DNA from: a bacterium
GTDB taxonomy: Bacteria; UBA10199; 2-02-FULL-44-16; JAAZCA01
DNA: 64,000 bases
Direction: 5' to 3'
Assembly: GCA_963674695.2 (NCBI GenBank)
Contig: CAXXGI010000003.1
Coordinates: forward strand, 128,001 to 192,000
Below, one piece after another: positions 1 through 64,000 of the stretch (positions are counted from its first letter, which is position 1; the number at the start of each line of letters is the position of its first letter). The notes beneath the pieces were generated by a model. It had not been told where the DNA came from. It did no database searches and saw only the letters and a list, made by a program, of their open reading frames with translations. Both the position numbers and the translations under genes were made by a program.

Positions 1-130
1 CTTGCGGCAGATCGATGAGGGCTTCGATTTGTTCGAACGGATCCGCTTCGAGCGTCATGTCGAAGGGGGGAATGCCCGTCATGCCGGCATATGCCGGTGG
101 GGCGATGATGTGAGGAACGATAGTCGTCAT
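1..130 (-). CDS. hypothetical protein, N-terminal fragment (runs off window edge)
   Basis: ATG at 130 on the minus strand reads MTTIVPHIIAPPAYAGMTGIPPFDMTLEADPFEQIEALIDLPQ without a stop to the window edge; it lies 20 nt downstream of the recurrent promoter motif at 151-178. Confidence 0.55.
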   Translation of the reverse strand, partial: MTTIVPHIIAPPAYAGMTGIPPFDMTLEADPFEQIEALIDLPQ

Positions 131-150
131 GTCCTAACCCGGTACTCTTC

Positions 151-178
151 TTATCGGCGGAGGGGGGTAAAAGTTGCG
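151..178 (-). promoter_or_regulatory. sigma28/FliA-like promoter motif CGCAAC-N14-GCCGATAA
   Basis: Reverse complement reads cgcaac ttttaccccc ctcc gccgataa; the -10 element equals the FliA consensus GCCGATAA. Confidence 0.7.
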
Positions 179-193
179 CGGAAAATGAGGGTG

Positions 194-598
194 CTATTCC
201 TCTGTCAAACGCTTGATCATCGCGCGTTGTTTTTCGCGTTCTGCCTCGATCTGGAGATAGCCGCGCTCACAGGCCTGCATGTGGACGACCGTCGGCTGGA
301 GGAGGAAACACTTATGAAAGGGAGCCTCTTTGTGGAAGGCGATGAGGGGTTCGGTGAAGAGGCGCACGATTCCGGAGGTGAATGTCGCCCCGATGCTGCC
401 CATCCAGGCATGCTGCATCTGAATGTCCTGCCAAACAGAAGTCTGATCGGATATGGAGGTTGGACGGTATCCCGGAGCATACGGGTTGAGTCCGGCTGCG
501 TCTTTCTCCTGGGCGACGAGAGTGCGAACATCGTGCGATTCGTTCCAGACGCGCATGGCCCAGGTATGCAGCGATTCGATGATGTTCGTTTCCGCCAT
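194..598 (-). CDS. hypothetical protein (134 aa)
   Basis: ORF with an RBS-like GAGGA upstream and a promoter motif at 623-650; no recognisable domain. Confidence 0.65.
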   Translation of the reverse strand: MAETNIIESLHTWAMRVWNESHDVRTLVAQEKDAAGLNPYAPGYRPTSISDQTSVWQDIQMQHAWMGSIGATFTSGIVRLFTEPLIAFHKEAPFHKCFLLQPTVVHMQACERGYLQIEAEREKQRAMIKRLTEE

Positions 599-622
599 GA
601 GTTCCTCATCCTTTCACTGTTG

Positions 623-650
623 TTATCGGCGCTGCGCAAGAAAAGTTGTG
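623..650 (-). promoter_or_regulatory. sigma28/FliA-like promoter motif CACAAC-N14-GCCGATAA
   Basis: Reverse complement cacaac ttttcttgcgcagc gccgataa overlaps the ogt stop codon and points into ORF 194-598. Confidence 0.65.
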
Positions 651-1153
651 TGGGAAATCTCAATGGTTTCCAAGGCCAACAACCGGCGTTTTCGCGCGAT
701 GCCTCCCGAAAATCCGCCGATGCCTCCATCGGAGGCGATCACGCGATGGCAGGGGACGATGATCGGCACGGGATTGGCGCCGCAGGCTTGTGCCACCGCC
801 CGATAGGCGCGCGGCCGTTTCACCGCACGTGCCAGCCACGCATAGCTTTTCGTGTGTCCCCACGGGATCGTGCGGATGGCCCGCCAGACCTCGCGCTGAA
901 AGGGGGTCCCGGAGAGGAACAAAAGGGGGAGGTCGAATGCTTCCGCGTCCCCTCGGGCATAGCGCTCGAGCTTCACAAAGAGCGCACGCAGCCAGGCATT
1001 GGGCCGGTTTTCGACGGCCCCCCGCGGCAGGATGCGCAGGAGTTCTCGCCGGCCGCCCGAGAGCGCGATCGCACAGATTCCCTCGTCGGTGGCCCCCGCC
1101 CAAATGGAACCAAGTTCCGCGATCGTCCGATGATCGAGAAAGATGCGTTTCAT
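623..1153 (-). CDS. ogt: methylated-DNA--protein-cysteine S-methyltransferase
   Basis: GTPFQREVW, IPWGHTKSY and the active-site NPVPIIVPCHRV motif; start set at MKRIF (1153) after GGAGAG. Confidence 0.93.
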   Translation of the reverse strand: MKRIFLDHRTIAELGSIWAGATDEGICAIALSGGRRELLRILPRGAVENRPNAWLRALFVKLERYARGDAEAFDLPLLFLSGTPFQREVWRAIRTIPWGHTKSYAWLARAVKRPRAYRAVAQACGANPVPIIVPCHRVIASDGGIGGFSGGIARKRRLLALETIEISHTTFLAQRR

Positions 1154-1313
1154 TATTCTCTCCATACACGTTTTCCTTATGGATTTGACCATTTTTTGAC
1201 GCCTTGCATTCCACAATGAGAATTTTTTCAGTTTGAGAGCATCAGCGCCGCTTTCTCATAACGAAAATCCTTATAAATTGAGTTGTTAAAGGCCATTTGC
1301 TCATGTCTTCATA

Positions 1314-1329
1314 TGGCATGATTGCTGCA
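1314..1329 (+). promoter_or_regulatory. sigma54 -24/-12 promoter
   Basis: TGGCATGATTGCTGCA fits TGGCAC-N5-TTGC with correct GG-N10-GC spacing, 40 nt upstream of the ATG at 1369 in an AT-rich intergenic region. Confidence 0.65.
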
Positions 1330-1368
1330 TATTTGAAGAGGCGTGATTCCAAACTGAAGGAGATCGCC

Positions 1369-1767
1369 ATGAAATCAAAGAGCGAATTGAGCGAGCATAT
1401 GGAGATCGTCGACGGCAACAGGCGCCAGAAGGGGCATTCCCCCCTCGAGCTCTGGGGCCGCATGCACCGTGGCGAGCGCAAGTCGCAGCGTGTCGAGCGC
1501 GCGCCCTTCGACAGCATGATGGCCGTCTTTGCCGATCGCGTGACCTATACGTTTATCCTCGAAAACGAGGTGGCATCGATTCATTTCGACCGCCGGCGCG
1601 GGGAGATCTTCTTTAAGGGCCATAATATCAGTAACATGGAGCTCACCCCCCCTCAACGCGAGGCCCTGATGCACATGGGCCAGATGCTCACGCGCGAAAC
1701 CCGCACGAAACCATTTTCTGCCGATTATGACGCAACTTTGGGTCGTCTCCTTGCCGATAATGAATAG
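1369..1767 (+). CDS. hypothetical protein (132 aa)
   Basis: ATG preceded by AAGGAG; GC3-biased ORF; no recognised domain. Confidence 0.7.
   Translation: MKSKSELSEHMEIVDGNRRQKGHSPLELWGRMHRGERKSQRVERAPFDSMMAVFADRVTYTFILENEVASIHFDRRRGEIFFKGHNISNMELTPPQREALMHMGQMLTRETRTKPFSADYDATLGRLLADNE
1731..1760 (+). promoter_or_regulatory. sigma28/FliA-like promoter motif CGCAAC-N16-GCCGATAA
   Basis: cgcaac tttgggtcgtctcctt gccgataa; spacer 2 nt longer than in most other copies; upstream of ORF 1929 with a MITE in between. Confidence 0.5.
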
Positions 1768-1898
1768 AGACTATCGGGAGATGGGATTTTGTTGTCATTC
1801 CCGCGGAAGCGGGAATCTCGAAGTACTTAAAAAACCGAGATTCCCGCTTCCGCGGGAATGACAACAATCAGTAAAATCGTCTTTTCCCGACAGACTCT
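1766..1898. mobile_element. 133-bp MITE (family A) with internal REP doublet
   Basis: Imperfect TIRs AGAGACTATCGGGAGA / TTTCCCGACAGACTCT enclose an inverted pair of GTCATTCCCGCG..GCGGGAATC palindromes; a second 133-bp copy is at 60462-60594. Confidence 0.75.
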
Positions 1899-1928
1899 CC
1901 GTAGAGTGCCTCGGCATTCGGGGGCGAC

Positions 1929-2570
1929 ATGACCTTTCTGCGAAAAATTTCACGGACGGTGTCCAAGGGCAGCCTTTTTGGCAAGGGCCGCGCTCGGCGC
2001 ACCGATCTGCCGCTCGATCGTCAGCTCACCTTCAATCCCACGAAGGATGAACGCTGGACCTTCGAGGAGGAACGCCGCATCTGCCTCAACGGCGTTGATG
2101 TGGCCGAACTCGTCTGCGAGGGGGGCAACGATGTGCGCCTGCTCTCCGGCGTCTCCCAGGGGCTCTCCGAATACCGCACGTTCGTCTGGTCCAAGCAGGG
2201 CGGAAAGGGGCAGGCCAAGTTTAACGCCCGCGTCATGTCGCTGCAGGATACGATCGTGCATCGCCTCGGAAACATCTACGACGGCATGACCGGCGGGGTG
2301 CACATTGAGTGCGCGGGCGAGAACTTCTGGATCAACAACGTGAACGTGCGCGCGGTGCTCATGCGTTTTCGTGTTCATCCTACCGAACAGGTGCGTCTCT
2401 ATTTAATGGGGTTTCGCGACAAGCTTCACTTGATTCTCTCGCGCCAGCAGTCTAGCACTCGAAGTGATGCCATCCACGATCAGGCGCGAAAGATTTTCGA
2501 CGAGATCGAAGATGCCCTCGAGTGTCTTCCGGCCGATGCTCCTCCTCGCCTGTGCGCTCACAACGGGTAG
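1929..2570 (+). CDS. hypothetical protein (213 aa) with a probable internal duplication
   Basis: GC3-biased ORF; the segments ICLNGVDVAELV and FWINNVNVRAVL resemble each other. Confidence 0.7.
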   Translation: MTFLRKISRTVSKGSLFGKGRARRTDLPLDRQLTFNPTKDERWTFEEERRICLNGVDVAELVCEGGNDVRLLSGVSQGLSEYRTFVWSKQGGKGQAKFNARVMSLQDTIVHRLGNIYDGMTGGVHIECAGENFWINNVNVRAVLMRFRVHPTEQVRLYLMGFRDKLHLILSRQQSSTRSDAIHDQARKIFDEIEDALECLPADAPPRLCAHNG

Positions 2571-4923
2571 TGCAAGCCGCGCTCTCTTTGCCTTCACCTC
2601 TCCCTTCGCTTCGATTGTGGTCGCCCTCATCGCGGCCATGCTCTTTCTCTTCATTTCATTTCTCCTGCGCCGACGTCTTCATTTCATCATGGCGCTGCTC
2701 ATCGCAATCGCCTTCATCGTCGGCGCGGCATCGGCCGATCGCGCGATGGAGCGAGCACAACGCGTGAGCGTTTCGCTCGATACGAAGGCAGCGCTCGCCT
2801 GCCGTGCGCGCGTGATACGATTCCCGCAGATCAAAAGCTGGGGGACGCGCGTCGATGTTCAGCTCGATTCCTGTTCGGAAGGGAAGGGCGATCGGTTCGA
2901 GCCGGCCTTCGGCGCGGTGCGTCTGTCGATCCTCCACGGCGGCGACGTCCTTCTCCCCGGCGACCATATACAGTTTCGCGCGCGTTTCACGCGGCCGCGC
3001 GATTATCGCAACCCGGGGGCCTTCTCCTATGCGCGCTATCTCGCGGTACACGGCATCGGCGCGACGGGGCGTGTCGTCGGGAAACCCGAGCTGGTGCAGG
3101 AGGGCGCGGGCTTCGGGCGCATCGTCGGAGGATTGCGGCGGCGTGTGCGTGATTCGCTCGCGCAGGTCGCCGATCCGGCGCGTCGCGGCGTGCTCCTCGC
3201 ACTCGCCATCGGCGCGCGCGATGATATTACGGCCGAGCAGCGCGATCGATACGCCCGCGCGGGGTTGGCCCACCTCCTGGCGATCTCCGGTCTGCACGTC
3301 GGATATGTCGCGCTCCTCGTCTTTCTGCTCGCGAGGGTCTTCTTCGGCCTTTTTCCGCGCCTCTTTCTCCGCGTTCCGCTGCAGCGCCTGGCGGCAGCGG
3401 TCACGCTTCCGGCCATCTGGGGGTTCGTGGCGCTCGCGGCCTTTCCGATCTCCGCCGTGCGTGCCGCGATCATGATATCGGTCTTTCTCCTCGGCGTTTT
3501 GATCGGCCGTCGCCAGGACCTGCCGACGACACTCGCCGCGGCGGTCTGCGTCATCCTCATCATCCTGCCGCTCTCAGTCTTCGATGTCTCCTTTCAGCTC
3601 TCGGTCGTCGCGGTCGCCGGCATCATGCTCCTCGTTCCGCGCATTGCGCGAGCGCTGCCGGCGGGGCGAATGCGAACAGGGCGCGCGCTGCGCGCGGCTG
3701 CACTCCTGGGTGCGGTGACCGTCGCCGCCACGCTCGCCACGCTTCCGCTCGTCGCCGCGCACTTTCAGGTCGTCACCTTTGCGGGGCTCGTCACCAATCT
3801 CGTCGCGGTGCCGCTGGCGGGGATCGCGCTCGTGCCCCTGGTGGCCGTGGCACAGGTCGTTGCGCTCATCGCTCCCGCTATCGCTGCGCCGATCTGGTCG
3901 TTGGCGGCGGTTCTGGCCGGAGCGCTCGACGCTATTGCGTCGGCAGGGGCGCGCTGGGGCGATGCGCTCGTCTTTCGCTGGGCGCCGAGCCCGCTCGAAG
4001 CGGGGGGCGTGCTGTTGCTCATCGCCGCGGTTGTCTTCTGGCCGCATCGCACCTATAAACGATGGATCGGAACGGTCCTGGTGCTCGTCTGTCTCGCGGG
4101 CGTGGGGTTTGCGGGAGTTCATATGATGGAAAAACCGTCTCTCGAAATGGTGGTGCTCGACGTCGGACAGGGCGATGCGATCCTCGTGCGCTTCCCCGAC
4201 GGCAGCGACTGGCTCATCGATGGCGGGGGCAAGCGATATGGGTCGTTCGATGTCGGCGAGAAGGTGGTTGTCCCCGCGCTCCTGCGCCTGGGCGTGCATC
4301 ACTTGCACGGCGTCGTCCTCACGCATCCGCACCACGATCACTATCGCGGCTTGGGCGCCATCGCGCGCGCGTTCCAGCCGCCGCGCATTCTGACCAATGG
4401 GTTGGATGCGCCGCCGCAGGAGAAAGGACATTGGGCGCGCTTTCAAGCGCAGCTTGCAGAACTGAGCGTCCCGCTGGAAGTGGTTCCGGAGGGGAAGACG
4501 ACGTATGCCTTCGGCGGTGCGCAGATGCACGTGATACGTCTCCCTTGGCAGGCGGGGGATGATCTCAACGACTCCTCGCTCGTCGTCGATCTGCGCTTCG
4601 GTGCGCATCGCTTTCTGCTCATGGGCGATCTGGCCGAAACGGGCGAGGGCAGATTGTTGGCAATCGAAGGGGATCTGTACGCCGACGTCCTCAAGGTGGG
4701 GCATCACGGCAGCATCGATGCGACGACACCCGAATTGCTCTCCGCCGTCGATCCGAAGGTCGCCATCATCTCGGTGGGGGAGAACCCCTACGGCGTGCCG
4801 CACGCGGCAACGCTCGAGCGCTTGGGCGAAGCGGAGATCGATGTCCTGCGCACCGATGAGGATGGTGCCGTCGCGGTTGAAAGCGATGGGGAGCGATTGT
4901 TCGTCAAGTCCCTGACGCCATAG
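2536..4923 (+). CDS. comEC: DNA internalization competence protein ComEC/Rec2
   Basis: NPGAFSY, AGLAHLLAISGLHV, SFQLS, multiple TM segments and a C-terminal MBL domain (DVGQGD, THPHHDH, KVGHHGS); start approximate. Confidence 0.95.
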   Translation: MLLLACALTTGSASRALFAFTSPFASIVVALIAAMLFLFISFLLRRRLHFIMALLIAIAFIVGAASADRAMERAQRVSVSLDTKAALACRARVIRFPQIKSWGTRVDVQLDSCSEGKGDRFEPAFGAVRLSILHGGDVLLPGDHIQFRARFTRPRDYRNPGAFSYARYLAVHGIGATGRVVGKPELVQEGAGFGRIVGGLRRRVRDSLAQVADPARRGVLLALAIGARDDITAEQRDRYARAGLAHLLAISGLHVGYVALLVFLLARVFFGLFPRLFLRVPLQRLAAAVTLPAIWGFVALAAFPISAVRAAIMISVFLLGVLIGRRQDLPTTLAAAVCVILIILPLSVFDVSFQLSVVAVAGIMLLVPRIARALPAGRMRTGRALRAAALLGAVTVAATLATLPLVAAHFQVVTFAGLVTNLVAVPLAGIALVPLVAVAQVVALIAPAIAAPIWSLAAVLAGALDAIASAGARWGDALVFRWAPSPLEAGGVLLLIAAVVFWPHRTYKRWIGTVLVLVCLAGVGFAGVHMMEKPSLEMVVLDVGQGDAILVRFPDGSDWLIDGGGKRYGSFDVGEKVVVPALLRLGVHHLHGVVLTHPHHDHYRGLGAIARAFQPPRILTNGLDAPPQEKGHWARFQAQLAELSVPLEVVPEGKTTYAFGGAQMHVIRLPWQAGDDLNDSSLVVDLRFGAHRFLLMGDLAETGEGRLLAIEGDLYADVLKVGHHGSIDATTPELLSAVDPKVAIISVGENPYGVPHAATLERLGEAEIDVLRTDEDGAVAVESDGERLFVKSLTP

Positions 4924-5302
4924 GAGTTGTCATCACACGCCCAACGATATCGAGGATGTCTTGCTTTCCGAACGGTTTCTGAAGCGCCTCGGCGAATCCG
5001 CCCGCCTCGACGAATTGCTCCTGCAGCGCTGTGGGATCCTGTTCGACCTGCCCGGTCATCATGATGCAGGTCGTCTGTGGCGCGATGGTGTGGAGGGCCC
5101 GACAGGTCTCGATGCCGCTCAAGCCCGGCATGATCAGGTCGATGAAGATGATGCGATACGCTTTCTCTCTCGCCCGTTCGATGGCGGCATGCCCATCGGG
5201 GACACACTCGACCTCGAACCCCTCATGCGTAAGGATCATCTGCATCGCGGAACTGACGATCTCGATATCGTCGACGATCAGGATTTGGTTTCCTGCTTCC
5301 AT
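4904..5302 (-). CDS. single-domain response regulator (receiver)
   Basis: ILIVDD, DLIMPGLSG, MMTG and KPF receiver motifs. Confidence 0.9.
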   Translation of the reverse strand: MEAGNQILIVDDIEIVSSAMQMILTHEGFEVECVPDGHAAIERAREKAYRIIFIDLIMPGLSGIETCRALHTIAPQTTCIMMTGQVEQDPTALQEQFVEAGGFAEALQKPFGKQDILDIVGRVMTTPMASGT

Positions 5303-5303
5303 A

Positions 5304-8300
5304 CTATCTCCTCGCCGTCTGTTTCTGGTTGTGCCGGATCGGCAGCGTCAACGCGACCGTCGTCCCCTTGTGTGCCTTGCTCTGAACGGTGATCGTCCCC
5401 TTGTGCGCGGTGATGATGCCGTGGCAGATGGAGAGCCCGAGCCCGATCCCCCTGCTTGCCTTTTTCGTCGTGAAGAAGGGGTCGAAGATGTGCGGGAGGG
5501 TATCAGGGTTGATGCCCTCGCCCGTGTCGATGCACTCCATGCGGAGGGCCTTTTGCTTTTTGAGGGGTTTGGTCCGGATGGTGAGGGTTCCTCCATCGGG
5601 CATCGCGTCGCAGGCGTTGTTCACGATGTTGATGCAGACCTGCTGGAGTTGGTTGCGGTCCCCTTCAATTGAGGGAAGATCAGTCCCGATCTCTTTGACG
5701 ACACGAATATTCGTCTTCCGCAGTCTGTTCCGGCAGAGCAGCAGCGCCTGGTCGATGAGCGTGAGCGGGTCGATCGTGGTGCAATCGAACGAGGAGGGTC
5801 GTGAGAATTCGCTCAGTCCCTTGACGATGCTGGCCATATACCGCACCGCCTCGATCATCATCGTGCCCTCGTTTGTTCCGGGAGTGCCGCTCACCTCTCG
5901 ATCGCACCGGGCCTCCAGGAGTGCGGTCAATCCGGTCAGCGGGCTGTTGAGTTCATGGGCGACTCCAGCGGCGAGGCGTCCGATGCCGGCGAGTTTGTCC
6001 GCCTGGATGAGTTGCTCCTGTGTCGTGTGCAGTTCTGCCGTGGTGGTTTTGACAGCGCCCTCCAGCGCATGCGCTTTTTGTTCCAAAGCAACCTCTGCGC
6101 GCCAGCGTTCGGTGATGTCCTCCAGGGCGAGCAGGATGAGCGGTGTCTCCTCATCTTTCTGGTGCAGCTGCCGGGCATTGAGCAGGATCATCCGCTCCCC
6201 GATGCCGGGAAAATGGCGAGCCACCTCGAAGGATTCAAAACCGCCGCCCTGCGCGATGATCGCCTTCAGGTGCTTGAGCAATGCAGGGATCTTCCATTCC
6301 TGATCGCCCAGATCGACGAGCGCCTGCCCCTCCGTTTTCCTTTTGGTCTGATGAAAGTGCGTGCAGAACGCCTTGTTGGCGGAGACGACGCGCAGCTTCG
6401 CATCGAGGACGAGCAGCGGTTCTCGAACGGTGGCGATGATGCCTTCGGCAAAATCGCGGGCGCGCTGCAGCGCGATCTGGCCTCGCTTGATGTCGTCGAT
6501 GTCCAGGAACACGAGCACCACGCCGTCGATCCGGTTGTCGTGGGTGCGGTAGGGCCGGATCTGCAGCCGGTACCATCGTTTGTTTCCGGTTTGCAGCTCC
6601 TGTTCAAACACGGTGAGTGTGTGCAGGACGCCATCGATGGCCTTTTTCAGGCCCGGCAGGTCGATCGGCGTACGAATCTGCGTGAATGCGCGCCCGATGT
6701 CGGCCGATGTCAGTCCCAGGACGTTCTTCGTCGCTGGGGTGATTTTTCGCACGCGCAGGTCGCCCCCCAGCATGACGATGGGGATCGTGATGCTCGTGAT
6801 CAGGTTGTCGAGCACATCGTTGACCTGTCCGAGCTCATCATTGCGGTTCTGCAGCTCCTCGTTGACCGTGTTGATCTCTTCGTTGGTCGACTGCAGCTCC
6901 TCCTTGGCGGTCTCGAGCTCCTCGTTGGTGCTCTGCAACTCTTCGTTGGCCGAGAGGATCTCCTCGTTGCTGGTGATGAGCTCCTCGTTCGAATGGTTCT
7001 GCTCTTCGATGATCGACTGCAGAAATGTTTTGGTCGCGTCGAGTTCGTGTTTGAGTTGGGCGCATTCGCGTCGTTCGGCGCTGCTCCTTCCCCGAGTGGA
7101 GGACACGGCAGCAGTGGTCTTATCGCTCGCTGCCATCGGCATCTCCTCGAAGAGGATGATGAAATACCGATCCTTCGAACGAGGGGCCTTGAGCGGGGCG
7201 ACCTCCAGGGCGACCGAACGGGTCCGCCCATCCTCTTCCTTCAAACGGATGCCCTCGCGGCGTGCGGAGCGGCTTTTCTTGCGCACCGCGGTGATGGCGC
7301 TGTGCAGCTCGGGCAGCAGCTCGCTGCGCGCCATCTTGAGCAGGTTCATGCTCGGGCGACCGGGCGGCTGATCCAGATAGGGGCCGGTCCGTCCCCGAAA
7401 CTGGAGGATCTCCATGCGGTCATCGACGACGACGCAGGCGGGGACGAAGCGCCGAACCAGGTGCTCGTCCGTGGCGCGCTGCAGATCGAACGCCGGGGAA
7501 AGGGTCTGTTCGATCATCTTCGCAGGCAGCCCGGCAGGCGCTCGTTTCGGGAGGAAGAAGGGACGGCGTGCATGTGAAGGGCCTTCGCCCCGGGAATAGA
7601 GTCGATGTTTATGATCGACCGCTTGAAAGAGATCCGCAAACCCGCTGGGGACCTCGGCCGAGCCGAGCAGGAGAAAGCCCCCCGGTTTGAGGGCATAGTG
7701 AAACAGCGGCATGACCACGTGCTGCAGGGTCTTGCCGAGATAGATCAGGACGTTGCGACAGCTGATCAGATCGAGCTGCGAGAAGGGCGGATCGCGGGTC
7801 ATGTCCTGGCGCGCGAAGATGCACATCTCGCGGATTTCCTTGCAGACCTTGAATCCCCCATCGTGCGGCTTGAAGAAGCGTTTCCGGCGCGCGGGCGAGA
7901 CCCCCTGCATGGCCTTGGTCGTGAAGATGCCGGCGCGCGCCTTCTCGATCGCCTCCTCGCTGACGTCGGTGCCGAAGATCTGGACCGGCGATGCGATGCC
8001 GCGCTTGTGGAGATATTCGCTCAGGCAGATGGCGAGGGAGAAGACCTCTTCGCCGCTCGAACAGCCCGGAACCCAGACGCGAATCGGCTCTCCGCGCTTG
8101 GCCCCCTCGGCAATGCGACCAAAGGCCTTGCGCGCAAGCGCGGTGAAGACGGCGCGGTCGCGAAAGAATCCGGTGACGCCGATGAGCACATCGGAGACGA
8201 GGTGGTGCATTTCATCCGGGTTCTTGCGCAGCTCGGCGGCATAGTTCGCCAGTGTCTCCATGTGCTGCAGCAGCATGCGTCGATGAATGCGCCGCTCCAG

Positions 8301-9077
8301 CGTGGTCTGCTTGTAGTGCAGAAAGTCGATGCCCGTCTCGTCGCGCAGCAGCGCCAGGATGTGCTGAAGAAAGACATGGTCCTCAGCGGTGAAGGAAGCG
8401 GGGCCGGCCATTCTCCGGCGCGCTTTCAGCGGTTGCCGTCCCAGTCGAATCAGTTCCTGCGCCATCTCCGCGGGAGAGAGCACCATGTCGATGCATCCGG
8501 AGGCGATGGCCTTGCGCGGCATGCCGTCGAACCGGGCGCCGGCCGGGTTCTGCGCCAGCGTGATGCCGCCACCATTCTTGATGGCCGCAACACCCTGGCT
8601 CCCATCCGAGGCCGTCCCCGACAGGACGATGCCGATGGCCCGCTCCCCCGCATCGGTGGCCAGCGCGGTGAAGAAGGCATCGATCGGCAGGTGTTGCGCA
8701 CTGCCCTTTGCGCGCGGACGCAGGATGAATGTTCCGTTCTTGATGCCGATGGTCCCCGCCGGCGGGATGACGTAGACGTGATCGGCCTGAATCGGCATGC
8801 CATCGGCAACACTCGCCACGGGCATGTCGGTGGTCTTGGCGATCAGCGCCGGCAGGATGCTCTCGTGATCGGGATCGAGGTGTTGGATCAAAACGAACGC
8901 CATGCCCGTCTTGGAGGGGAGTGCGGCAAAGAATTCCGAAAACGCCTCGAGCCCCCCGGCGGAGGCGCCGATGCCGATCACAAAGGAGGGCTTTATCTTG
9001 CCAGGGCTCTTCTTTTTTCGAACGGCCTTGGGTTGCTTCTTCGGTGTGCGACTGCGTTTCACGTTTCGCGGCGTCAT
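5304..9077 (-). CDS. CheB methylesterase-CheR methyltransferase-PAS-histidine kinase fusion
   Basis: GIGASAGG (CheB), VPGCSSGEE and ISCRNVLIY (CheR), the SANEELQSTNEELET coiled coil, PAS domains, H-box AHELNSP, and DPFFTTK/GIGLGL ATPase motifs. Confidence 0.93.
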   Translation of the reverse strand: MTPRNVKRSRTPKKQPKAVRKKKSPGKIKPSFVIGIGASAGGLEAFSEFFAALPSKTGMAFVLIQHLDPDHESILPALIAKTTDMPVASVADGMPIQADHVYVIPPAGTIGIKNGTFILRPRAKGSAQHLPIDAFFTALATDAGERAIGIVLSGTASDGSQGVAAIKNGGGITLAQNPAGARFDGMPRKAIASGCIDMVLSPAEMAQELIRLGRQPLKARRRMAGPASFTAEDHVFLQHILALLRDETGIDFLHYKQTTLERRIHRRMLLQHMETLANYAAELRKNPDEMHHLVSDVLIGVTGFFRDRAVFTALARKAFGRIAEGAKRGEPIRVWVPGCSSGEEVFSLAICLSEYLHKRGIASPVQIFGTDVSEEAIEKARAGIFTTKAMQGVSPARRKRFFKPHDGGFKVCKEIREMCIFARQDMTRDPPFSQLDLISCRNVLIYLGKTLQHVVMPLFHYALKPGGFLLLGSAEVPSGFADLFQAVDHKHRLYSRGEGPSHARRPFFLPKRAPAGLPAKMIEQTLSPAFDLQRATDEHLVRRFVPACVVVDDRMEILQFRGRTGPYLDQPPGRPSMNLLKMARSELLPELHSAITAVRKKSRSARREGIRLKEEDGRTRSVALEVAPLKAPRSKDRYFIILFEEMPMAASDKTTAAVSSTRGRSSAERRECAQLKHELDATKTFLQSIIEEQNHSNEELITSNEEILSANEELQSTNEELETAKEELQSTNEEINTVNEELQNRNDELGQVNDVLDNLITSITIPIVMLGGDLRVRKITPATKNVLGLTSADIGRAFTQIRTPIDLPGLKKAIDGVLHTLTVFEQELQTGNKRWYRLQIRPYRTHDNRIDGVVLVFLDIDDIKRGQIALQRARDFAEGIIATVREPLLVLDAKLRVVSANKAFCTHFHQTKRKTEGQALVDLGDQEWKIPALLKHLKAIIAQGGGFESFEVARHFPGIGERMILLNARQLHQKDEETPLILLALEDITERWRAEVALEQKAHALEGAVKTTTAELHTTQEQLIQADKLAGIGRLAAGVAHELNSPLTGLTALLEARCDREVSGTPGTNEGTMMIEAVRYMASIVKGLSEFSRPSSFDCTTIDPLTLIDQALLLCRNRLRKTNIRVVKEIGTDLPSIEGDRNQLQQVCINIVNNACDAMPDGGTLTIRTKPLKKQKALRMECIDTGEGINPDTLPHIFDPFFTTKKASRGIGLGLSICHGIITAHKGTITVQSKAHKGTTVALTLPIRHNQKQTARR

Positions 9078-9176
9078 AAGAAATACATCCCCCTGAAATG
9101 ATATTTCTATTATTGCGCACTTGGTGGTGGGGGTAAATGGAAATAATGGCGATGCGAAAAGGAGCGATGTGTGGCT

Positions 9177-11636
9177 TTAGAACGCGATGGCGGCGGGGAG
9201 CATGACCGCTGCCCCCATCATGCCCATGTCGATCGGAATTTGGGGGAAGGCATCGCCCATGGTCAGGGCGTCGTTGATCTCGATGCCTGCGTATACGAGC
9301 GATGTCATTGCATTAGCGGCAAACGCGTCCTCGATCTGGGTCTGCGGCGCATTGAGAAATCCCGGCGGTGTGCCGCCGCCCGCCGGCGGCATCGAAGAAC
9401 CCGGAGTTGTCGGTGGTGCGGAGTTTCCGCCGCCGTTGCGATCGCCGCTCTTCTTGATGGCCATTTTCGCCTTCAGGATCGGGGTGATGTCGATGGCGAT
9501 CGCTCGCGACGGTGTCCCCGGAAAGTCCATCTGGGAAAGGATTTCAGCCATGGCGCTGGGCATCACGACCCCATCGCGCAGGTGTTCGTCGCGAAACGGG
9601 GCCTCCTTGAGGGCCTGGATCAGAGTGATGACAAATCGATTTTTGAAGAGCCCTTCGATCTTTTGGAACCAGTCTTCCTGCTGGAGTTCCTGTGTGATCT
9701 GCTTCCAGGTGGGATAGAGCCAATTGGCATCATCCTTGCTGAAGTCCTGCCCGAGTTGCAGATAGCCGATCAGCTCCGGAAGGAGGTTGAGCAGGGTATG
9801 GCTCATGTGGAGGCGCGCGGTCGCGGTGGGGTCGCTCTGCATACGGCGGAGCACCCCTTCCAAATCCGGATTTCCACGAACAAACGGCTCCAAGAGCTTG
9901 AGCATCGGAACCTCTTCGAATGGCGTCGTGTAGATGGCGCGCGTCACGGATTCCTGGAAGTGGCTCGCTATGATCAGGGCCGACTCAATGACGCTTTCCT
10001 CCTCGGCTTCGATGGGCTGCGCGCTGCGCAGAAACGATGCGTTCTCGTGATAGATGGTGTCGAAAAGACCATCGTCGTGATCCCTGTTTTTCCGTGCGCT
10101 GAGGCGAATGAGTTCGAAGAGCCAGTCCTGGAGCATCGTAAACCCTTGCGGGGTGAGTGCGGCGAGTTGGGATATCGCCATCGGCCTTTCGGGATCGGCC
10201 GAGAGGTCATGATAGAGCTTGCACAGGCGCGCGAGAGTTTTATCGCTGTCTTCCTCGGGCGGCCTCGCGGCCATCGTTCGCGCCAGATCGATCTGCTCGA
10301 GGAGCGATTGGCGTGCCTCCACATAGTGCATCGCCATCTGCATATCGATCGCGCTGGTGTAGATCGTCGGGATCTGACCGAACTGTCGGGCCTCCGGATC
10401 GGTGAACCAATCGACCATCAGCTGGCGGTTGAGAAATGTTGTCCACTGAGCTTCATGCAGGAGATCCTCGTCGTCGGCGATCCTTCTGCCGAAGGGTTCG
10501 CCCTCTGTGCGAATGCGTTCTGCCGCGGCCTGAACATCCGATTCGAAGGCTTCACGCGTCTGTGCATCGAGATGCGCGACAAAGATGGCGATCTGATTAC
10601 TCCAGTATCCGCGCATGTCATCGATGAAGGTCGGAGGAATGCCCTGATAGAGTTCGTCGCCGAGCACATCTTCCATGGAGATGCGTTGATTGAAGTGAGC
10701 GAGCATATTCTGAAAGGGGCGGATCGATGCGATGACCGACTCGGGCGTTCGATCGGCAAATCCTTCCATCGACCCTTCGCCATCGAGGGCCATCTCGTGG
10801 GCATAGTCGATATAGCGCCCAATCCATGCCGTCCAGAGCTCGCCTTCGATGAAACGGGGAATGAACGCCTCATCGATGTCGCTCTCGGAGGAGGAGGCGT
10901 CCGTCGCTTGGTTGATCTCATGGGCGAGGCGTTTCTCCATCTCGGTGGCCCCCTCCCACCAGATCTCCGCCTGCCAGGCGATGGCTGCTTCAACGAGCGC
11001 TTCATCCTGCACCAAATCATCCGATTCGAAGGGGAATCCTGAGTCCGCGAGCGATTCGTATGAATCGGTGACAAGATTATCGAATTCGTCGAGGTCCTCT
11101 CCCTCGAGTTCATTGTGCATCGCCTCGGCCATGTCGGCCATGAAGGAGGAAAAATTAGTCAGGATTTCGTCGTTGATGTCGTCGCCCTCGAGCACGTCGG
11201 GATAGCGTTCGCCGTCGGCGATGCGGGTGCGCAAGCGATCGAGTCCCGGCAGGAGCGCGAGGTAGTATTCCTGTTCGTCGGCGGCGATGTCTTCGTCAGA
11301 GGCAGGATGCTCCCCCATCCAGACGATATCGACCGGTCCCTGTAGACGCGCCGCCAGGGGATGGCTCCACCCGGAAGGGGCGTCGACGATGATGCCGAGT
11401 TGAAGCCGCAGCGCATCGAGGAGGGAATGCCGCCCCGGGTCGAAGGCCTCGTAGAAGTCGGTAAAGAAGGTGACGCCGGCGCGCAGGATGGGGTCGTCGG
11501 GGTTATCCTGTGTGGCGCGGTCGAGTGCTGTAATCGCATCCATCGGGACGTCGAGGCGAACGCTCGCTCCTAAAAAAAATGCGGAAAAGCGTTGGCGAAA
11601 TTGATGGAGGAGATGCAGGGGAATCGGTTTGGTCAT
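9177..11636 (-). CDS. acidic hypothetical protein (819 aa) with Pro/Gly linker and C-terminal GAAVMLPAAIAF tag
   Basis: Long GC3-biased ORF with no signal peptide; the promoter motif lies 8 nt upstream of the ATG. Confidence 0.8.
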   Translation of the reverse strand: MTKPIPLHLLHQFRQRFSAFFLGASVRLDVPMDAITALDRATQDNPDDPILRAGVTFFTDFYEAFDPGRHSLLDALRLQLGIIVDAPSGWSHPLAARLQGPVDIVWMGEHPASDEDIAADEQEYYLALLPGLDRLRTRIADGERYPDVLEGDDINDEILTNFSSFMADMAEAMHNELEGEDLDEFDNLVTDSYESLADSGFPFESDDLVQDEALVEAAIAWQAEIWWEGATEMEKRLAHEINQATDASSSESDIDEAFIPRFIEGELWTAWIGRYIDYAHEMALDGEGSMEGFADRTPESVIASIRPFQNMLAHFNQRISMEDVLGDELYQGIPPTFIDDMRGYWSNQIAIFVAHLDAQTREAFESDVQAAAERIRTEGEPFGRRIADDEDLLHEAQWTTFLNRQLMVDWFTDPEARQFGQIPTIYTSAIDMQMAMHYVEARQSLLEQIDLARTMAARPPEEDSDKTLARLCKLYHDLSADPERPMAISQLAALTPQGFTMLQDWLFELIRLSARKNRDHDDGLFDTIYHENASFLRSAQPIEAEEESVIESALIIASHFQESVTRAIYTTPFEEVPMLKLLEPFVRGNPDLEGVLRRMQSDPTATARLHMSHTLLNLLPELIGYLQLGQDFSKDDANWLYPTWKQITQELQQEDWFQKIEGLFKNRFVITLIQALKEAPFRDEHLRDGVVMPSAMAEILSQMDFPGTPSRAIAIDITPILKAKMAIKKSGDRNGGGNSAPPTTPGSSMPPAGGGTPPGFLNAPQTQIEDAFAANAMTSLVYAGIEINDALTMGDAFPQIPIDMGMMGAAVMLPAAIAF

Positions 11637-11644
11637 GATCGGGG

Positions 11645-11672
11645 ATATCGGCGGTTGGACGAAAAGGTTGCG
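11645..11672 (-). promoter_or_regulatory. sigma28/FliA-like promoter motif CGCAAC-N14-GCCGATAT (leaderless geometry)
   Basis: Reverse complement cgcaac cttttcgtccaacc gccgatat ccccgatc ATG. Confidence 0.7.
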
Positions 11673-11815
11673 TGGTTTTTTGTGCGGAATTGTTACTGTA
11701 AGTGGCCGATATAAAAGGTATTTTCGAGTTTTGTCATTCCCGAGCGATTAAATCGGGAATCTCGATGGTCATGATGTGTCTGGATCTCGCAGATGACCGG
11801 CAAGAAACCAGCCTA

Positions 11816-12139
11816 TCAGCTTCCGCTGGCATTCTCCCACGAGACGAAGCGCCAGCCAAAAGAACCCTTTTCGAGTGTGGCGAAGATGCGCTGCACGGTT
11901 CCATCATCAAGGGTTAAGAAGGCATCGACCGAGACCAGGTGCTTATGAATCTCCTGCTGGCCGGTGACATCGACCTCGTTCACCGTGGAGGACCCGTAGA
12001 TCGTTTCGGGGTATTTCTTGCCGTATTTCTTGAAGTATTTCTGGATGAGTTTCGTGCTGCGCTGTTCGCTCGGCTGCCGGGCGCAGGCGGTGACACCGAA
12101 GAGGACGAGGATCAGGGCGATGGCGAAGAGGCGTTTCAT
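11816..12139 (-). CDS. small lipoprotein, unknown function
   Basis: MKRLFAIALILVLFGVTAC signal peptide with lipobox. Confidence 0.75.
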   Translation of the reverse strand: MKRLFAIALILVLFGVTACARQPSEQRSTKLIQKYFKKYGKKYPETIYGSSTVNEVDVTGQQEIHKHLVSVDAFLTLDDGTVQRIFATLEKGSFGWRFVSWENASGS

Positions 12140-12231
12140 ATGGGCGAAGTCGCTAACATGGCGATAGGGTGAGCGCAAGGGTCTTTGTGGGGGTGTTCGG
12201 GGGGGCTAGGGCGTGTCGGGATCCTTGGTTT

Positions 12232-12345
12232 TTGTCATCCCCTTGGTTTTTGTCATCCCCGCGAAGGCGGGGATCTCGATTGACCATTATAAGCGAGATT
12301 CCCCCGCCACACAATCGGCGGGCAGGCTGCGTTCGCGGGAATGAC
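12232..12345. repeat. REP palindrome cluster (dRS3-like)
   Basis: tgtcatccccgcgaaggcggggatctcg followed by an interrupted inverted copy ending ttcgcgggaatgac. Confidence 0.8.
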
Positions 12346-12368
12346 ACCCTCTGAAATGACGACATGTC

Positions 12369-14135
12369 TTACTCAAACGGGATCTTGATCACCTGTCCGC
12401 GACGCGGACGGCGGCCCACGCCGGGGTTGGCCGAGCGAATCTGGTCGACCTCCACCCGATACATCTGGGCGATGGAGAAGATCGTTTCATTGCGCCCGAC
12501 CTTGTGGGTGAGTGCACCGCGTGTGCTCTTCGGCGCACGCGAGGCCGCGGCCGCGAAGAGCGTTCCCTTGCCCTTCGGAACGCGAAGCGGATAGCCGATG
12601 GGGACCAGTTGCTTTCCCTCGATCACCGAGGCGCGCAGGCTCAAGTTGAGCTCGATGATCTCCTCCATCGGGATGCGGGCGATGCGGGCGACGTCCGGCA
12701 GGGAGATGTGATAGTCCAGGCGCGTCAGGTCGTAGCGAAGGGGCTCGTCGTAGGCAATCGGGCCGAAGTGTTCTTGGGTGTGCTCGGCCACATCGAGCGC
12801 GGCGAGGAATTCGGGAACGAAGTTGCGCGAGGCAAAGCCGTAGCTGCGGTGTTCGAAGTTCTTGATGATGTGCGCGATGTCGTTCGTGCCGTGGCGTTTG
12901 ACCGCCTGCTGCATGCGGCCGCGCCCGGTGTTATAGGCGTTGAGCGCTAAGGGCCAGGTGCCCAGCTCGTTTTCGTTGTGGCGCAAGAGCTTTGCCGCTC
13001 CGTGCGTCGCGGCGATCGGGTCATAGCGTTCATCGACCAAGGTGTTGATATTGAGATACAGCTTTCCGGTTGAACGCATGAACTGCCACAACCCCGTCGC
13101 GCCCACCGAGCTTCCCGCCCGCGGGTTGAACATCGATTCCACGAAGATGAGCCGGGTGAGTTCGCGGGGGAGTCCATACTCCTCGGTGAAGATGCGCTCG
13201 ATCTCGCCGAGCCACTGTCCGGAATAGATGAGCCCGGCGATGAATTTATCGCGTTGCCCGTATTGCGCACGCACACCGTCGTCGAGCGCGGCGCGCCGAA
13301 AGGCGTTTTTTTCATGCACGTTGGTGAAGAGCTTGCGGATGCGCCATTCCTCCTCGGTGAGCGATGAGGCCGACGGACGTTTCGAGAGCTTCATCAGCGT
13401 TTCGCTGACTTCGTCGCGGCGCTCATCGAGGCGTTTTTTTCGCCGGTGCGATTTCTCCAGATCGGTGAGCCGCACATCCCGCGTGATGTCGCTCACATCG
13501 ACCACGTCATAGACGATATCGAGATAGCGCGGGTGGTGCAGCACGATGTGATCGTTGTCGTACGTCCCGTAGATGTCGCGCCAGAAATTGACCTCGGCGG
13601 TCAGCGTGTCAGGCGGAAAGATCCACGCCTTGTGTCGGCGGCTGCTGTTGCTGTCGAGTGCGCTGGGCTCACCCCGTGCCAGGCTCGAGACGGGGTGGAC
13701 CACATGCGTGATGGCATGATCGCCGACCAGAAGCGTGTCGTCGCCGAGGAGTTCGCGCGCGAGCGCATCGTCGGCGTTGGCGTCATCCGATTCCAGTGCT
13801 GCGGTCTCCTCGTTCGGCATGCGGTCCGCGTCGGATTGATCGCCGGAACGGTGTCCGGCCCAGGCCAACTCATCCGGCTTCACACCCTTGGGGATAAATT
13901 GGGCGATGGTTCCGCTATGTGCAGGAAGGGGAGCTGTTTTTTGTGTCTCCTCCGGTTCCTCCGTGGGGAGGATGGCCGAGAGCCGCGGAGGTTGGGGAAG
14001 TTTCGGGTCGATCGCCTCCGGGCTTAACCCGGCGATGCGTCCCGGCAGCACGATCAGGGCGAAGCAGATAAACCCCGCCGCCAGACAGACCACGAGCAGG
14101 GCGTTGATGATGCGCTGTTCACGCGATCCGGTCAT
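12369..14135 (-). CDS. lytic transglycosylase (SLT domain plus C-terminal LysM), MltD-like
   Basis: N-terminal TM anchor, VESMFNP (catalytic Glu), GATGLWQFM, AYNTG, and C-terminal LysM HKVGRNETIFSIA. Confidence 0.88.
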   Translation of the reverse strand: MTGSREQRIINALLVVCLAAGFICFALIVLPGRIAGLSPEAIDPKLPQPPRLSAILPTEEPEETQKTAPLPAHSGTIAQFIPKGVKPDELAWAGHRSGDQSDADRMPNEETAALESDDANADDALARELLGDDTLLVGDHAITHVVHPVSSLARGEPSALDSNSSRRHKAWIFPPDTLTAEVNFWRDIYGTYDNDHIVLHHPRYLDIVYDVVDVSDITRDVRLTDLEKSHRRKKRLDERRDEVSETLMKLSKRPSASSLTEEEWRIRKLFTNVHEKNAFRRAALDDGVRAQYGQRDKFIAGLIYSGQWLGEIERIFTEEYGLPRELTRLIFVESMFNPRAGSSVGATGLWQFMRSTGKLYLNINTLVDERYDPIAATHGAAKLLRHNENELGTWPLALNAYNTGRGRMQQAVKRHGTNDIAHIIKNFEHRSYGFASRNFVPEFLAALDVAEHTQEHFGPIAYDEPLRYDLTRLDYHISLPDVARIARIPMEEIIELNLSLRASVIEGKQLVPIGYPLRVPKGKGTLFAAAASRAPKSTRGALTHKVGRNETIFSIAQMYRVEVDQIRSANPGVGRRPRRGQVIKIPFE

Positions 14136-14152
14136 GAAAATCCTTTATTCGT

Positions 14153-14238
14153 TGTCATTCTGGGGGAAGCGAAGAATCCCCCGTTGTTCTGTTGTCATTC
14201 CCGGCCCTGTTGTCATTCCCGCGGAAGCGGGAATGACA
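14153..14238. repeat. REP palindrome cluster
   Basis: Three GTCATTC-headed units including gtcattcccgcggaagcgggaatgac. Confidence 0.75.
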
Positions 14239-14260
14239 ACAAAAACCCATTACCCGACAA

Positions 14261-15673
14261 TCACTCGTTACGGTATTCCGTGATCGCACGCACGACCTCG
14301 AGCTGCGCGCGATGGGCGCCATCGACTCCGCGCGGCAGGCCGTTGGCGAGGATCGCAAACGCGGCGATCCTTCCATCGGCCATGGGGGCAAACCCCGCCA
14401 GCGTCGACACGCCGCCGAGCGTCCCGGTCTTGGCGCGCACCATGCCGGAGAGCTTCGGCGCGAAGGTCCAACGGCGCGTGGTGCCGTCCACGCCCACGAT
14501 CGCCAGCGATGCGGCGAGATCCGGGCCGATGCTGAAGTCGCGCCAAGCGGAGACGAGGACTTTTGTGAGCAGATTCGCCGAGACGCGCGTCTGGTCGGAG
14601 AGCCCCGAGCCGTTCTCGATGACGTAACTTCCGGGGGCCACGCCGATGCTGCGCAGATAGGAGGCGATGACCTCGACCCCCTTGCGCGTCGAGCCGGGCG
14701 CGCCCATGCGCACCGCGCCCAGGTGTTTGAGCACCTGTTCGGCGATGAAGTTGTTGGAGTACTTATTCATATTGCGAATGATCTCCGCGAGCGGATCGGA
14801 GGATTCATCGAGCAGCAGCACGCCGCCGGAGCGACGTCCTTCCGAGATGGGTCCGGAGACCTCGATGCCGTTCTGCCGGAGGATGAAGCGCAGCACCGCG
14901 CTCGCATAGGCGTTCGGCGTGGTCACGCTGCGGTAGAATCGTTTCGGTGCATGTCGCGGCGGGATGCGCCCCTTGACGGTGAGCGTTTCCCCCGTGCCAT
15001 TTTTCTTCGAGACAATCTGGATGCCGAACTTGCCGCCGGTCTTGAGCGCATTGATCACGTGAACGTAATCGACAGGCGGATCGATGGTCACGATGCCGGG
15101 CTGGCCCGAACGCGATCCGGGGCTGACCTCGACGGAAATGCCGTTGAAGTTGACCGCAAATGCCCCGGTCTGGGCGGAGTAGGCGCGGCTATCTGCACCC
15201 GCCTTGCGCGGGTAGGCGTGCGCGTCGAAGTGTCCCTCGTCGATGATGACGCCCCGGGTGATGCGGCGCACGCCTCGGTCGGCCAGATTGCGCACCATGC
15301 GCCAGAGGCGCTCGGAGGTGAGCATCGGGTCACCGCCGCCCACGACGGTGAGCGTGCCGATGGCGCCGTCGTCGCCGGGTTCGCGGTCGGCGTAGAACTT
15401 CGTGTGGAAGCGGTAGTCGGGGCCCAAGTTTGCGAGCGCCGCTGTCGCGGTGATGAGTTTGGCGCAACTGGCGGGGTTGAGCGTGAGATCCGCGTTGTGG
15501 CGCGCGATGATCTGCCCGGTTTCGGCATCGGCCACGACGATCGAGGTGCGCTCGGCATTGAACCCCGGGTGCTTCAGCGCGCGTTCGAGCGCGACGCCGG
15601 CTTCCAGTGGGGGCGCCATGGTGGTGATGACGGCGGCGATGAACAGGGCGAAAAACGTGGAAGTGTTTGACAT
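14261..15673 (-). CDS. dacB: D-alanyl-D-alanine carboxypeptidase/endopeptidase (PBP4, peptidase S13)
   Basis: PASCAK (SxxK), SNN and KTGTL motifs, GGGDP, NGSGLS; signal peptide from MSNTSTFF. Confidence 0.92.
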   Translation of the reverse strand: MSNTSTFFALFIAAVITTMAPPLEAGVALERALKHPGFNAERTSIVVADAETGQIIARHNADLTLNPASCAKLITATAALANLGPDYRFHTKFYADREPGDDGAIGTLTVVGGGDPMLTSERLWRMVRNLADRGVRRITRGVIIDEGHFDAHAYPRKAGADSRAYSAQTGAFAVNFNGISVEVSPGSRSGQPGIVTIDPPVDYVHVINALKTGGKFGIQIVSKKNGTGETLTVKGRIPPRHAPKRFYRSVTTPNAYASAVLRFILRQNGIEVSGPISEGRRSGGVLLLDESSDPLAEIIRNMNKYSNNFIAEQVLKHLGAVRMGAPGSTRKGVEVIASYLRSIGVAPGSYVIENGSGLSDQTRVSANLLTKVLVSAWRDFSIGPDLAASLAIVGVDGTTRRWTFAPKLSGMVRAKTGTLGGVSTLAGFAPMADGRIAAFAILANGLPRGVDGAHRAQLEVVRAITEYRNE

Positions 15674-15717
15674 AGCTAGAGATTCTTTATACTTCGGGTT
15701 GTCGAGTATTCCTCGAT

Positions 15718-15801
15718 TGTCATCCCGACCGGAGTGGAGGGATCCCTTGTAAACGTGAGATTCCTCCACTTACTCGCGTTGCTCGCTCGGTCGGAATGAC
15801 A
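15718..15801. repeat. REP doublet (GTCATCCCGACCGGAG-type variant)
   Basis: tgtcatcccgaccggagtggagggatc ... ggtcggaatgaca inverted pair between the divergent dacB and ABC genes. Confidence 0.7.
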
Positions 15802-15879
15802 AAGGGCGGCCAAATGATCTGTTTCCAGAGGGCTCAACTGTTGCAGGTATTCTAATGAAAAGCGTACGTGGGGGCAAGG

Positions 15880-17457
15880 ATGATTGAGCAGTTTCGTGGG
15901 CATTGGCGCCGGACGGCGTTTGCAGGGGTTTTCATCGCGCTGTTTGTCGGCGCATCGCTGTTTTCGGCGAGCCTGGGTTGTTCCCGCAAGAAGGATGCCT
16001 CGCGCGACACGCTGCGCGTGGCCCTGCCCGCCGGTCCCGTCACGCTCGATCCGCGGCTGGCCGCCGATGCCGTGGGCGACAAGATCTCCTCCCTCATCTG
16101 CGATGGCCTCTACCGCAAGAACGATGCCCTCGAGATGGTGCCGCACCTGGCCGAGCGCGTGGAGACCCTCTCCGATACCAGCTTTCGCTTTCACCTGCGC
16201 CCGAACGTCACCTTTCACAACGGCGAAAAACTCACCGCCGAGGATGTCGTCTATACCTACACGACCATCATGGATGGCACGGTCGCCTCTCCCTATCGCA
16301 GCGGCTTCGAACGCATCGCGAAGGTCGAGGCCGAAGCGCCGCTCGTCGTGCGCCTGGATCTCAAGGAGCCGTATGCGCCGCTCTTCACCATGCTCGGGCG
16401 CGGCATCGTGTCGAAGAAGGCCGCCGAGCAGATGGGCGATGCCTTTGCCACGGCGCCCATCGGCACCGGACCCTATCGCTTCGTGCGATTCGTTACCGAC
16501 TCGGTCGTGGAACTCGCGGCCAATCCCACTTCCTTCAGCGGTGTGCCCAAAACGCCCAAGCTCCTCTTCGATATCCTCAAGGATGATAACATCCGCGTTT
16601 TGAAACTCATCAAGGGGGATGTCGACCTGGCGCAGAACGCCGTGCCGCCGGCACTCGTGGCCGAGGTGACATCGAAGCCGCATCTCAAGATGAAGACGGA
16701 TCCGAGCATCATCGTCACCTACCTGGGGCTCAACCTGACCGACCCGGTTCTCAAGAAGAAGGGCGTGCGGCAGGCGCTCGCACTCGCCATCGATCGCGAC
16801 GAAATCATCGCGCACCAGTGGAAGGGGTTTGCCTCCAAGGCCAACTCGATCCTCGCCCCCGAGAACTGGGCGTATGACAAGAGCCTCGGTCAGTATGACT
16901 ATGATCCCAAGCGGGCGGCGGCCCTCCTGGACAAGGCGGGTTTTCCCGATCCGGACGGGGCCGGCCCCAAGACGCGCTTCGACCTGGTCTATAAGACGAG
17001 CACGGCCAAAGAGCGCGTCGCCATCGCGCAGATGATCGCGCATCAGTTGGCCAAGGTCGGCATCGGTGTGCGCGTGGAGCCCTATGAGTGGGGCACCTTC
17101 TTTCGCGACATCAAGCGCGGGAACTTTCAGGTCTATTCGCTCTCCTGGGTCGGCGTGACCGAGCCGGACATCTTCTACGACATCGCGCATTCCTCGCAGA
17201 TGCCGCCCGATGGCCTCAACCGCGATCGCTATGTCAATGCCGACATCGATCGCCAGGTTTCGGCCGCGCGCGTCGAACTCGATCCGGACAAACGCCGCGC
17301 ACTCTATGCGAAGGTGCAGAGAATTCTCTTCGACGAGCTACCCTTTATTCCGCTCTGGTATGAAAACAACATCGTCCTCTTCAACGATGCGCTCGAAAAT
17401 GTGCGCCTGCGCGCCGACGCGAGCTTCGAACCGCTCGTGGAAGTCGTGAAGAAATAA
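15880..17457 (+). CDS. peptide ABC transporter substrate-binding lipoprotein (SBP family 5, OppA/DppA-like)
   Basis: SLGC lipobox, TLDP, FHLRPNVTFHNGEKLTAEDV, PIGTGPY, VRQALALAIDR. Confidence 0.93.
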   Translation: MIEQFRGHWRRTAFAGVFIALFVGASLFSASLGCSRKKDASRDTLRVALPAGPVTLDPRLAADAVGDKISSLICDGLYRKNDALEMVPHLAERVETLSDTSFRFHLRPNVTFHNGEKLTAEDVVYTYTTIMDGTVASPYRSGFERIAKVEAEAPLVVRLDLKEPYAPLFTMLGRGIVSKKAAEQMGDAFATAPIGTGPYRFVRFVTDSVVELAANPTSFSGVPKTPKLLFDILKDDNIRVLKLIKGDVDLAQNAVPPALVAEVTSKPHLKMKTDPSIIVTYLGLNLTDPVLKKKGVRQALALAIDRDEIIAHQWKGFASKANSILAPENWAYDKSLGQYDYDPKRAAALLDKAGFPDPDGAGPKTRFDLVYKTSTAKERVAIAQMIAHQLAKVGIGVRVEPYEWGTFFRDIKRGNFQVYSLSWVGVTEPDIFYDIAHSSQMPPDGLNRDRYVNADIDRQVSAARVELDPDKRRALYAKVQRILFDELPFIPLWYENNIVLFNDALENVRLRADASFEPLVEVVKK

Positions 17458-17464
17458 CGAGGGG

Positions 17465-17700
17465 CTGTCATCCCCGTGAAAACGGGGATCTCGATGGACT
17501 TGGCTCTGTCATCCCCGTGAAAACGGGGATCTCGATGGACTTGGCTCTGTCATCCCCGTGAAAACGGGGATCTCGATGGACTTGGCACTGTCATCCCCGT
17601 GAAAACGGGGATCTCGATGGACTTGGCTCTGTCATCCCCGTGAAAACGGGGATCTCGATGTACCGTGAGAATCGAGATTTCCGCCTTCGCGGGAATGACA
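17465..17700. repeat. tandem array of five 41-bp REP units ending in an inverted REP
   Basis: ctgtcatccccgtgaaaacggggatctcgatggacttggct at 17465, 17506, 17547, 17588 and (partial) 17629; linkers near-identical. Confidence 0.9.
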
Positions 17701-17735
17701 AAAACAGAAAGTACAAGTTACGAGTTACGGCCTTT

Positions 17736-18653
17736 ATGTTTCAATACATCATCAAACGATTGTTTGCGGCAATTCCAGTTCTGTTGGCGGTCTCCACGAT
17801 CGTCTTCCTGCTCATCCATGCCATCCCCGGCGATCCGGTCGACCTGATCCTGGGCGAGCAGGCGCTCTCGGCCGACCGCACGCAGCTCGCGCACGAGTTG
17901 CACCTGGATGAGCCGCTCATCGACCAGTATGGCCATTTCTTGGCGGGGCTCGTCTCGGGCAACTGGGGCCAATCGCTCTTCGACAAACGCTCGGTCCTCT
18001 CCCACATCCACGATCGCTACGCCGCCACGCTGCTGCTCGCCGTCTGCGCCATGTGCGTGGCCATCGCGGTGGCCATCCCCGCCGGCATCTTCGCGGCCGT
18101 GCGTCGCGGAAGCATCTGGGATCAGATCACCATGTTCGTGGCGCTCTGGGGGATCTCCGTCCCCAACTTCTGGCTCGGTCCCGTGCTCATCCTTATCTTT
18201 GCCGTATACCTGGGATGGCTGCCCATCTCCGGGCGCGAGTCGCTCGCTTCGCTCATCCTTCCGTCGATCACGTTGGGCGCGGCGCTCGCCGCGATGCTCT
18301 CGCGGCTCACGCGCGCCTCCATGATCGAAGAGATCAAGCGCGAGTACGTCGTGGCTGCGCGGGCCAAGGGCCTTTCTGAACGACGCGTCATCTTCAAGCA
18401 CGCGTTGCGCAATGCGCTCAATCCGGTGATCACGATCATAGGACTCCAGGTCGGTTCCTTGCTGGCGGGAACGATCATCACCGAGAAGGTCTTCAACTGG
18501 CCCGGGATCGGCTCGCTCCTGCTCGACTCGATCAGTCGGCGCGATTATCCCCTGGTGCAAGGGTGTATCCTGGTCATCGCGTTCGCGTACGTCCTGGTGA
18601 ACACCGCAACCGACTGCCTCTATCGGGCGGTGGATCCGAGGGTGAAACTGTAA
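17736..18653 (+). CDS. peptide ABC transporter permease (OppB/DppB-like)
   Basis: MFQYIIKRL start, PGDP, EAA-like loop ARAKGLSERRVIFKHALRNA, EKVFNWPGIG. Confidence 0.93.
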   Translation: MFQYIIKRLFAAIPVLLAVSTIVFLLIHAIPGDPVDLILGEQALSADRTQLAHELHLDEPLIDQYGHFLAGLVSGNWGQSLFDKRSVLSHIHDRYAATLLLAVCAMCVAIAVAIPAGIFAAVRRGSIWDQITMFVALWGISVPNFWLGPVLILIFAVYLGWLPISGRESLASLILPSITLGAALAAMLSRLTRASMIEEIKREYVVAARAKGLSERRVIFKHALRNALNPVITIIGLQVGSLLAGTIITEKVFNWPGIGSLLLDSISRRDYPLVQGCILVIAFAYVLVNTATDCLYRAVDPRVKL

Positions 18654-18693
18654 CGGCCGTGACACGTAACACGTAACACGATGGACTCGGAAG

Positions 18694-18827
18694 TGTCATC
18701 CCCGTGAAAACGGGGATCTCGATGGATTCGGAAGTGTCATCCTCGTGCAAACGGGGATCTCGATGTGCCGTGAGAATCGAGATTCCCGCCTTCGCGGGAA
18801 TGACAGGCTTGGGTTCGCGGGAATGAC
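18694..18827. repeat. REP cluster between the permease genes
   Basis: Two gtcatcc(c/t)cgtg.aaacggggatctcgatg units plus inverted ...cgcgggaatgac units. Confidence 0.8.
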
Positions 18828-18854
18828 AACGATCAAACGGAAACGAAAAAGGGC

Positions 18855-19658
18855 ATGAAAAGCATTACCGCAAAAATCGGGATGGGGTTGGTGGCGATGA
18901 TGCTCGTCATGGCGCTGGCTGCGCCGTGGCTGGCACCGCACGATCCGCAGACCTATCATGTCGATCTCGCGTTTGCCGGGCCGTCGGCCGAATATCCGCT
19001 GGGCAACGACGCCGACGGGCGCGACATCCTCTCGCGCATCATCTACGGTTCGCGCGTCTCCCTCGGCATCGGGCTGGCGGTGGTCGTTGTCTCGCTCTGT
19101 GTCGGCACGATCATCGGACTCTTCGCCGGCTATTGGGGTGGGTTCACCGATCGGATCTTTCAGTTCGTCTCCGATGTCTTCCTCGCCTTTCCCGGTTTTC
19201 TCTTCGCCATCGCGGTGGCCGCCTTCCTGCGTCCGGCCGTGATCAACGTGGTGATCATCCTCTGCATCAAGGGCTGGGTGACCTACGCGCGACTCGTGCG
19301 CGGCCAGACGCTTTCCCTCAAGGAGCGCGAGTTCGTTCAGGCCGGGCGCGCCATCGGCGTGCGCATCCCTCGGCTCTTCGTGCGCCACCTCTTTCCCAAC
19401 ATGGTCGGGCCCGTGGTCGTCGCCGCCAGCTTCGGCATGGCCGGCGTCATCATCATCGAATCGTCGCTCTCCTTTCTGGGTCTCGGTGTTCCGGTCACCA
19501 CGCCTTCCTGGGGCGGCATGATCGATCAGGGGACGCAATACCTGCTCATCGCACCGCACCTGTCGATCTTCCCCGGCATCGCCATCATGATGATCGTGCT
19601 CGGCTTCAACTTCCTGGGCGACGGCCTGCGCGACAAACTCGCGCCGAGAGGGCGGTAA
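18855..19658 (+). CDS. peptide ABC transporter permease (OppC/DppC-like)
   Basis: LGNDADGRDILSR, EFVQAGRAIG, LSFLGLG, SWGGMI, FNFLGDGLRD. Confidence 0.93.
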   Translation: MKSITAKIGMGLVAMMLVMALAAPWLAPHDPQTYHVDLAFAGPSAEYPLGNDADGRDILSRIIYGSRVSLGIGLAVVVVSLCVGTIIGLFAGYWGGFTDRIFQFVSDVFLAFPGFLFAIAVAAFLRPAVINVVIILCIKGWVTYARLVRGQTLSLKEREFVQAGRAIGVRIPRLFVRHLFPNMVGPVVVAASFGMAGVIIIESSLSFLGLGVPVTTPSWGGMIDQGTQYLLIAPHLSIFPGIAIMMIVLGFNFLGDGLRDKLAPRGR

Positions 19659-19794
19659 GGGCCGTAACACGTGATCAGAACGGTTCATCTGTTTTGTCTG
19701 TCACTCCCGAGGCCCCCTTGCCTGTGGGGTAATCGGGGATCCAGCCCGTTGTTGTCATCCTCGCGAAAGCGGGGATCTCGATGGGTTGTGAAAG

Positions 19795-19867
19795 TCGAGA
19801 TTCCCGCCTTCGCGGGAATGACACCCCTTGGTTTTGTCATCCCGAGCGGAGCCGAGGGATCCCTTGT
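19795..19867 (+). repeat. 73-bp direct repeat (composite REP), left copy flanking the giant sigma gene
   Basis: 71/73 identical to 22767-22839. Confidence 0.85.
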
Positions 19868-19885
19868 GAAGTGACACTTTTTTTG

Positions 19886-19913
19886 CGCAACTTTTTCCTC
19901 GTCGATGCGATAA
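19886..19913 (+). promoter_or_regulatory. sigma28/FliA-like promoter motif CGCAAC-N14-TGCGATAA (leaderless geometry)
   Basis: cgcaac tttttcctcgtcga tgcgataa ctgagca ATG(19921); no Shine-Dalgarno. Confidence 0.65.
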
Positions 19914-19920
19914 CTGAGCA

Positions 19921-22692
19921 ATGGTTTATGCACCCGCCCCCACAACACTCGCTTCTCGCATGCACGCGATGGACGCCTTTCTCTCGAGCGCGGATGCGTA
20001 TGCCTTCGACCAGTCCTGGAGTGCGGTGGAAGAGGTCGTGCTCGCGCCCTTCGGTATCGAGACCGATGCCTTCGTTTCCCCCGTCTCGGATGATGTCGTC
20101 GATCGCGATCGCTTGAAGGCGCAGGTCGTGCGCGCCGTTCGTCCCGAGTTCGATAGCCGCATCGCTGGCATCGTCGAGGCGCGCGAACCGCTCGATCTCG
20201 ACCGTCTGTATCACCACGGTTTTGCCGGACCCTCGCACGCGGTCTTCTCGGCCGATCATGCCTATGCTGGGCGGTGGCTCTCCTTCGATCCGGCCAAGAG
20301 CATGATCGCTTCCGTGCTCATGCTGACGAAGAACATTCCTCCGCTCTATGCAGACCTCCTTCAGCGATGGGGGACGAGAGGACTCGATGGATTTCGTTCG
20401 ACCCATCACCCGATCGATGAGCTGCGCATTCAACACGAGATCGATCGGCTGCGGGCGATGCCGCGCCCCTTCGCCGAACGGACGCTGCGATACGTCTCGC
20501 CCCATACGCTTGCGCGCATCATCGAGCAGCTCGCCCAGGGCTTGGGCCTCGTCCATCCGCGTCAACTGAGTGGAGAAGATTTCAAAGTGAAGCTCCCCGG
20601 ATGGCGAACGGCCTGCCAAGGGCTCTACAAATATGGACTCAAGCTCGCTTCCGAAGAGGAGGGATCGCAGCAGGCGATCGACTGCCTGCTCGATCATCTC
20701 GACATGCAGCGGCTCGATGGGCTTCCCTTTCTGGATCAGGTGCGCATCCTGCGCATGCGTTCCTCGCGCATCTATTGGGATCGCGTGCCGCGGGGCCTCA
20801 AGCGCTATCTCATCGAGCGGCTCGCCACAGAGGCGGGCGTCGTCCATCCGCGCTTTCTGACGGCGCCGCAGATGATCAAGGTCGAGATCCCCGAACTCGG
20901 GTCAACGCTCTACACGCTCTACGACAACATGCTCAAGCGCACCACTGAACATGGGCGTGCGGTCGAAGCCCTCCTCGATGAACTGGGATTCGATTCCATT
21001 GAAGACCTCGATTGGGAGGTGCAGCTCAAGGGATTCAAGGAGCGCAGTCTGGTGCACTGGGGCGTCGTGCCCACATCGACGCAGCGAAAACTCTTGGAGG
21101 TGGCGCGTGCGCGCATGCCGAAACAGAACGGCATGGAGTGCCCGCACCTGCGGGCGTTGACCAGCGACCAGCTTAAGCGGAGCGTGATCGAAGAGATCGA
21201 CGTCGCCCTCGGCGGCTTGCACGAACACTATCGCGTCCGCGTGCCGGAAGGATATGCGGGGACGACCATCGATTGCATGCTCGATGAACTCGGCGTGCCG
21301 GCCTTTGCCGATCTCTCCTACGAGGAGCAGTGCCGTTGTCTGCGCTACGACAAAAGCTGGCCCTGGGATCGGGTGCCCAAATCGACGATACGGGAGATGA
21401 TCGAGCGGATTCAGAAACGTCATGATCTTCCCCATATTCGATATGTCACCCCCGAACACCTGAGAACGACGATCCTCCCCGAGATCGACCAATCCATCGG
21501 TGGCCTCTATACTCATTTTCAGCTGCGGCAGAACGTGACCGATCATCGGCCGGTCATGGACCTGATCTTCGATCATATCGGTGTGGAACCATTCGAAGAT
21601 ATGCCCTTTGACCTGCAGTTGGAATGGATGAACCATTCGGCCGGGCGCGCGTGGCGAGATATTCCCGATGCGATCATTCACCATCACCTTCGGGCGCTGA
21701 TGCGGACGAGTGGCGTTGCGGAACCCGGCGATCTGCTGACGAGTCATTTCGGTCGTCCGGTGCTGACGCGACAGGCCGGGATGCTGGGCCTGCTCACCTA
21801 TCTGAACCATGTGTGGAAAGACTCCGATCGCAGCGAGCGCGTCATCGACTGGGCCGCCCGCCGCTATGGGCTCCATACCCAGATGGGGATCGACGCCAAG
21901 TTTCGACAGGGGGGGCAGCTGCTCCAGTTGGATGAGACGCAGCATTTGATTCAGATGGCAAGGGTGGGCGATCGGCGCGCGCAGGAGCAACTCATCATCT
22001 TCTTCCATCCGCTCATCAAGAAGTTTGCGGCGGCCACGCTCAGCCGACAATCCCATTCCCGCCTGGGATTCGATGATCTGGTGCAGCTCGGGCGCCTGGA
22101 GCTCATGCAGTTGGCCAAGCTCTATGACCCAACACGAGGGGCCAAGTTTACGACCTATGTCTATTCATCGCTCCCCTGGCGCATGATGAATGCCGTGAAG
22201 CGCGACACCGGCGTGATCCATCGTCCGGCGCATTATCTGGCGGCTGCGGCAAAGCTCTTCAAAAAGCGTGCGCAATTGATTCAGGAATTCGGGGTTGAGC
22301 CGAGCGATGAGGAGCTGGCCCAGGCGCTCGGATGGACGCTCGATGAGGTGAAAGAGATTTTCCGCCATGCCTCGCGGGAGGTCTCGATTCACTCGCCCGT
22401 GGGCGAGGACGATTCGACGCTCGAGGACTTTATCCCGGATACGGCCAATGATATCGAAGCCTCGTTCGAGAATCGCAACCTGCAGTCACAGCTGCATGTG
22501 GCCATCGAGGGGTCGGGGTTGAATGAACGAGAACGCTTCTGTCTGCGAAAATATCACCTGGAGGGTCACACGCTTGAGGAGGTGGGCCAGATGTGGGGAG
22601 TCACCCGCGAGCGCATCCGGCAGATCGTGGTGAAGGCCATGCAAAAAATCGCGAACGGTCCCTATGCCAAGGCCTTGAAGGAGTTGTTATAG
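19921..22692 (+). CDS. giant sigma70-family protein (923 aa): five ~96-aa N-terminal tandem repeats plus sigma regions 2, 3 and 4
   Basis: C-terminal ~260 aa contain DDLVQLG, YDPTRGAKFTTY, EPSDEELAQAL, SIHSPVGEDDSTLEDFIPD and TLEEVGQMWGVTRERIRQI; repeats are visible by eye. Confidence 0.88.
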   Translation: MVYAPAPTTLASRMHAMDAFLSSADAYAFDQSWSAVEEVVLAPFGIETDAFVSPVSDDVVDRDRLKAQVVRAVRPEFDSRIAGIVEAREPLDLDRLYHHGFAGPSHAVFSADHAYAGRWLSFDPAKSMIASVLMLTKNIPPLYADLLQRWGTRGLDGFRSTHHPIDELRIQHEIDRLRAMPRPFAERTLRYVSPHTLARIIEQLAQGLGLVHPRQLSGEDFKVKLPGWRTACQGLYKYGLKLASEEEGSQQAIDCLLDHLDMQRLDGLPFLDQVRILRMRSSRIYWDRVPRGLKRYLIERLATEAGVVHPRFLTAPQMIKVEIPELGSTLYTLYDNMLKRTTEHGRAVEALLDELGFDSIEDLDWEVQLKGFKERSLVHWGVVPTSTQRKLLEVARARMPKQNGMECPHLRALTSDQLKRSVIEEIDVALGGLHEHYRVRVPEGYAGTTIDCMLDELGVPAFADLSYEEQCRCLRYDKSWPWDRVPKSTIREMIERIQKRHDLPHIRYVTPEHLRTTILPEIDQSIGGLYTHFQLRQNVTDHRPVMDLIFDHIGVEPFEDMPFDLQLEWMNHSAGRAWRDIPDAIIHHHLRALMRTSGVAEPGDLLTSHFGRPVLTRQAGMLGLLTYLNHVWKDSDRSERVIDWAARRYGLHTQMGIDAKFRQGGQLLQLDETQHLIQMARVGDRRAQEQLIIFFHPLIKKFAAATLSRQSHSRLGFDDLVQLGRLELMQLAKLYDPTRGAKFTTYVYSSLPWRMMNAVKRDTGVIHRPAHYLAAAAKLFKKRAQLIQEFGVEPSDEELAQALGWTLDEVKEIFRHASREVSIHSPVGEDDSTLEDFIPDTANDIEASFENRNLQSQLHVAIEGSGLNERERFCLRKYHLEGHTLEEVGQMWGVTRERIRQIVVKAMQKIANGPYAKALKELL

Positions 22693-22766
22693 GCGGTCAC
22701 CCCCGAATCTCTCCTTGTTTGTCATCCCTGAGTGGGGTAATCGGGGATCTCGATTGCTTATGAAAT

Positions 22767-22839
22767 TCGAGATTCCCGCCTTCGCGGGAATGACACCCCT
22801 TGGTTTTGTCATCCCGAGCGGAGTCGAGGGATCTCTTGT
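22767..22839 (+). repeat. 73-bp direct repeat (composite REP), right copy
   Basis: 71/73 identical to 19795-19867. Confidence 0.85.
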
Positions 22840-22855
22840 TCTCGAAGGAGTTTCT

Positions 22856-23911
22856 ATGTCACTCGGACAACTGTTAATGATCGGTTTCGACGGCACGACG
22901 GTTTCACCGGAACTCGCTGCGCTTATGCGCGACGTGCAGCCGGGCGGCGTGATCCTCTTTGCGCGCAATTGCGAGAGTCCCGAACAGGTGCGCACCCTCA
23001 TCGCCGACCTCACCGATGCGGCCGAGGCACCGTTGATCGTCGGCGTCGACCAGGAGGGCGGGCGTGTGGCGCGGTTGAAAGCTCCCTTCACCGAGCTGCC
23101 ACCGATGAACCGCATCGCGCGTGCCGGGAGCGATGCGCGCGAACTCGCGCGCGAGGTCGGCGCGATGCTGGCGCGCGAACTCGCTGCGGTCGGCTTTACG
23201 CTCGACTTCGCCCCCGTGCTCGACGTGAACACCAATGCACAAAACCCCGTCATCAACGACCGCGCCTTCTCCGCCGATGCACAGGTGGTCGCGCGACTCG
23301 GCTGCGCCTTCATCGAGGGCATGCAGGGAGAAGGGGTTGCCGCCTGTGGCAAGCACTTCCCGGGACACGGCGATACCACCATCGATTCGCACAAAGGCCT
23401 GCCGCGCGTCGAACATGCGCGCGAGCGCCTCGGTTCCACCGAACTCGTGCCCTTTCGTGCTGCCATCGCGGCCAGCGTCGCCTCCCTCATGACCGCACAC
23501 CTGCTCGTCACCGCGTATGATGAGCAGGATCTCGCCACGACATCGAGTGCCATCACGACCGGTCTCTTGCGTAAGGCCCTCGGTTTTGAGGGGCTCGTCT
23601 TCACCGACGACCTCATCATGCGCGGCATCGCCGACCGCTACGGAACGGAGGAATCCGCCTGGCGCGCCATCGCCGCCGGCGCCGACGTGGCGCTCGTCTG
23701 CGAGGGCGAGACGAACGTGCGCCAAGCACTCGATGGACTCGCGCGCGCCCTCGACGACGGCAAACTCGATGGCGAACACATCGCCGCATCGCGCGTGCGC
23801 ATCGCACGCTTCACCGACCGCTTCTGCAACCCAAACCGCATGCGTCCCCCCATGACCATCATCGGCTGCCCCGAACACCAAACCCTCGCAAAACGCCTGC
23901 ACGAGCTGTAA
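22856..23911 (+). CDS. nagZ: beta-N-acetylhexosaminidase (GH3)
   Basis: VDQEGGRVARL, FAPVLD, KHFPGHGDTTIDSH, MTAH and TDDL motifs; AAGGAG RBS before MSLGQ. Confidence 0.93.
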   Translation: MSLGQLLMIGFDGTTVSPELAALMRDVQPGGVILFARNCESPEQVRTLIADLTDAAEAPLIVGVDQEGGRVARLKAPFTELPPMNRIARAGSDARELAREVGAMLARELAAVGFTLDFAPVLDVNTNAQNPVINDRAFSADAQVVARLGCAFIEGMQGEGVAACGKHFPGHGDTTIDSHKGLPRVEHARERLGSTELVPFRAAIAASVASLMTAHLLVTAYDEQDLATTSSAITTGLLRKALGFEGLVFTDDLIMRGIADRYGTEESAWRAIAAGADVALVCEGETNVRQALDGLARALDDGKLDGEHIAASRVRIARFTDRFCNPNRMRPPMTIIGCPEHQTLAKRLHEL

Positions 23912-24013
23912 CCTACCCCCCTCCTTTGTAAGCATGTCCTGAGCAACGTCGAAGGAGAGGGGATGGGGGAGGTAGATCCAGCCTCACGCTCAGCATTCCC
24001 GGCCGGTAAAATT

Positions 24014-24163
24014 GAGCCATCGTCCGGCAGGGTGATTTTCGGGGACCGCCGCCTCGGCTCAAACGCCGCCGAGACGGCTTTTTCTTCTTTCGTCGCAGCA
24101 TATGAGGCTTCGATCGCGACGAAAGAAGAGATCCCCGAAAATCACCCTCCCGAACGATGGCTC
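24014..24163 (+). mobile_element. 150-bp fold-back element (32-bp terminal inverted repeat, two internal hairpins)
   Basis: 24014-24045 pairs with 24132-24163 (30/32); the internal loops are shared with the element at 33327-33485. Confidence 0.7.
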
Positions 24164-24186
24164 CATGGTGACCTTCCCCGTTTTTT

Positions 24187-24255
24187 TGTCATCCCCGCGC
24201 AGGCGGGGATCTCGCCTTAAGGTTGTCATCCCCGAGTGATGCTGTCGGGGATCCA
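24187..24255. repeat. REP units
   Basis: tgtcatccccgcgcaggcggggatc and tgtcatccccgag...tcggggatcc. Confidence 0.75.
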
Positions 24256-24578
24256 GCCGTGGTTGTCCCACATGAACCGCTCTCCTGCCTGCCACGGTAT
24301 TTCACCCGGCTGGATTATGCCGCATGGCCTGCCAAGCACCCTGCCGGGCTTTTGTCTCACTTCCGCGACGAAGGGAAGGAGGGCGTGGCAGGCAGTCTCG
24401 TACCGGTTTCGGCTCGAGAGGAGGGGGAGCCCGGGGTCTGGGGTCTCCGCTCCCGCTCGGGGCTGTTTCGGGCATCGAGGTTCCATTTTGGCCGTCTCCC
24501 GCAGAACCAGTCGAAATAAATCAAATAAAAACAGTGTTTTACGCAAGCCATCCTCCAGCGCCGCAAAATGGGGACTCC

Positions 24579-24594
24579 TGGCCCACCTCTTGCA
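24579..24594 (+). promoter_or_regulatory. sigma54 -24/-12 promoter
   Basis: TGGCCCACCTCTTGCA with exact GG-N10-GC spacing, upstream of the 24718/25877 gene pair. Confidence 0.65.
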
Positions 24595-24717
24595 TTATCT
24601 TTGGGCAGGGTGGGTCCTCACATGAGGCGAAAAGTGTGCAAAGATGAGCGATATCAAGAGGTTCTATGATTTGGCGCGACGCAATGGCGCCGTTGAAGCG
24701 GTGAGAGGAGTCCCGGG

Positions 24718-25884
24718 ATGACGAAGGTTGGTTCACATCATGCGGATGGCTGGCAGAAAAAGACCGGTCAGAAGCAGATCCACGAGCAGGGCCAGAAACA
24801 GGTCCGCACGGATGTGAAGCTCTCGGCCAAGCAGACCTCTCAGGCCCTGGCCCGTGAGCTGCACCAGCCCAAGTCGACCGACGGGGCCAGCCGCATGCGC
24901 GAGCAGGCGCAGCCGCAGTCCGGGCGCGATGTGTCGCAGCCGATGCAGAAGCAGCGCGGCGAGATGCAGCAGAAGGCCGCCAACGCGCAGACCAAGGAGT
25001 TTGTCGGCGCCAAGCGCGATGCGCAGCAGCTCTCGAACCTCGTCAAGTCGCCGGCCAAGGGCGCGGCCACGAAGGATGCGGTGGCACAGAAGGGGGTCGC
25101 CAGCGAGCCGAACCTGGGCAAGCAGAATGCCGGTACGAAGAATCAGCCGCAGGTCCTGCAGAAGAACGTGAACCAGGCGGTGCGCCAGCAGTCACAGCAG
25201 GTCGCGGCCAAGCATGTGGTCACGCAGCACAAGGCGCGCGCGACGACGCCGCAGGCCAAGACGACCAAGCAGGCCAAACAGGCCAAACAATTGACCGAAC
25301 AGCCCAAGCCCGATGGCGCGCAACAGGCGCGCTATGCCCCACGCGCAGCAGCGCAGGCGGGACAAGCCGGAAAGATGGGGCAACAGGACGGGCAGGGCGC
25401 GGTCAAGCAGCGCAGCGCAAGCAAAGGGGAGAAGAAGAAGGGCGAGAAAAAATCGAGTGCTTCGCGCGGCAGGGGGGCATCGGCGACCGGCGCCGAGCGG
25501 GCCGGGGCGCAACGCGACCTGGGCGCGCTCCTCGGTGGCGGTGGTTTTGGGGGCGACGGCGACGAGGGGTTTGAATCCTTTAGCGGCAATGCCTCCATCG
25601 AGGGCGATGGCGTCGAAGGATCCAAGGGCCTGCCCGAGTCCGATCCGGCCTCACCGGTCTTTAACGAGCCGTCAGCTGGCGACGCCGTCATGGGACGCGC
25701 GCGTCTCTACGGCCGCCTCGTGGAAAAGCGCATCCAGGAGATCGCGCAGCTCAACGACGAGATCGAGACCAAAATTAAAACCATGTTCGAGACGACGCCG
25801 CTTCGCGAACGCATCGTTTCGGAATGTGAAACCTTGAGCCAAGCCGTCGTGCTCGGCTCCTACAAGGATATCCGTTATGGGTAA
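24718..25884 (+). CDS. Q/K/A-rich low-complexity hypothetical protein with C-terminal coiled coil
   Basis: GAGGAG RBS; strongly GC3-biased 388-aa ORF; overlaps the next gene by 8 nt. Confidence 0.8.
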   Translation: MTKVGSHHADGWQKKTGQKQIHEQGQKQVRTDVKLSAKQTSQALARELHQPKSTDGASRMREQAQPQSGRDVSQPMQKQRGEMQQKAANAQTKEFVGAKRDAQQLSNLVKSPAKGAATKDAVAQKGVASEPNLGKQNAGTKNQPQVLQKNVNQAVRQQSQQVAAKHVVTQHKARATTPQAKTTKQAKQAKQLTEQPKPDGAQQARYAPRAAAQAGQAGKMGQQDGQGAVKQRSASKGEKKKGEKKSSASRGRGASATGAERAGAQRDLGALLGGGGFGGDGDEGFESFSGNASIEGDGVEGSKGLPESDPASPVFNEPSAGDAVMGRARLYGRLVEKRIQEIAQLNDEIETKIKTMFETTPLRERIVSECETLSQAVVLGSYKDIRYG

Positions 25885-28800
25885 TAATCCGCTGGGTATT
25901 AACAATTTTCAGCTCAGGCCCTTCGAGGAGTCGCTGAGGAATACGCTCTACGGCGAGAAGGCGAAGGCCAACACCCCTTCCGAAGAGAGCAATGGTTTCG
26001 ACTGCTCCGGATCGCGCGCGTTTTTGCAGAACATGGGTATCATGGGCGGGCAGAACTTTCAGATGAACGGCCTGCACGGTCAGGATCCTTCGAACGAATG
26101 GTTCCCGGGACGAAAAGGGCAGCAGCAGCTTCCCGGCGGTGCCGGCATCATGGGTGCGAACGTCTTCGGCAACATGGGCATGCCCAACTACGCGCAGGCC
26201 TTCCTCGGCGGTCAGGGCGGCAATGCGCTCATGTCCGGCGGGATGATGGCCGGTGGCCTCGGCGCACCGCAAATTATCCAGACGCCGATGCCGCAGCCCG
26301 CGCAGGGGAGCATCACGCCTCAGCCCTCCTCCCTCAATTTCACGGCGAAGGAGGCCGACCCCGAGGATGAGAAAGACGCCAAGGCGCTCGAGGATGCGCG
26401 CAATGCCTACGCCGATCTGCAGAAGGACTGGGAGCGTCGCGCGGGCGATAAGGATGAGTACGGCTATTCCGGTGATGAGGCCAAGGAGTTCGTGGAGCGT
26501 GCCGCCGGTGCGGCGCTCGAGCGCGCCCAGAAGATCGTCGGCGACGGCGACGAAAAGGCGCTCATCATCCAGCAGCACAAGATCTTCGACGGCATCATGA
26601 AAAAACTGCCGAGTTTCACGCTGCCCGAACCGAGTGCGGAACAGGTGGCCGCTTGGGAGAAGGATGGGCTTGATGTGGAGGCCGAGACAACGAAGATGCA
26701 GGATGCGCACAGGGAGGAATGGACCACCGACTTGACCAAGTGGGAGGTCGAGCAGATTGAGGACTACAACGCCATCGACGGCAACAAAGCCGTGAAAGCC
26801 GTCCGCCAGAGCGCAATGGATCCGGACACGAGCGTGAAGAAGAAGGCGGAGCCGATTGAGGTGGAGGTAAAACGGAGCAAAGGATGGGGCAAGAAGGTGA
26901 GCGAACCATCCTATATCATTACGAAGGCGCCGGAGGGTTCGGGGCTTAAAGGAGGAGACTATGTCTTCTACAAGGCTGATGGGACCTGGGTCAAAGCATC
27001 GAGTAATGACAGTACAACAGCAAGGATTGGAACCGAGATCGAGGTGCTCAAAGATTCTCCGAAACCGTCAACAGATCCGAATGCAACGGCTACACTGAAA
27101 ATGGAAGGCCCCGAAGAAGAGGCCGCCGACACCAACACGGATTCCTACTTCGACGTTGAGTATGCGGGAGTGCGAGAGATCGTGGTGGAGGAAGGTGGCA
27201 AGAAACGCACGGTGCAGGCCGAGGTCTACACCGTGACGGGTGGAATGCTTGCGTCGGGGAAACCTGTTGATCCGAAATCGGTGAATGATGAGGTCTATAA
27301 GGTGGATGGGAAGTGGTATGCAGATCCTGTAACTCGTCCGGATGTGAATACGATCAAACCGTTCTCCGAGTCCGATCCGGATTCCCCCACGCCCAAACAC
27401 GCCGCCAACGAGGGTCGCCTCTACTTCAACCGCGCCTCCGCACGCCACCTCCCCGAGGGCGCCATGTACAAGGACGTGCGCGGCCACATCGACACCGCCC
27501 TCCAAGGTCTCGAAAAGGAAGCCGCCGAAAAGAAAAAGATCCGCCAGGACCGTTACAAGGTCTTCGAGGAACAGTTCAAGGAGTCCCTGCCTGAGGATGT
27601 GCAAGACCTCGTCACCGTCAAGATGGATGACGACGGCACCGTCCAAATCACCTGCTCGCCCGAACACGCAGCGCAGGTCCACACGGCGATGAAACGCGAG
27701 GGTGAAGTGGATGCGCTCGAAAAGATGACATGTACACTCACAAAGGATGGCAAGCCGGATGGTGTGGTGACGAAGTACATATTGAGTCCCGTCCCCAGCA
27801 GTGGTCCGTTGGAGGGCACGAAGTACCTCTATTATGATACAGAAAGTGAAGCGTGGTTTACGGATGCAGATGCGTTACTTGATGTTGCTGACCTGGATGT
27901 AAAGATTCCGAAGATGGGGGAGGAAGCAAAGACCTCTGTCTCCTTTGATGTCGACACAAAGGGAGAGACACTCAAGCCCGTCGATAACAAAAAGATGAAA
28001 TCCGCCTTCGCGGCTCTTCCGGACAAGACGCCCGTTCGCTTCAACGACGAGCTGATGACTCCGGGTGCCGATCCCAAGGCGGCGCTTGCCAAGGAGGCGC
28101 ACGAAGCGCCCCGGGTGATTCATATTGATAGTGAGGCGATGGATAGTGGGTTGAAGGCTGCGAAGAAACCAGATGCAATTGGGAAGGTACTCGCGTTAGC
28201 TGTTGATGATGCAAAAGGCGACGCAAAAAACCTCGAGAGCATCAACCTCGGCACGATCGCACTCCCCACGAAGAAGGACGGGGGTGTGATCACGCAGAGC
28301 GAGTTTGAGGGGATCATCGCCAAGATCGCGAAGGAACACGACATCAATCCTTCGCAGGTGAAATATACGATCAAGGACAAAACTGCCTTCAAGAAGGCGG
28401 AGGCACCCACTGGTGAGATGCTCACCACCAGTGGCGCTGATTTCGGCGATGGCGTGAAGGTCGACTGGAAGCTCCCTGTTGAAACGCAGAAGGCGTTTGA
28501 GAAGGATTATGGAAAGATACAGAAGGACGCCGATGCGCGGTTTAAGGAGATGAAGGCCGATGCGAAGAACCCGAGCCCCGAAAAAATCGTCGAGCTGAAA
28601 AAGCGCGCGACCGTCGAAGCGATCACGATGTGGGCCTACACCTATGCCAAGGAGCGCGGATGGGAAGGACATGAAGACAACGAGGGCGAAGCGCTCTCCC
28701 TCTATGATAACCTGAGTTCCGACAAACCCCTGGGCGAATGCACCGAGCGCACCGCGTTTCTCTATGCCCTCATGAAGCACGCGCAGGAGGAAGGTGTGTT

Positions 28801-29347
28801 ACAGAAAGATCTCGAGGGGGTAGACTTCAAATTCGCCAACGTGACGCGTGTGAATACACAGCTCGCCGTGCACAAAGACGCCAAGCACGTCGCACTCGTG
28901 GCCACAGGTGCGGGTGATGATATGCTCTGCGATATCGCGACACCCTACAAGACGGGCTGGGGTCTGGGCAGTCCGGATGTGACGCCCGATGGACATACGC
29001 TTGATAAGAAGAATCCGACGATGTCGGCCGGTGAGTTTGCTGCAGTTCAGCTCTACAACAAGGCCCTCATCGCACAGGCCAAAGGGGAGGACCCTGCCGA
29101 GGTGGAGCGCTATCACCGCATGGCCCATGCCCTGTCTCCGGATATCGTTCCGGAGGATATGCCCGGCTCCGACAAGAAGGCCGCAGCGGCGATCACCAAC
29201 GGCGTCAGCGATGTCGACGACGATGCCGATGCATCGGCATCGAAGAAGAAACCATCCGCCGCCGAAAGCGACCGCATCCCCGCACCCCCGGGCTTTCAAT
29301 ACAACGACGCCGGCCAACTCATAAAAATCCGCCGCCTCGACGTCTAG
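25877..29347 (+). CDS. large hypothetical protein (1156 aa) with a C-terminal transglutaminase-like Cys-His-Asp domain
   Basis: G/M/Q-rich N-terminus; GECTERTAFLYAL...HVALV...LCDIA near the C-terminus followed by a TPR-like helix pair; domain call is from motif resemblance only. Confidence 0.72.
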   Translation: MGNNPLGINNFQLRPFEESLRNTLYGEKAKANTPSEESNGFDCSGSRAFLQNMGIMGGQNFQMNGLHGQDPSNEWFPGRKGQQQLPGGAGIMGANVFGNMGMPNYAQAFLGGQGGNALMSGGMMAGGLGAPQIIQTPMPQPAQGSITPQPSSLNFTAKEADPEDEKDAKALEDARNAYADLQKDWERRAGDKDEYGYSGDEAKEFVERAAGAALERAQKIVGDGDEKALIIQQHKIFDGIMKKLPSFTLPEPSAEQVAAWEKDGLDVEAETTKMQDAHREEWTTDLTKWEVEQIEDYNAIDGNKAVKAVRQSAMDPDTSVKKKAEPIEVEVKRSKGWGKKVSEPSYIITKAPEGSGLKGGDYVFYKADGTWVKASSNDSTTARIGTEIEVLKDSPKPSTDPNATATLKMEGPEEEAADTNTDSYFDVEYAGVREIVVEEGGKKRTVQAEVYTVTGGMLASGKPVDPKSVNDEVYKVDGKWYADPVTRPDVNTIKPFSESDPDSPTPKHAANEGRLYFNRASARHLPEGAMYKDVRGHIDTALQGLEKEAAEKKKIRQDRYKVFEEQFKESLPEDVQDLVTVKMDDDGTVQITCSPEHAAQVHTAMKREGEVDALEKMTCTLTKDGKPDGVVTKYILSPVPSSGPLEGTKYLYYDTESEAWFTDADALLDVADLDVKIPKMGEEAKTSVSFDVDTKGETLKPVDNKKMKSAFAALPDKTPVRFNDELMTPGADPKAALAKEAHEAPRVIHIDSEAMDSGLKAAKKPDAIGKVLALAVDDAKGDAKNLESINLGTIALPTKKDGGVITQSEFEGIIAKIAKEHDINPSQVKYTIKDKTAFKKAEAPTGEMLTTSGADFGDGVKVDWKLPVETQKAFEKDYGKIQKDADARFKEMKADAKNPSPEKIVELKKRATVEAITMWAYTYAKERGWEGHEDNEGEALSLYDNLSSDKPLGECTERTAFLYALMKHAQEEGVLQKDLEGVDFKFANVTRVNTQLAVHKDAKHVALVATGAGDDMLCDIATPYKTGWGLGSPDVTPDGHTLDKKNPTMSAGEFAAVQLYNKALIAQAKGEDPAEVERYHRMAHALSPDIVPEDMPGSDKKAAAAITNGVSDVDDDADASASKKKPSAAESDRIPAPPGFQYNDAGQLIKIRRLDV

Positions 29348-29376
29348 CACCCAGCGACACAAACGTGCAAAACCCA

Positions 29377-29479
29377 ACCACCACGAACGGCCTTCGCAGT
29401 GGTCGCCTACGCCCACTTTTCCGCATGCACCGACACAAACGTGCAAAACCGTACCACCACGAACGGCCTTCGTGCTGGT
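29377..29479 (+). repeat. RAYT-associated hairpin pair, left flank
   Basis: accaccacgaacggccttcg(cag/tgc)tggt at 29377 and 29453 (76-nt spacing). Confidence 0.8.
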
Positions 29480-29535
29480 TGGTGGTGACCACTTTTGCAG
29501 CAGCACTGCTGCGTTTTTCGGCACCCCTAAAACCC

Positions 29536-29581
29536 TAACCCGTTGATTTACAAGGGTGTGTGCATTGGCCTGTTTCTTGCT
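29536..29581 (+). promoter_or_regulatory. IHF-consensus site plus sigma54 promoter upstream of the transposase
   Basis: Minus strand AATCAACGGGTTA (29536-29548) matches WATCAAN4TTR; TGGCCTGTTTCTTGCT at 29566-29581 matches -24/-12. Confidence 0.6.
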
Positions 29582-29609
29582 TTTGTCAGCGCGTATGAAA
29601 GGAGGAGGG

Positions 29610-30281
29610 ATGAAGACTATCGAAGAGAAGGGAGAGACCATACACTATCATGTGATTGCGCGGTGTAACAACCGAAGGAGGCGACTGAAGGGGAAGAAGG
29701 ACTGCTATCGGTTCCTTGCGTATCTCAAGGAATACATGTCGAAATACAGTGTCATCATTCATGAATACGTGATCATGCCGTCGCATGTACATATGATTCT
29801 CCAGGTCTTATCGGAGGAGCGCCTCGCCGCGTACATGCATGATGTCTGTCTCGCTTTTTCGCGGTTTTATAACCGAAATCATAATCGAAGGGGACACTTC
29901 TGGAAAAGGCCGTTTTGGCGTCGGCCTATATTGGATGATCGATATGCCATCTGTTGTCTCCGCTATCTTCATCGCAATCCTTTGGTCGCGGGCTTAATCG
30001 GGAAAGCCGAGGATTGGCCGTGGAGCGCGTGTGCAACCTATACGCGGGGAAGATCTAATAAGCTCATTGAGCTTCATCCTTCTTACGGTTTGTTTGGAGG
30101 CACGTTGGAGGAGCGACGGGCGTCGTGGAGAGACATTTTGGCATCGGATCACATTCCCATCGAAGCGGAAAGGATGGTCTTTGATGGACGTGTCAAAACA
30201 GGATCACGAAGATACCGCGCTGCCTATAACGTGGTGACAACAGCGATGATGACGCATCTCTTTCAACGAACGTATCGGTGA
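29610..30281 (+). mobile_element. REP-associated tyrosine (HUH/Y1) transposase, RAYT
   Basis: YHVIARCNN, IMPSHVHM (HUH), GHFW, RYLHRNPLVAGL and WPWS motifs; lower GC; GGAGGAGG RBS; flanked by its own hairpin repeats. Confidence 0.9.
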
Positions 30282-30313
30282 TGCCGGCAGTTGCGCCAAA
30301 GTGGCAAAAACCA

Positions 30314-30416
30314 ACCACCACGAACGGCCTTCGCAGTGGTCGCCTTCGCCCACTTTTTAGCACGCAGTGGCAAAAACGTGCAAAATCGTACCGCCACAAA
30401 CGGCCTTCGTGTTGGT
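30314..30416 (+). repeat. RAYT-associated hairpin pair, right flank
   Basis: The same two hairpins at 30314 and 30390 (76-nt spacing), in direct orientation to the left flank. Confidence 0.8.
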
Positions 30417-30490
30417 CGTGGGTGACCATTTTTTGGCGTGGGGAAAAAAGCGTTGCTATGTGAACCGGGGGTGGCCTAGAGTGCCGGGCC

Positions 30491-31738
30491 ATGGAATGGA
30501 TCATCCCTCTCATCGCCGCTCTGGCGGGTCTCATTGTCGGTGTCGGCGTTCTCTTCATCATTTATAGTCGTCGTTTGAAGGCGTTGGCCGACGCGCGCAG
30601 TGCTATCGAGATCGAGCTGCGCGTTGCCGAGGGGCGCCTGGGCGATGCGCAGCAACAGATGGAGCGCCTGCGCGACGATCATCGCCGTGTCCTGGAGAAT
30701 CTCAAGACCACCTTCAAAGGCGTCTCCGCCGATGTGCTGAAAGAAAGCCGCGAGGAGTTTCTGGCGCAGGCCACACCGAAGCTTGGCGAGCAGATCCGTC
30801 CGTTGGCCGAGGCGCTCGCGCGCTATGATGTGGCCATCCGTGATATCGAGAAGGACCGCAAACAAGCCTATGGCGGGCTCTCCGAGCTGATGCGCCACAT
30901 GCAGGAAGGTCAGCAGCAGCTCACCGATCGCACCGGGTCGCTCGTGGCGGCGCTCAAATCCTCGCAGGCGCGCGGCCGCTGGGGCGAGATGACGCTCAAG
31001 CGCGTTGTCGAGATCGCCGGCATGGTCGAGCACTGCGACTTCGAGGAGCAGGCGACCGTGCTCGGCAACGAGGGGCGCCAACGCCCCGACCTGACCGTGC
31101 GCATGGCGGGCGGCCGCACGATCGTCGTCGACGCGAAGGCGCCGCTCGACGCCTATATGGTCGCGATGGAGACCACCGACGAGCAAGCCCGTGCCACCGC
31201 GATGGCGGCTCATGCGCAGGCGGTGCGCGATCACATCAAGGCGCTCAGCCAGCGCGCCTACTGGAAGCAGTTCGAGAACACGCCAGATTTTGTCATCATG
31301 TTCATCCCCGGCGAATCCTTCTTCTCCGCCGCGCTCGAGCAGGATCACACGCTCATCGAGGATGGCATGAAGAGCCGCGTGATGTTGGCCACCCCCACGA
31401 CCCTTATCGTCATGCTGCGCTCGGTCGCCATGGGATGGAAGCAGGAGGCGATGGCCGAGAACGCGCAGAAGATTTCCGAGGCGGGAAAGACGCTCTTCGA
31501 ACGCGTTTCAACGTTTGCCAAACACTTGAACGGCGTCGGCCGCGGACTCGAAGGCGCGCTGAAACTCTTCAACAAGGCCGTCGGTTCCTGGGAGAGCCGC
31601 GTCATCCCCGGCGCACGCACGCTCCGTGAACTGGGGGCGACCAAAGAGACCGACGCCGCGCTCCCCGAGATCGAACCGGTCGAGACGCTCCCGCGCGAAC
31701 TGCCCGCCCCCGAAGGGGAAGAGGCCATTCCTTCCTAA
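30491..31738 (+). CDS. rmuC: DNA recombination protein RmuC
   Basis: N-terminal TM plus coiled coil, RGRWGEMTL, RPD, VDAKAPL, DFVIMFIPGE, ATPTTL. Confidence 0.93.
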   Translation: MEWIIPLIAALAGLIVGVGVLFIIYSRRLKALADARSAIEIELRVAEGRLGDAQQQMERLRDDHRRVLENLKTTFKGVSADVLKESREEFLAQATPKLGEQIRPLAEALARYDVAIRDIEKDRKQAYGGLSELMRHMQEGQQQLTDRTGSLVAALKSSQARGRWGEMTLKRVVEIAGMVEHCDFEEQATVLGNEGRQRPDLTVRMAGGRTIVVDAKAPLDAYMVAMETTDEQARATAMAAHAQAVRDHIKALSQRAYWKQFENTPDFVIMFIPGESFFSAALEQDHTLIEDGMKSRVMLATPTTLIVMLRSVAMGWKQEAMAENAQKISEAGKTLFERVSTFAKHLNGVGRGLEGALKLFNKAVGSWESRVIPGARTLRELGATKETDAALPEIEPVETLPRELPAPEGEEAIPS

Positions 31739-31741
31739 GGG

Positions 31742-31876
31742 TGTCATTTCCGCAAGCCCAAGATTGTCATCCCCGCGAATGCGGGAATCTCGATTGTTAC
31801 GAAACATCGAGATCCCCGCCTGCGCGGGGATGACAAACAAGGCGGGAATGACAGGCTTGGGTCTGCGGGGATGACA
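31742..31876. repeat. REP cluster between the convergent rmuC and NAD kinase genes
   Basis: Inverted gtcatccccgcgaatgcgggaatc / gatccccgcctgcgcggggatgac pair plus partial copies. Confidence 0.8.
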
Positions 31877-31900
31877 AACAAAGCCCAGTTAAGAAAGAAA

Positions 31901-32719
31901 TTACAAAAACACGGAGAGGGTTTCTTTTGCGACGCCGATGCTCACGTTCACGCCGCGCGGAACGATCTGCATGCGGCGGGGTCCGTCGAAGTAGAGCCGG
32001 GCGTCGGTGATGGCGGAGATGAGTTTGATGCGCGCGCCGATGGGGCAGGTTCCGCCTAAAGATCGGAGCCGTGTATTCGGCAGGTGATACGGTTCGCGCA
32101 CGATGTATTGCAGGCGCTTCGAGGTGATGGGGAGCTTCTTGCCTCCGGCCGAACAGAGCGCTGCGGTCGAGCCGGGACCGGCGGCGAACCAGATGCCGGA
32201 GCTGCGCTGTTTCTCCGAGCGGTCCTTCACGCGAAGGGTATAGCGCACCATCTCCGCCGGCGATCGCGCGGCCAACAGGATGTCGTTGATGGCGCGATGG
32301 GGCAGACGCTTGCCCTCGATGCGTACATCGAGCAGCGGAAGTCGCGTCGGTCGATGCCTTCCCTCGAGGATGTCATCGAGATAGGCGCCGAAGGTCTTTG
32401 CCGTCGTTGCACAGTAGAATCCGATCGAATGCCCCGGCATGGAATTGACGCCGAGCACCGGCGTGCCGTTCGCATCGTGGGCGCCGGCCATGAACGTGCC
32501 ATCCCCCCCGATGGTGATGATGGCGTCCGCCTTCCAGCGCTGTCCCAGCTTTCGACGCGTGATGATACGACAGGCGATATCGCGGTGGGCGAGTTCGCGC
32601 TCGACGCGTTCGCGCGTCGTTTCATGCATGCGGCCCAGCTGCTCGAGACGCCGGGCATTGACGCCGGAGGTCCCCTGCAGGCTCCCTTTGAAGACGACGA
32701 GAACGGTGTTGAGTTTCAT
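31901..32719 (-). CDS. nadK: NAD(+) kinase
   Basis: IGGDGTF, LGVN, AINDI, SSG and GSTAA motifs; start at MKLNTV. Confidence 0.85.
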   Translation of the reverse strand: MKLNTVLVVFKGSLQGTSGVNARRLEQLGRMHETTRERVERELAHRDIACRIITRRKLGQRWKADAIITIGGDGTFMAGAHDANGTPVLGVNSMPGHSIGFYCATTAKTFGAYLDDILEGRHRPTRLPLLDVRIEGKRLPHRAINDILLAARSPAEMVRYTLRVKDRSEKQRSSGIWFAAGPGSTAALCSAGGKKLPITSKRLQYIVREPYHLPNTRLRSLGGTCPIGARIKLISAITDARLYFDGPRRMQIVPRGVNVSIGVAKETLSVFL

Positions 32720-32764
32720 AACGGTAATGTATACTACTGTCACTTCATCTTGCAAGGGGGGTTC

Positions 32765-33316
32765 GTGGGATTCTTTCGAAAGAAACCGCGGCGCATCGCG
32801 TTGTTCGGAGGGTCGTTCGATCCACCGCATATCGGGCACAGCGAGATCTGTCGGTGGTGTTTCAAACATAATCACTTCGACGAACTCTGGATCATCCCCT
32901 GTTACCACCATCCGCTCGGGAAACAGCTCATCTCGTTTGATGACCGTCTCGCCATGTGCCGACTGGCATTCGGAAAACTCAACCTCCCGCTCCAGGTCCT
33001 CGACGTCGAACGTCGGCTCGGCGGAAAGAGTCACACGCTGCGCACCATTTTACAGCTCATGGCCGATCATCCCGAGGATATCTTCACCCTCATCACGGGC
33101 GGCGATATCGACCGCGAGAAGAGGAAGTGGCACGAGTTTGAAAAGATTCACGACCTGGTCCAGATTGTCAGCATTCCTCGCGGCGAGCACTCGCCCATCC
33201 CCGATGTCAGTTCCACGCGCGTGCGCTGGCTGATTTCGGAAAACGAGTCCTTCACCGATCTCGTTGAAAAAGAGGTCGCCATCTACATCATCACCAAGAC
33301 GCTCTATCGGTCATGA
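32765..33316 (+). CDS. nadD: nicotinate-nucleotide adenylyltransferase
   Basis: FGGSFDPPHIGH, SHT, GGD and VSSTRVR motifs; GTG start. Confidence 0.92.
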   Translation: MGFFRKKPRRIALFGGSFDPPHIGHSEICRWCFKHNHFDELWIIPCYHHPLGKQLISFDDRLAMCRLAFGKLNLPLQVLDVERRLGGKSHTLRTILQLMADHPEDIFTLITGGDIDREKRKWHEFEKIHDLVQIVSIPRGEHSPIPDVSSTRVRWLISENESFTDLVEKEVAIYIITKTLYRS

Positions 33317-33326
33317 AGATCCATGT

Positions 33327-33485
33327 CTGCATGAGAACAACGTTCATCCGACTCCTCGAGCGGCTTCTTCGAGCAGCGCGTTCGAAGCCTCTTATTCTGC
33401 GCTGCGAGAAGAGCAGGTGACGAACCGGCGTGTGAGGTGAGGACCCGTAAGCGAGAGGAGTCGGATGAACGTTGTTCTCATGCAG
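33327..33485 (-). mobile_element. 159-bp fold-back element (perfect 31-bp terminal inverted repeat, internal hairpins)
   Basis: ctgcatgagaacaacgttcatccgactcctc at 33327-33357 is the exact reverse complement of 33455-33485. Confidence 0.75.
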
Positions 33486-33494
33486 CAGCGGCAC

Positions 33495-35246
33495 TTATCG
33501 GCCGATCGAGAATCCCAGCATTCCCATCGGTTCGATCTGATACCCCTTCGGAAAGAGTTTGTGCGCCATCACCCGTCCGCCAAAGATGATGCCGGAGCCC
33601 GACTCCTTTCCGTTGAAGGGGATGATGAAGTCGAAGCCAAACATGCCGCCGACGCCATTTTTGGCGTCTTCGCCACCGCCGAAGACGGTCTTGGTCGACA
33701 GCCCCAGCGACGCGCGCGTGTAGGGCGTTGGCACCCACTGCATGCCCAAGACCGAATCGATATCGGTGTTGGTGTGTGCATCGCGATACGTTTTGTCCTG
33801 CGTCGGATGATTGGCCATGTTGTCCAGCGAGAGCTGTGGCGAGGACATGATCGATTCGGTGAAGAACTGCCATTTGGACGTGGGGAAGTCGGCCATCGAT
33901 TTGTGCACGACGACCGCGGCACGCATGCCTCGCTTCGAGCCGAAGACTCCCGAGATACCGTAGGCATAGTCGGTGCGCTCGATCGTGTTGCGTCCCGTGG
34001 CGGCAGGTGAAAGGGCGATGTTGGTGTTGGCGCCAAAGGCACCGGCGGCCAGCACATCGCTGCCCGTTCCCGCGCCGATGAGGCCGAAGACGGTGTTCAG
34101 TCCGAACATCGTTCCGTTGATCGCCGCTTCGCGCCAGGTGACCTCGGCATCGGTCATGTGCCGGCGTTTCTCCGAGGTGTGTGTTCCGGCGATGGCGTGG
34201 CCTAAGCCGCGTCCCACGCCGAAGAGATCGCTCACGCCCGCGCTCTTGCCCGCGTCTCCATCCGAGGCGAGAAAGCCGGCGCCGCCTGCCGCGTAGGCGC
34301 CCAGGAAGATCCAGTAGCCGATCGGTCCCGCGCGCAGCGGCACTTCCAAATCGTTGCCCATGGCCCCCATGAAGCTGGGAGCGGCCTGGATGATCGGCGT
34401 GTTCACCATGCTGCCGCGATCGTTCGATGCATTCAGCGTCTCTTCGCCGAGGTGGTCGGTCAGCGCGTCCATCGGGTCGTTCACCGCTGCATTCATCCCC
34501 CATCGCGAGACGAGTTTGTGGCCGAAGGTAAAGGCGCCCTGTGTCAGCCCCATCGCGCCCAGATCCCTGTCCGCTTCCGGACCGCCGCGCACGCTGCCGC
34601 AGCCGTAGCCGATGCTGAGTTGAAACATGAGCGAGAGGTTGATGCGATTGTGTTCGGAGCCCTCGCCGGAATACTGCACGCCGTAGTTGAATGCGGGCCC
34701 GACGGAAAAGGCCGCTCCGTTTCGTCCCCAGGGCTGAAACTCTCCGCGCAGCGCTGTTTCCGAACCGATGTCGAAGGTCTTTCCCACCTTCTTCCCGAAG
34801 GAGAGCGTTTCCTCGCCCAGATAGTCGCGATCCGGTTGACCGATGGTCGATTCGCCAAACCCGATGTACGGTTTCGTTTCCGTGTTGAGCGCCATGTCGA
34901 AGACGTCATGGCGATCGTAGTGCGCATGGCTGCGCTTGATCTTGCTGAAGGAAAGTGCCAGTCCCCAATGCGTATTCTCGGTGGTCGTTCCCTCGACGAA
35001 GTTCGAGGCGAGGTCGAGCTTGCCGCTGGTGGAGGCATAGTTGAACTTCAGCCCCAGGCCGAAGCGCTCGGTGAAACTCTCCGCCAGTTCATACTGCGCG
35101 CCCGCATCGATGCCCCAGCCTCCTTCGGAGACAGAGGTGTCCACCATCCACGCCGGAGCGAGCGTCACCGAAAAACCGGAGCGCTGCCCAAGCGATTCGG
35201 TCGCGGGCTTACGGCTGCGCTTTGGAACCAGAAGTGTTTCACCCAT
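33495..35246 (-). CDS. hypothetical protein with beta-strand-rich ends and a Gly-rich hydrophobic middle (possible membrane protein)
   Basis: Alternating-hydrophobic strands (GLGLKFNY, LSLMFQLSIGY, MLGFSIG) and Gly/Ala-rich helices; start set at MGETLL because the upstream sequence is repeat-derived. Confidence 0.7.
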   Translation of the reverse strand: MGETLLVPKRSRKPATESLGQRSGFSVTLAPAWMVDTSVSEGGWGIDAGAQYELAESFTERFGLGLKFNYASTSGKLDLASNFVEGTTTENTHWGLALSFSKIKRSHAHYDRHDVFDMALNTETKPYIGFGESTIGQPDRDYLGEETLSFGKKVGKTFDIGSETALRGEFQPWGRNGAAFSVGPAFNYGVQYSGEGSEHNRINLSLMFQLSIGYGCGSVRGGPEADRDLGAMGLTQGAFTFGHKLVSRWGMNAAVNDPMDALTDHLGEETLNASNDRGSMVNTPIIQAAPSFMGAMGNDLEVPLRAGPIGYWIFLGAYAAGGAGFLASDGDAGKSAGVSDLFGVGRGLGHAIAGTHTSEKRRHMTDAEVTWREAAINGTMFGLNTVFGLIGAGTGSDVLAAGAFGANTNIALSPAATGRNTIERTDYAYGISGVFGSKRGMRAAVVVHKSMADFPTSKWQFFTESIMSSPQLSLDNMANHPTQDKTYRDAHTNTDIDSVLGMQWVPTPYTRASLGLSTKTVFGGGEDAKNGVGGMFGFDFIIPFNGKESGSGIIFGGRVMAHKLFPKGYQIEPMGMLGFSIGR

Positions 35247-35261
35247 AATTTGCTCGCGTGA

Positions 35262-35380
35262 TCGTGAGATGGTGAGATGGCTCAATCGCGAGATAGCCAA
35301 ATAGCAATTATACGATTTTGCCGTTAAGCCATCTCACCATCTCACCATTCAGCCATCTCACCAGTTTGCCATCTCACCAG
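35262..35380. repeat. inverted arrays of an 8-mer (GGTGAGAT / ATCTCACC)
   Basis: gtgagatggtgagatggct ... agccatctcaccatctcaccattcagccatctcacc. Confidence 0.75.
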
Positions 35381-38300
35381 TTAATCCATGATCGAAATCT
35401 GTCCGATGGCGTCGCGTTCGTTGAACGTGGCATCGAAGCAACGCGCGCCTTCGAAATCCTCCTCGCGTCCTTGCGGATCGCAGAGCCATCCGTTGAGGAC
35501 GACGAATATCATCACATCCTTGAACGCGAAGGAGAGGTCGTCGGATGATCCAAACTTGCCCGCCGTCACGAATGTGACCGCGCCCGTTTCCGGATCGACG
35601 TTGCGGCCGCGCATGTAGGCCGAGCCGCCGGTGAAGTCGTTGTCATCCTCCGGGCACCCCGCCGGGATCGTCGCCTCCGCATCCCGGAAGAGGAGTTCCT
35701 GCAGATATTTCCAGGAGCTGTAGCGCTTGCCGTTGATCATGGCATTCTGCGTGTTGTTCTCGCAGATGCCCGGCATGCCGGCCGCTTCGAGCTGCGGATC
35801 GTTCAGGTTGATCTTGAACTCCCCCTTGGCCAGGTCGATGCGCGTGTCCGGAAGCGTGTTCGGTTCCTCAGGATCCTCCTGGGGCTTGAGCACGTCCGTG
35901 GTGAACGACATTTGGAAGACCGCGTCCAGCGGCGGCTTGGGTCCGAGCGGTCCGCCCGGATTGTGAAAGTAGGTCGGTCCGAAGAAGCGCAGTCCCGCCT
36001 CCTCGAAGGTGATTGAGCCGTCGACGGAGTAATGGCCCGTGTTGATGTCCTGAAGGTTCTGTCGCTCGCCGATGCGGTTGCAGAGGTTTTCATATTCGCC
36101 ACCGGGCATCTCCTCTTTCGTGTGAAAGGCCGGGCTATCGTAGCGTCCGCCCGAGGCATAGAAGAAGGCACACGCACCGCGGCCATTCACGGCTCCCTCG
36201 TCGGTAAATACCTTCAGGCCCTCAGCGCTGCAGGGGTTGACCACCTCGCAGCTCGACGGATAGGCCGGCCGCTCGGCCGGTGGCGCCAGGGGCCCGGGAT
36301 AGGAGAGCGTCGTCGTGAAGATGCGCCATCCGTTCGCACGCGCGCCATCGGGCACGTTGGGAAAGTCATCGAAGATGCCGCGCTCGCCCGGGGCGAGTCC
36401 CGCATCGTGGAGCAGGCTCGCATAGTTGAAGAATGCCTCATCATCATAAGTATCATTCACCGGGTGCGTGTCCAACGCCCGGAAGATGGCGGTGCCACCG
36501 TCATCGGGTGTGGAGACCTTCTCCGTTCCGTCGATCGACATGATCGTCATCTCGTCGAACGGATCCAGGATGAAGGCGCTGGTGAAAACCTGGAGATCGC
36601 TCTCCTTCGCCGTTCCGTTTGCAAGGGCGCTCTCCATCTCGTCGCGTGAGGCGATGGAGGAGAGTCCTGGAAACTGTGGGTTGAGGATGGCGGCCATCGT
36701 TTGTGTGACACGCAGCACCATGTGCCCACGGAGCGGATCGATCGCGGCCAGGAGCGTTCCCGTCAGCTCCGCTTTGCGGGTGCTGCCATCCGGGTTGCGC
36801 GCCGGCACGTTCTGGGCGTCGAGCTCGAGTGCCTCGATCCGAATGGTCGCCCGATAGAGGTGCTTGAGTGGGGCGCCTTCGTCGCGGTGAAAGTTGACAC
36901 ATCCGAACAGCGGCATCGTCTCCGTCGAATAGGCGCCAGGGGCCATGTCGAATCCGGGAGGGGCGAGCGAGACGGGGGTGAGATCGAAGATCTCGTCGAT
37001 CATCTCGCCGCTGGTCTCGTCGATGATGGGCACGCTGCAGCGCATGCCCTTTCCCTCAGCGGGTTGCACCGCAGCGATCTTCTCCTTCGTATCAAACCAT
37101 TGGAAACTATCGGCGTCTTCGCCATCGATTGCGATGGCGGTGATGCGCAGCGTGTTCGCAGCGCTGTCGGCCACGCGCAGGAAGAGCGGCACCCCCAGAT
37201 CGGTGGTCGCGGCCGTCACGCCGCGGAAGGGGAAGGTGCGTCCGTTCGAGACGTACTTCGTGCCGATGCTCGTTTTGAAATAGAGTTCGAGCGACGGGGT
37301 CTCGGTGATGGTCGTTTTTCCCGTCACCACCGTCGTGATCGGGCCGCTTTCCGTCTCGATGGTGAGCATCGCCTTGTCGGTGGCGGCACTGCCCACGCCC
37401 GCTTGTCCGCCATCGTGGCCCACGAGGTCGGTCGGCTCATAGACGACCACGACATAGGCCGTCGTCTCGCGATATCCGGGCTGATAGGGGGGCAGCGTGA
37501 TCGGAAGTGTGGTCCCCTGAAACCCTTTTCCTTCGAGTGCACGCGCAACGCGGCTCGAGATGGCCTCAAATGAATCGGCGATGAAGATTGCGCCGTCGGG
37601 CACGCGGAACTGTTGCGGTGAGCGGCTCTCGTTCAGCTCGTCGATGTGCACGCTCGTGATCGTGAGGTCTTCGACCCCCTTGTTGCGGATGGCCAAGACC
37701 TGTTTCCGTGCCGGAAGCGCGGTTTCGCCCGTGCCCTTCAAATCGATGGTGAGCATCGGCGCGGCATCCGCTTCTATCGGTTGGCACTGATCATCGACTT
37801 CGCTCAAAGGACGCCCGGTCGTCGAAACCGGCAGGAGCTCGCAGGGCGTGCGCGAAGGATCGGGGCAGTCGGCACATTGGGTGAAAAGCTCGGCTTCACC
37901 GCACGTCTTTTTCTGACAATGAAAGAAGCGGCGCTCGGCGTTGGCCGTGACCGCAGCTGACCCGACCTCGACATCTTCGACATTCGGAGCGGTAACGCTC
38001 CCCGCTTCGTCGACCACATCAACGCTGCCCGCGCCTTGCTGGCTCAGCGCGACGCCGACGAGGGTGAATCCATCCGACCCGATCGAGAGCGTCTCCATCA
38101 CCTCGCCGGGTTCCGCATCGATGAGCGTTGGGCGGAAGATGACGGTGAGCGTGAGCGTCTGCTGCGGGCGCAGGGTTCCGGTGAGCGGATCCATCGACGA
38201 GAGATGAAAGGCGCCCTTGCGCGGGGGGATCTGATAATGCTGCGGTTGTGACGAGATGTTCTTCACCCGAAAGCGGGCGCTGGCTTCGAAGCGTTCGCCC

Positions 38301-39151
38301 ACATCCGTAGACGCTTCCGCGATGAACGTCCCGGTCGAGACCTTCATCTGCGCATCGTCGGGCAGGCGCGCCTCGGTCTGTGCGCCGCTCGCATCGACGA
38401 TGATCTTCTTGACCTCGATGGAGTGCTCGCCGTCTCCACCGCCACATTGTGACAGGGTCGGTTGAATCGAGCCGGTGAACGTCCCCGTGAGTGATGCGCC
38501 CATGAGGAATTCGTCGGCGGCATCGATGGTGTGCCCGAGTACCGTTCCGACCACGATCGTCATCGCTCCGCTGGCATCCGGTGGTGAGCCGGTTGCAGCG
38601 GGCAGGTGCGGAAGCTCATCGGTGCTGCCGGTGGTGAGCGTGAGGTTGGGGATCTCCGCTTCGACGCCGAGCGCGACGATGTAGAGCGAAAATCCGTCGA
38701 TCGTCATGTTGCCGGTGCTGTCGATCGGGCCTTCGCCGACATTGCTGCTGCCATCGCCGATGCCGCGCGCGTTGATCGTAATGGGCACGGGCAGTCCGTG
38801 CCCCTCGGCCTGAACGTCGGGAAATTCATTCCCTCGAATCGAGGCCGTGTTGCCGTTCACATGGATGGGGAAGGCGGGTACTTCCGCGCAGAGCGCTTCG
38901 CCCCCCGGGTCGGCGCCGACGGAGATCTCATCCCCCTTGATGGTGACGCAGAGCTGCGAGGTGAACGAGAGCGTGCAGTTGCGCGAGCCGGTGCCTTCGC
39001 TCGCCTGAGGGCTAGCGTCATCGCTTCCCTCGGGCGGCGGAAAATAGACGGGCGTAAAATCCTCGCCAGCGCAGCCGGCGATGAAAGCCGCCAGCAGCGT
39101 CAGCGCGATCAGGCGCCACCGATGTTGTCGATTCTGTTTTCGCATCATCAT
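35381..39151 (-). CDS. large Cys-rich lipoprotein (1256 aa) with probable Ig-like (ASH/choice-of-anchor D-type) segments
   Basis: LAAFIAGC lipobox; FRVKNIS and LAIRNKGVEDLTITSV strands typical of ASH-type Ig domains. Confidence 0.8.
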   Translation of the reverse strand: MMMRKQNRQHRWRLIALTLLAAFIAGCAGEDFTPVYFPPPEGSDDASPQASEGTGSRNCTLSFTSQLCVTIKGDEISVGADPGGEALCAEVPAFPIHVNGNTASIRGNEFPDVQAEGHGLPVPITINARGIGDGSSNVGEGPIDSTGNMTIDGFSLYIVALGVEAEIPNLTLTTGSTDELPHLPAATGSPPDASGAMTIVVGTVLGHTIDAADEFLMGASLTGTFTGSIQPTLSQCGGGDGEHSIEVKKIIVDASGAQTEARLPDDAQMKVSTGTFIAEASTDVGERFEASARFRVKNISSQPQHYQIPPRKGAFHLSSMDPLTGTLRPQQTLTLTVIFRPTLIDAEPGEVMETLSIGSDGFTLVGVALSQQGAGSVDVVDEAGSVTAPNVEDVEVGSAAVTANAERRFFHCQKKTCGEAELFTQCADCPDPSRTPCELLPVSTTGRPLSEVDDQCQPIEADAAPMLTIDLKGTGETALPARKQVLAIRNKGVEDLTITSVHIDELNESRSPQQFRVPDGAIFIADSFEAISSRVARALEGKGFQGTTLPITLPPYQPGYRETTAYVVVVYEPTDLVGHDGGQAGVGSAATDKAMLTIETESGPITTVVTGKTTITETPSLELYFKTSIGTKYVSNGRTFPFRGVTAATTDLGVPLFLRVADSAANTLRITAIAIDGEDADSFQWFDTKEKIAAVQPAEGKGMRCSVPIIDETSGEMIDEIFDLTPVSLAPPGFDMAPGAYSTETMPLFGCVNFHRDEGAPLKHLYRATIRIEALELDAQNVPARNPDGSTRKAELTGTLLAAIDPLRGHMVLRVTQTMAAILNPQFPGLSSIASRDEMESALANGTAKESDLQVFTSAFILDPFDEMTIMSIDGTEKVSTPDDGGTAIFRALDTHPVNDTYDDEAFFNYASLLHDAGLAPGERGIFDDFPNVPDGARANGWRIFTTTLSYPGPLAPPAERPAYPSSCEVVNPCSAEGLKVFTDEGAVNGRGACAFFYASGGRYDSPAFHTKEEMPGGEYENLCNRIGERQNLQDINTGHYSVDGSITFEEAGLRFFGPTYFHNPGGPLGPKPPLDAVFQMSFTTDVLKPQEDPEEPNTLPDTRIDLAKGEFKINLNDPQLEAAGMPGICENNTQNAMINGKRYSSWKYLQELLFRDAEATIPAGCPEDDNDFTGGSAYMRGRNVDPETGAVTFVTAGKFGSSDDLSFAFKDVMIFVVLNGWLCDPQGREEDFEGARCFDATFNERDAIGQISIMD

Positions 39152-39175
39152 AAGGGAGGGGATTTTATCCCCTTC

Positions 39176-39320
39176 AGATTGCTGACAAAGTCTTCTCGTG
39201 CTGTCATTCTTGTAAAACCAAAGATTGTCATTCCCGCGCAGGCGGGAATCTCGCTTTTAACGGCACACCGAGATCCCCGCTTTCGCGGGGATGACAACAT
39301 CTCGGGTTTGTCATCAACCT
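39176..39320. mobile_element. ~145-bp MITE (family B) with internal REP doublet
   Basis: Ends AGATTGCTGACAAAG / GTTTGTCATCAACCT; the core is near-identical to 43083-43230. Confidence 0.7.
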
Positions 39321-39344
39321 CAGGGGATCATCCCCATGGACTTC

Positions 39345-39372
39345 GTATCGACCACGCGGCGGAAAAGTTGCG
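39345..39372 (-). promoter_or_regulatory. sigma28/FliA-like promoter motif CGCAAC-N14-GTCGATAC
   Basis: Reverse complement cgcaac ttttccgccgcgtg gtcgatac, pointing toward the 1256-aa lipoprotein. Confidence 0.6.
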
Positions 39373-39488
39373 TGATTTCGCCGGATCGTTTCGATTACTG
39401 TGGGGAAGGGACCACAAGGTGGCAGATGACGGCAATACGCGGTGTTCCGGCGCCCTGCGTCAGAGATGACGCCCTGCCCCTTTTTTTA

Positions 39489-39516
39489 CGCAACTTTTTG
39501 GGCGAGGAGACGAAAA
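39489..39516 (+). promoter_or_regulatory. sigma28/FliA-like promoter motif CGCAAC-N14-GACGAAAA
   Basis: cgcaac tttttgggcgagga gacgaaaa; divergent from the previous copy; -10 matches at 6/8. Confidence 0.5.
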
Positions 39517-39602
39517 GGGTCACGAACAGGAGACACCCGACCCGATATCGATGATTCGATTGTGGGCAGGGGTGTCATGTGAGTCGACGATGAGATTATG
39601 GT

Positions 39603-39673
39603 TGTCATCCTCGCGAAAGCGGGGATCTCGATTGGCCATTACATGCGAGATTCCCGCCTGCGCGGGAATGACA
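39603..39673. repeat. REP doublet
   Basis: tgtcatcctcgcgaaagcggggatctcg ... cgagattcccgcctgcgcgggaatgaca. Confidence 0.8.
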
Positions 39674-39712
39674 GCATGAAAACACATGCGGCACGTTGAT
39701 CTTCTCTTATAT

Positions 39713-42700
39713 ATGATGAAACGCATTGTTGGGACATGCCTTCTGCTTCTCCTCATCGTCTTCGGTGCGCCGGTGTCGGCGCATGCCGGCGTGGGCGATT
39801 GGGTTGCGCATGCCAAGAGTTGGTGGTCAGCGCATACGCTCGATTCGAACGGCGTGATTGCTGATCCGAAATTCGATGTGGCTGAAGAAACCGAACCCGT
39901 TCCAGAACCCGCAGATCCCGAAGAGGAGGAGTCGGAAGAGGAAGAGGGCGGGCGCAGGGCGCGCGTTCCGGGCATGTGTGTGGTGCCGCAGGAGCCAGCG
40001 GTCACCGCCTGTGAGATCGGTTCCGGTTTTATCTGCGTCAATACGCCACCGGGCGGCGTGGACGGCGACACCGTGCGCATTCGCGGGACGATCGACCGGC
40101 GCGGATCTGTGCTCGCCTCCATTCGGATAGCGGCGCAGAACGAATATACGAAACGCATCGCCGAGGTCGACACGAGTGAACCGGCCGAGAGCGACTGTTG
40201 GAAAGAGTCGCCGCCCGATCGTCCCTTCTGTATCGATGGTGAAGGACGTTTCTCCGCGCTCGTCGCCCTGGCCGATCCCGGGCCGGCGACGATCACCGTG
40301 ACCGGCAGCCGTCTCTCGGGCGAGAGCCTCGAGCGCCGCGTGCGCGTGAGTCGCGTGATCGCCCCCGAGTTGGGCTTCGATCGCATTCAATTCGATCCGG
40401 ATGTGACCGCGGGCGGGGCGGTCGACGCTCCCATCGTTACCGCTACCGTCGATCTGCTGGGGGACTGTCAGTTCTGTGACTTTATCGGTGCTTCGACCGG
40501 CGGTATCACGGTGACGGCCGAGAACGTCGTCGTCTCTGCCGATGGGACGACCCGGCGGGTGAGTTGTCCGACGACGGTCGAACAGGGCGGGCAGGGGCGC
40601 TTCCTCATCGGTGTGCCGGTCCTGTCCGGTCAGAATACGCTCACCGTTCGCGCGTGCAATGCCGCGGTCGAGGGGCATTGTCCCGAGGTGAGCGGCATCA
40701 CCTTTTCGGGTGCGGCCGGGGAGATGAATTTTGACATTCAGTCGCCGCCGCCGCAGCCGGCCTATGATGCGGCCGACTATCCCAAAATTCCCTGGAGCTT
40801 TTCGCTCGGCGACGGTGCCGGTTGCATCTCGATGCAGTTCAACCGCGAAGGCCCTGCCGAACTCTGCCCGGATGCATCGGGCATCTATCACGCTGAACTC
40901 CATCCGCGTTCCGGCATCAATGTGGCCACGCTTGCCCCCGACGGGGTGACCGAGGCGTTTGCCTGGAGCTTCGGCTGGGGGACGATCGAGAGTCCGCATG
41001 CGAAGGGGGCCCGCGGGCGCATGACGGTGCCGAGTGCGGCGCAGTTGGCGCTGCCCGCGCGGACGGCCGAGCGCATGCTCATCCCCTTCATCAATAACTT
41101 TTTAGCCTCCGACGAGTTTCAGGACCTCATCGCCGATTTTAAGATGGGCGGTGATGAGAAGAAGGATGCATCCGACGACGAGGATTTCTCGCACCTCGTT
41201 CCGAAGTGCGGTGGGACAGCGTCGTCCGGCTTTCGCATCGCGTTGCGCGGAAAGCCGAAGCTGGGTCACGCCGAGATTCGCGATGCGACATTCGAGACAG
41301 ATGCGGTGGCGCTGGATGTGCGCATCAAGAACCTCTCCGCCGGCATCGATCTCCATCCCGATAACGGCAATGCGCCGCTTCCGCTCACGGTCGTCTTTCG
41401 TCGAGCGAAGTTCGATATTCGCCTCGAGATCGCCCAAGGCTCTGACGGCGAGGCGATGGCGCTCGTCACCAGCCCGCATGACGACTGTGATTTCAAGCGG
41501 GGGAGCTACTGCCAGCACAAGCCGACCTCGCTCATCCCGCAGCATTATGTCGGCGGGGCGCATACCTACGGCGGGTTCATCCGCTGCGAGGTCGCGCTCG
41601 CATCCGGTGGAGCGAAGAAGGCGTGCAAGGCGTTCAACTCGCTCAACGCCATGACCGGCGTCATCGGCGAGAAGGTCCTCGATGCGATCAACGATATGAT
41701 CTACTGCGGCGGGTCGGCGGCGCTCACCAAGCTCATGCGGCGTGGCATCGCGCTCGAACCGATCGAGCTGGGCTGTGCCGAAGGGGAAGCGTGCGAGGGG
41801 ACGCTCACAAAGCTTCTGCCTCCATTGCGTCTGCCGTTGGGAGTGTCGCTCGACGACGGTCTCGATCTGTCGAGCCAGGGCCTGCTCGTGAGCGCAGGAA
41901 TGTCCGTGGGAGACGCAGATCTCTTCAGCCACACGCCGAAGTCAGCGCGCGTGGATTCGGCAGGACTCATCCGCGTGCGCGACGATGATGAAGGAGCGAT
42001 CTCCAGCGCGAGTGCGGGAGGAAAAGATTTGACTGCCGCCCTCTCGCTCGATGCGATCAACGCGCTGCTCTTTGCCCTCGTCGCGCAGGGCGATGGGGGG
42101 GACTATCGAGGCCTGTTGGATATCGATGTTCATGAACACCTCTTCAACGATCTTGGATTCGACTTCGTCAAGGAGTGCGATCAGTTCGTGCCGATTCCCG
42201 GTGAGGCGGAGGCGCCGCCCACGCTCTGTCATCTGCGTCCGCGGGTCGGCGAGATGTTGGGTTCAGCGCTGTCGACCTATGGCTACTTCGAACAGAACCA
42301 GCCCTTGCTCCTGGCCATTCGGGGAAATCGCGCGCTCGGGCCACGCCTGGCGGTGACCTCTCTCGATGAACTGCCGGTGGTCTCTCGCGCGGGCAACGAC
42401 AACCCCGCCATGGACGGCGGCGGCGATGCCGACGTTCCCGAGGGTTCGCTCGTCGAACTCCAGCTCGGCGGGGTGACGCTCTCGTTCTATGCCCTGGATG
42501 CCGATCGGCCCTACGATGCCGACGGCGCCTTTCGCATTCAGTCGATGCGTCCGGAGCTCGATGACCCCTGGGACGGTCCGATCGTCAGCTTCGATCTGAC
42601 GCTCCTGCTCGGCATCGAGGTAGGCGACATCGAACTCGAAGTCCCCGAGGAGTGGGATGATCAAGGGCAGGAACAATTCGTTACGACCGTGCGCACGCTC

Positions 42701-43051
42701 GCCGACCGTTCGCGATTGGTGCTCACACCGATCGAGGGGACCAACGCCACGAGCGCGCCGCCGCTGGGCCTCATCTCGGCGCTGCGCGAAAAGATCTCAC
42801 TCGGCATCGCGGGGATCTCTCCGCGCGAGAAGGCGATTCGTATTCCCATTCCGCGCGAGATCGCGCTGGAATCCGATGACCCGGAGAGCATGCTGAATAA
42901 ACTCGGCCTGCGCACCCTCACCCTCACCGACGATGGCTTGGGTCTCTCCTTCGACGACGAACACAACGCCGTCCTCATCGGTCTGCGCGCGATCATCACG
43001 CAGGTGTTGCACCAGAACGGGAAGCCCATCGAATACACCCTTCCGAAATAA
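39713..43051 (+). CDS. large secreted Cys-rich protein (~1110 aa)
   Basis: Signal peptide MMKRIVGTCLLLLLIVFGAPVSAHA; Ig-like segments (VLSGQNTLTVRAC); function unknown. Confidence 0.8.
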   Translation: MMKRIVGTCLLLLLIVFGAPVSAHAGVGDWVAHAKSWWSAHTLDSNGVIADPKFDVAEETEPVPEPADPEEEESEEEEGGRRARVPGMCVVPQEPAVTACEIGSGFICVNTPPGGVDGDTVRIRGTIDRRGSVLASIRIAAQNEYTKRIAEVDTSEPAESDCWKESPPDRPFCIDGEGRFSALVALADPGPATITVTGSRLSGESLERRVRVSRVIAPELGFDRIQFDPDVTAGGAVDAPIVTATVDLLGDCQFCDFIGASTGGITVTAENVVVSADGTTRRVSCPTTVEQGGQGRFLIGVPVLSGQNTLTVRACNAAVEGHCPEVSGITFSGAAGEMNFDIQSPPPQPAYDAADYPKIPWSFSLGDGAGCISMQFNREGPAELCPDASGIYHAELHPRSGINVATLAPDGVTEAFAWSFGWGTIESPHAKGARGRMTVPSAAQLALPARTAERMLIPFINNFLASDEFQDLIADFKMGGDEKKDASDDEDFSHLVPKCGGTASSGFRIALRGKPKLGHAEIRDATFETDAVALDVRIKNLSAGIDLHPDNGNAPLPLTVVFRRAKFDIRLEIAQGSDGEAMALVTSPHDDCDFKRGSYCQHKPTSLIPQHYVGGAHTYGGFIRCEVALASGGAKKACKAFNSLNAMTGVIGEKVLDAINDMIYCGGSAALTKLMRRGIALEPIELGCAEGEACEGTLTKLLPPLRLPLGVSLDDGLDLSSQGLLVSAGMSVGDADLFSHTPKSARVDSAGLIRVRDDDEGAISSASAGGKDLTAALSLDAINALLFALVAQGDGGDYRGLLDIDVHEHLFNDLGFDFVKECDQFVPIPGEAEAPPTLCHLRPRVGEMLGSALSTYGYFEQNQPLLLAIRGNRALGPRLAVTSLDELPVVSRAGNDNPAMDGGGDADVPEGSLVELQLGGVTLSFYALDADRPYDADGAFRIQSMRPELDDPWDGPIVSFDLTLLLGIEVGDIELEVPEEWDDQGQEQFVTTVRTLADRSRLVLTPIEGTNATSAPPLGLISALREKISLGIAGISPREKAIRIPIPREIALESDDPESMLNKLGLRTLTLTDDGLGLSFDDEHNAVLIGLRAIITQVLHQNGKPIEYTLPK

Positions 43052-43080
43052 AAAAGCCCGACACCAGTTGGTGCCGGGCC
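43050..43080. terminator. hairpin terminator, duplicated on both sides of a MITE
   Basis: aaaaaagcccgacaccagttggtgccgggcc, and a second copy ggcccgacaccttttggtgccgggcctttt at 43233-43262, between convergent genes. Confidence 0.6.
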
Positions 43081-43082
43081 GA

Positions 43083-43230
43083 GGGCTGCTGACAGAGTTA
43101 TCTCATGCGATCATTTCTGTGAAACCAAGATTTGTCATTCCCGCGCAGGCGGGAATCTCGCTTTTAACGGCACACCGAGATCCCCGCGTTCGCGGGGATG
43201 ACAAAAAAAACAAGGGTTTGGCATCAACCT
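43083..43230. mobile_element. ~148-bp MITE (family B), second copy
   Basis: gggctgctgacagag ... gtcattcccgcgcaggcgggaatctcgcttttaacggcacaccgagatccccgc ... gtttggcatcaacct. Confidence 0.7.
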
Positions 43231-43271
43231 CAGGCCCGACACCTTTTGGTGCCGGGCCTTTTCCTGCATTC

Positions 43272-46160
43272 CTACCGCAGCATCGCCATCGGGGCGTAGG
43301 CGAAGGCGCCGTATCCGTTGAAGATGTTTGCCGAGAGATCGTCCTGCAGACAGGGCGGGATCATCCCCGGGTCGACCGGATCAATCTCTTCTCCCAACAA
43401 CATCTCATAGGTCGTGCGTTCTTCGACTTCATCCGTTACCAGCGCCGCTGCGGCCGCTCGTTCGGCACTGTGCGCAGCGTGTCCGTTAGCGGTGCGTTGA
43501 GCGGTCAGGGCCACCAGGGCAACGCCGAGATCGGAGCGCTCCTGCATCAGCCGTTTGGCCTCGGCGGCTTCAAGACGCAGGACGCGAACGTCGCCGCGAG
43601 CGCGGACGGTCGCTGATCGCGGTTCGTCCGCGACGAGTGCCTTTTCACCGACGACATCGCCCGCCCCGAGGATGACGGGCGTCTGGGCCAGCGGTCCCTC
43701 AGCGGCGCTGACGGCCACTTCACCGTCCAGGAGAAAGAAGATATCGCTTTCGCGCATGCCTTCGTGGATGAGCGTTTGGCCATCGCGCAGCGCTTCGACC
43801 CGACCCGAGATGTGCAGGAGGTCGCGAGTCGAGGCGCTCAGCCCCTTGAGCACCGGCGAACGCTCGGTCGCACCGGCCGCCAAGCGGCGCACTTGGGCCA
43901 GATCGACATAGGTGGCGGCCAGGCCCGTGCGCGTGAGGATCGGTGCGATGGCATTCGCCTCCCAGCGCACCGCATACAGATCGGTCATCGCCGTGACATT
44001 GGCGGTGCGAGGGGCATTGGTCGCCAGAGCGGTTTCGCCGACCACGCCCGCATGTCGAACGGCCAGCGGGCTGTGGGCATCGTCAGCACCGTTGTGGATC
44101 GCGGCCGTGCCGTCGACGATGAGGTACATCGCATCACCCGCTGCTCCCTTCTCGATGATGCGCTCCCCTTGGCGCCGAAAGATCAGTTTTCCGGCGGAGA
44201 TGAGATCATCCATCAGGGCGGGATCGGTGAGGTGTCGGCCCAACACCGGATCGCGCGCGATCGCCCGTCGAACGATCTCGCGCGTGCGATAGGGGGAGGC
44301 ATCGGGTTGCCACCCCATACGGTCGGCGAGTGCAATCGCATCGCCCAGGCCTTCGCCGAGGTAGCGGATGCCGGCATCGCGCACCTTCTGCGGTGCCTCG
44401 TGATAGCCGATGACGACACCGTTTGCCGGCGCGACCGCGGCCATGTTCGCCGAGAGCTCTGCGACCTTGGCCAGTCCCGGATGAAGCGGCAGCGCTCCAT
44501 TGTCGATGATGCTCAAGCCTCCGGCGAGCATCCCCTGCCAGGGTTGCATCGTGATCGTCGCCATGCGCGCATCGCTGGCGATGACGGGGCGTCCCGTCTC
44601 TTTATCGACCGTATCGCGTAGCTTCGACACGATTGCCGGATCGATCTGCGTATCCCCCGAATAGCTTGCGAGGATGCGCGACGCAGCGTGCTTCGGGTCA
44701 CCGCTCATGAGCGTGTAGCCGATGGCCGGGACCGAGTGGAAGCTGTGGTTGAAGGTGAACCAGAGTCCGGTGCGGCTCTTCCAGGGTTCGAGCATCCGTA
44801 CGTCGGCCGAGCGCCAGAGCGAACGAATCTGATCCGGGCGCAACCGACCGAGTTGCATGTTCGAGAGCATGCGGACCATCTGCTCCTCGACGATCGGGTC
44901 CGTTGCCAGGACCGGACGCCGGGGGAGGTGAGCCAGCAGCCGCGGCAGCCCGCCGAAGTGATCGACGTGCGCGTGCGTGATGATCACCTCTTCGACGACG
45001 TCGAGCGGGATGCGGTTCATCTCCATCCATTCCAGGAAATTCACGGGCGGATCGACGATGGTCGCGCGTCCATCGTTGAAGATCATGTGGCCCGAGGTCT
45101 CCTGCGGCGTGAAGAGCGAGCCGGAGCTGATCGGGACGATCATCGGCTCGCCGTCGATGAGCGCGCGATGGCGGATCTGCTCGAACCCCTCCGCACTTCG
45201 GTCGACCTCGGGTGTGGGCAGGGCCGGCAGTGGATAATCGGCCAGGTCCACATCGCCCACAGCGGTGCCCGCTTCGAAGAGGCTGTAGATGCCATTGCCC
45301 CGATCGATGATGCGCAGATCGTCGAAATCGAGCACGCCGGCGTCATCGAAGGTGTGGATGGTGCGCATCTGCTCCAGCGGGAATCCCTTCCAGTGTTTGA
45401 GCTCCTCATGCAGGTTGGGGAATCCGGGTGTGGCTGCTCCCTTCGGATAGCTCCCCGCCACCTGTTCTTCGGTGATCTCCTGATAGGATCCTTCATAGGA
45501 ATCATGCAGGACCGCATCGAAATAGGGGGCCACATCCGCACGGGCGGCGAAGTGCGTGGAATCCTTCATCCCCGCGACGACGAAGAAGTAATGGTAGAGC
45601 GGGCCTTCCCCTTCGGTGATGTGGCGACCGCTGGCCAGATCCAGAATCGGTTCGTCGGGCACGATGCCGAGGCGCGCACCCCCGAAGGCGAAGAGGTCCT
45701 TGACGGCGCTGGCCGGTAGGCGGAAGGCGACGTTGCCTTTGGTGCCCTTGAAGAGCACCGCTCCTCGCTGGGTGACCTCGATCCGGTCGGGGTCGATGGG
45801 CCTTCGCGCCGGGGGCGGGGCGGTGACTGATCCGGTCGAAGTCAGTCTGCCGCGCTCGCGCAGGAAGTCGGAGAAGGCCTGGTTGACGAGCACAGGGCTG
45901 CTTGCCGTCGAAACAGGGTTCTCGCCCTGTGCGATCCGATCGGCGAACCGATCGATGGCCGCGATGGCGTGATCGACGGCTTCAGGCGTTTGTGCCCCTC
46001 CCTCCTTCAATTGGACGAAGGTCTCGAGCAGCCCCGCGGATGCAAGCGCGGATGGCTCTGCCCCCTCCGTGATGGGGCCTCCCTCCAGGGCTTGCATCAG
46101 GGAAAGCGTGGCTCGGTTCAACTGCTCCTGCTGTTTGGGGGTGATTCTGGTGGTGTCCAT
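43272..46160 (-). CDS. metallo-beta-lactamase-fold hydrolase with two cNMP-binding domains and C-terminal GAFAYAPMAMLR tag
   Basis: THAHVDH, HSVP and YSGDT metal-binding motifs; two cNMP cassettes (GETALATNAPRTANV and GEKALVADEPRSATV); AGGAGAGG RBS. Confidence 0.88.
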   Translation of the reverse strand: MDTTRITPKQQEQLNRATLSLMQALEGGPITEGAEPSALASAGLLETFVQLKEGGAQTPEAVDHAIAAIDRFADRIAQGENPVSTASSPVLVNQAFSDFLRERGRLTSTGSVTAPPPARRPIDPDRIEVTQRGAVLFKGTKGNVAFRLPASAVKDLFAFGGARLGIVPDEPILDLASGRHITEGEGPLYHYFFVVAGMKDSTHFAARADVAPYFDAVLHDSYEGSYQEITEEQVAGSYPKGAATPGFPNLHEELKHWKGFPLEQMRTIHTFDDAGVLDFDDLRIIDRGNGIYSLFEAGTAVGDVDLADYPLPALPTPEVDRSAEGFEQIRHRALIDGEPMIVPISSGSLFTPQETSGHMIFNDGRATIVDPPVNFLEWMEMNRIPLDVVEEVIITHAHVDHFGGLPRLLAHLPRRPVLATDPIVEEQMVRMLSNMQLGRLRPDQIRSLWRSADVRMLEPWKSRTGLWFTFNHSFHSVPAIGYTLMSGDPKHAASRILASYSGDTQIDPAIVSKLRDTVDKETGRPVIASDARMATITMQPWQGMLAGGLSIIDNGALPLHPGLAKVAELSANMAAVAPANGVVIGYHEAPQKVRDAGIRYLGEGLGDAIALADRMGWQPDASPYRTREIVRRAIARDPVLGRHLTDPALMDDLISAGKLIFRRQGERIIEKGAAGDAMYLIVDGTAAIHNGADDAHSPLAVRHAGVVGETALATNAPRTANVTAMTDLYAVRWEANAIAPILTRTGLAATYVDLAQVRRLAAGATERSPVLKGLSASTRDLLHISGRVEALRDGQTLIHEGMRESDIFFLLDGEVAVSAAEGPLAQTPVILGAGDVVGEKALVADEPRSATVRARGDVRVLRLEAAEAKRLMQERSDLGVALVALTAQRTANGHAAHSAERAAAAALVTDEVEERTTYEMLLGEEIDPVDPGMIPPCLQDDLSANIFNGYGAFAYAPMAMLR

Positions 46161-46196
46161 AACCTCTCCTTTTCGTTGGGTTCACTGAATGGATAA

Positions 46197-46212
46197 AGCA
46201 AGAATGGGGCCA
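46197..46212 (-). promoter_or_regulatory. sigma54 -24/-12 promoter for the MBL-cNMP gene
   Basis: Reverse complement TGGCCCCATTCTTGCT, 37 nt upstream of the ATG and divergent from a sigma54 activator. Confidence 0.72.
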
Positions 46213-46236
46213 GAACCTTCAAAAGTAATCTTTACC

Positions 46237-46260
46237 TTGATATTGACAGAAGAATATCAA
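46237..46260. promoter_or_regulatory. perfect 8-bp inverted repeat, candidate protein-binding site
   Basis: TTGATATT-gacagaag-AATATCAA in the AT-rich divergent intergenic region. Confidence 0.4.
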
Positions 46261-46420
46261 GTAAGTGCTTGGTATTTATTTGAAAAATAACATATCTGCA
46301 GTTTGTGGTTTTATGAGTCGGAGGTTTTGATTTTGAGGAAATTGTGAAAAAAGCTTAGTCCATAGTGAATAATGCATTATAAGGGTATGAATAAATCGCA
46401 CTTAAATGAGGTGCAATATC

Positions 46421-48880
46421 ATGTCATTAAAACTCTACCCCAAACTCCTTCTCATTATATTGGCGCTGGCCATCGTTCCGCTCGTCGGACTCACCATCTA
46501 TACGACGACGATCGGCCGGCACGTCATCTCCGACGAGATTCGCCAGGGGCTCATCCGTCGTGGCGTCGAGATCGCCGAGCGTGTTTCGATGCGCCTGGAG
46601 CAGGCGGTCTCCGATACGCAGCTCCTGCGCAATCTCCCCCAAAAGCCGCAGGCGTATTTGGATTTTATGCGTGCGCGTATGGGCGAGGTCTGGACGCGCG
46701 TCGGGACGGCCCAGGATTATGTCGAACTCCAGAACTCCGTTCCCCTCTATCGAGAGATCGCGTTCATCGGGCCGGATGGGCGCGAGCGGATGCGGATCGA
46801 GAGCGTGCTCGATGAGGAGGGGCTCTCCCAGAAGCGCTATCATGTGGATACGCGCGTCGTGCCCCCCTCGCAGCTTCGCGACGTGAGCGATCCCGCCCAG
46901 ACGCTTTTCCCCGGCGAGGAGTATTTCGCGCGCGCCAAGGCCCTTCCCAAGGGGGAGGTCTTCGTCGATCGCGTGGTCGGGTGGTATGTGACGGCGCAGG
47001 AGCAGCTGCTCGAGGCCAAGACCCCGGAGGAGGCCATCGGGGGAAAGCGCTACGATGGGATCATCCGCTTTGCCGCGCCCGTCTACGAGCGGGGGCGATT
47101 CGCGGGCGTGGTGACGCTGGCGCTGGATCATGTGCATCTGCAGGAGTTGACCATCCACATCGATCCGCTGGCATCGGAGCCGCTGGTCATTGCCCCGTAT
47201 GCGAGCGGCAACTATGTCTTCCTCTTCGATGACGAGGGATGGATCGTCACCCATCAGAAGCTATGGGATATTCGTGGGCTTAACCCGGATGGTCGGCCGG
47301 TGGCGCCGTTTACGAATGTGGAGGGGACCAACCGAGGTCCGGTCAACCTCGTGCGCGGGCCGAAGAATGAGGCGCATGAGCGTCTTCGCGCGCTGCTTCA
47401 GGACGTGCACGCGGGGCGCGCCGGTGTCTCCGACGTGGTCAACATCGGTCTCAATTCGAAATCGCCCGTGATGCGGGCCCAGGCGTGGGCGCCCATTCCG
47501 TTTGGGCACGGCGTCTATCGTGAGCGGGGTGTCTTCGGCGGCGTTATGGTTGGGGCGCAGCTGGAAGCCGTGGGGCATGCCAGCGCCATGCTCATGCGCG
47601 GGTTTTGGATCTTCCTCGGCGCCGCCATCGTCGTGATCGCTCTCTGCGCGGCACTCGTGGCGCGCTCGATCACGCGTCCGATGCGCCAGCTCACGGGTGC
47701 AGCTCGTGCCATCGCTGACGGCGATCTCGATCGTCGCGTGCCGGAGGATCGTCGCGACGAAATGGGAGCGCTCGGTCGTGCCTTCAATCGGATGGCCCAT
47801 GCCCTGCAGGAGAAGATGGCGCAGCTCGAGGAGAGTCATGGTCGACGGCTCTCGCTCAAGCAACGCTTGGCTGAGCAGGAGAAGCGCCAGCGCCTTCATC
47901 TGCAATCGCGCCTCGATCGCCTCGAACGCGAACTCAACGAGACGCCGATCGAGGGGTTCATCTCTGCGAGCGCGGCGATGCACGAGGTGCTCGCCAGTGT
48001 GCGCCGCTTTGCTCAGACCAGTGCCACGGTGCTGATCCTGGGTGAGCGCGGGACGGGAAAGGAACAGATCGCCTCGGCCATTCACACGTTGAGTCCGCGC
48101 CGACAGGAGACCTACCTCCGGGTCAACTGCTCCGCAATTCCGGAGACGCTCGTCGAGAGCGAACTCTTCGGTCATGTGCGCGGTGCGTTTACCGGCGCCG
48201 ACCGAGATCGCCCGGGGCTCTTCGAGGCGGCCGGCGGCGGAACGCTTCTGCTCGATGAGATCGGCGAGGTGAACGCGTCGGTGCAATCAAAGCTCTTGCG
48301 CGTGCTCCAGGAGAAGACCGTGCGGCGCGTCGGTGACCGCGACGAGCGCAACGTCGACACGCGACTCATCGTTGCCACGAACCGGGACCTGTCGGGACTC
48401 GTGCGCTCCGGGCAGTTTCGCGCGGATCTCTTCGATCGGATCAACGTCGCGGCGATCACCATTCCGCCCCTGCGCGAGCGGCGTGAGGACATTCTTCCGC
48501 TGGCGCGCCATTTTCTTCAGCAGGCATCGGCGCGCTATAACAAGAATATCCTCGGTTTTTCTGAGACAGCGGTCGAGCGGATGGAGACCTATGGTTGGCC
48601 TGGAAATGTGCGCGAGTTGGAAAACGCCATCGAGCGCGCGGTGATCATGCTCAGCGGAGATCTGGTCGAGGATGAGTTGCTCATCCTTTCCGGTCAGACC
48701 GAAGAGGCCGATGGGTTTTTCACCGTTCCGGACATGACCATCGAGGAGATGAAGGTGCGCTATGCGCAGGCCGTGCGTGCGCGCTATCCGGGGAAACCGC
48801 TGGGGGCGATCAAGGAGATTTTGGGGGTGGATTGGAATACGCTGCGAAAATATCTGAAACAGGAATGCCCGCTCAGATGA
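46421..48880 (+). CDS. membrane-anchored one-component sigma54 activator (TM-periplasmic Cache-like-TM-HAMP-AAA-HTH)
   Basis: Two TM helices, HAMP (ITRPMRQL...DEMGALGRAFNRM), GERGTGKE, ESELFGHVRGAFTGA, LLDEIGE, WPGNVRELEN and C-terminal HTH. Confidence 0.92.
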   Translation: MSLKLYPKLLLIILALAIVPLVGLTIYTTTIGRHVISDEIRQGLIRRGVEIAERVSMRLEQAVSDTQLLRNLPQKPQAYLDFMRARMGEVWTRVGTAQDYVELQNSVPLYREIAFIGPDGRERMRIESVLDEEGLSQKRYHVDTRVVPPSQLRDVSDPAQTLFPGEEYFARAKALPKGEVFVDRVVGWYVTAQEQLLEAKTPEEAIGGKRYDGIIRFAAPVYERGRFAGVVTLALDHVHLQELTIHIDPLASEPLVIAPYASGNYVFLFDDEGWIVTHQKLWDIRGLNPDGRPVAPFTNVEGTNRGPVNLVRGPKNEAHERLRALLQDVHAGRAGVSDVVNIGLNSKSPVMRAQAWAPIPFGHGVYRERGVFGGVMVGAQLEAVGHASAMLMRGFWIFLGAAIVVIALCAALVARSITRPMRQLTGAARAIADGDLDRRVPEDRRDEMGALGRAFNRMAHALQEKMAQLEESHGRRLSLKQRLAEQEKRQRLHLQSRLDRLERELNETPIEGFISASAAMHEVLASVRRFAQTSATVLILGERGTGKEQIASAIHTLSPRRQETYLRVNCSAIPETLVESELFGHVRGAFTGADRDRPGLFEAAGGGTLLLDEIGEVNASVQSKLLRVLQEKTVRRVGDRDERNVDTRLIVATNRDLSGLVRSGQFRADLFDRINVAAITIPPLRERREDILPLARHFLQQASARYNKNILGFSETAVERMETYGWPGNVRELENAIERAVIMLSGDLVEDELLILSGQTEEADGFFTVPDMTIEEMKVRYAQAVRARYPGKPLGAIKEILGVDWNTLRKYLKQECPLR

Positions 48881-49934
48881 GCATCGCCATCGGGGCGTAG
48901 ACGAAGGCGCCCATTCCCGTAGAGAGTAAGGCCGAGGTTTCAAAGCCGTCCAGTGTGACTTCATGAAGGGGATCGTCGATGAAGTCCATTCCCCCCATCT
49001 CCGGCAAGAAGGCCTGCATCGAGGGGATTGTCTCTGTCGGCGTGCGATACACCGGAAGGATCGGGATCTGTCTCACGCGGTTCACGTCCCCCGGATTCCA
49101 GGTGAAGGGGGTGAGGAGGCCGGGTTTCATGTGGCCGCCGCATTCAGGGCGGCGTACGCCGATGAAGATCTCTCCGGTGTCGGGATTGGCGCCGAAGACG
49201 CGGATGTTCTGCGGTTCCTCCCGTAGGCTCGAAGGGACCAGGAGTCCCAACGGTTTACGAGGGGCAAGGGCGATGGTGGAGCCGGGATCGATGTAGATGC
49301 GGGAACCGATGCGAAAGCCGCCTTGGTCGGTATGGTTGAGCACCAGTGCTCGGCCCCTGCCATCGGCGACGAATTCACGGGTTTCCCAGCGTTTCCCCGC
49401 CGTATCGACCGATACGCGGTGTTCCAATTCCAGTCGAATGGATCGACCGTGTTCATTCATCTGTATGTCGACGTGGTGTTCGGGTTTGAGATGGTAGCCG
49501 ATGATGTCATAGATTTCATCGATAGGATGAAGGCGACTGGGTTGGCTCAAATCCAGGGTGTGGCCCGGAATGATCGATTCCAGGCGGAAGACGGCAAGTC
49601 CTGCGTTGACGTTGAGATCCAGAATCATGATTCGAACTGTTGGTGCGGCATCGAGGGATACGGTCGGATAGAAGGCGAAGATCGAAGCCCTGTGCAACGT
49701 GGAGCGACCGCGCTGGTTCGGCCCTTCATAGCTGAAGCGCCACCCCTCGTTGAAGAGGGTTATGCCCAGATTCGAGGTCGAGGCATTTGCTCGTATCTGT
49801 ACGGATGCTCCGGGCGCCAAGGAAAGCGAGCGGGGTTCATGCAGGGAATGGCCATTATAGCTGCTCCAATCAAATGTCCGTCCCGCGGTGGAGGGATGAA
49901 TGGGAGGAGGGGAGCTGTTTAGTCGTAGTGTCAT
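48873..49934 (-). CDS. hypothetical protein (~353 aa) with C-terminal GAFVYAPMAMLI tag
   Basis: Start moved to MTLRLN (49934), 10 nt after the promoter motif; its 3' end is 31/32 nt identical to the 3' end of 43272-46160. Confidence 0.75.
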   Translation of the reverse strand: MTLRLNSSPPPIHPSTAGRTFDWSSYNGHSLHEPRSLSLAPGASVQIRANASTSNLGITLFNEGWRFSYEGPNQRGRSTLHRASIFAFYPTVSLDAAPTVRIMILDLNVNAGLAVFRLESIIPGHTLDLSQPSRLHPIDEIYDIIGYHLKPEHHVDIQMNEHGRSIRLELEHRVSVDTAGKRWETREFVADGRGRALVLNHTDQGGFRIGSRIYIDPGSTIALAPRKPLGLLVPSSLREEPQNIRVFGANPDTGEIFIGVRRPECGGHMKPGLLTPFTWNPGDVNRVRQIPILPVYRTPTETIPSMQAFLPEMGGMDFIDDPLHEVTLDGFETSALLSTGMGAFVYAPMAMLI

Positions 49935-49944
49935 CGGGATCCAT

Positions 49945-49972
49945 GTATCGGCATGTGGCAAAAAAGGTTGCG
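49945..49972 (-). promoter_or_regulatory. sigma28/FliA-like promoter motif CGCAAC-N14-GCCGATAC (leaderless geometry)
   Basis: Reverse complement cgcaac cttttttgccacat gccgatac atggatcccg ATG. Confidence 0.7.
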
Positions 49973-50022
49973 TCCTTTATGCGGAGAAATGAAAGAAGTC
50001 AAGCGGAGGGGGAACGGACAGA

Positions 50023-52713
50023 TCAAAACCGCAAAACGGTTTCGACCACTTCGTTTTCACCGATCGTGATGTTGACCCATTTCTTGAGCAGGACCGACTG
50101 TGCTTCGTCGTGATAGCTCGCTTCCAAGTAATAGGGTCCCGGTTCGATTTCGAAGATCTCCCAATCCTGCCCGGTGACGCCGTTGATGAGCTCCCGGTCG
50201 GCGCCGTACTTATACATCTTGAAGTGGCAGAGGATGATCTGATTGTTGGGTCCGCGACCGATGATCTTGAGTTTTCCTGCGGTGAAGATCGCCTCATGGC
50301 TCACGGTCTTGCCGTCTTCCACCTTGATGTCGCGCAGCCAGACCATGGGTTTGGGATCGTCGGTGGAGGCGAAGTTGGTGGACAGGGCATCATAAACCCC
50401 CGGCGCCAGATCGAAGACCGTCCAATCGATGGAGGAGGGGGCCTTTGAGACCACCTCGTCGGAGGCGGCTTTATACACGGTGAACTGCGTCGGGATCGGG
50501 CGTTCCTTGGCATCGCTGCCGCGCAGACGCAGCGTTCCGAGGATGAAGGTGATGACCTGTTCGAGCGGTTTGTCCGCGGTTAGCACGACGCCGGAGACCG
50601 GGACCGAGGGCCTCGGTTCGAGTTTCGATTTGAGGCTCGCCGCGACGATGTCGTAGGTGCCCGGCGGAACCATCCCCTTGATCGGTTCGCCGTTTGCCGA
50701 GGAGAGGCGGCCGATTTCCAGTTGTGACTTCTGATCGCGCAACGTGAACTCGGCGGGGATCTTGTTCCCCTGTCCGTCCACCGCCGAGAGGGTGATCACT
50801 CCCATCTCGAAGGAGACGGTTACCTCGGTCGTTCCCGCGGCGGCGATTTCGATGCCGCTGACCTTCGTGCGCGGGCTGGCCGCAGATTTCGGGTCGTCGC
50901 CGATGGCGAGCAGGTCATATTTTCCCGGCGCCAGCGGAACCGAGCCCCCTTCGGGCGGAAGGGCGGAAGAGGCGACGAGCATGTCGGTGCGGTTGGCCAG
51001 GTAGATCTGAAAGACGAAGGGGAAGGCCTCCTGCTGTGTGGTCATGCCCTTGAGCGCAAGCGTTCCCTTCTGAAACCGGAAGGTTCGTTCGATGGTCTGA
51101 TCGGCATTGATGGCGACATCTTTTTCCGTGAGCGAAAACTCGTCGGGCCCAGCGCCGATGCGCTCCGCTTGGATGTCATAGGTTCCGGGCGTGAACAGAA
51201 AGGTCTTGGCGTCCGCTCCGGTCTCCACCACGGCCACCGGTGCGGATTTGCCCGTGGCCGTTATGGTGTAGCGCGTTGGGGCAAGTTTGCCCGCGTTGTC
51301 CACCGCCGAGAGCGTGAGCGAGCCCAGCGAGAAGGCGATCTCCTGTTCGACCTTGGTCGTCTTGACGATCTCGACACCCTTGAGGATTTTCGAAGGGCGC
51401 TTGCTCTCCTCGGATTCGGCATATTCGATGAGGATGTCATAGGTCCCCGGCGGAAGCGAGATGAGCTTCGTTCCCGTGCTCGTGTCGCGGCGTTCCACGC
51501 GCTGTGAGCCGGCCTTGTAGACGACGAGGTTGAAGGGGATGGGTGAGGCACCTGCGCGCGCGACGAGCTTGAAGTTGTAGGGGAGCGTCGAGTTGATCGA
51601 CTCCGCCAATGCTTGGCGCAGCTCTCCTTCGTTACGGGCGAGGAAGAACTTTCCGTCCCCCTCCTTGGCGATACATTCGAGCTTTTCGTGGTCGGCGGGA
51701 TTGACGTCGAAGGCGATCACATGGACGATGGTCTTGATCGCCTGCGCCTCGAGCTTGCGCGTGGCTTCACACGGATCGCCTTCACAGTTGTCGGCGCCAT
51801 CGGCCACGAGCACGATCACTCGGTCGGCCTCCGTTCCCGTGGGGAAGTCGGTCGCTGCTTCGGTCAGCGTCAGGGCGATGGGGCTCTTGCCCTGCGGGGC
51901 GATGGAGGAGAGCGTCTTCTGGATGCCGCCCAGATCGGGCTCTCCCATGCTGAGCAGGAGCTGCGTGTCGCGGCAGTTGTCGTCGGCGGCGGGCGTTTCG
52001 CTTCCGAAGAGGCGCACCGCGATGTTGCGCGGGAAATCTTTCTGCTGCGCGCTCATCTCAGCGACGACATCATAAAAGGATTCCAGGAGCAGGTCGAACT
52101 TCGACTGATTCGTGGTGGCGGAAAAGGGCGCGGCCATGGAGCCGGAGGCGTCGAGCAGGATGTCGACGTTGGTCTGTGCGGTCACGAGCTTGGGCTGATA
52201 GGCCACCGCCTGTGCCTCGGGTGGCGGCGGGGCCTCCGCGGGTGCCAGGCTGGGAACGGCCAGGGCCTGCATGCCTTGGCCTTCCTCTGTGGCGGCGGGT
52301 TCTGCTTTCTCCGGCGAGAGGGTCGCGAGGCCAGCGTCAAGCGCCTCGGGTTCAGACGGTTCTGCCTCGGCCGGTGGTGTCTCCGGTGTCGTGGCCTCGG
52401 TCGTCGTCTCCGCTTCGGGAGGTACTTTCGTTTCCGCCGCAGGTGGCAGCGTGATTGGACCCGAGGGTTCCGCACGGCCGGCCGCGGTGGTCTCCTCCGG
52501 CGGCGGCATGTCTGCAGCGGGTTCCTCCGGCGACAGAGGGGTCTCGGTCGGTTGCGGGGCGAGCGTCGGGGTGGCGATGCGCTGGCGGACCTCTGCGGCA
52601 GGCCCGGAGGCCTTTTGGGGTTCCGGTTTGTCGGTCTTTTGGCGACATCCCCCGATGCCGACGAGGAGCGCCGCGAGGAGGAATGCCGTGAGGATAGGCC
52701 GAGAGTGACGCAT
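50023..52713 (-). CDS. VWA-domain lipoprotein with Pro/Glu linker and about six beta-sandwich repeats
   Basis: LVGIGGC lipobox; MIDAS motif LLDASGSM, VADGADNC; repeated PG(T/K/V/P)Y(D/Y) modules of ~85 aa. Confidence 0.85.
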   Translation of the reverse strand: MRHSRPILTAFLLAALLVGIGGCRQKTDKPEPQKASGPAAEVRQRIATPTLAPQPTETPLSPEEPAADMPPPEETTAAGRAEPSGPITLPPAAETKVPPEAETTTEATTPETPPAEAEPSEPEALDAGLATLSPEKAEPAATEEGQGMQALAVPSLAPAEAPPPPEAQAVAYQPKLVTAQTNVDILLDASGSMAAPFSATTNQSKFDLLLESFYDVVAEMSAQQKDFPRNIAVRLFGSETPAADDNCRDTQLLLSMGEPDLGGIQKTLSSIAPQGKSPIALTLTEAATDFPTGTEADRVIVLVADGADNCEGDPCEATRKLEAQAIKTIVHVIAFDVNPADHEKLECIAKEGDGKFFLARNEGELRQALAESINSTLPYNFKLVARAGASPIPFNLVVYKAGSQRVERRDTSTGTKLISLPPGTYDILIEYAESEESKRPSKILKGVEIVKTTKVEQEIAFSLGSLTLSAVDNAGKLAPTRYTITATGKSAPVAVVETGADAKTFLFTPGTYDIQAERIGAGPDEFSLTEKDVAINADQTIERTFRFQKGTLALKGMTTQQEAFPFVFQIYLANRTDMLVASSALPPEGGSVPLAPGKYDLLAIGDDPKSAASPRTKVSGIEIAAAGTTEVTVSFEMGVITLSAVDGQGNKIPAEFTLRDQKSQLEIGRLSSANGEPIKGMVPPGTYDIVAASLKSKLEPRPSVPVSGVVLTADKPLEQVITFILGTLRLRGSDAKERPIPTQFTVYKAASDEVVSKAPSSIDWTVFDLAPGVYDALSTNFASTDDPKPMVWLRDIKVEDGKTVSHEAIFTAGKLKIIGRGPNNQIILCHFKMYKYGADRELINGVTGQDWEIFEIEPGPYYLEASYHDEAQSVLLKKWVNITIGENEVVETVLRF

Positions 52714-52825
52714 AAGTGCCACAACGCTACCATATTATTGGCCTTTTGCAAATATTGGATCGCGCCCGAAGCATTATTTGAGACAATTCTATCTTCGAGA
52801 CAATTCTATCTGTCGGCAAGAATGC

Positions 52826-52854
52826 GGCAACTTTCATGTGCGCGCTGTCGATAA
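52826..52854 (+). promoter_or_regulatory. sigma28/FliA-like promoter motif GGCAAC-N15-GTCGATAA
   Basis: ggcaac tttcatgtgcgcgct gtcgataa, 30 nt upstream of ORF 52885. Confidence 0.55.
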
Positions 52855-52884
52855 TAAGAAGGGGCGGGGAGAAGGGCTCTCTCT

Positions 52885-54243
52885 ATGATCGGTGCGGGGA
52901 AGGACAGCGCGCGCAATATCTGTCGGGGGGTTTCCTCCGAATGGAAGTCGAAGTGCGCCGATGCGATCAAGAAATGCAAAGAGCATGCCGATGAGCACGG
53001 CACGTCCTTTTCGGAGGAGCCGCTCACGGTGTACGGCTGCGCCAAAAAGAAGTTGACGGTCACTTCATGGGCGCAGTGTCGCCGCATCGTTCCGCAGTTC
53101 TTGGGAAAATGTTCGTCCGTGAAGCAATCGAAGCGTTCCGACGCGAAGGGAATGAAAAAAGAAAAGGTAATCACGGATCCGAAAAAGTTCGATCGGAGTT
53201 GCCGCAAAAACGATTTTGAAAAGCGAACGTTGAAGCTGCAGCTCTCGAGTGAACAAGCGATCCCGGTCACATCGAAGAAGGACTGTCTGGCCTGGAGCAA
53301 ACGCATCAAGCGTTCGCTGAAGCAGCAGCCGGCAAAAGAGCCGAAGGTGATCGACGATCCGAAGCAGTTCGAGGCGAGTTGCCGCGCGAACGATTTTGAG
53401 AAGCAACCGCTGAAGCTGCAGATCTCGAGTGGAAATACGATTCCGGTTACGTCAGAGAAGAGCTGTTTGACCTGGAGCAAGCGCATCAAGCGAAGGTTGA
53501 AGCGGAAACCGGCGAAAAAGGAAACGGTCGTTGCACAACCGCAACAGGAGCGGGAGTTGGAGAAAAGGCCTGCGGCCGTCGTGCCGGAGCTGGGTGGGGG
53601 GAAGACGCTTGCGGATATGATGAAGGGCCTGACCCCGCCGAAGGCCGACGACGATCGATGGAGGGGGCCGCGCCGGGATACGATGGCTCCGAAATCGGTC
53701 GATATTCCGACACAGCATATCGAAATCTCTCAGCCGGATCGGATGGTCGCCCTCGCACCCACGATGGAGCAGGGGAGCGATGTGGGCGGTCCCGACTTCG
53801 GGGATCGTGCCGACGCGATGGTCCCGGCGGGGAAGGCGATCGAGACGGTCGTGACGAGCGCATTGCAGCGCTATCTGACGCCGAAACAGGTCGATCGCCT
53901 GGTGGCTATCGCCCGTAAACAGGGTCTCAAAAAGGGCTTTACGGTCGCCTTTCGCGTTCGCATCGAGCGCGCCACTACTAGTGAGTTCAAGCGCGCGACC
54001 GTCAAGGTTGAGCCGGGCGCGCGGGAAGGAAAGCCGGTCTTCGAGGGTCCGGGGATGACGTCGGCCATTGAAAAGAAGCTGCGTGCGGTGCTCACGCCCA
54101 AATCGCAGAAGATCAGTCTCAAGAAAAGCCAGGCCGAAAAGATCTTTGTCCTCTCCGGCGGCTCCGGCAACATGACCATGCGACAGAAACGTCTCCACCG
54201 CGACGTCTTCATCCCCCAAACCATCTCCTGGACCATGAAATAA
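52885..54243 (+). CDS. basic hypothetical protein (452 aa) with 60-aa Cys-pair tandem repeats
   Basis: 180-nt tandem duplication at 53161-53340 / 53341-53520 (KVI.DPK.F..SCR.NDFEK..LKLQ.SS...IPVTS.K.CL.WSKRIKR.LK). Confidence 0.75.
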   Translation: MIGAGKDSARNICRGVSSEWKSKCADAIKKCKEHADEHGTSFSEEPLTVYGCAKKKLTVTSWAQCRRIVPQFLGKCSSVKQSKRSDAKGMKKEKVITDPKKFDRSCRKNDFEKRTLKLQLSSEQAIPVTSKKDCLAWSKRIKRSLKQQPAKEPKVIDDPKQFEASCRANDFEKQPLKLQISSGNTIPVTSEKSCLTWSKRIKRRLKRKPAKKETVVAQPQQERELEKRPAAVVPELGGGKTLADMMKGLTPPKADDDRWRGPRRDTMAPKSVDIPTQHIEISQPDRMVALAPTMEQGSDVGGPDFGDRADAMVPAGKAIETVVTSALQRYLTPKQVDRLVAIARKQGLKKGFTVAFRVRIERATTSEFKRATVKVEPGAREGKPVFEGPGMTSAIEKKLRAVLTPKSQKISLKKSQAEKIFVLSGGSGNMTMRQKRLHRDVFIPQTISWTMK

Positions 54244-54253
54244 GAGCGATCTT

Positions 54254-54292
54254 TCGTCCCTCGTCCCTCGTCCCTCGTCCCTCGTCCCTCGT
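54254..54292 (+). repeat. heptamer tandem repeat (TCGTCCC)5
   Basis: Read directly from the sequence, just after the stop codon. Confidence 0.85.
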
Positions 54293-54475
54293 TCTTCCAT
54301 AGTCTGCCTTCGTGGGGTTGTTTTTACCCGGGTCAGAGGCGCTTGAACGATATATCCCCCGAATAATGAAGTCCTTTCTGCAGGTGTCAAAATATTGCTC
54401 GTCATTTTTGCCTTCATACGATACTCTCCGCAAACAACGATGTATGGGGGCCGCTTGTTTGACACCGTCAGAACC

Positions 54476-55672
54476 ATGACAAAACCGACCACAGGCAAAT
54501 CGATGGCATCCATGGACAAGAAGGCGCTCCTCGAGGAGGCCAAGCGTCTGGCTGAGCGTGCGGACAAGCTCGAGGAGCTCGTCGCCATCATCTCCCGCGG
54601 GAAATATATGTGGGAATCGACCTTCGATGCGATCACCACGCCCGTGCAGATCGTCTCTCCCGATTATAAAGTGGTGCGGGCCAACCTGGCGCTCGCCGGC
54701 GTGGCCGAAGATGAGATCTACCGCGTGATCGGCCGCACGTGTTTCGAGGTCTTCGCTGGCCGCACCGCTCCCTGTGTGGATTGTCCCGTCGCTGCAGCGC
54801 TCGAGCGCAACGCCCAGACGCATGCGAGTCTGGGCTGTGTCATCCACGGACTCGAGTTCGAGGCGAGCGCCTATCCCCTCATTCCCCGCGAGGGCGAGCG
54901 GGCCGTCGTGGTGCACTATCGCGACGTGACCGACCAGCGGCGACTGCAGCGCGAGGTGATCCAACAGGAGAAGATGGCCGCCATCGGCATCCTTGCCGGC
55001 GGCGTGGCACACGAGATCAACAATCCGCTGGGCGGCATCATCGCCTTCGCACAGCTCATGAAGCGCGACGTCAAGGATGACTCCCAGTTCCTGGGCGACA
55101 TCGAAGAGATCGAGCGCGCGGCCCTGCGCTGCAAGAAGATCGTCGCCGATCTGCTCGATTTTTCACGTATCTCCAAAGATCGGGAGAAAAAGCTTATCGA
55201 TGTGAACGTCCTGCTCGAAAAGGTCTTTCCCTTCCTGCAGCGGGAGATGCGTTCGATGGCCGTCGAACTCATCTTCGACGCCAGCCCGAACCTCCCGCTG
55301 GTCATGGGCATTCCCGATCGGCTGCAACAGGTCTTCATCAACCTGCTCACCAACGCCTGTCATGCCATGACCAAGGGCGGAACGCTCAACGTCAATACCA
55401 CGGTCGACGAACAACGCGGGCAGGTCGTCATCGTCGTGCGTGATACGGGGCATGGCATTGCGAAGGACATCTGCGAACGCATCTTTGATCCGTTCTTTAC
55501 GACCAAGGAACCCGGAAAGGGCACGGGGCTTGGGCTCTCCATCAGCTATCGCATCGTGCGCGACCACAACGGCGAGATCGAATGCTCGCCCCTCGATGAA
55601 GGAGGCGCCGAGTTTGTCGTGCGCTTGCCTTCAGCGGAGATGGTCGAAGATATGAGTGTTGAAATGCGGTAA
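54476..55672 (+). CDS. PAS-domain sensor histidine kinase (NtrB-like, cytoplasmic)
   Basis: [11 protein letters not shown] with CxxC, H-box [35 protein letters not shown]; start uncertain (54476-54511). Confidence 0.9.
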
Positions 55673-55674
55673 TT

Positions 55675-55747
55675 CCGGGATCCGGAACTCGGGAACCGGG
55701 ATCCGAAGATCAATATCGGGTCCCGAATCCCGGGTCCCGAATCCCGA
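55675..55747. repeat. inverted degenerate heptamer arrays (CGGGATC / GTCCCGA-type)
   Basis: ccgggatccggaactcgggaaccgggatccg ... cgggtcccgaatcccgggtcccgaatcccg. Confidence 0.7.
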
Positions 55748-55761
55748 GATACGGGGGTAAT

Positions 55762-57153
55762 ATGGCTCGCATTTTGATCGTCGATGATGAGGTCGCTATT
55801 CGCAAGGCGCTCGAGCGGTTCTTGACCGGCCTCAAGTACGAGGTCTCCATCGCCGGGGACGGCGAGACGGCCATTGCGATCCTCGAGAAGGAGCAGTTCG
55901 ATCTGGCGCTCGTTGATCTGGTCATGCCCAAACTCGACGGGATCGAGCTGATTCGCCGGATGAAGGCGATGCAGCCCGCCATAGTGCCGATCGTGCTCAC
56001 CGGTTTTGGCACGATCACCTCCGCGGTCGAGGCGATGAAGGCAGGGGCCTATCATTATCTTACCAAACCGTTTGAACTCGACGACATCGCTTCGCTCATC
56101 GCGACGGCCCTCGAACATCGCCAGCTCAAGGAGGAAAACCGCCTGCTCAAGAGCGCGTTGCGTGAGAAGTATCGCTTTGAAAGCATCGTCGGCACGAGCG
56201 ACGAGATGGCCGCCGTCTTCGACATGATCGAGAAGGTCGCCGCCACCGATTCCACCGTGCTCGTCACCGGCGAGAGCGGCACGGGAAAAGAGCTGGTCGC
56301 CAAGGCGATTCACTTCAACAGCGATCGGGCCTCCAATGCCCTGGTGGTGGTCAACTGTGCGGCGATTCCTGAGGAGCTCCTCGAGAGCGAACTCTTCGGG
56401 CACATGAAAGGCGCCTTTACGGGGGCCGTGGCGACGCACGCGGGGCGCTTCGATGCCGCCAACAATGGCACGATCTTCTTGGACGAGATCGGGGATATGA
56501 GCCTCAAACTTCAGGTGAAGGTCTTGCGCGTCTTGCAGGAGCAGCGCTTCGAGCCGGTCGGATCGACCCAGACGCATCAGGTCGATGTGCGCATCATCGC
56601 GGCCACGAACCAGGATCTGGAACTGGCCGTGCGCGAGAAGCGCTTTCGCGAGGATCTCTACTATCGCCTCAACGTCATTCCCATTCATATTCCGCCGCTG
56701 CGCGAACGAGCGGGCGATATCCCGATGCTCTTGCAGCATTTCATCCAGAAGTTCGGCGATGGCCGAGGCGACCGGGACATGTTGCCCGAGACCATGGAAT
56801 ACCTCATGCAATACCGGTGGCCGGGCAATGTGCGCGAGCTGGAAAACGTCGTGGAACGTCTGATGGTGCTCAAGCGCGAAGGCGTGATCGAGCCCTCCGA
56901 TCTTCCGGAGAAGCTCGTCGGAGCGAAACCCGTTGCGGCCAGTGCGGCACTCGCCAACGGTCCCATCGATATTCCGGAGACGGGGCTCTCTTTCAAGAAG
57001 GCCGTGAACGATTTCGAAAAACGATTGATCATGGGTGCGCTCAGCAAGACCGGTGGCAACAAAAACAAAGCGGCCAACCTCTTGAAGCTCAACCGCACCA
57101 CGCTCGTGGAGAAGATCAAGAAGAAGAAACTCGATCGGCTGATCACGGCGTGA
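55762..57153 (+). CDS. sigma54-dependent response regulator (NtrC family) 1
   Basis: Receiver (VDDE, DLVMP), GESGTGKE, GAFTGA, WPGNVRELEN and Fis-type HTH. Confidence 0.95.
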   Translation: MARILIVDDEVAIRKALERFLTGLKYEVSIAGDGETAIAILEKEQFDLALVDLVMPKLDGIELIRRMKAMQPAIVPIVLTGFGTITSAVEAMKAGAYHYLTKPFELDDIASLIATALEHRQLKEENRLLKSALREKYRFESIVGTSDEMAAVFDMIEKVAATDSTVLVTGESGTGKELVAKAIHFNSDRASNALVVVNCAAIPEELLESELFGHMKGAFTGAVATHAGRFDAANNGTIFLDEIGDMSLKLQVKVLRVLQEQRFEPVGSTQTHQVDVRIIAATNQDLELAVREKRFREDLYYRLNVIPIHIPPLRERAGDIPMLLQHFIQKFGDGRGDRDMLPETMEYLMQYRWPGNVRELENVVERLMVLKREGVIEPSDLPEKLVGAKPVAASAALANGPIDIPETGLSFKKAVNDFEKRLIMGALSKTGGNKNKAANLLKLNRTTLVEKIKKKKLDRLITA

Positions 57154-57193
57154 ACGGGGATGCCGCTATCTTTTTACGAGAAGAGGATGATTC

Positions 57194-58612
57194 ATGTATA
57201 AGCCTTTGAACCTCCTTATTGTGGACGACGATGAATCCATCGTGAAGGTCTTTGAGCGTTTGGCCAAACGCAATGGCTGGATGACAGCTGTGGCGCGCAG
57301 TGCCGAGGAGGCCGTCGAGCAGTTTGGGCGCCGGATCTTCGAGGCGGCTGTCGTCGATATCAAACTCCCTGGCTTTACGGGGCTGCAGCTGCTCGAGCAT
57401 GTCAAGCGCAACGACGTTCATGCCGAGGTGGTCATCATGACCGGCGTGGGCTCCGTCGAGACGGCGGTCATGGCGATGAAGAACGGCGCCTATGATTATG
57501 TGACCAAGCCCTTCGACGACATCGATCGCATCGCCATCGTCCTGGAAAAAGCGATGGAGCGCTACCGCTTGATGCAGAAGCTCAAGCAGCTCGAGCGCAG
57601 CCATGCCGGCGAGGGGTCCTATGAGGGGATCATCGGCAAGAGTCGGAAGATACAAGAGGTCTTCAACACCGTCGAGAGCATCGCTCCGACGACGTCGACC
57701 GTGCTCGTCACCGGCGAGAGTGGCACGGGCAAGGAGCTGATCGCGCGCGCCATTCACAACCGTTCGGAGCGTCGCACGAAGCCATTCGTCGTCATCAACT
57801 GTGCGGCGATCCCGGTGCATCTGCTCGAGAGCGAACTCTTCGGCCACAAGAAGGGATCGTTCACCGGTGCCGTGGCCGATAAGAAGGGGCTCTTCGAAGA
57901 GGCACACGGAGGGACGATCTTTCTCGACGAAATCGGGGAGGTTCCGCCGGCCATTCAGGTGAAGCTCTTGCGCGTCCTCCAAGAGGGCGAGGTGCGCGCT
58001 GTCGGTGGGATGAACTCGCACATCGTCGATGTGCGACTGGTGGCGGCGACCAACCAGGACCTGCAGGTTGCGGTGCACGAGGGGCGCTTCCGCGAGGATC
58101 TCTTCTACCGCTTGAACGTCATCGGCATTCATCTGCCGCCCCTGCGCGAGCGTGCCGATGATATTCCATTGCTGGCCTATTACTTCCTGCAGCAGTTTTC
58201 TGAACGCATGAAGAAGAAGATGGATCGGATCTCGGTCGATGCCCTGCAGGCGCTCCAGAATTATTCCTGGGTGGGAAATGTGCGTGAGCTCGAGAACGTC
58301 ATCGAACGTGCCGTGGTGCTCGCTGCCGGCGAGACGGTCACGGCGCAGGATCTGCCGCCGCGCGTGCTCGGCGAGTCGTTCTATCTGGTCGGCGAGGAGC
58401 GCGAATCGGATCTGACCAAACTTCCGTATCAAGATGCGAAGACGCGCGCGCTCACGGCGTTTAACCGCGCCTACATCACGAGCCTGCTCAAGCAGGCGCA
58501 GGGAAATATCTCGTTTGCGGCCGAGCGCGCGGGCATGGATCGCTCGAACTTCAAGAAGTTGATCAAACGCTATGGAGTCGATCTGAACGAGTTTCGGAAG
58601 GAAGACCGCTAA
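57194..58612 (+). CDS. sigma54-dependent response regulator (NtrC family) 2
   Basis: Receiver (VDDD, DIKLP), GESGTGKE, GSFTGA, GNVRELEN and HTH. Confidence 0.95.
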   Translation: MYKPLNLLIVDDDESIVKVFERLAKRNGWMTAVARSAEEAVEQFGRRIFEAAVVDIKLPGFTGLQLLEHVKRNDVHAEVVIMTGVGSVETAVMAMKNGAYDYVTKPFDDIDRIAIVLEKAMERYRLMQKLKQLERSHAGEGSYEGIIGKSRKIQEVFNTVESIAPTTSTVLVTGESGTGKELIARAIHNRSERRTKPFVVINCAAIPVHLLESELFGHKKGSFTGAVADKKGLFEEAHGGTIFLDEIGEVPPAIQVKLLRVLQEGEVRAVGGMNSHIVDVRLVAATNQDLQVAVHEGRFREDLFYRLNVIGIHLPPLRERADDIPLLAYYFLQQFSERMKKKMDRISVDALQALQNYSWVGNVRELENVIERAVVLAAGETVTAQDLPPRVLGESFYLVGEERESDLTKLPYQDAKTRALTAFNRAYITSLLKQAQGNISFAAERAGMDRSNFKKLIKRYGVDLNEFRKEDR

Positions 58613-58626
58613 ACGAAAGGGACGGT

Positions 58627-60012
<1,386 letters not shown>

Positions 60013-60014
60013 AA

Positions 60015-60095
60015 CAGCATACAGCGTATAGCGTGCAGCGTTTAGCGGAGAGAAGAACGTGATCGTGTATACGCTAAACGCTATCCGCTATCCGC
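60015..60095. repeat. inverted heptamer arrays (AGCGTWT / CGCTAWM-type)
   Basis: acagcgtatagcgtgcagcgtttagcg ... cgctaaacgctatccgctatccgc immediately before the RBS. Confidence 0.7.
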
Positions 60096-60103
60096 GAGGA
60101 GGA

Positions 60104-60448
60104 ATGATGCAGATCAATCTCGAACAACAGGGAACCGTTCAGGTGTTGCATTGTTCCGGCAGCCTCGATGCGGATACCGTTTCGGCATTCAAGAAGCTGG
60201 CCTACGATCTGGTCGGGAAGGGGACGAAGCGCTTCGTGATCGATTGCGCCGACCTTACCTTCATCGATTCGATGGGGCTGGGCGTGTTGATCTCGCTTCT
60301 GCGCCGTGTGCGTCAGCAAGAGGGCGACGTGAAGGTCGCTGGGCTCTCCGACGAGGTCAAGACCATCTTCGAGATCACCCGTTTGCATCGGCTTTTCGAG
60401 GTCTGTTCCGATTGGAACGCCGCGGTGAACGATTTTGATACGAAGTGA
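60104..60448 (+). CDS. STAS-domain anti-sigma factor antagonist (RsbV/SpoIIAA-like)
   Basis: GSLD, LTFIDSMGLGVL and IFEITRL; GAGGAGG RBS. Confidence 0.92.
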   Translation: MMQINLEQQGTVQVLHCSGSLDADTVSAFKKLAYDLVGKGTKRFVIDCADLTFIDSMGLGVLISLLRRVRQQEGDVKVAGLSDEVKTIFEITRLHRLFEVCSDWNAAVNDFDTK

Positions 60449-60461
60449 CCGATGACTCGTT

Positions 60462-60594
60462 AGAGCCTGTCGGGAAAAGGGCTTATGCTGTCATTCCCGC
60501 GGAGGCGGGAATCTCGAAGTGCTTGCAAAACCGAGATTCCCGCCTTCGCGGGAATGACAAAAACCAGTGAAATCGTTATTTCCCAACAGACTCT
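60462..60594. mobile_element. 133-bp MITE (family A), second copy
   Basis: tAGAGCCTGTCGGGAAA ... REP doublet ... TTTCCCAACAGACTCTa; same length as 1766-1898. Confidence 0.78.
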
Positions 60595-60622
60595 AGTCAC
60601 GAGTCACGAGTCACGAGTCACG
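60595..60622 (+). repeat. heptamer tandem repeat (AGTCACG)4
   Basis: Read directly; inverted TGACTCG-type units lie on the other side of the MITE (60445-60460). Confidence 0.8.
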
Positions 60623-60625
60623 AAT

Positions 60626-61030
60626 ATGTCCTTCCGCTGCGCCTTCACCATTCGAAGCGATACGCGCTATCTCTCCCTTCTTCGGAAGTGGATCGAAGCG
60701 GCGGCGACGCTCATGGGCGAGTCGGCATTCCCTCGACGCGCGGTCATTCCCTGTAGTTTGGCCTTGATCGAGGCGGTCGATAATGCCATCTTCCATGCCC
60801 ATGCACGTCGGGCGCATCTGCCCATCGAGGTGGGGTTGGCTGTTTCTCGAGGCGTTATTGAAATCGATATCGTCGACCAGGGAACGGGGATCGATCATAC
60901 GCCCGTCTGCCAGCCGGAAGCGATGGTGACGCATGGACGGGGCCTGTTTCTCATTCACGAACTGATGCACGATGTGCAAAGTCACAAGGATCGCGGGCGT
61001 CATCGCCTGCACATGACCTATCGCCTATGA
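60626..61030 (+). CDS. anti-sigma factor / Ser kinase (RsbW-like HATPase)
   Basis: LALIEAVDNAIFHA, DQGTG and GRGLFLI motifs. Confidence 0.88.
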   Translation: MSFRCAFTIRSDTRYLSLLRKWIEAAATLMGESAFPRRAVIPCSLALIEAVDNAIFHAHARRAHLPIEVGLAVSRGVIEIDIVDQGTGIDHTPVCQPEAMVTHGRGLFLIHELMHDVQSHKDRGRHRLHMTYRL

Positions 61031-62292
61031 AGCGTTCACCGAAGACCACACCGATCGATGCCATTTGCGCCCTGAGTCAGGCGATCACCCGGGCAGCCAC
61101 GCCCGATCAGGTCTACGACCTCATCCTCGACGAGGTGGTGCGTCAGCTCGGCGTGGAAAAGGCGTCGATCATGACCTACGATGCGGCCATCGGCGGATTG
61201 CGCATTGCGGCCGCGAGAGGCATGGAGCCGGAGATCGTCCAGCGTGCAGTCGTGCGCGTGGGCGAGGGGATCTCGGGAAAGGTTTTTGCCAGTCACGAGC
61301 CGATGCTCATCACCGATATCACTGCCGAGGGGCTGGAGTCGAAGCGCGGGCGCTACCAGACGCGATCGCTCATCTCCGCACCGGTGACCTGCTTTCCGCT
61401 GAAGATGGGCGAGGAGTCGCTGGGCGTCATCAACGTGACCGATCGCAGCGATGGCAATGCCTTTACACATGACGATCTGCAGCTGCTCACCACGCTCGCC
61501 AATCAGGCGGCGGCGTTTCTGCACATCAGCCGTTTGAGCCAGGAGCGCGAGGCGAACGAACGTCTGCACCAGCAGCTCGAGATCGCTCGTCAGATTCAAT
61601 ATCGCCTGCTTCCCCTGGATGCGCCGGTCATCGATGGGCTCGATGTCGCCGGGCGGCTCATCACCGCCGAGCGCGTTGGTGGCGACTACTACGACATTTT
61701 TTCTGCGAACAAGAAGCGCCCGTCGTTTGTCGTGGCCGATGTCTCTGGTCACTCCATCGGAGCGGCGTTGACCATGGCGGCGTTTCGCAGTGCGATTCGC
61801 GCGCAGATGGACGCCGAGTATGCACCCGAGATGCTCGCCCAGCGGATCAACGGCATCCTCTACGAAGATCTCTATCAAGCCGAGCAGTTCATCTCGATGG
61901 TCTATCTGCAGTATGTCCATTCGCGGCAGCTCATTCAGTATACGACGGCGGGGCATCCCGCGCCCATCGTTTGGCGTGGGGCGGACGGACGTTTCGACGA
62001 GACGATGACCGACGATCCGCTCCTGGGCATTGAGCCGCGCGCCGTCTTTCATCAGCATCAGATGATGCTCTCGAAGGGGGATGTGATCTTTCTCTACACC
62101 GATGGCGTCATCGAATCGGCCAATGTCGATGGCGAGCGGTTTGGGCGAGAGCGGTTGCAGGCCTGCATCAAAGATGCTGTGGTGGGCTCGGCCCGTCAGA
62201 TTACCGATGTGGTCGTGGAGACGGTGCAGGCCTTCATCGATCCCAAAACGCCCAAGGATGATATCACCGCATTGACGATTAAAGTTGTATAG
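61027..62292 (+). CDS. GAF-SpoIIE (PP2C) phosphatase, RsbU-like
   Basis: GAF domain, VGGDYYD, ADVSGH, AGHP, YTDGV and DDIT motifs. Confidence 0.92.
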   Translation: MKRSPKTTPIDAICALSQAITRAATPDQVYDLILDEVVRQLGVEKASIMTYDAAIGGLRIAAARGMEPEIVQRAVVRVGEGISGKVFASHEPMLITDITAEGLESKRGRYQTRSLISAPVTCFPLKMGEESLGVINVTDRSDGNAFTHDDLQLLTTLANQAAAFLHISRLSQEREANERLHQQLEIARQIQYRLLPLDAPVIDGLDVAGRLITAERVGGDYYDIFSANKKRPSFVVADVSGHSIGAALTMAAFRSAIRAQMDAEYAPEMLAQRINGILYEDLYQAEQFISMVYLQYVHSRQLIQYTTAGHPAPIVWRGADGRFDETMTDDPLLGIEPRAVFHQHQMMLSKGDVIFLYTDGVIESANVDGERFGRERLQACIKDAVVGSARQITDVVVETVQAFIDPKTPKDDITALTIKVV

Positions 62293-62295
62293 CTG

Positions 62296-62327
62296 TCGAA
62301 CCATCGAACCGACGAACCATCGAACCA
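62296..62327 (+). repeat. octamer tandem repeat (CGAACCAT-like) x4
   Basis: tcgaaccatcgaaccgacgaaccatcgaacca directly before the folC RBS. Confidence 0.75.
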
Positions 62328-62336
62328 AGGAGTGTT

Positions 62337-63560
62337 ATGAATTACCAGCAGGTGCTCACCTATTTGGATTCCCTTCAGCCCAAGACGTTTCGCTTGGAGC
62401 TGGGTCCGCTCTCCGAGGCGTGCCACATTCTCAGGCGTCCCCAGGATGCCTTCCAGACGGTGCACATCAGCGGCACCAATGGAAAGGGATCGACGGCTGC
62501 TTTTTTGGAGCGCATTCTGCGCAGCAGCGGCTATCGCGTCGGTCTGCTCACCTCCCCGCATCTCATCGATGTGCGCGAACGCATTCGCATCAATGGTGAG
62601 ATGCTCGATCGCGATCGGTTTGTGGAGGTTATCACGCAGCTGCGCGATGAGTTGCCCGACGAACGGATGCTCTCCTACTTTGAAATCATCACGCTGGCCT
62701 CGTTCATCGTCTTTCGCGATCAGGGGGTCGATGTGGCGGTTATCGAAACGGGATTGGGCGGTCGGCTCGATGCGACCAACGTCGTCTCCCCCAAGGTGGC
62801 GGTGATCACGCCGATTTCAGAGGATCATACCCATCATCTGGGGCGCACGCTGACCGAGATTGCGCGCGAGAAGAGTGGGATCATCAAACGCGGTGTGCCC
62901 ACCGTGGTGGCCTATCAGCCTCCGGACGTGATGGAGGTGATTCGTCGCACCTGCAACGATGTCGGTTCTCCCTTGTGCCTGGCGACGCCGGATGAAATCG
63001 CCTCTCCCCTGGGGCTTGCCGGGGAACATCAGCGACAGAATGCAGCGTGTGCGGTGGAGGCGGCGCACCTGTTGGGACAGTCCGGCATGCACATCGAGGG
63101 CATCGAAGCAGCGCTGGCGGCGACGCAATGGCCCGGGCGCCTGGAAACGGTGCAGCTCAAGCCGCACGTCATCCTCGATGCGGCGCACAATGTCGCCGGC
63201 GCCGAATCGTTGGCGACCTACGTGCGCAAAGAGTTTCAGCGCGAAAAGGCGGTGCTGCTCTTGGGGGTGCTCGCCGACAAGGATGTCGCTGGCATCATTC
63301 GGCCGCTCGCTCCTCTCTTTCGCGAGGTGGTCTGTGTTGAGGCGCCTTCAAATCGCACGGCGAGTCCAAAGGATCTGGCGGCCGCCGCTCGTTCCTCCGG
63401 CACGAAGATCACCATCGCCAAGGATGTTCTCACCGCCCTTGCCGAAACCATCGCGACGCTCGCTGAAGACGATGCCTTGGTCGTCTCCGGTTCGCTCACC
63501 GTCGTCGGCGCGGCGAAGGAATACTTTGATGGGGTAAAGGAGACGGGGCCACATGATTGA
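62337..63560 (+). CDS. folC: folylpolyglutamate synthase / dihydrofolate synthase
   Basis: HISGTNGKGST, TSPHL, ETGLGGRLDATN, WPGRLE and DAAHN motifs. Confidence 0.95.
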   Translation: MNYQQVLTYLDSLQPKTFRLELGPLSEACHILRRPQDAFQTVHISGTNGKGSTAAFLERILRSSGYRVGLLTSPHLIDVRERIRINGEMLDRDRFVEVITQLRDELPDERMLSYFEIITLASFIVFRDQGVDVAVIETGLGGRLDATNVVSPKVAVITPISEDHTHHLGRTLTEIAREKSGIIKRGVPTVVAYQPPDVMEVIRRTCNDVGSPLCLATPDEIASPLGLAGEHQRQNAACAVEAAHLLGQSGMHIEGIEAALAATQWPGRLETVQLKPHVILDAAHNVAGAESLATYVRKEFQREKAVLLLGVLADKDVAGIIRPLAPLFREVVCVEAPSNRTASPKDLAAAARSSGTKITIAKDVLTALAETIATLAEDDALVVSGSLTVVGAAKEYFDGVKETGPHD

Positions 63561-63945
63561 CATCAGGCAGCTCGATTTCGAGAACTTGGAGAATGCCGTC
63601 GCGACGCTCGACGACGCGTTGACGAAGGGTTCGCTCAACGAACTCGAACGAGACGGAGCCATCCAGCGCTTCGAATATACGTTTGAGCTGACGTGGAAGA
63701 TGCTGCGAAAGGTCTTGCTTGCGCTCGGACGCAGCGATGTCAGTGCGAGTCCGAAACCGATCCTGCGCGATGCCGCTCAGGAGGGATTGATCGACGATGT
63801 CGCCCAGTGGTTTGTCTTTCTGGATGCACGGAATTTGAGTACGCATATCTATTGCGCGGATGAAGCGAAGAAGGTGCTTGAGGTGTCGAAGGTGTTTTTG
63901 CCGAAAGCGAAGGCATTGCTGGAGCGATTCAAAAATCTCAAATGA
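63553..63945 (+). CDS. HEPN-domain protein (HI0074 nucleotidyltransferase substrate-binding family), putative toxin
   Basis: DGAIQRFEYTFELTWK and RNLSTHIY (RxxxxH) motifs. Confidence 0.88.
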   Translation: MIDIRQLDFENLENAVATLDDALTKGSLNELERDGAIQRFEYTFELTWKMLRKVLLALGRSDVSASPKPILRDAAQEGLIDDVAQWFVFLDARNLSTHIYCADEAKKVLEVSKVFLPKAKALLERFKNLK

Positions 63946-64000
63946 CCATTATGGTTCTCACCCCGAATGAAAAAACGATCGTTCTGACGATCCTGCAACA
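63942..64000 (+). CDS. probable minimal nucleotidyltransferase (MNT) partner, 5' fragment
   Basis: ATGA overlap with the HEPN stop codon; MTIMVLTPNEKTIVLTILQ open to the edge; identity inferred from context only. Confidence 0.5.
   Translation, partial: MTIMVLTPNEKTIVLTILQ

Follow-up and report, generated by a model that had tools for sequence, protein, structure and literature searches.

The window, i.e., the whole 64,000-nucleotide stretch of DNA that was analyzed, carries on its forward strand a long open reading frame with an ATG start, whose 923-aa product is, judged by its sequence, a sigma factor of a rare bacterial family. The N-terminal 650 residues of this protein comprise a predicted helical head and five old, positionally fixed copies of what sequence comparison indicates to be an undescribed ~95-residue domain, and its C-terminal ~260 residues match the profile of a complete sigma module, with region-1.2-like helices followed by regions 2, 3 and 4. 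The features of the locus, in 5' to 3' order, are:

19888..19913, + strand: sigma-28-type promoter-like site, CAACTTTT-N10-TGCGATAA, ending 7 nt before the ATG
19921..22692, + strand: coding sequence, 923 aa, stop codon within the coordinates
19921..20415, + strand: N-terminal, predicted helical head (aa 1-165), no repeat and no known family
20416..20715, + strand: repeat R1 (aa 166-265), family profile 60.2 bits
20716..21000, + strand: repeat R2 (aa 266-360), family profile 82.9 bits
21001..21306, + strand: repeat R3 (aa 361-462), family profile 81.7 bits
21307..21594, + strand: repeat R4 (aa 463-558), family profile 97.6 bits
21595..21876, + strand: repeat R5 (aa 559-652), the most divergent unit, adjoining the sigma module, family profile 51.1 bits
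21877..22008, + strand: linker plus helices resembling region 1.2 (aa 653-696), alignment to the NCBIfam RpoD model NF006666 starting at aa 666
22009..22185, + strand: sigma region 2 (aa 697-755), Pfam Sigma70_r2 (PF04542) 28.2 bits against a cut-off of 24
22165-22170, + strand: S749/S750 at the Trp dyad positions of region 2.3, by alignment with the RpoD of the genome
22261..22449, + strand: sigma region 3 (aa 781-843), Pfam Sigma70_r3 59.5 bits against a cut-off of 25.3
22516..22650, + strand: sigma region 4 (aa 866-910), Pfam Sigma70_r4 (PF04545) 55.1 bits against a cut-off of 24.1
22603-22626, + strand: region 4.2 TRERIRQI (aa 895-902), inside sigma region 4
22797..22840, + strand: candidate terminator (hairpin plus T-rich tail), lying in a REP-like repeat element 3' of the stop codon

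The ATG at 19921 is favored over the start of the 910-aa database version because the conserved L10 lies upstream of the latter. Six full-length homologs share 40-45% identity with the 923-aa protein, and the homolog set includes the 877-aa P0005; a self-BLAST of the protein returned the identity match only. The hairpin at 22797..22840 is a candidate and nothing firmer, since the hairpin scan gave no more sites than the shuffled sequences.

The first-pass annotation had recognized five tandem repeats of ~96 aa starting at 20416, 20716, 21001, 21307 and 21595, and all five hold up, R1-R4 by pairwise comparison and R5 by profile. In local alignments against 200 shuffles, the 6/6 pairs among R1-R4 give z-scores of 4.2 to 27.3, as against just 1.2 to 2.3 for R5 with each of R1-R4. 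A hidden Markov model built from R2-R4 alone recovers R1 at 21.7 bits and places R5 exactly in register at residue 559, albeit weakly (2.5 bits, E 0.009, in a search of one sequence). When the family profile is iterated over the homologs, R1-R5 all score 51 to 98 bits, the R5 score being not fully independent because that profile contains R5-type units. The array displays the conserved columns of the repeat profile, namely W19, L46, L63, G65-L66-Y67 and G91. Further, R1-R5 correspond one to one with their counterparts in 8/8 five-repeat sigma fusions tested, and the best match of R5 is the fifth unit in each of these eight. Tandem Repeats Finder detects no DNA-level repeat within the gene, and the copies are therefore old. 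The head (aa 1-165) is not a sixth repeat (z -1.2 to 1.1 against the repeats), and a Pfam search with it retrieves no family at E <= 5; it is helical in the structural model, where its block pLDDT is mostly 53-85. Sigma fusions of 731-802 aa begin directly at the repeats and lack the head.

The repeat had been proposed to be novel, and neither sequence nor structure searches connect it to a described family. Pfam matches to the repeat region are no better than E 0.1, and a profile of six repeat units against the PDB sequences reaches a best E of 0.035. A model of two adjoining units (R3+R4) is confident (pLDDT 94.7, pTM 0.87); it predicts that each unit is made of five helices and a small beta hairpin and that neighboring units pack against one another. 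With this model, Foldseek against the PDB yields a best E of 0.30 and no match at E <= 0.001, the BFVD collection of viral structures a best E of 0.66, and the ESM Atlas no usable match. Likewise, VIA-align against 48,161 chains gives no alignment with Z >= 5, the best being SauUSI at Z 4.6 over 52 residues; Z-scores under 5 are, per the tool's own notes, common for helical models. Weak VIA-align matches to helix-turn-helix (HTH) and winged-helix domains (TetR N-terminal, LOTUS) have Z 2.4-3.3 over 49-63 residues. Two specific identities were rejected by profile-profile comparison: hhalign assigns a probability of 1.5% to a relationship of the repeat with the genome's own RNA polymerase alpha C-terminal domain and, again, 1.5% to one with the sigma module. 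In the full-length model, helices are predicted at 670-682 and 685-709, and the stretch joining R5 to the region-1.2-like helices has a block pLDDT of 76-88; the pTM of this model is 0.51, so that it does not predict the position of the arm relative to the sigma module. Foldseek with the full-length model retrieves sigma factors only.

The suggestion to look for other fusions of the repeat proved productive. The family comprises 209 units in 43 of the 48 proteins scanned, with 19/43 fused to sigma domains, 5/43 fused to an SF1 helicase (AAA_11/AAA_12) and one giant protein carrying 18 units. Sigma fusions of like architecture carry source labels from another phylum, and sigma region 3 is absent in 8 of 18 sigma fusions, or 8 of the 17 with a classifiable tail. 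The viral contigs searched contain no relatives. A metagenome scan that started from helicase motifs yielded generic helicases for the most part; its sole repeat-bearing locus (L071) lies among housekeeping genes. The repeat-sigma gene itself occurs in 6/93 genomes of the phylum, always with five units per gene, and in 6/41 related genomes of the class. Across genera, the sigma gene has no conserved neighbor, including no anti-sigma-like gene.

The C-terminal part had been read as a sigma-70-family module with an RpoD-like region 4.2, an SS pair in place of the Trp dyad and no likeness to region 1.1 or the NCR, and our analysis bears out each of these points. Regions 2, 3 and 4 all exceed their Pfam gathering scores, and TIGR02937 scores 74.2 bits against a cut-off of 42.9. 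The TRERIRQI of region 4.2 is identical to the corresponding stretch of the genome's own RpoD (VTRERIRQI), to which the module is 36% identical over aa 683-921; in comparison with RpoD, one can recognize regions 2.2 (core binding), 3.0, 3.2 (finger) and 4. No match to the Pfam models of region 1.1 (PF03979), region 1.2 (PF00140) or the non-essential region appears at E <= 1; a region-1.2-like helix may nevertheless be present, as the RpoD model aligns from aa 666. Region 2.3 has FTTYVYSSLPWRM (aa 743-755), which reads YSSLPW, where the genome's RpoD has FSTYATWWIRQAI, and S749/S750 align with the WW of the latter (W433/W434 in E. coli sigma-70). Aromatic residues, Y748 and W753, lie on either side of the SS pair, S750 is invariant in 7/7 close homologs, and position 749 is S in five of these seven and V and R in the other two. 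The recognition helix of region 4.2 differs among the orthologs, which could mean relaxed constraint.

Comparison with known sigma types places the module nearest to the RpoD type, yet, by the scores of the curated models, outside every curated subfamily. With RpoD/SigA (groups 1 and 2) it shares region 4.2 and recognizable regions 3.0 and 3.2; its best NCBIfam scores are to RpoD models, at 124.6 bits against a cut-off of 572 and, for TIGR02393, 124 bits against 354. Unlike RpoD/SigA, it has no detected region 1.1 or non-essential region, and SS for WW. The RpoS model gives 105.8 bits against a cut-off of 378.7. FliA/WhiG (sigma-28) and other group 3 sigmas likewise combine regions 2, 3 and 4 with the lack of region 1.1 and of the Trp dyad; however, the 923-aa protein scores 93.2 bits on TIGR02479 against a cut-off of 189.6, FliA is without any 650-aa arm, and a different gene of the genome encodes a FliA/WhiG-like sigma (132.5 bits). 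Another long protein ending in a sigma-70 module is MzaA, which serves as the sigma of the anti-phage system MZA. This identity was rejected: the scores are far below the cut-off (NF041931, 89.4 bits against 800; PADLOC MzaA, 47.7 bits), the alignment is limited to the sigma part (PADLOC profile positions 449-657 of 683), and the neighbors of the 923-aa gene are ABC permease and GH3 genes rather than a defence locus. The match to MzaA is generic, since a fragment of the genome's RpoD scores 316.6 bits on NF041931.

The site at 19888..19913 probably works as a promoter, as can be inferred from its motif and position. The 28-nt sequence directly 5' of the ATG is unique within the window, and a scan for consensus sigma-70 promoters finds nothing upstream of the ATG. 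Genome-wide, CAAC[CT]?TTT-N10-17-CGATA[AT] occurs at 56 sites, as against 0.4 in shuffled sequences, and of 50 downstream ORFs that were scanned, 45 lack a Pfam family; the earlier proposal of a promoter type common to orphan genes thus stands. A stricter form of the motif is present in 41/41 related genomes of the class (reversed control, 0-3), in which a FliA/WhiG-like sigma of ~300 aa is found in 38/41. Since the repeat sigma is encoded in only six of these 41 genomes, another sigma probably reads the promoter class. None of the six ortholog genes in the relatives has the strict motif upstream, and sigma-28-type control of the repeat-sigma gene may hence be specific to this genome. For comparison, a passage of a study on Bdellovibrio bacteriovorus reports that, of 140 attack-phase promoters, 92 carry a motif of the FliA type (PMC3627812).

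We favor, with a probability of about 0.6, the reading that the protein is a working, second-tier alternative sigma that belongs to a small, rare family and is gated or tethered by its arm. The gene would be transcribed from the sigma-28-type promoter, which ends 7 nt short of the ATG, and the mRNA may be leaderless. The reader of this promoter class would be the FliA/WhiG-like sigma that occurs across the class, not the 923-aa protein; the latter would therefore be a second-tier sigma, produced together with the products of ~50 mostly orphan genes. Its regions 2 and 4 would bind core RNA polymerase and, because the Trp wedge is missing, it would probably open only near-consensus promoters. 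The five-repeat arm would be a platform that binds a protein or a nucleic acid; it would either keep the sigma inactive before an encounter with a partner or anchor the holoenzyme at a partner or site. As no fold match is significant, we infer this function from the architecture. SF1 helicases have recruited the same platform, and the arm therefore probably acts on or beside DNA or RNA polymerase. Counted against a working sigma, at the level of sequence, are the loss of region 3 in some fusions, the variation of region 4.2 and the extreme SS pair. The favored functional analogy for the arm is with ECF sigmas that have a fused domain: an excerpt of PMC5766207 describes the additional domain of the SnoaL_2-fused SigJ as proposed to modulate promoter recognition or activity. 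In those proteins a C-terminal single domain of known fold is attached to a sigma2-sigma4 protein, whereas here five units of an undescribed domain form an N-terminal array on a sigma2-3-4 module. Among the readings offered by the first-pass annotation, a repeat-regulated or repeat-targeted sigma appears to be the most plausible family.

Within this explanation, one version has the arm act in cis, folding onto regions 2 and 4 and barring the sigma from core polymerase or from DNA as long as the arm has no ligand or protein bound, in a manner comparable to region 1.1 of primary sigmas or to the fused domains of ECF sigmas. The fixed five-unit architecture with its position-specific conservation in 8/8 five-repeat fusions, the absence of a conserved anti-sigma-like neighbor, and the junction (where R5, though more divergent than any other unit, shows conservation among orthologs, and the adjoining block is predicted with pLDDT 76-88) are all consistent with such a gate. 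Against it, the same repeat precedes SF1 helicases, which means that its basic role cannot be sigma-specific, the arm is without the acidity of region 1.1, and the full-length model (pTM 0.51) offers no confident contact between arm and sigma; overall, we consider a gate in cis a serious but rather unlikely version.

The arm might instead track nucleic acids, with HTH-like repeats binding DNA upstream of the promoter (or, in the helicases, the substrate) and adding affinity or specificity in the manner of an UP element. Both recurrent fusion partners act on nucleic acids, and the arrays of several sigma and helicase fusions have a net charge of +10 to +21. Columns 12, 21, 44 and 71-73 of the repeat profile are basic in 35-66% of units. 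Of 50 weak VIA-align rows, ~20 are TetR-type DNA-binding domains (model residues ~121-198, Z 2.4-3.3); however, every structural Z is below 5, and hhalign gives the 1.5% noted above against both the sigma module and the alpha C-terminal domain. The net charge of the five repeats ranges from -5 to +4 in the clade and is -5 in the 923-aa protein, and this near-zero charge does not favor DNA binding by its arm. Moreover, the unit-by-unit conservation argues against a periodic, backbone-type ligand. We regard this alternative as unlikely.

A melting-deficient decoy, which binds core polymerase, opens no promoter and so titrates the enzyme, was suggested earlier on the strength of the missing dyad. 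The SS pair does occur in a module otherwise nearest to RpoD-type sigmas, with S750 invariant in the close homologs, and a portion of PMC6411747 reports that dyad substitutions in a primary sigma severely reduce activity. The same portion of that source also states that group 3 sigmas show no conservation of the melting residues and that ECF sigmas initiate transcription without the dyad, with stringent promoter requirements. In this genome, only 2/7 sigma-70-family proteins have WW (RpoD and the RpoH-like sigma), and the dyad is missing in 4/6 of the others besides the 923-aa protein, namely the FliA/WhiG-like sigma and three ECFs, so that reading its loss as the mark of a decoy is not supported; these alternative sigmas have aromatic or hydrophobic residues at the dyad positions, the SS pair being more extreme. 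The retained Y748, W753 and regions 3.0, 3.2 and 4.2 would not be needed by a pure decoy, which we consider improbable to a high degree.

Still less probable is an exported sigma, delivered along with co-regulated orphan proteins into a target bacterium, where it would redirect the RNA polymerase, the arm serving in delivery or docking. The promoter type shared by ~50 mostly orphan ORFs and the RpoD-identical stretch in region 4.2 are in line with this, as is an injectisome-type export gate (793.7 bits on the hrcV model, whose cut-off is 692.25, with the FlhA model under its cut-off) in a genome without a flagellin or rod match. However, the strict promoter motif is missing upstream of all six orthologs, sigma fusions with this architecture are also labeled as from another phylum, and the gene occurs in 6/41 related genomes as against 40/41 for the export gate. 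The injectisomes known to us target eukaryotic cells, where a bacterial sigma finds no polymerase to bind.

Finally, an assembly chimera of a repeat gene with a sigma gene, a concern raised at the outset, is counted as refuted and has a negligible probability, as the head-repeats-sigma architecture recurs in homologs from independent assemblies and the repeat-sigma junction is crossed with zero differences both by one unitig from sequencing run X1 (19822-22796) and by a contig from run X2 (21625-22796). These two runs may come from the source sample of the window.

Anti-sigma proteins, acting in trans, are the usual regulators of sigma factors; to our knowledge, long structured N-terminal arms made of a private repeat fall outside the textbook picture, and a literature search retrieved no description of a sigma with such an arm. 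The repeat family brings to light a portable, undescribed domain with a confident predicted fold and no recognizable relative, joined to both sigma modules and SF1 helicases. These fusions point to a shared steering of DNA- or polymerase-bound machines, and it is conceivable, if rather doubtful, that sigma factors and SF1 helicases alike are controlled by the arm as a portable module for gating or tethering. An RpoD-like module in which a conserved SS stands where the Trp wedge would be bears on how promoters may be opened without the dyad. The promoter type would give the 923-aa sigma a position in a cascade, and ~50 mostly orphan genes a first common context.

Starting at its ATG, the ORF at 19921-22692 (+) has 923 open codons and specifies the repeat sigma, an alternative sigma factor that is both genuine and rare and carries an undescribed arm of five tandem units of about 95 residues (R1-R5, residues 166-652) between a head (residues 1-165) and a C-terminal sigma-70 module. 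No description of such a sigma was found in the open-access literature searched. In a public protein collection the identical product begins 13 codons downstream (910 aa); we prefer the 923-aa reading because Leu10, upstream of the 910-aa start, is invariant among seven close homologues. The first-pass annotation had allowed for an assembly chimera of two genes, and this is ruled out by six independent full-length homologues (40-45% identity) with the same head-repeats-sigma order. A unitig of one sequencing run spans 19822-22796 with zero differences and a contig of the second (21625-22796) crosses the repeat-sigma junction; both runs are possibly the source sample, and hence the case against a chimera rests on the independent homologues. 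The repeat region alone, searched against 1.84 billion representatives, recovers 39 proteins (E <= 0.001).

The gene's neighbors in the window are ABC-transporter permease genes on one side and a GH3 hydrolase gene on the other, and no neighbor was found to be conserved across genera. The 90 nt upstream of it contain REP-like palindromic elements that recur throughout the window. These occupy many intergenic regions, flank the repeat sigma gene, interrupt assembly unitigs and include tandem arrays with a 41-bp period (4.8 and 2.1 copies); when translated, they yield false N-terminal extensions, as in ORF 22715-23911. The window is also rich in large Pfam-less ORFs (388-1256 aa; E <= 1e-5), one of them a 388-aa Q/K/A-rich protein, and a single-domain response regulator adjoins its 1257-aa CheB/CheR/PAS/kinase protein.

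17465-17660, REP-like elements, GTCATCCCCGTGAAAACGGGGATC type
18679-18765, same
19730-19870, same
22732-22830, same
5304-9077 (-), CheB methylesterase, CheR methyltransferase, PAS and histidine kinase ATPase, 1257 aa
29556-30281, IS200-like transposase
9177-11636 (-), large Pfam-less ORF
24718-25884 (+), same
25877-29347 (+), same
33495-35300 (-), same
35381-39151 (-), same
39686-43051 (+), same

The five units claimed in the first-pass annotation are real. Pairwise local alignments among R1-R4 all exceed 200 shuffles (z 4.2-27.3), with R5 reaching only z 1.2-2.3 against the other units. An HMM from R2-R4 alone scores R1 at 21.7 bits and places R5 in register exactly at residue 559 with only 2.5 bits; a profile iterated over homologues, which includes R5-type units from other proteins, gives all five 51-98 bits. 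Residues 1-165, compared with the units, do not constitute a sixth copy, and Pfam has no family for head or repeats (best E 0.1). The duplication is old because no DNA-level tandem repeat is detectable inside the gene and the units share 14-32% identity with R4.

The full-length AlphaFold model has a mean pLDDT of 79.6 and pTM of 0.51, and that of R3-R4 (23 aligned sequences) has 94.7 and 0.87. In the latter, each unit shows five helices, a small beta hairpin separating helix 3 from helix 4, and the pair of units makes up a single body. Searches with this model gave no relative in the PDB by Foldseek (best E 0.30), no chain at Z >= 5 among 48,161 by VIA-align, a best E of 0.66 in BFVD and no usable match in Atlas; the repeat profile against PDB sequences reached E 0.035 at best. 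Among the 50 weak VIA matches, about 20 are TetR-type DNA-binding domains placed on the unit's last four helices (Z 2.4-3.3), a hint, no more, of a helix-turn-helix-like core. Similarity to the alpha C-terminal domain or a sigma domain was rejected (hhalign probability 1.5% each).

By the iterated profile, 43 of 48 scanned proteins contain the repeat, with 209 units in total. Nineteen of the 43 carry a sigma module (18 by sigma profile and by Pfam or NCBIfam, plus P0043 with an ECF-type region 4) and five an SF1 helicase core (AAA_11/AAA_12); the 6142-aa P0031 has 18 units, grouped as two blocks at aa 1642-2414 and 4218-5165. A recognized partner is missing in 18, some from short contigs, among them P0039 with a weak sigma-like tail (E 6e-4). 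The sigma profile aligns to nine sigma fusions in one piece, to eight in two pieces without the region 3 part and to one by region 4 only; going by these alignments, region 3 is dispensable within the family. One sigma fusion is labeled Candidatus Margulisiibacteriota and one helicase fusion Candidatus Saganbacteria at source, and a relative of the window protein (locus L018) comes from a MAG labeled 'Bdellovibrio sp.'. The repeat occurs in 6/93 genomes of the window's phylum, all six in two families of one order, and their sigma genes invariably have five units each. One of the six, G018, has two tandem paralogues with overlapping stop and start codons:

L014 7388-10135 and 10132-12900 (G018:C31), tandem repeat sigma genes

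Its paralogues are P0003, with region 3, and P0008, without it.

R1-R5 each find their best match in the same-position unit in 8/8 five-repeat sigma fusions compared, scoring about double the runner-up; no such unit-by-unit correspondence is seen in the helicase and other forms. Hence, the sigma arm is an old and fixed array of five units, each with a conserved surface of its own, and not one that has expanded recently. Summed over the five units, net charge is -5 in the window protein and -5 to +4 across the close family, and several shorter sigma fusions and helicase fusions reach +10 to +21. We favor the view, at a probability of roughly 0.6, that the repeat sigma is a functional second-tier sigma which its arm gates or tethers. 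Within this reading, gating in cis by the arm is a tentative proposal, and nucleic-acid tracking by it a slightly more doubtful one.

The sigma module comprises:

aa 697-755, sigma-70 region 2, Pfam 28.2 bits (cut-off 24)
aa 781-843, region 3, 59.5 bits (cut-off 25.3)
aa 866-910, region 4, 55.1 bits (cut-off 24.1)

Regions 1.1 and 1.2 and the non-essential region have no Pfam match at E <= 1, and region 4.2 (VTRERIRQI) is identical to that of the genome's own RpoD. The best NCBIfam matches are RpoD models (124.6 and 124 bits), followed by RpoS (105.8), FliA (100.5), TIGR02479 FliA/WhiG (93.2) and MzaA (89.4), all far below their cut-offs; only the superfamily model TIGR02937 passed (74.2 vs 42.9). 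The MzaA resemblance is generic because the PADLOC model aligns by its sigma part only and a fragment of the genome's own RpoD reaches 316.6 bits with the NCBIfam MzaA model.

The reported loss of the tryptophan dyad also stands: region 2.3 reads FTTYVYSSLPWRM against FSTYATWWIRQAI in the genome's own RpoD, with S749 and S750 at the dyad positions. The window's own genome, G000 (3.03 Mb, 3 contigs, rated 100% complete), has seven sigma-70-family region 2 matches: RpoD, an RpoH-like sigma, a FliA/WhiG-like sigma (~300 aa), three of ECF size and the repeat sigma. In the alignment WW occurs only in RpoD and the RpoH-like sigma; the FliA/WhiG-like sigma has YY and the ECFs other residues. According to PMC6411747, group 2 sigmas share the group 1 melting residues, group 3 sigmas do not conserve theirs, and ECF sigmas lack the dyad, probably offset by near-consensus promoters. 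Absence of the dyad is therefore the mark of an alternative sigma and not of an inactive one. The idea of a melting-deficient decoy could draw on SS being, as aligned, a more radical replacement than in the other G000 sigmas and on the invariance of S750 in the close family, but with the dyad also missing from the FliA/WhiG-like and ECF sigmas it is not borne out and we regard it as very unlikely.

A promoter-like site stands directly before the ATG. The window sites of this class, CAACTTT(T)-N-(G/C)CGATAA, are:

19888-19913 (+), CAACTTTTTCCTCGTCGATGCGATAA, ending 7 nt upstream of the repeat sigma ATG
11645-11670 (-), same class
52828-52854 (+), same
1733-1760 (+), same
623-648 (-), same
151-176 (-), same

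A transcription start 7 nt past the -10 element would render the mRNA leaderless or nearly so. The pattern CAAC[CT]?TTT-N10-17-CGATA[AT] has 56 sites in G000 vs 0.4 in base-shuffled genomes, and 51 of the 56 have an ORF of >= 80 aa starting within 200 nt. The orphan-gene promoter proposed earlier thus exists: leaving out the repeat sigma gene, 45/50 downstream ORFs match no Pfam family at E <= 1e-5, the other five being DnaJ+PilZ, GH77, HEAT repeats, alpha-amylase and SLT. The -10 half of this promoter is the sigma-28 motif; according to PMC3627812, TTAAG-N16-CCGATA is found in 92/140 attack-phase promoters of Bdellovibrio bacteriovorus and assigned to FliA. The stricter CAACTTT-N11-14-CGATAA is present in 41/41 related genomes searched (3-55 sites each; 0-3 per genome for the reversed control), the repeat sigma in only 6/41 and a FliA/WhiG-like sigma (~300 aa, 118-144 bits, below the 189.6 cut-off) in 38/41. 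Because of this distribution, the FliA/WhiG-like sigma is most likely the reader of the class, and the repeat sigma most likely one of its targets in G000. As a caution, the strict motif precedes 0/6 orthologue genes in relatives, three having only -10-like TCG(T/C)ATAA strings upstream (by eye). A further FliA/WhiG-like match (59.9 bits) lies at G027:C4:136042-136671 (-), in a related genome, inside a 5646-aa open frame.

G000 has no match to flagellin or rod/hook families and only a 23.7-bit match to FliG_C. Its relevant genes are:

G000:C1:140946-142997 (-), the only export-gate protein
G000:C3:8698-9330 (+), FliA/WhiG-like sigma

The gate scores 793.7 bits on the injectisome model hrcV, above the cut-off of 692.25, and 683.1 bits on the flagellar FlhA model, below that of 772.1. 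The same gate occurs in 40/41 related genomes, 37 above cut-off; in 10/41, it shares a contig with the FliA/WhiG-like sigma at a distance of 8-18 kb. Such a setting makes export of the repeat sigma into another cell, to act on its RNA polymerase, thinkable, but nothing supports export of the repeat sigma itself and we hold this to be extremely unlikely. The hrcV-type gate, the nearby sigma and the lack of flagellin and rod matches suggest that this lineage couples a sigma-28-like orphan-gene regulon to a non-flagellar type III system, to which that regulon may belong.
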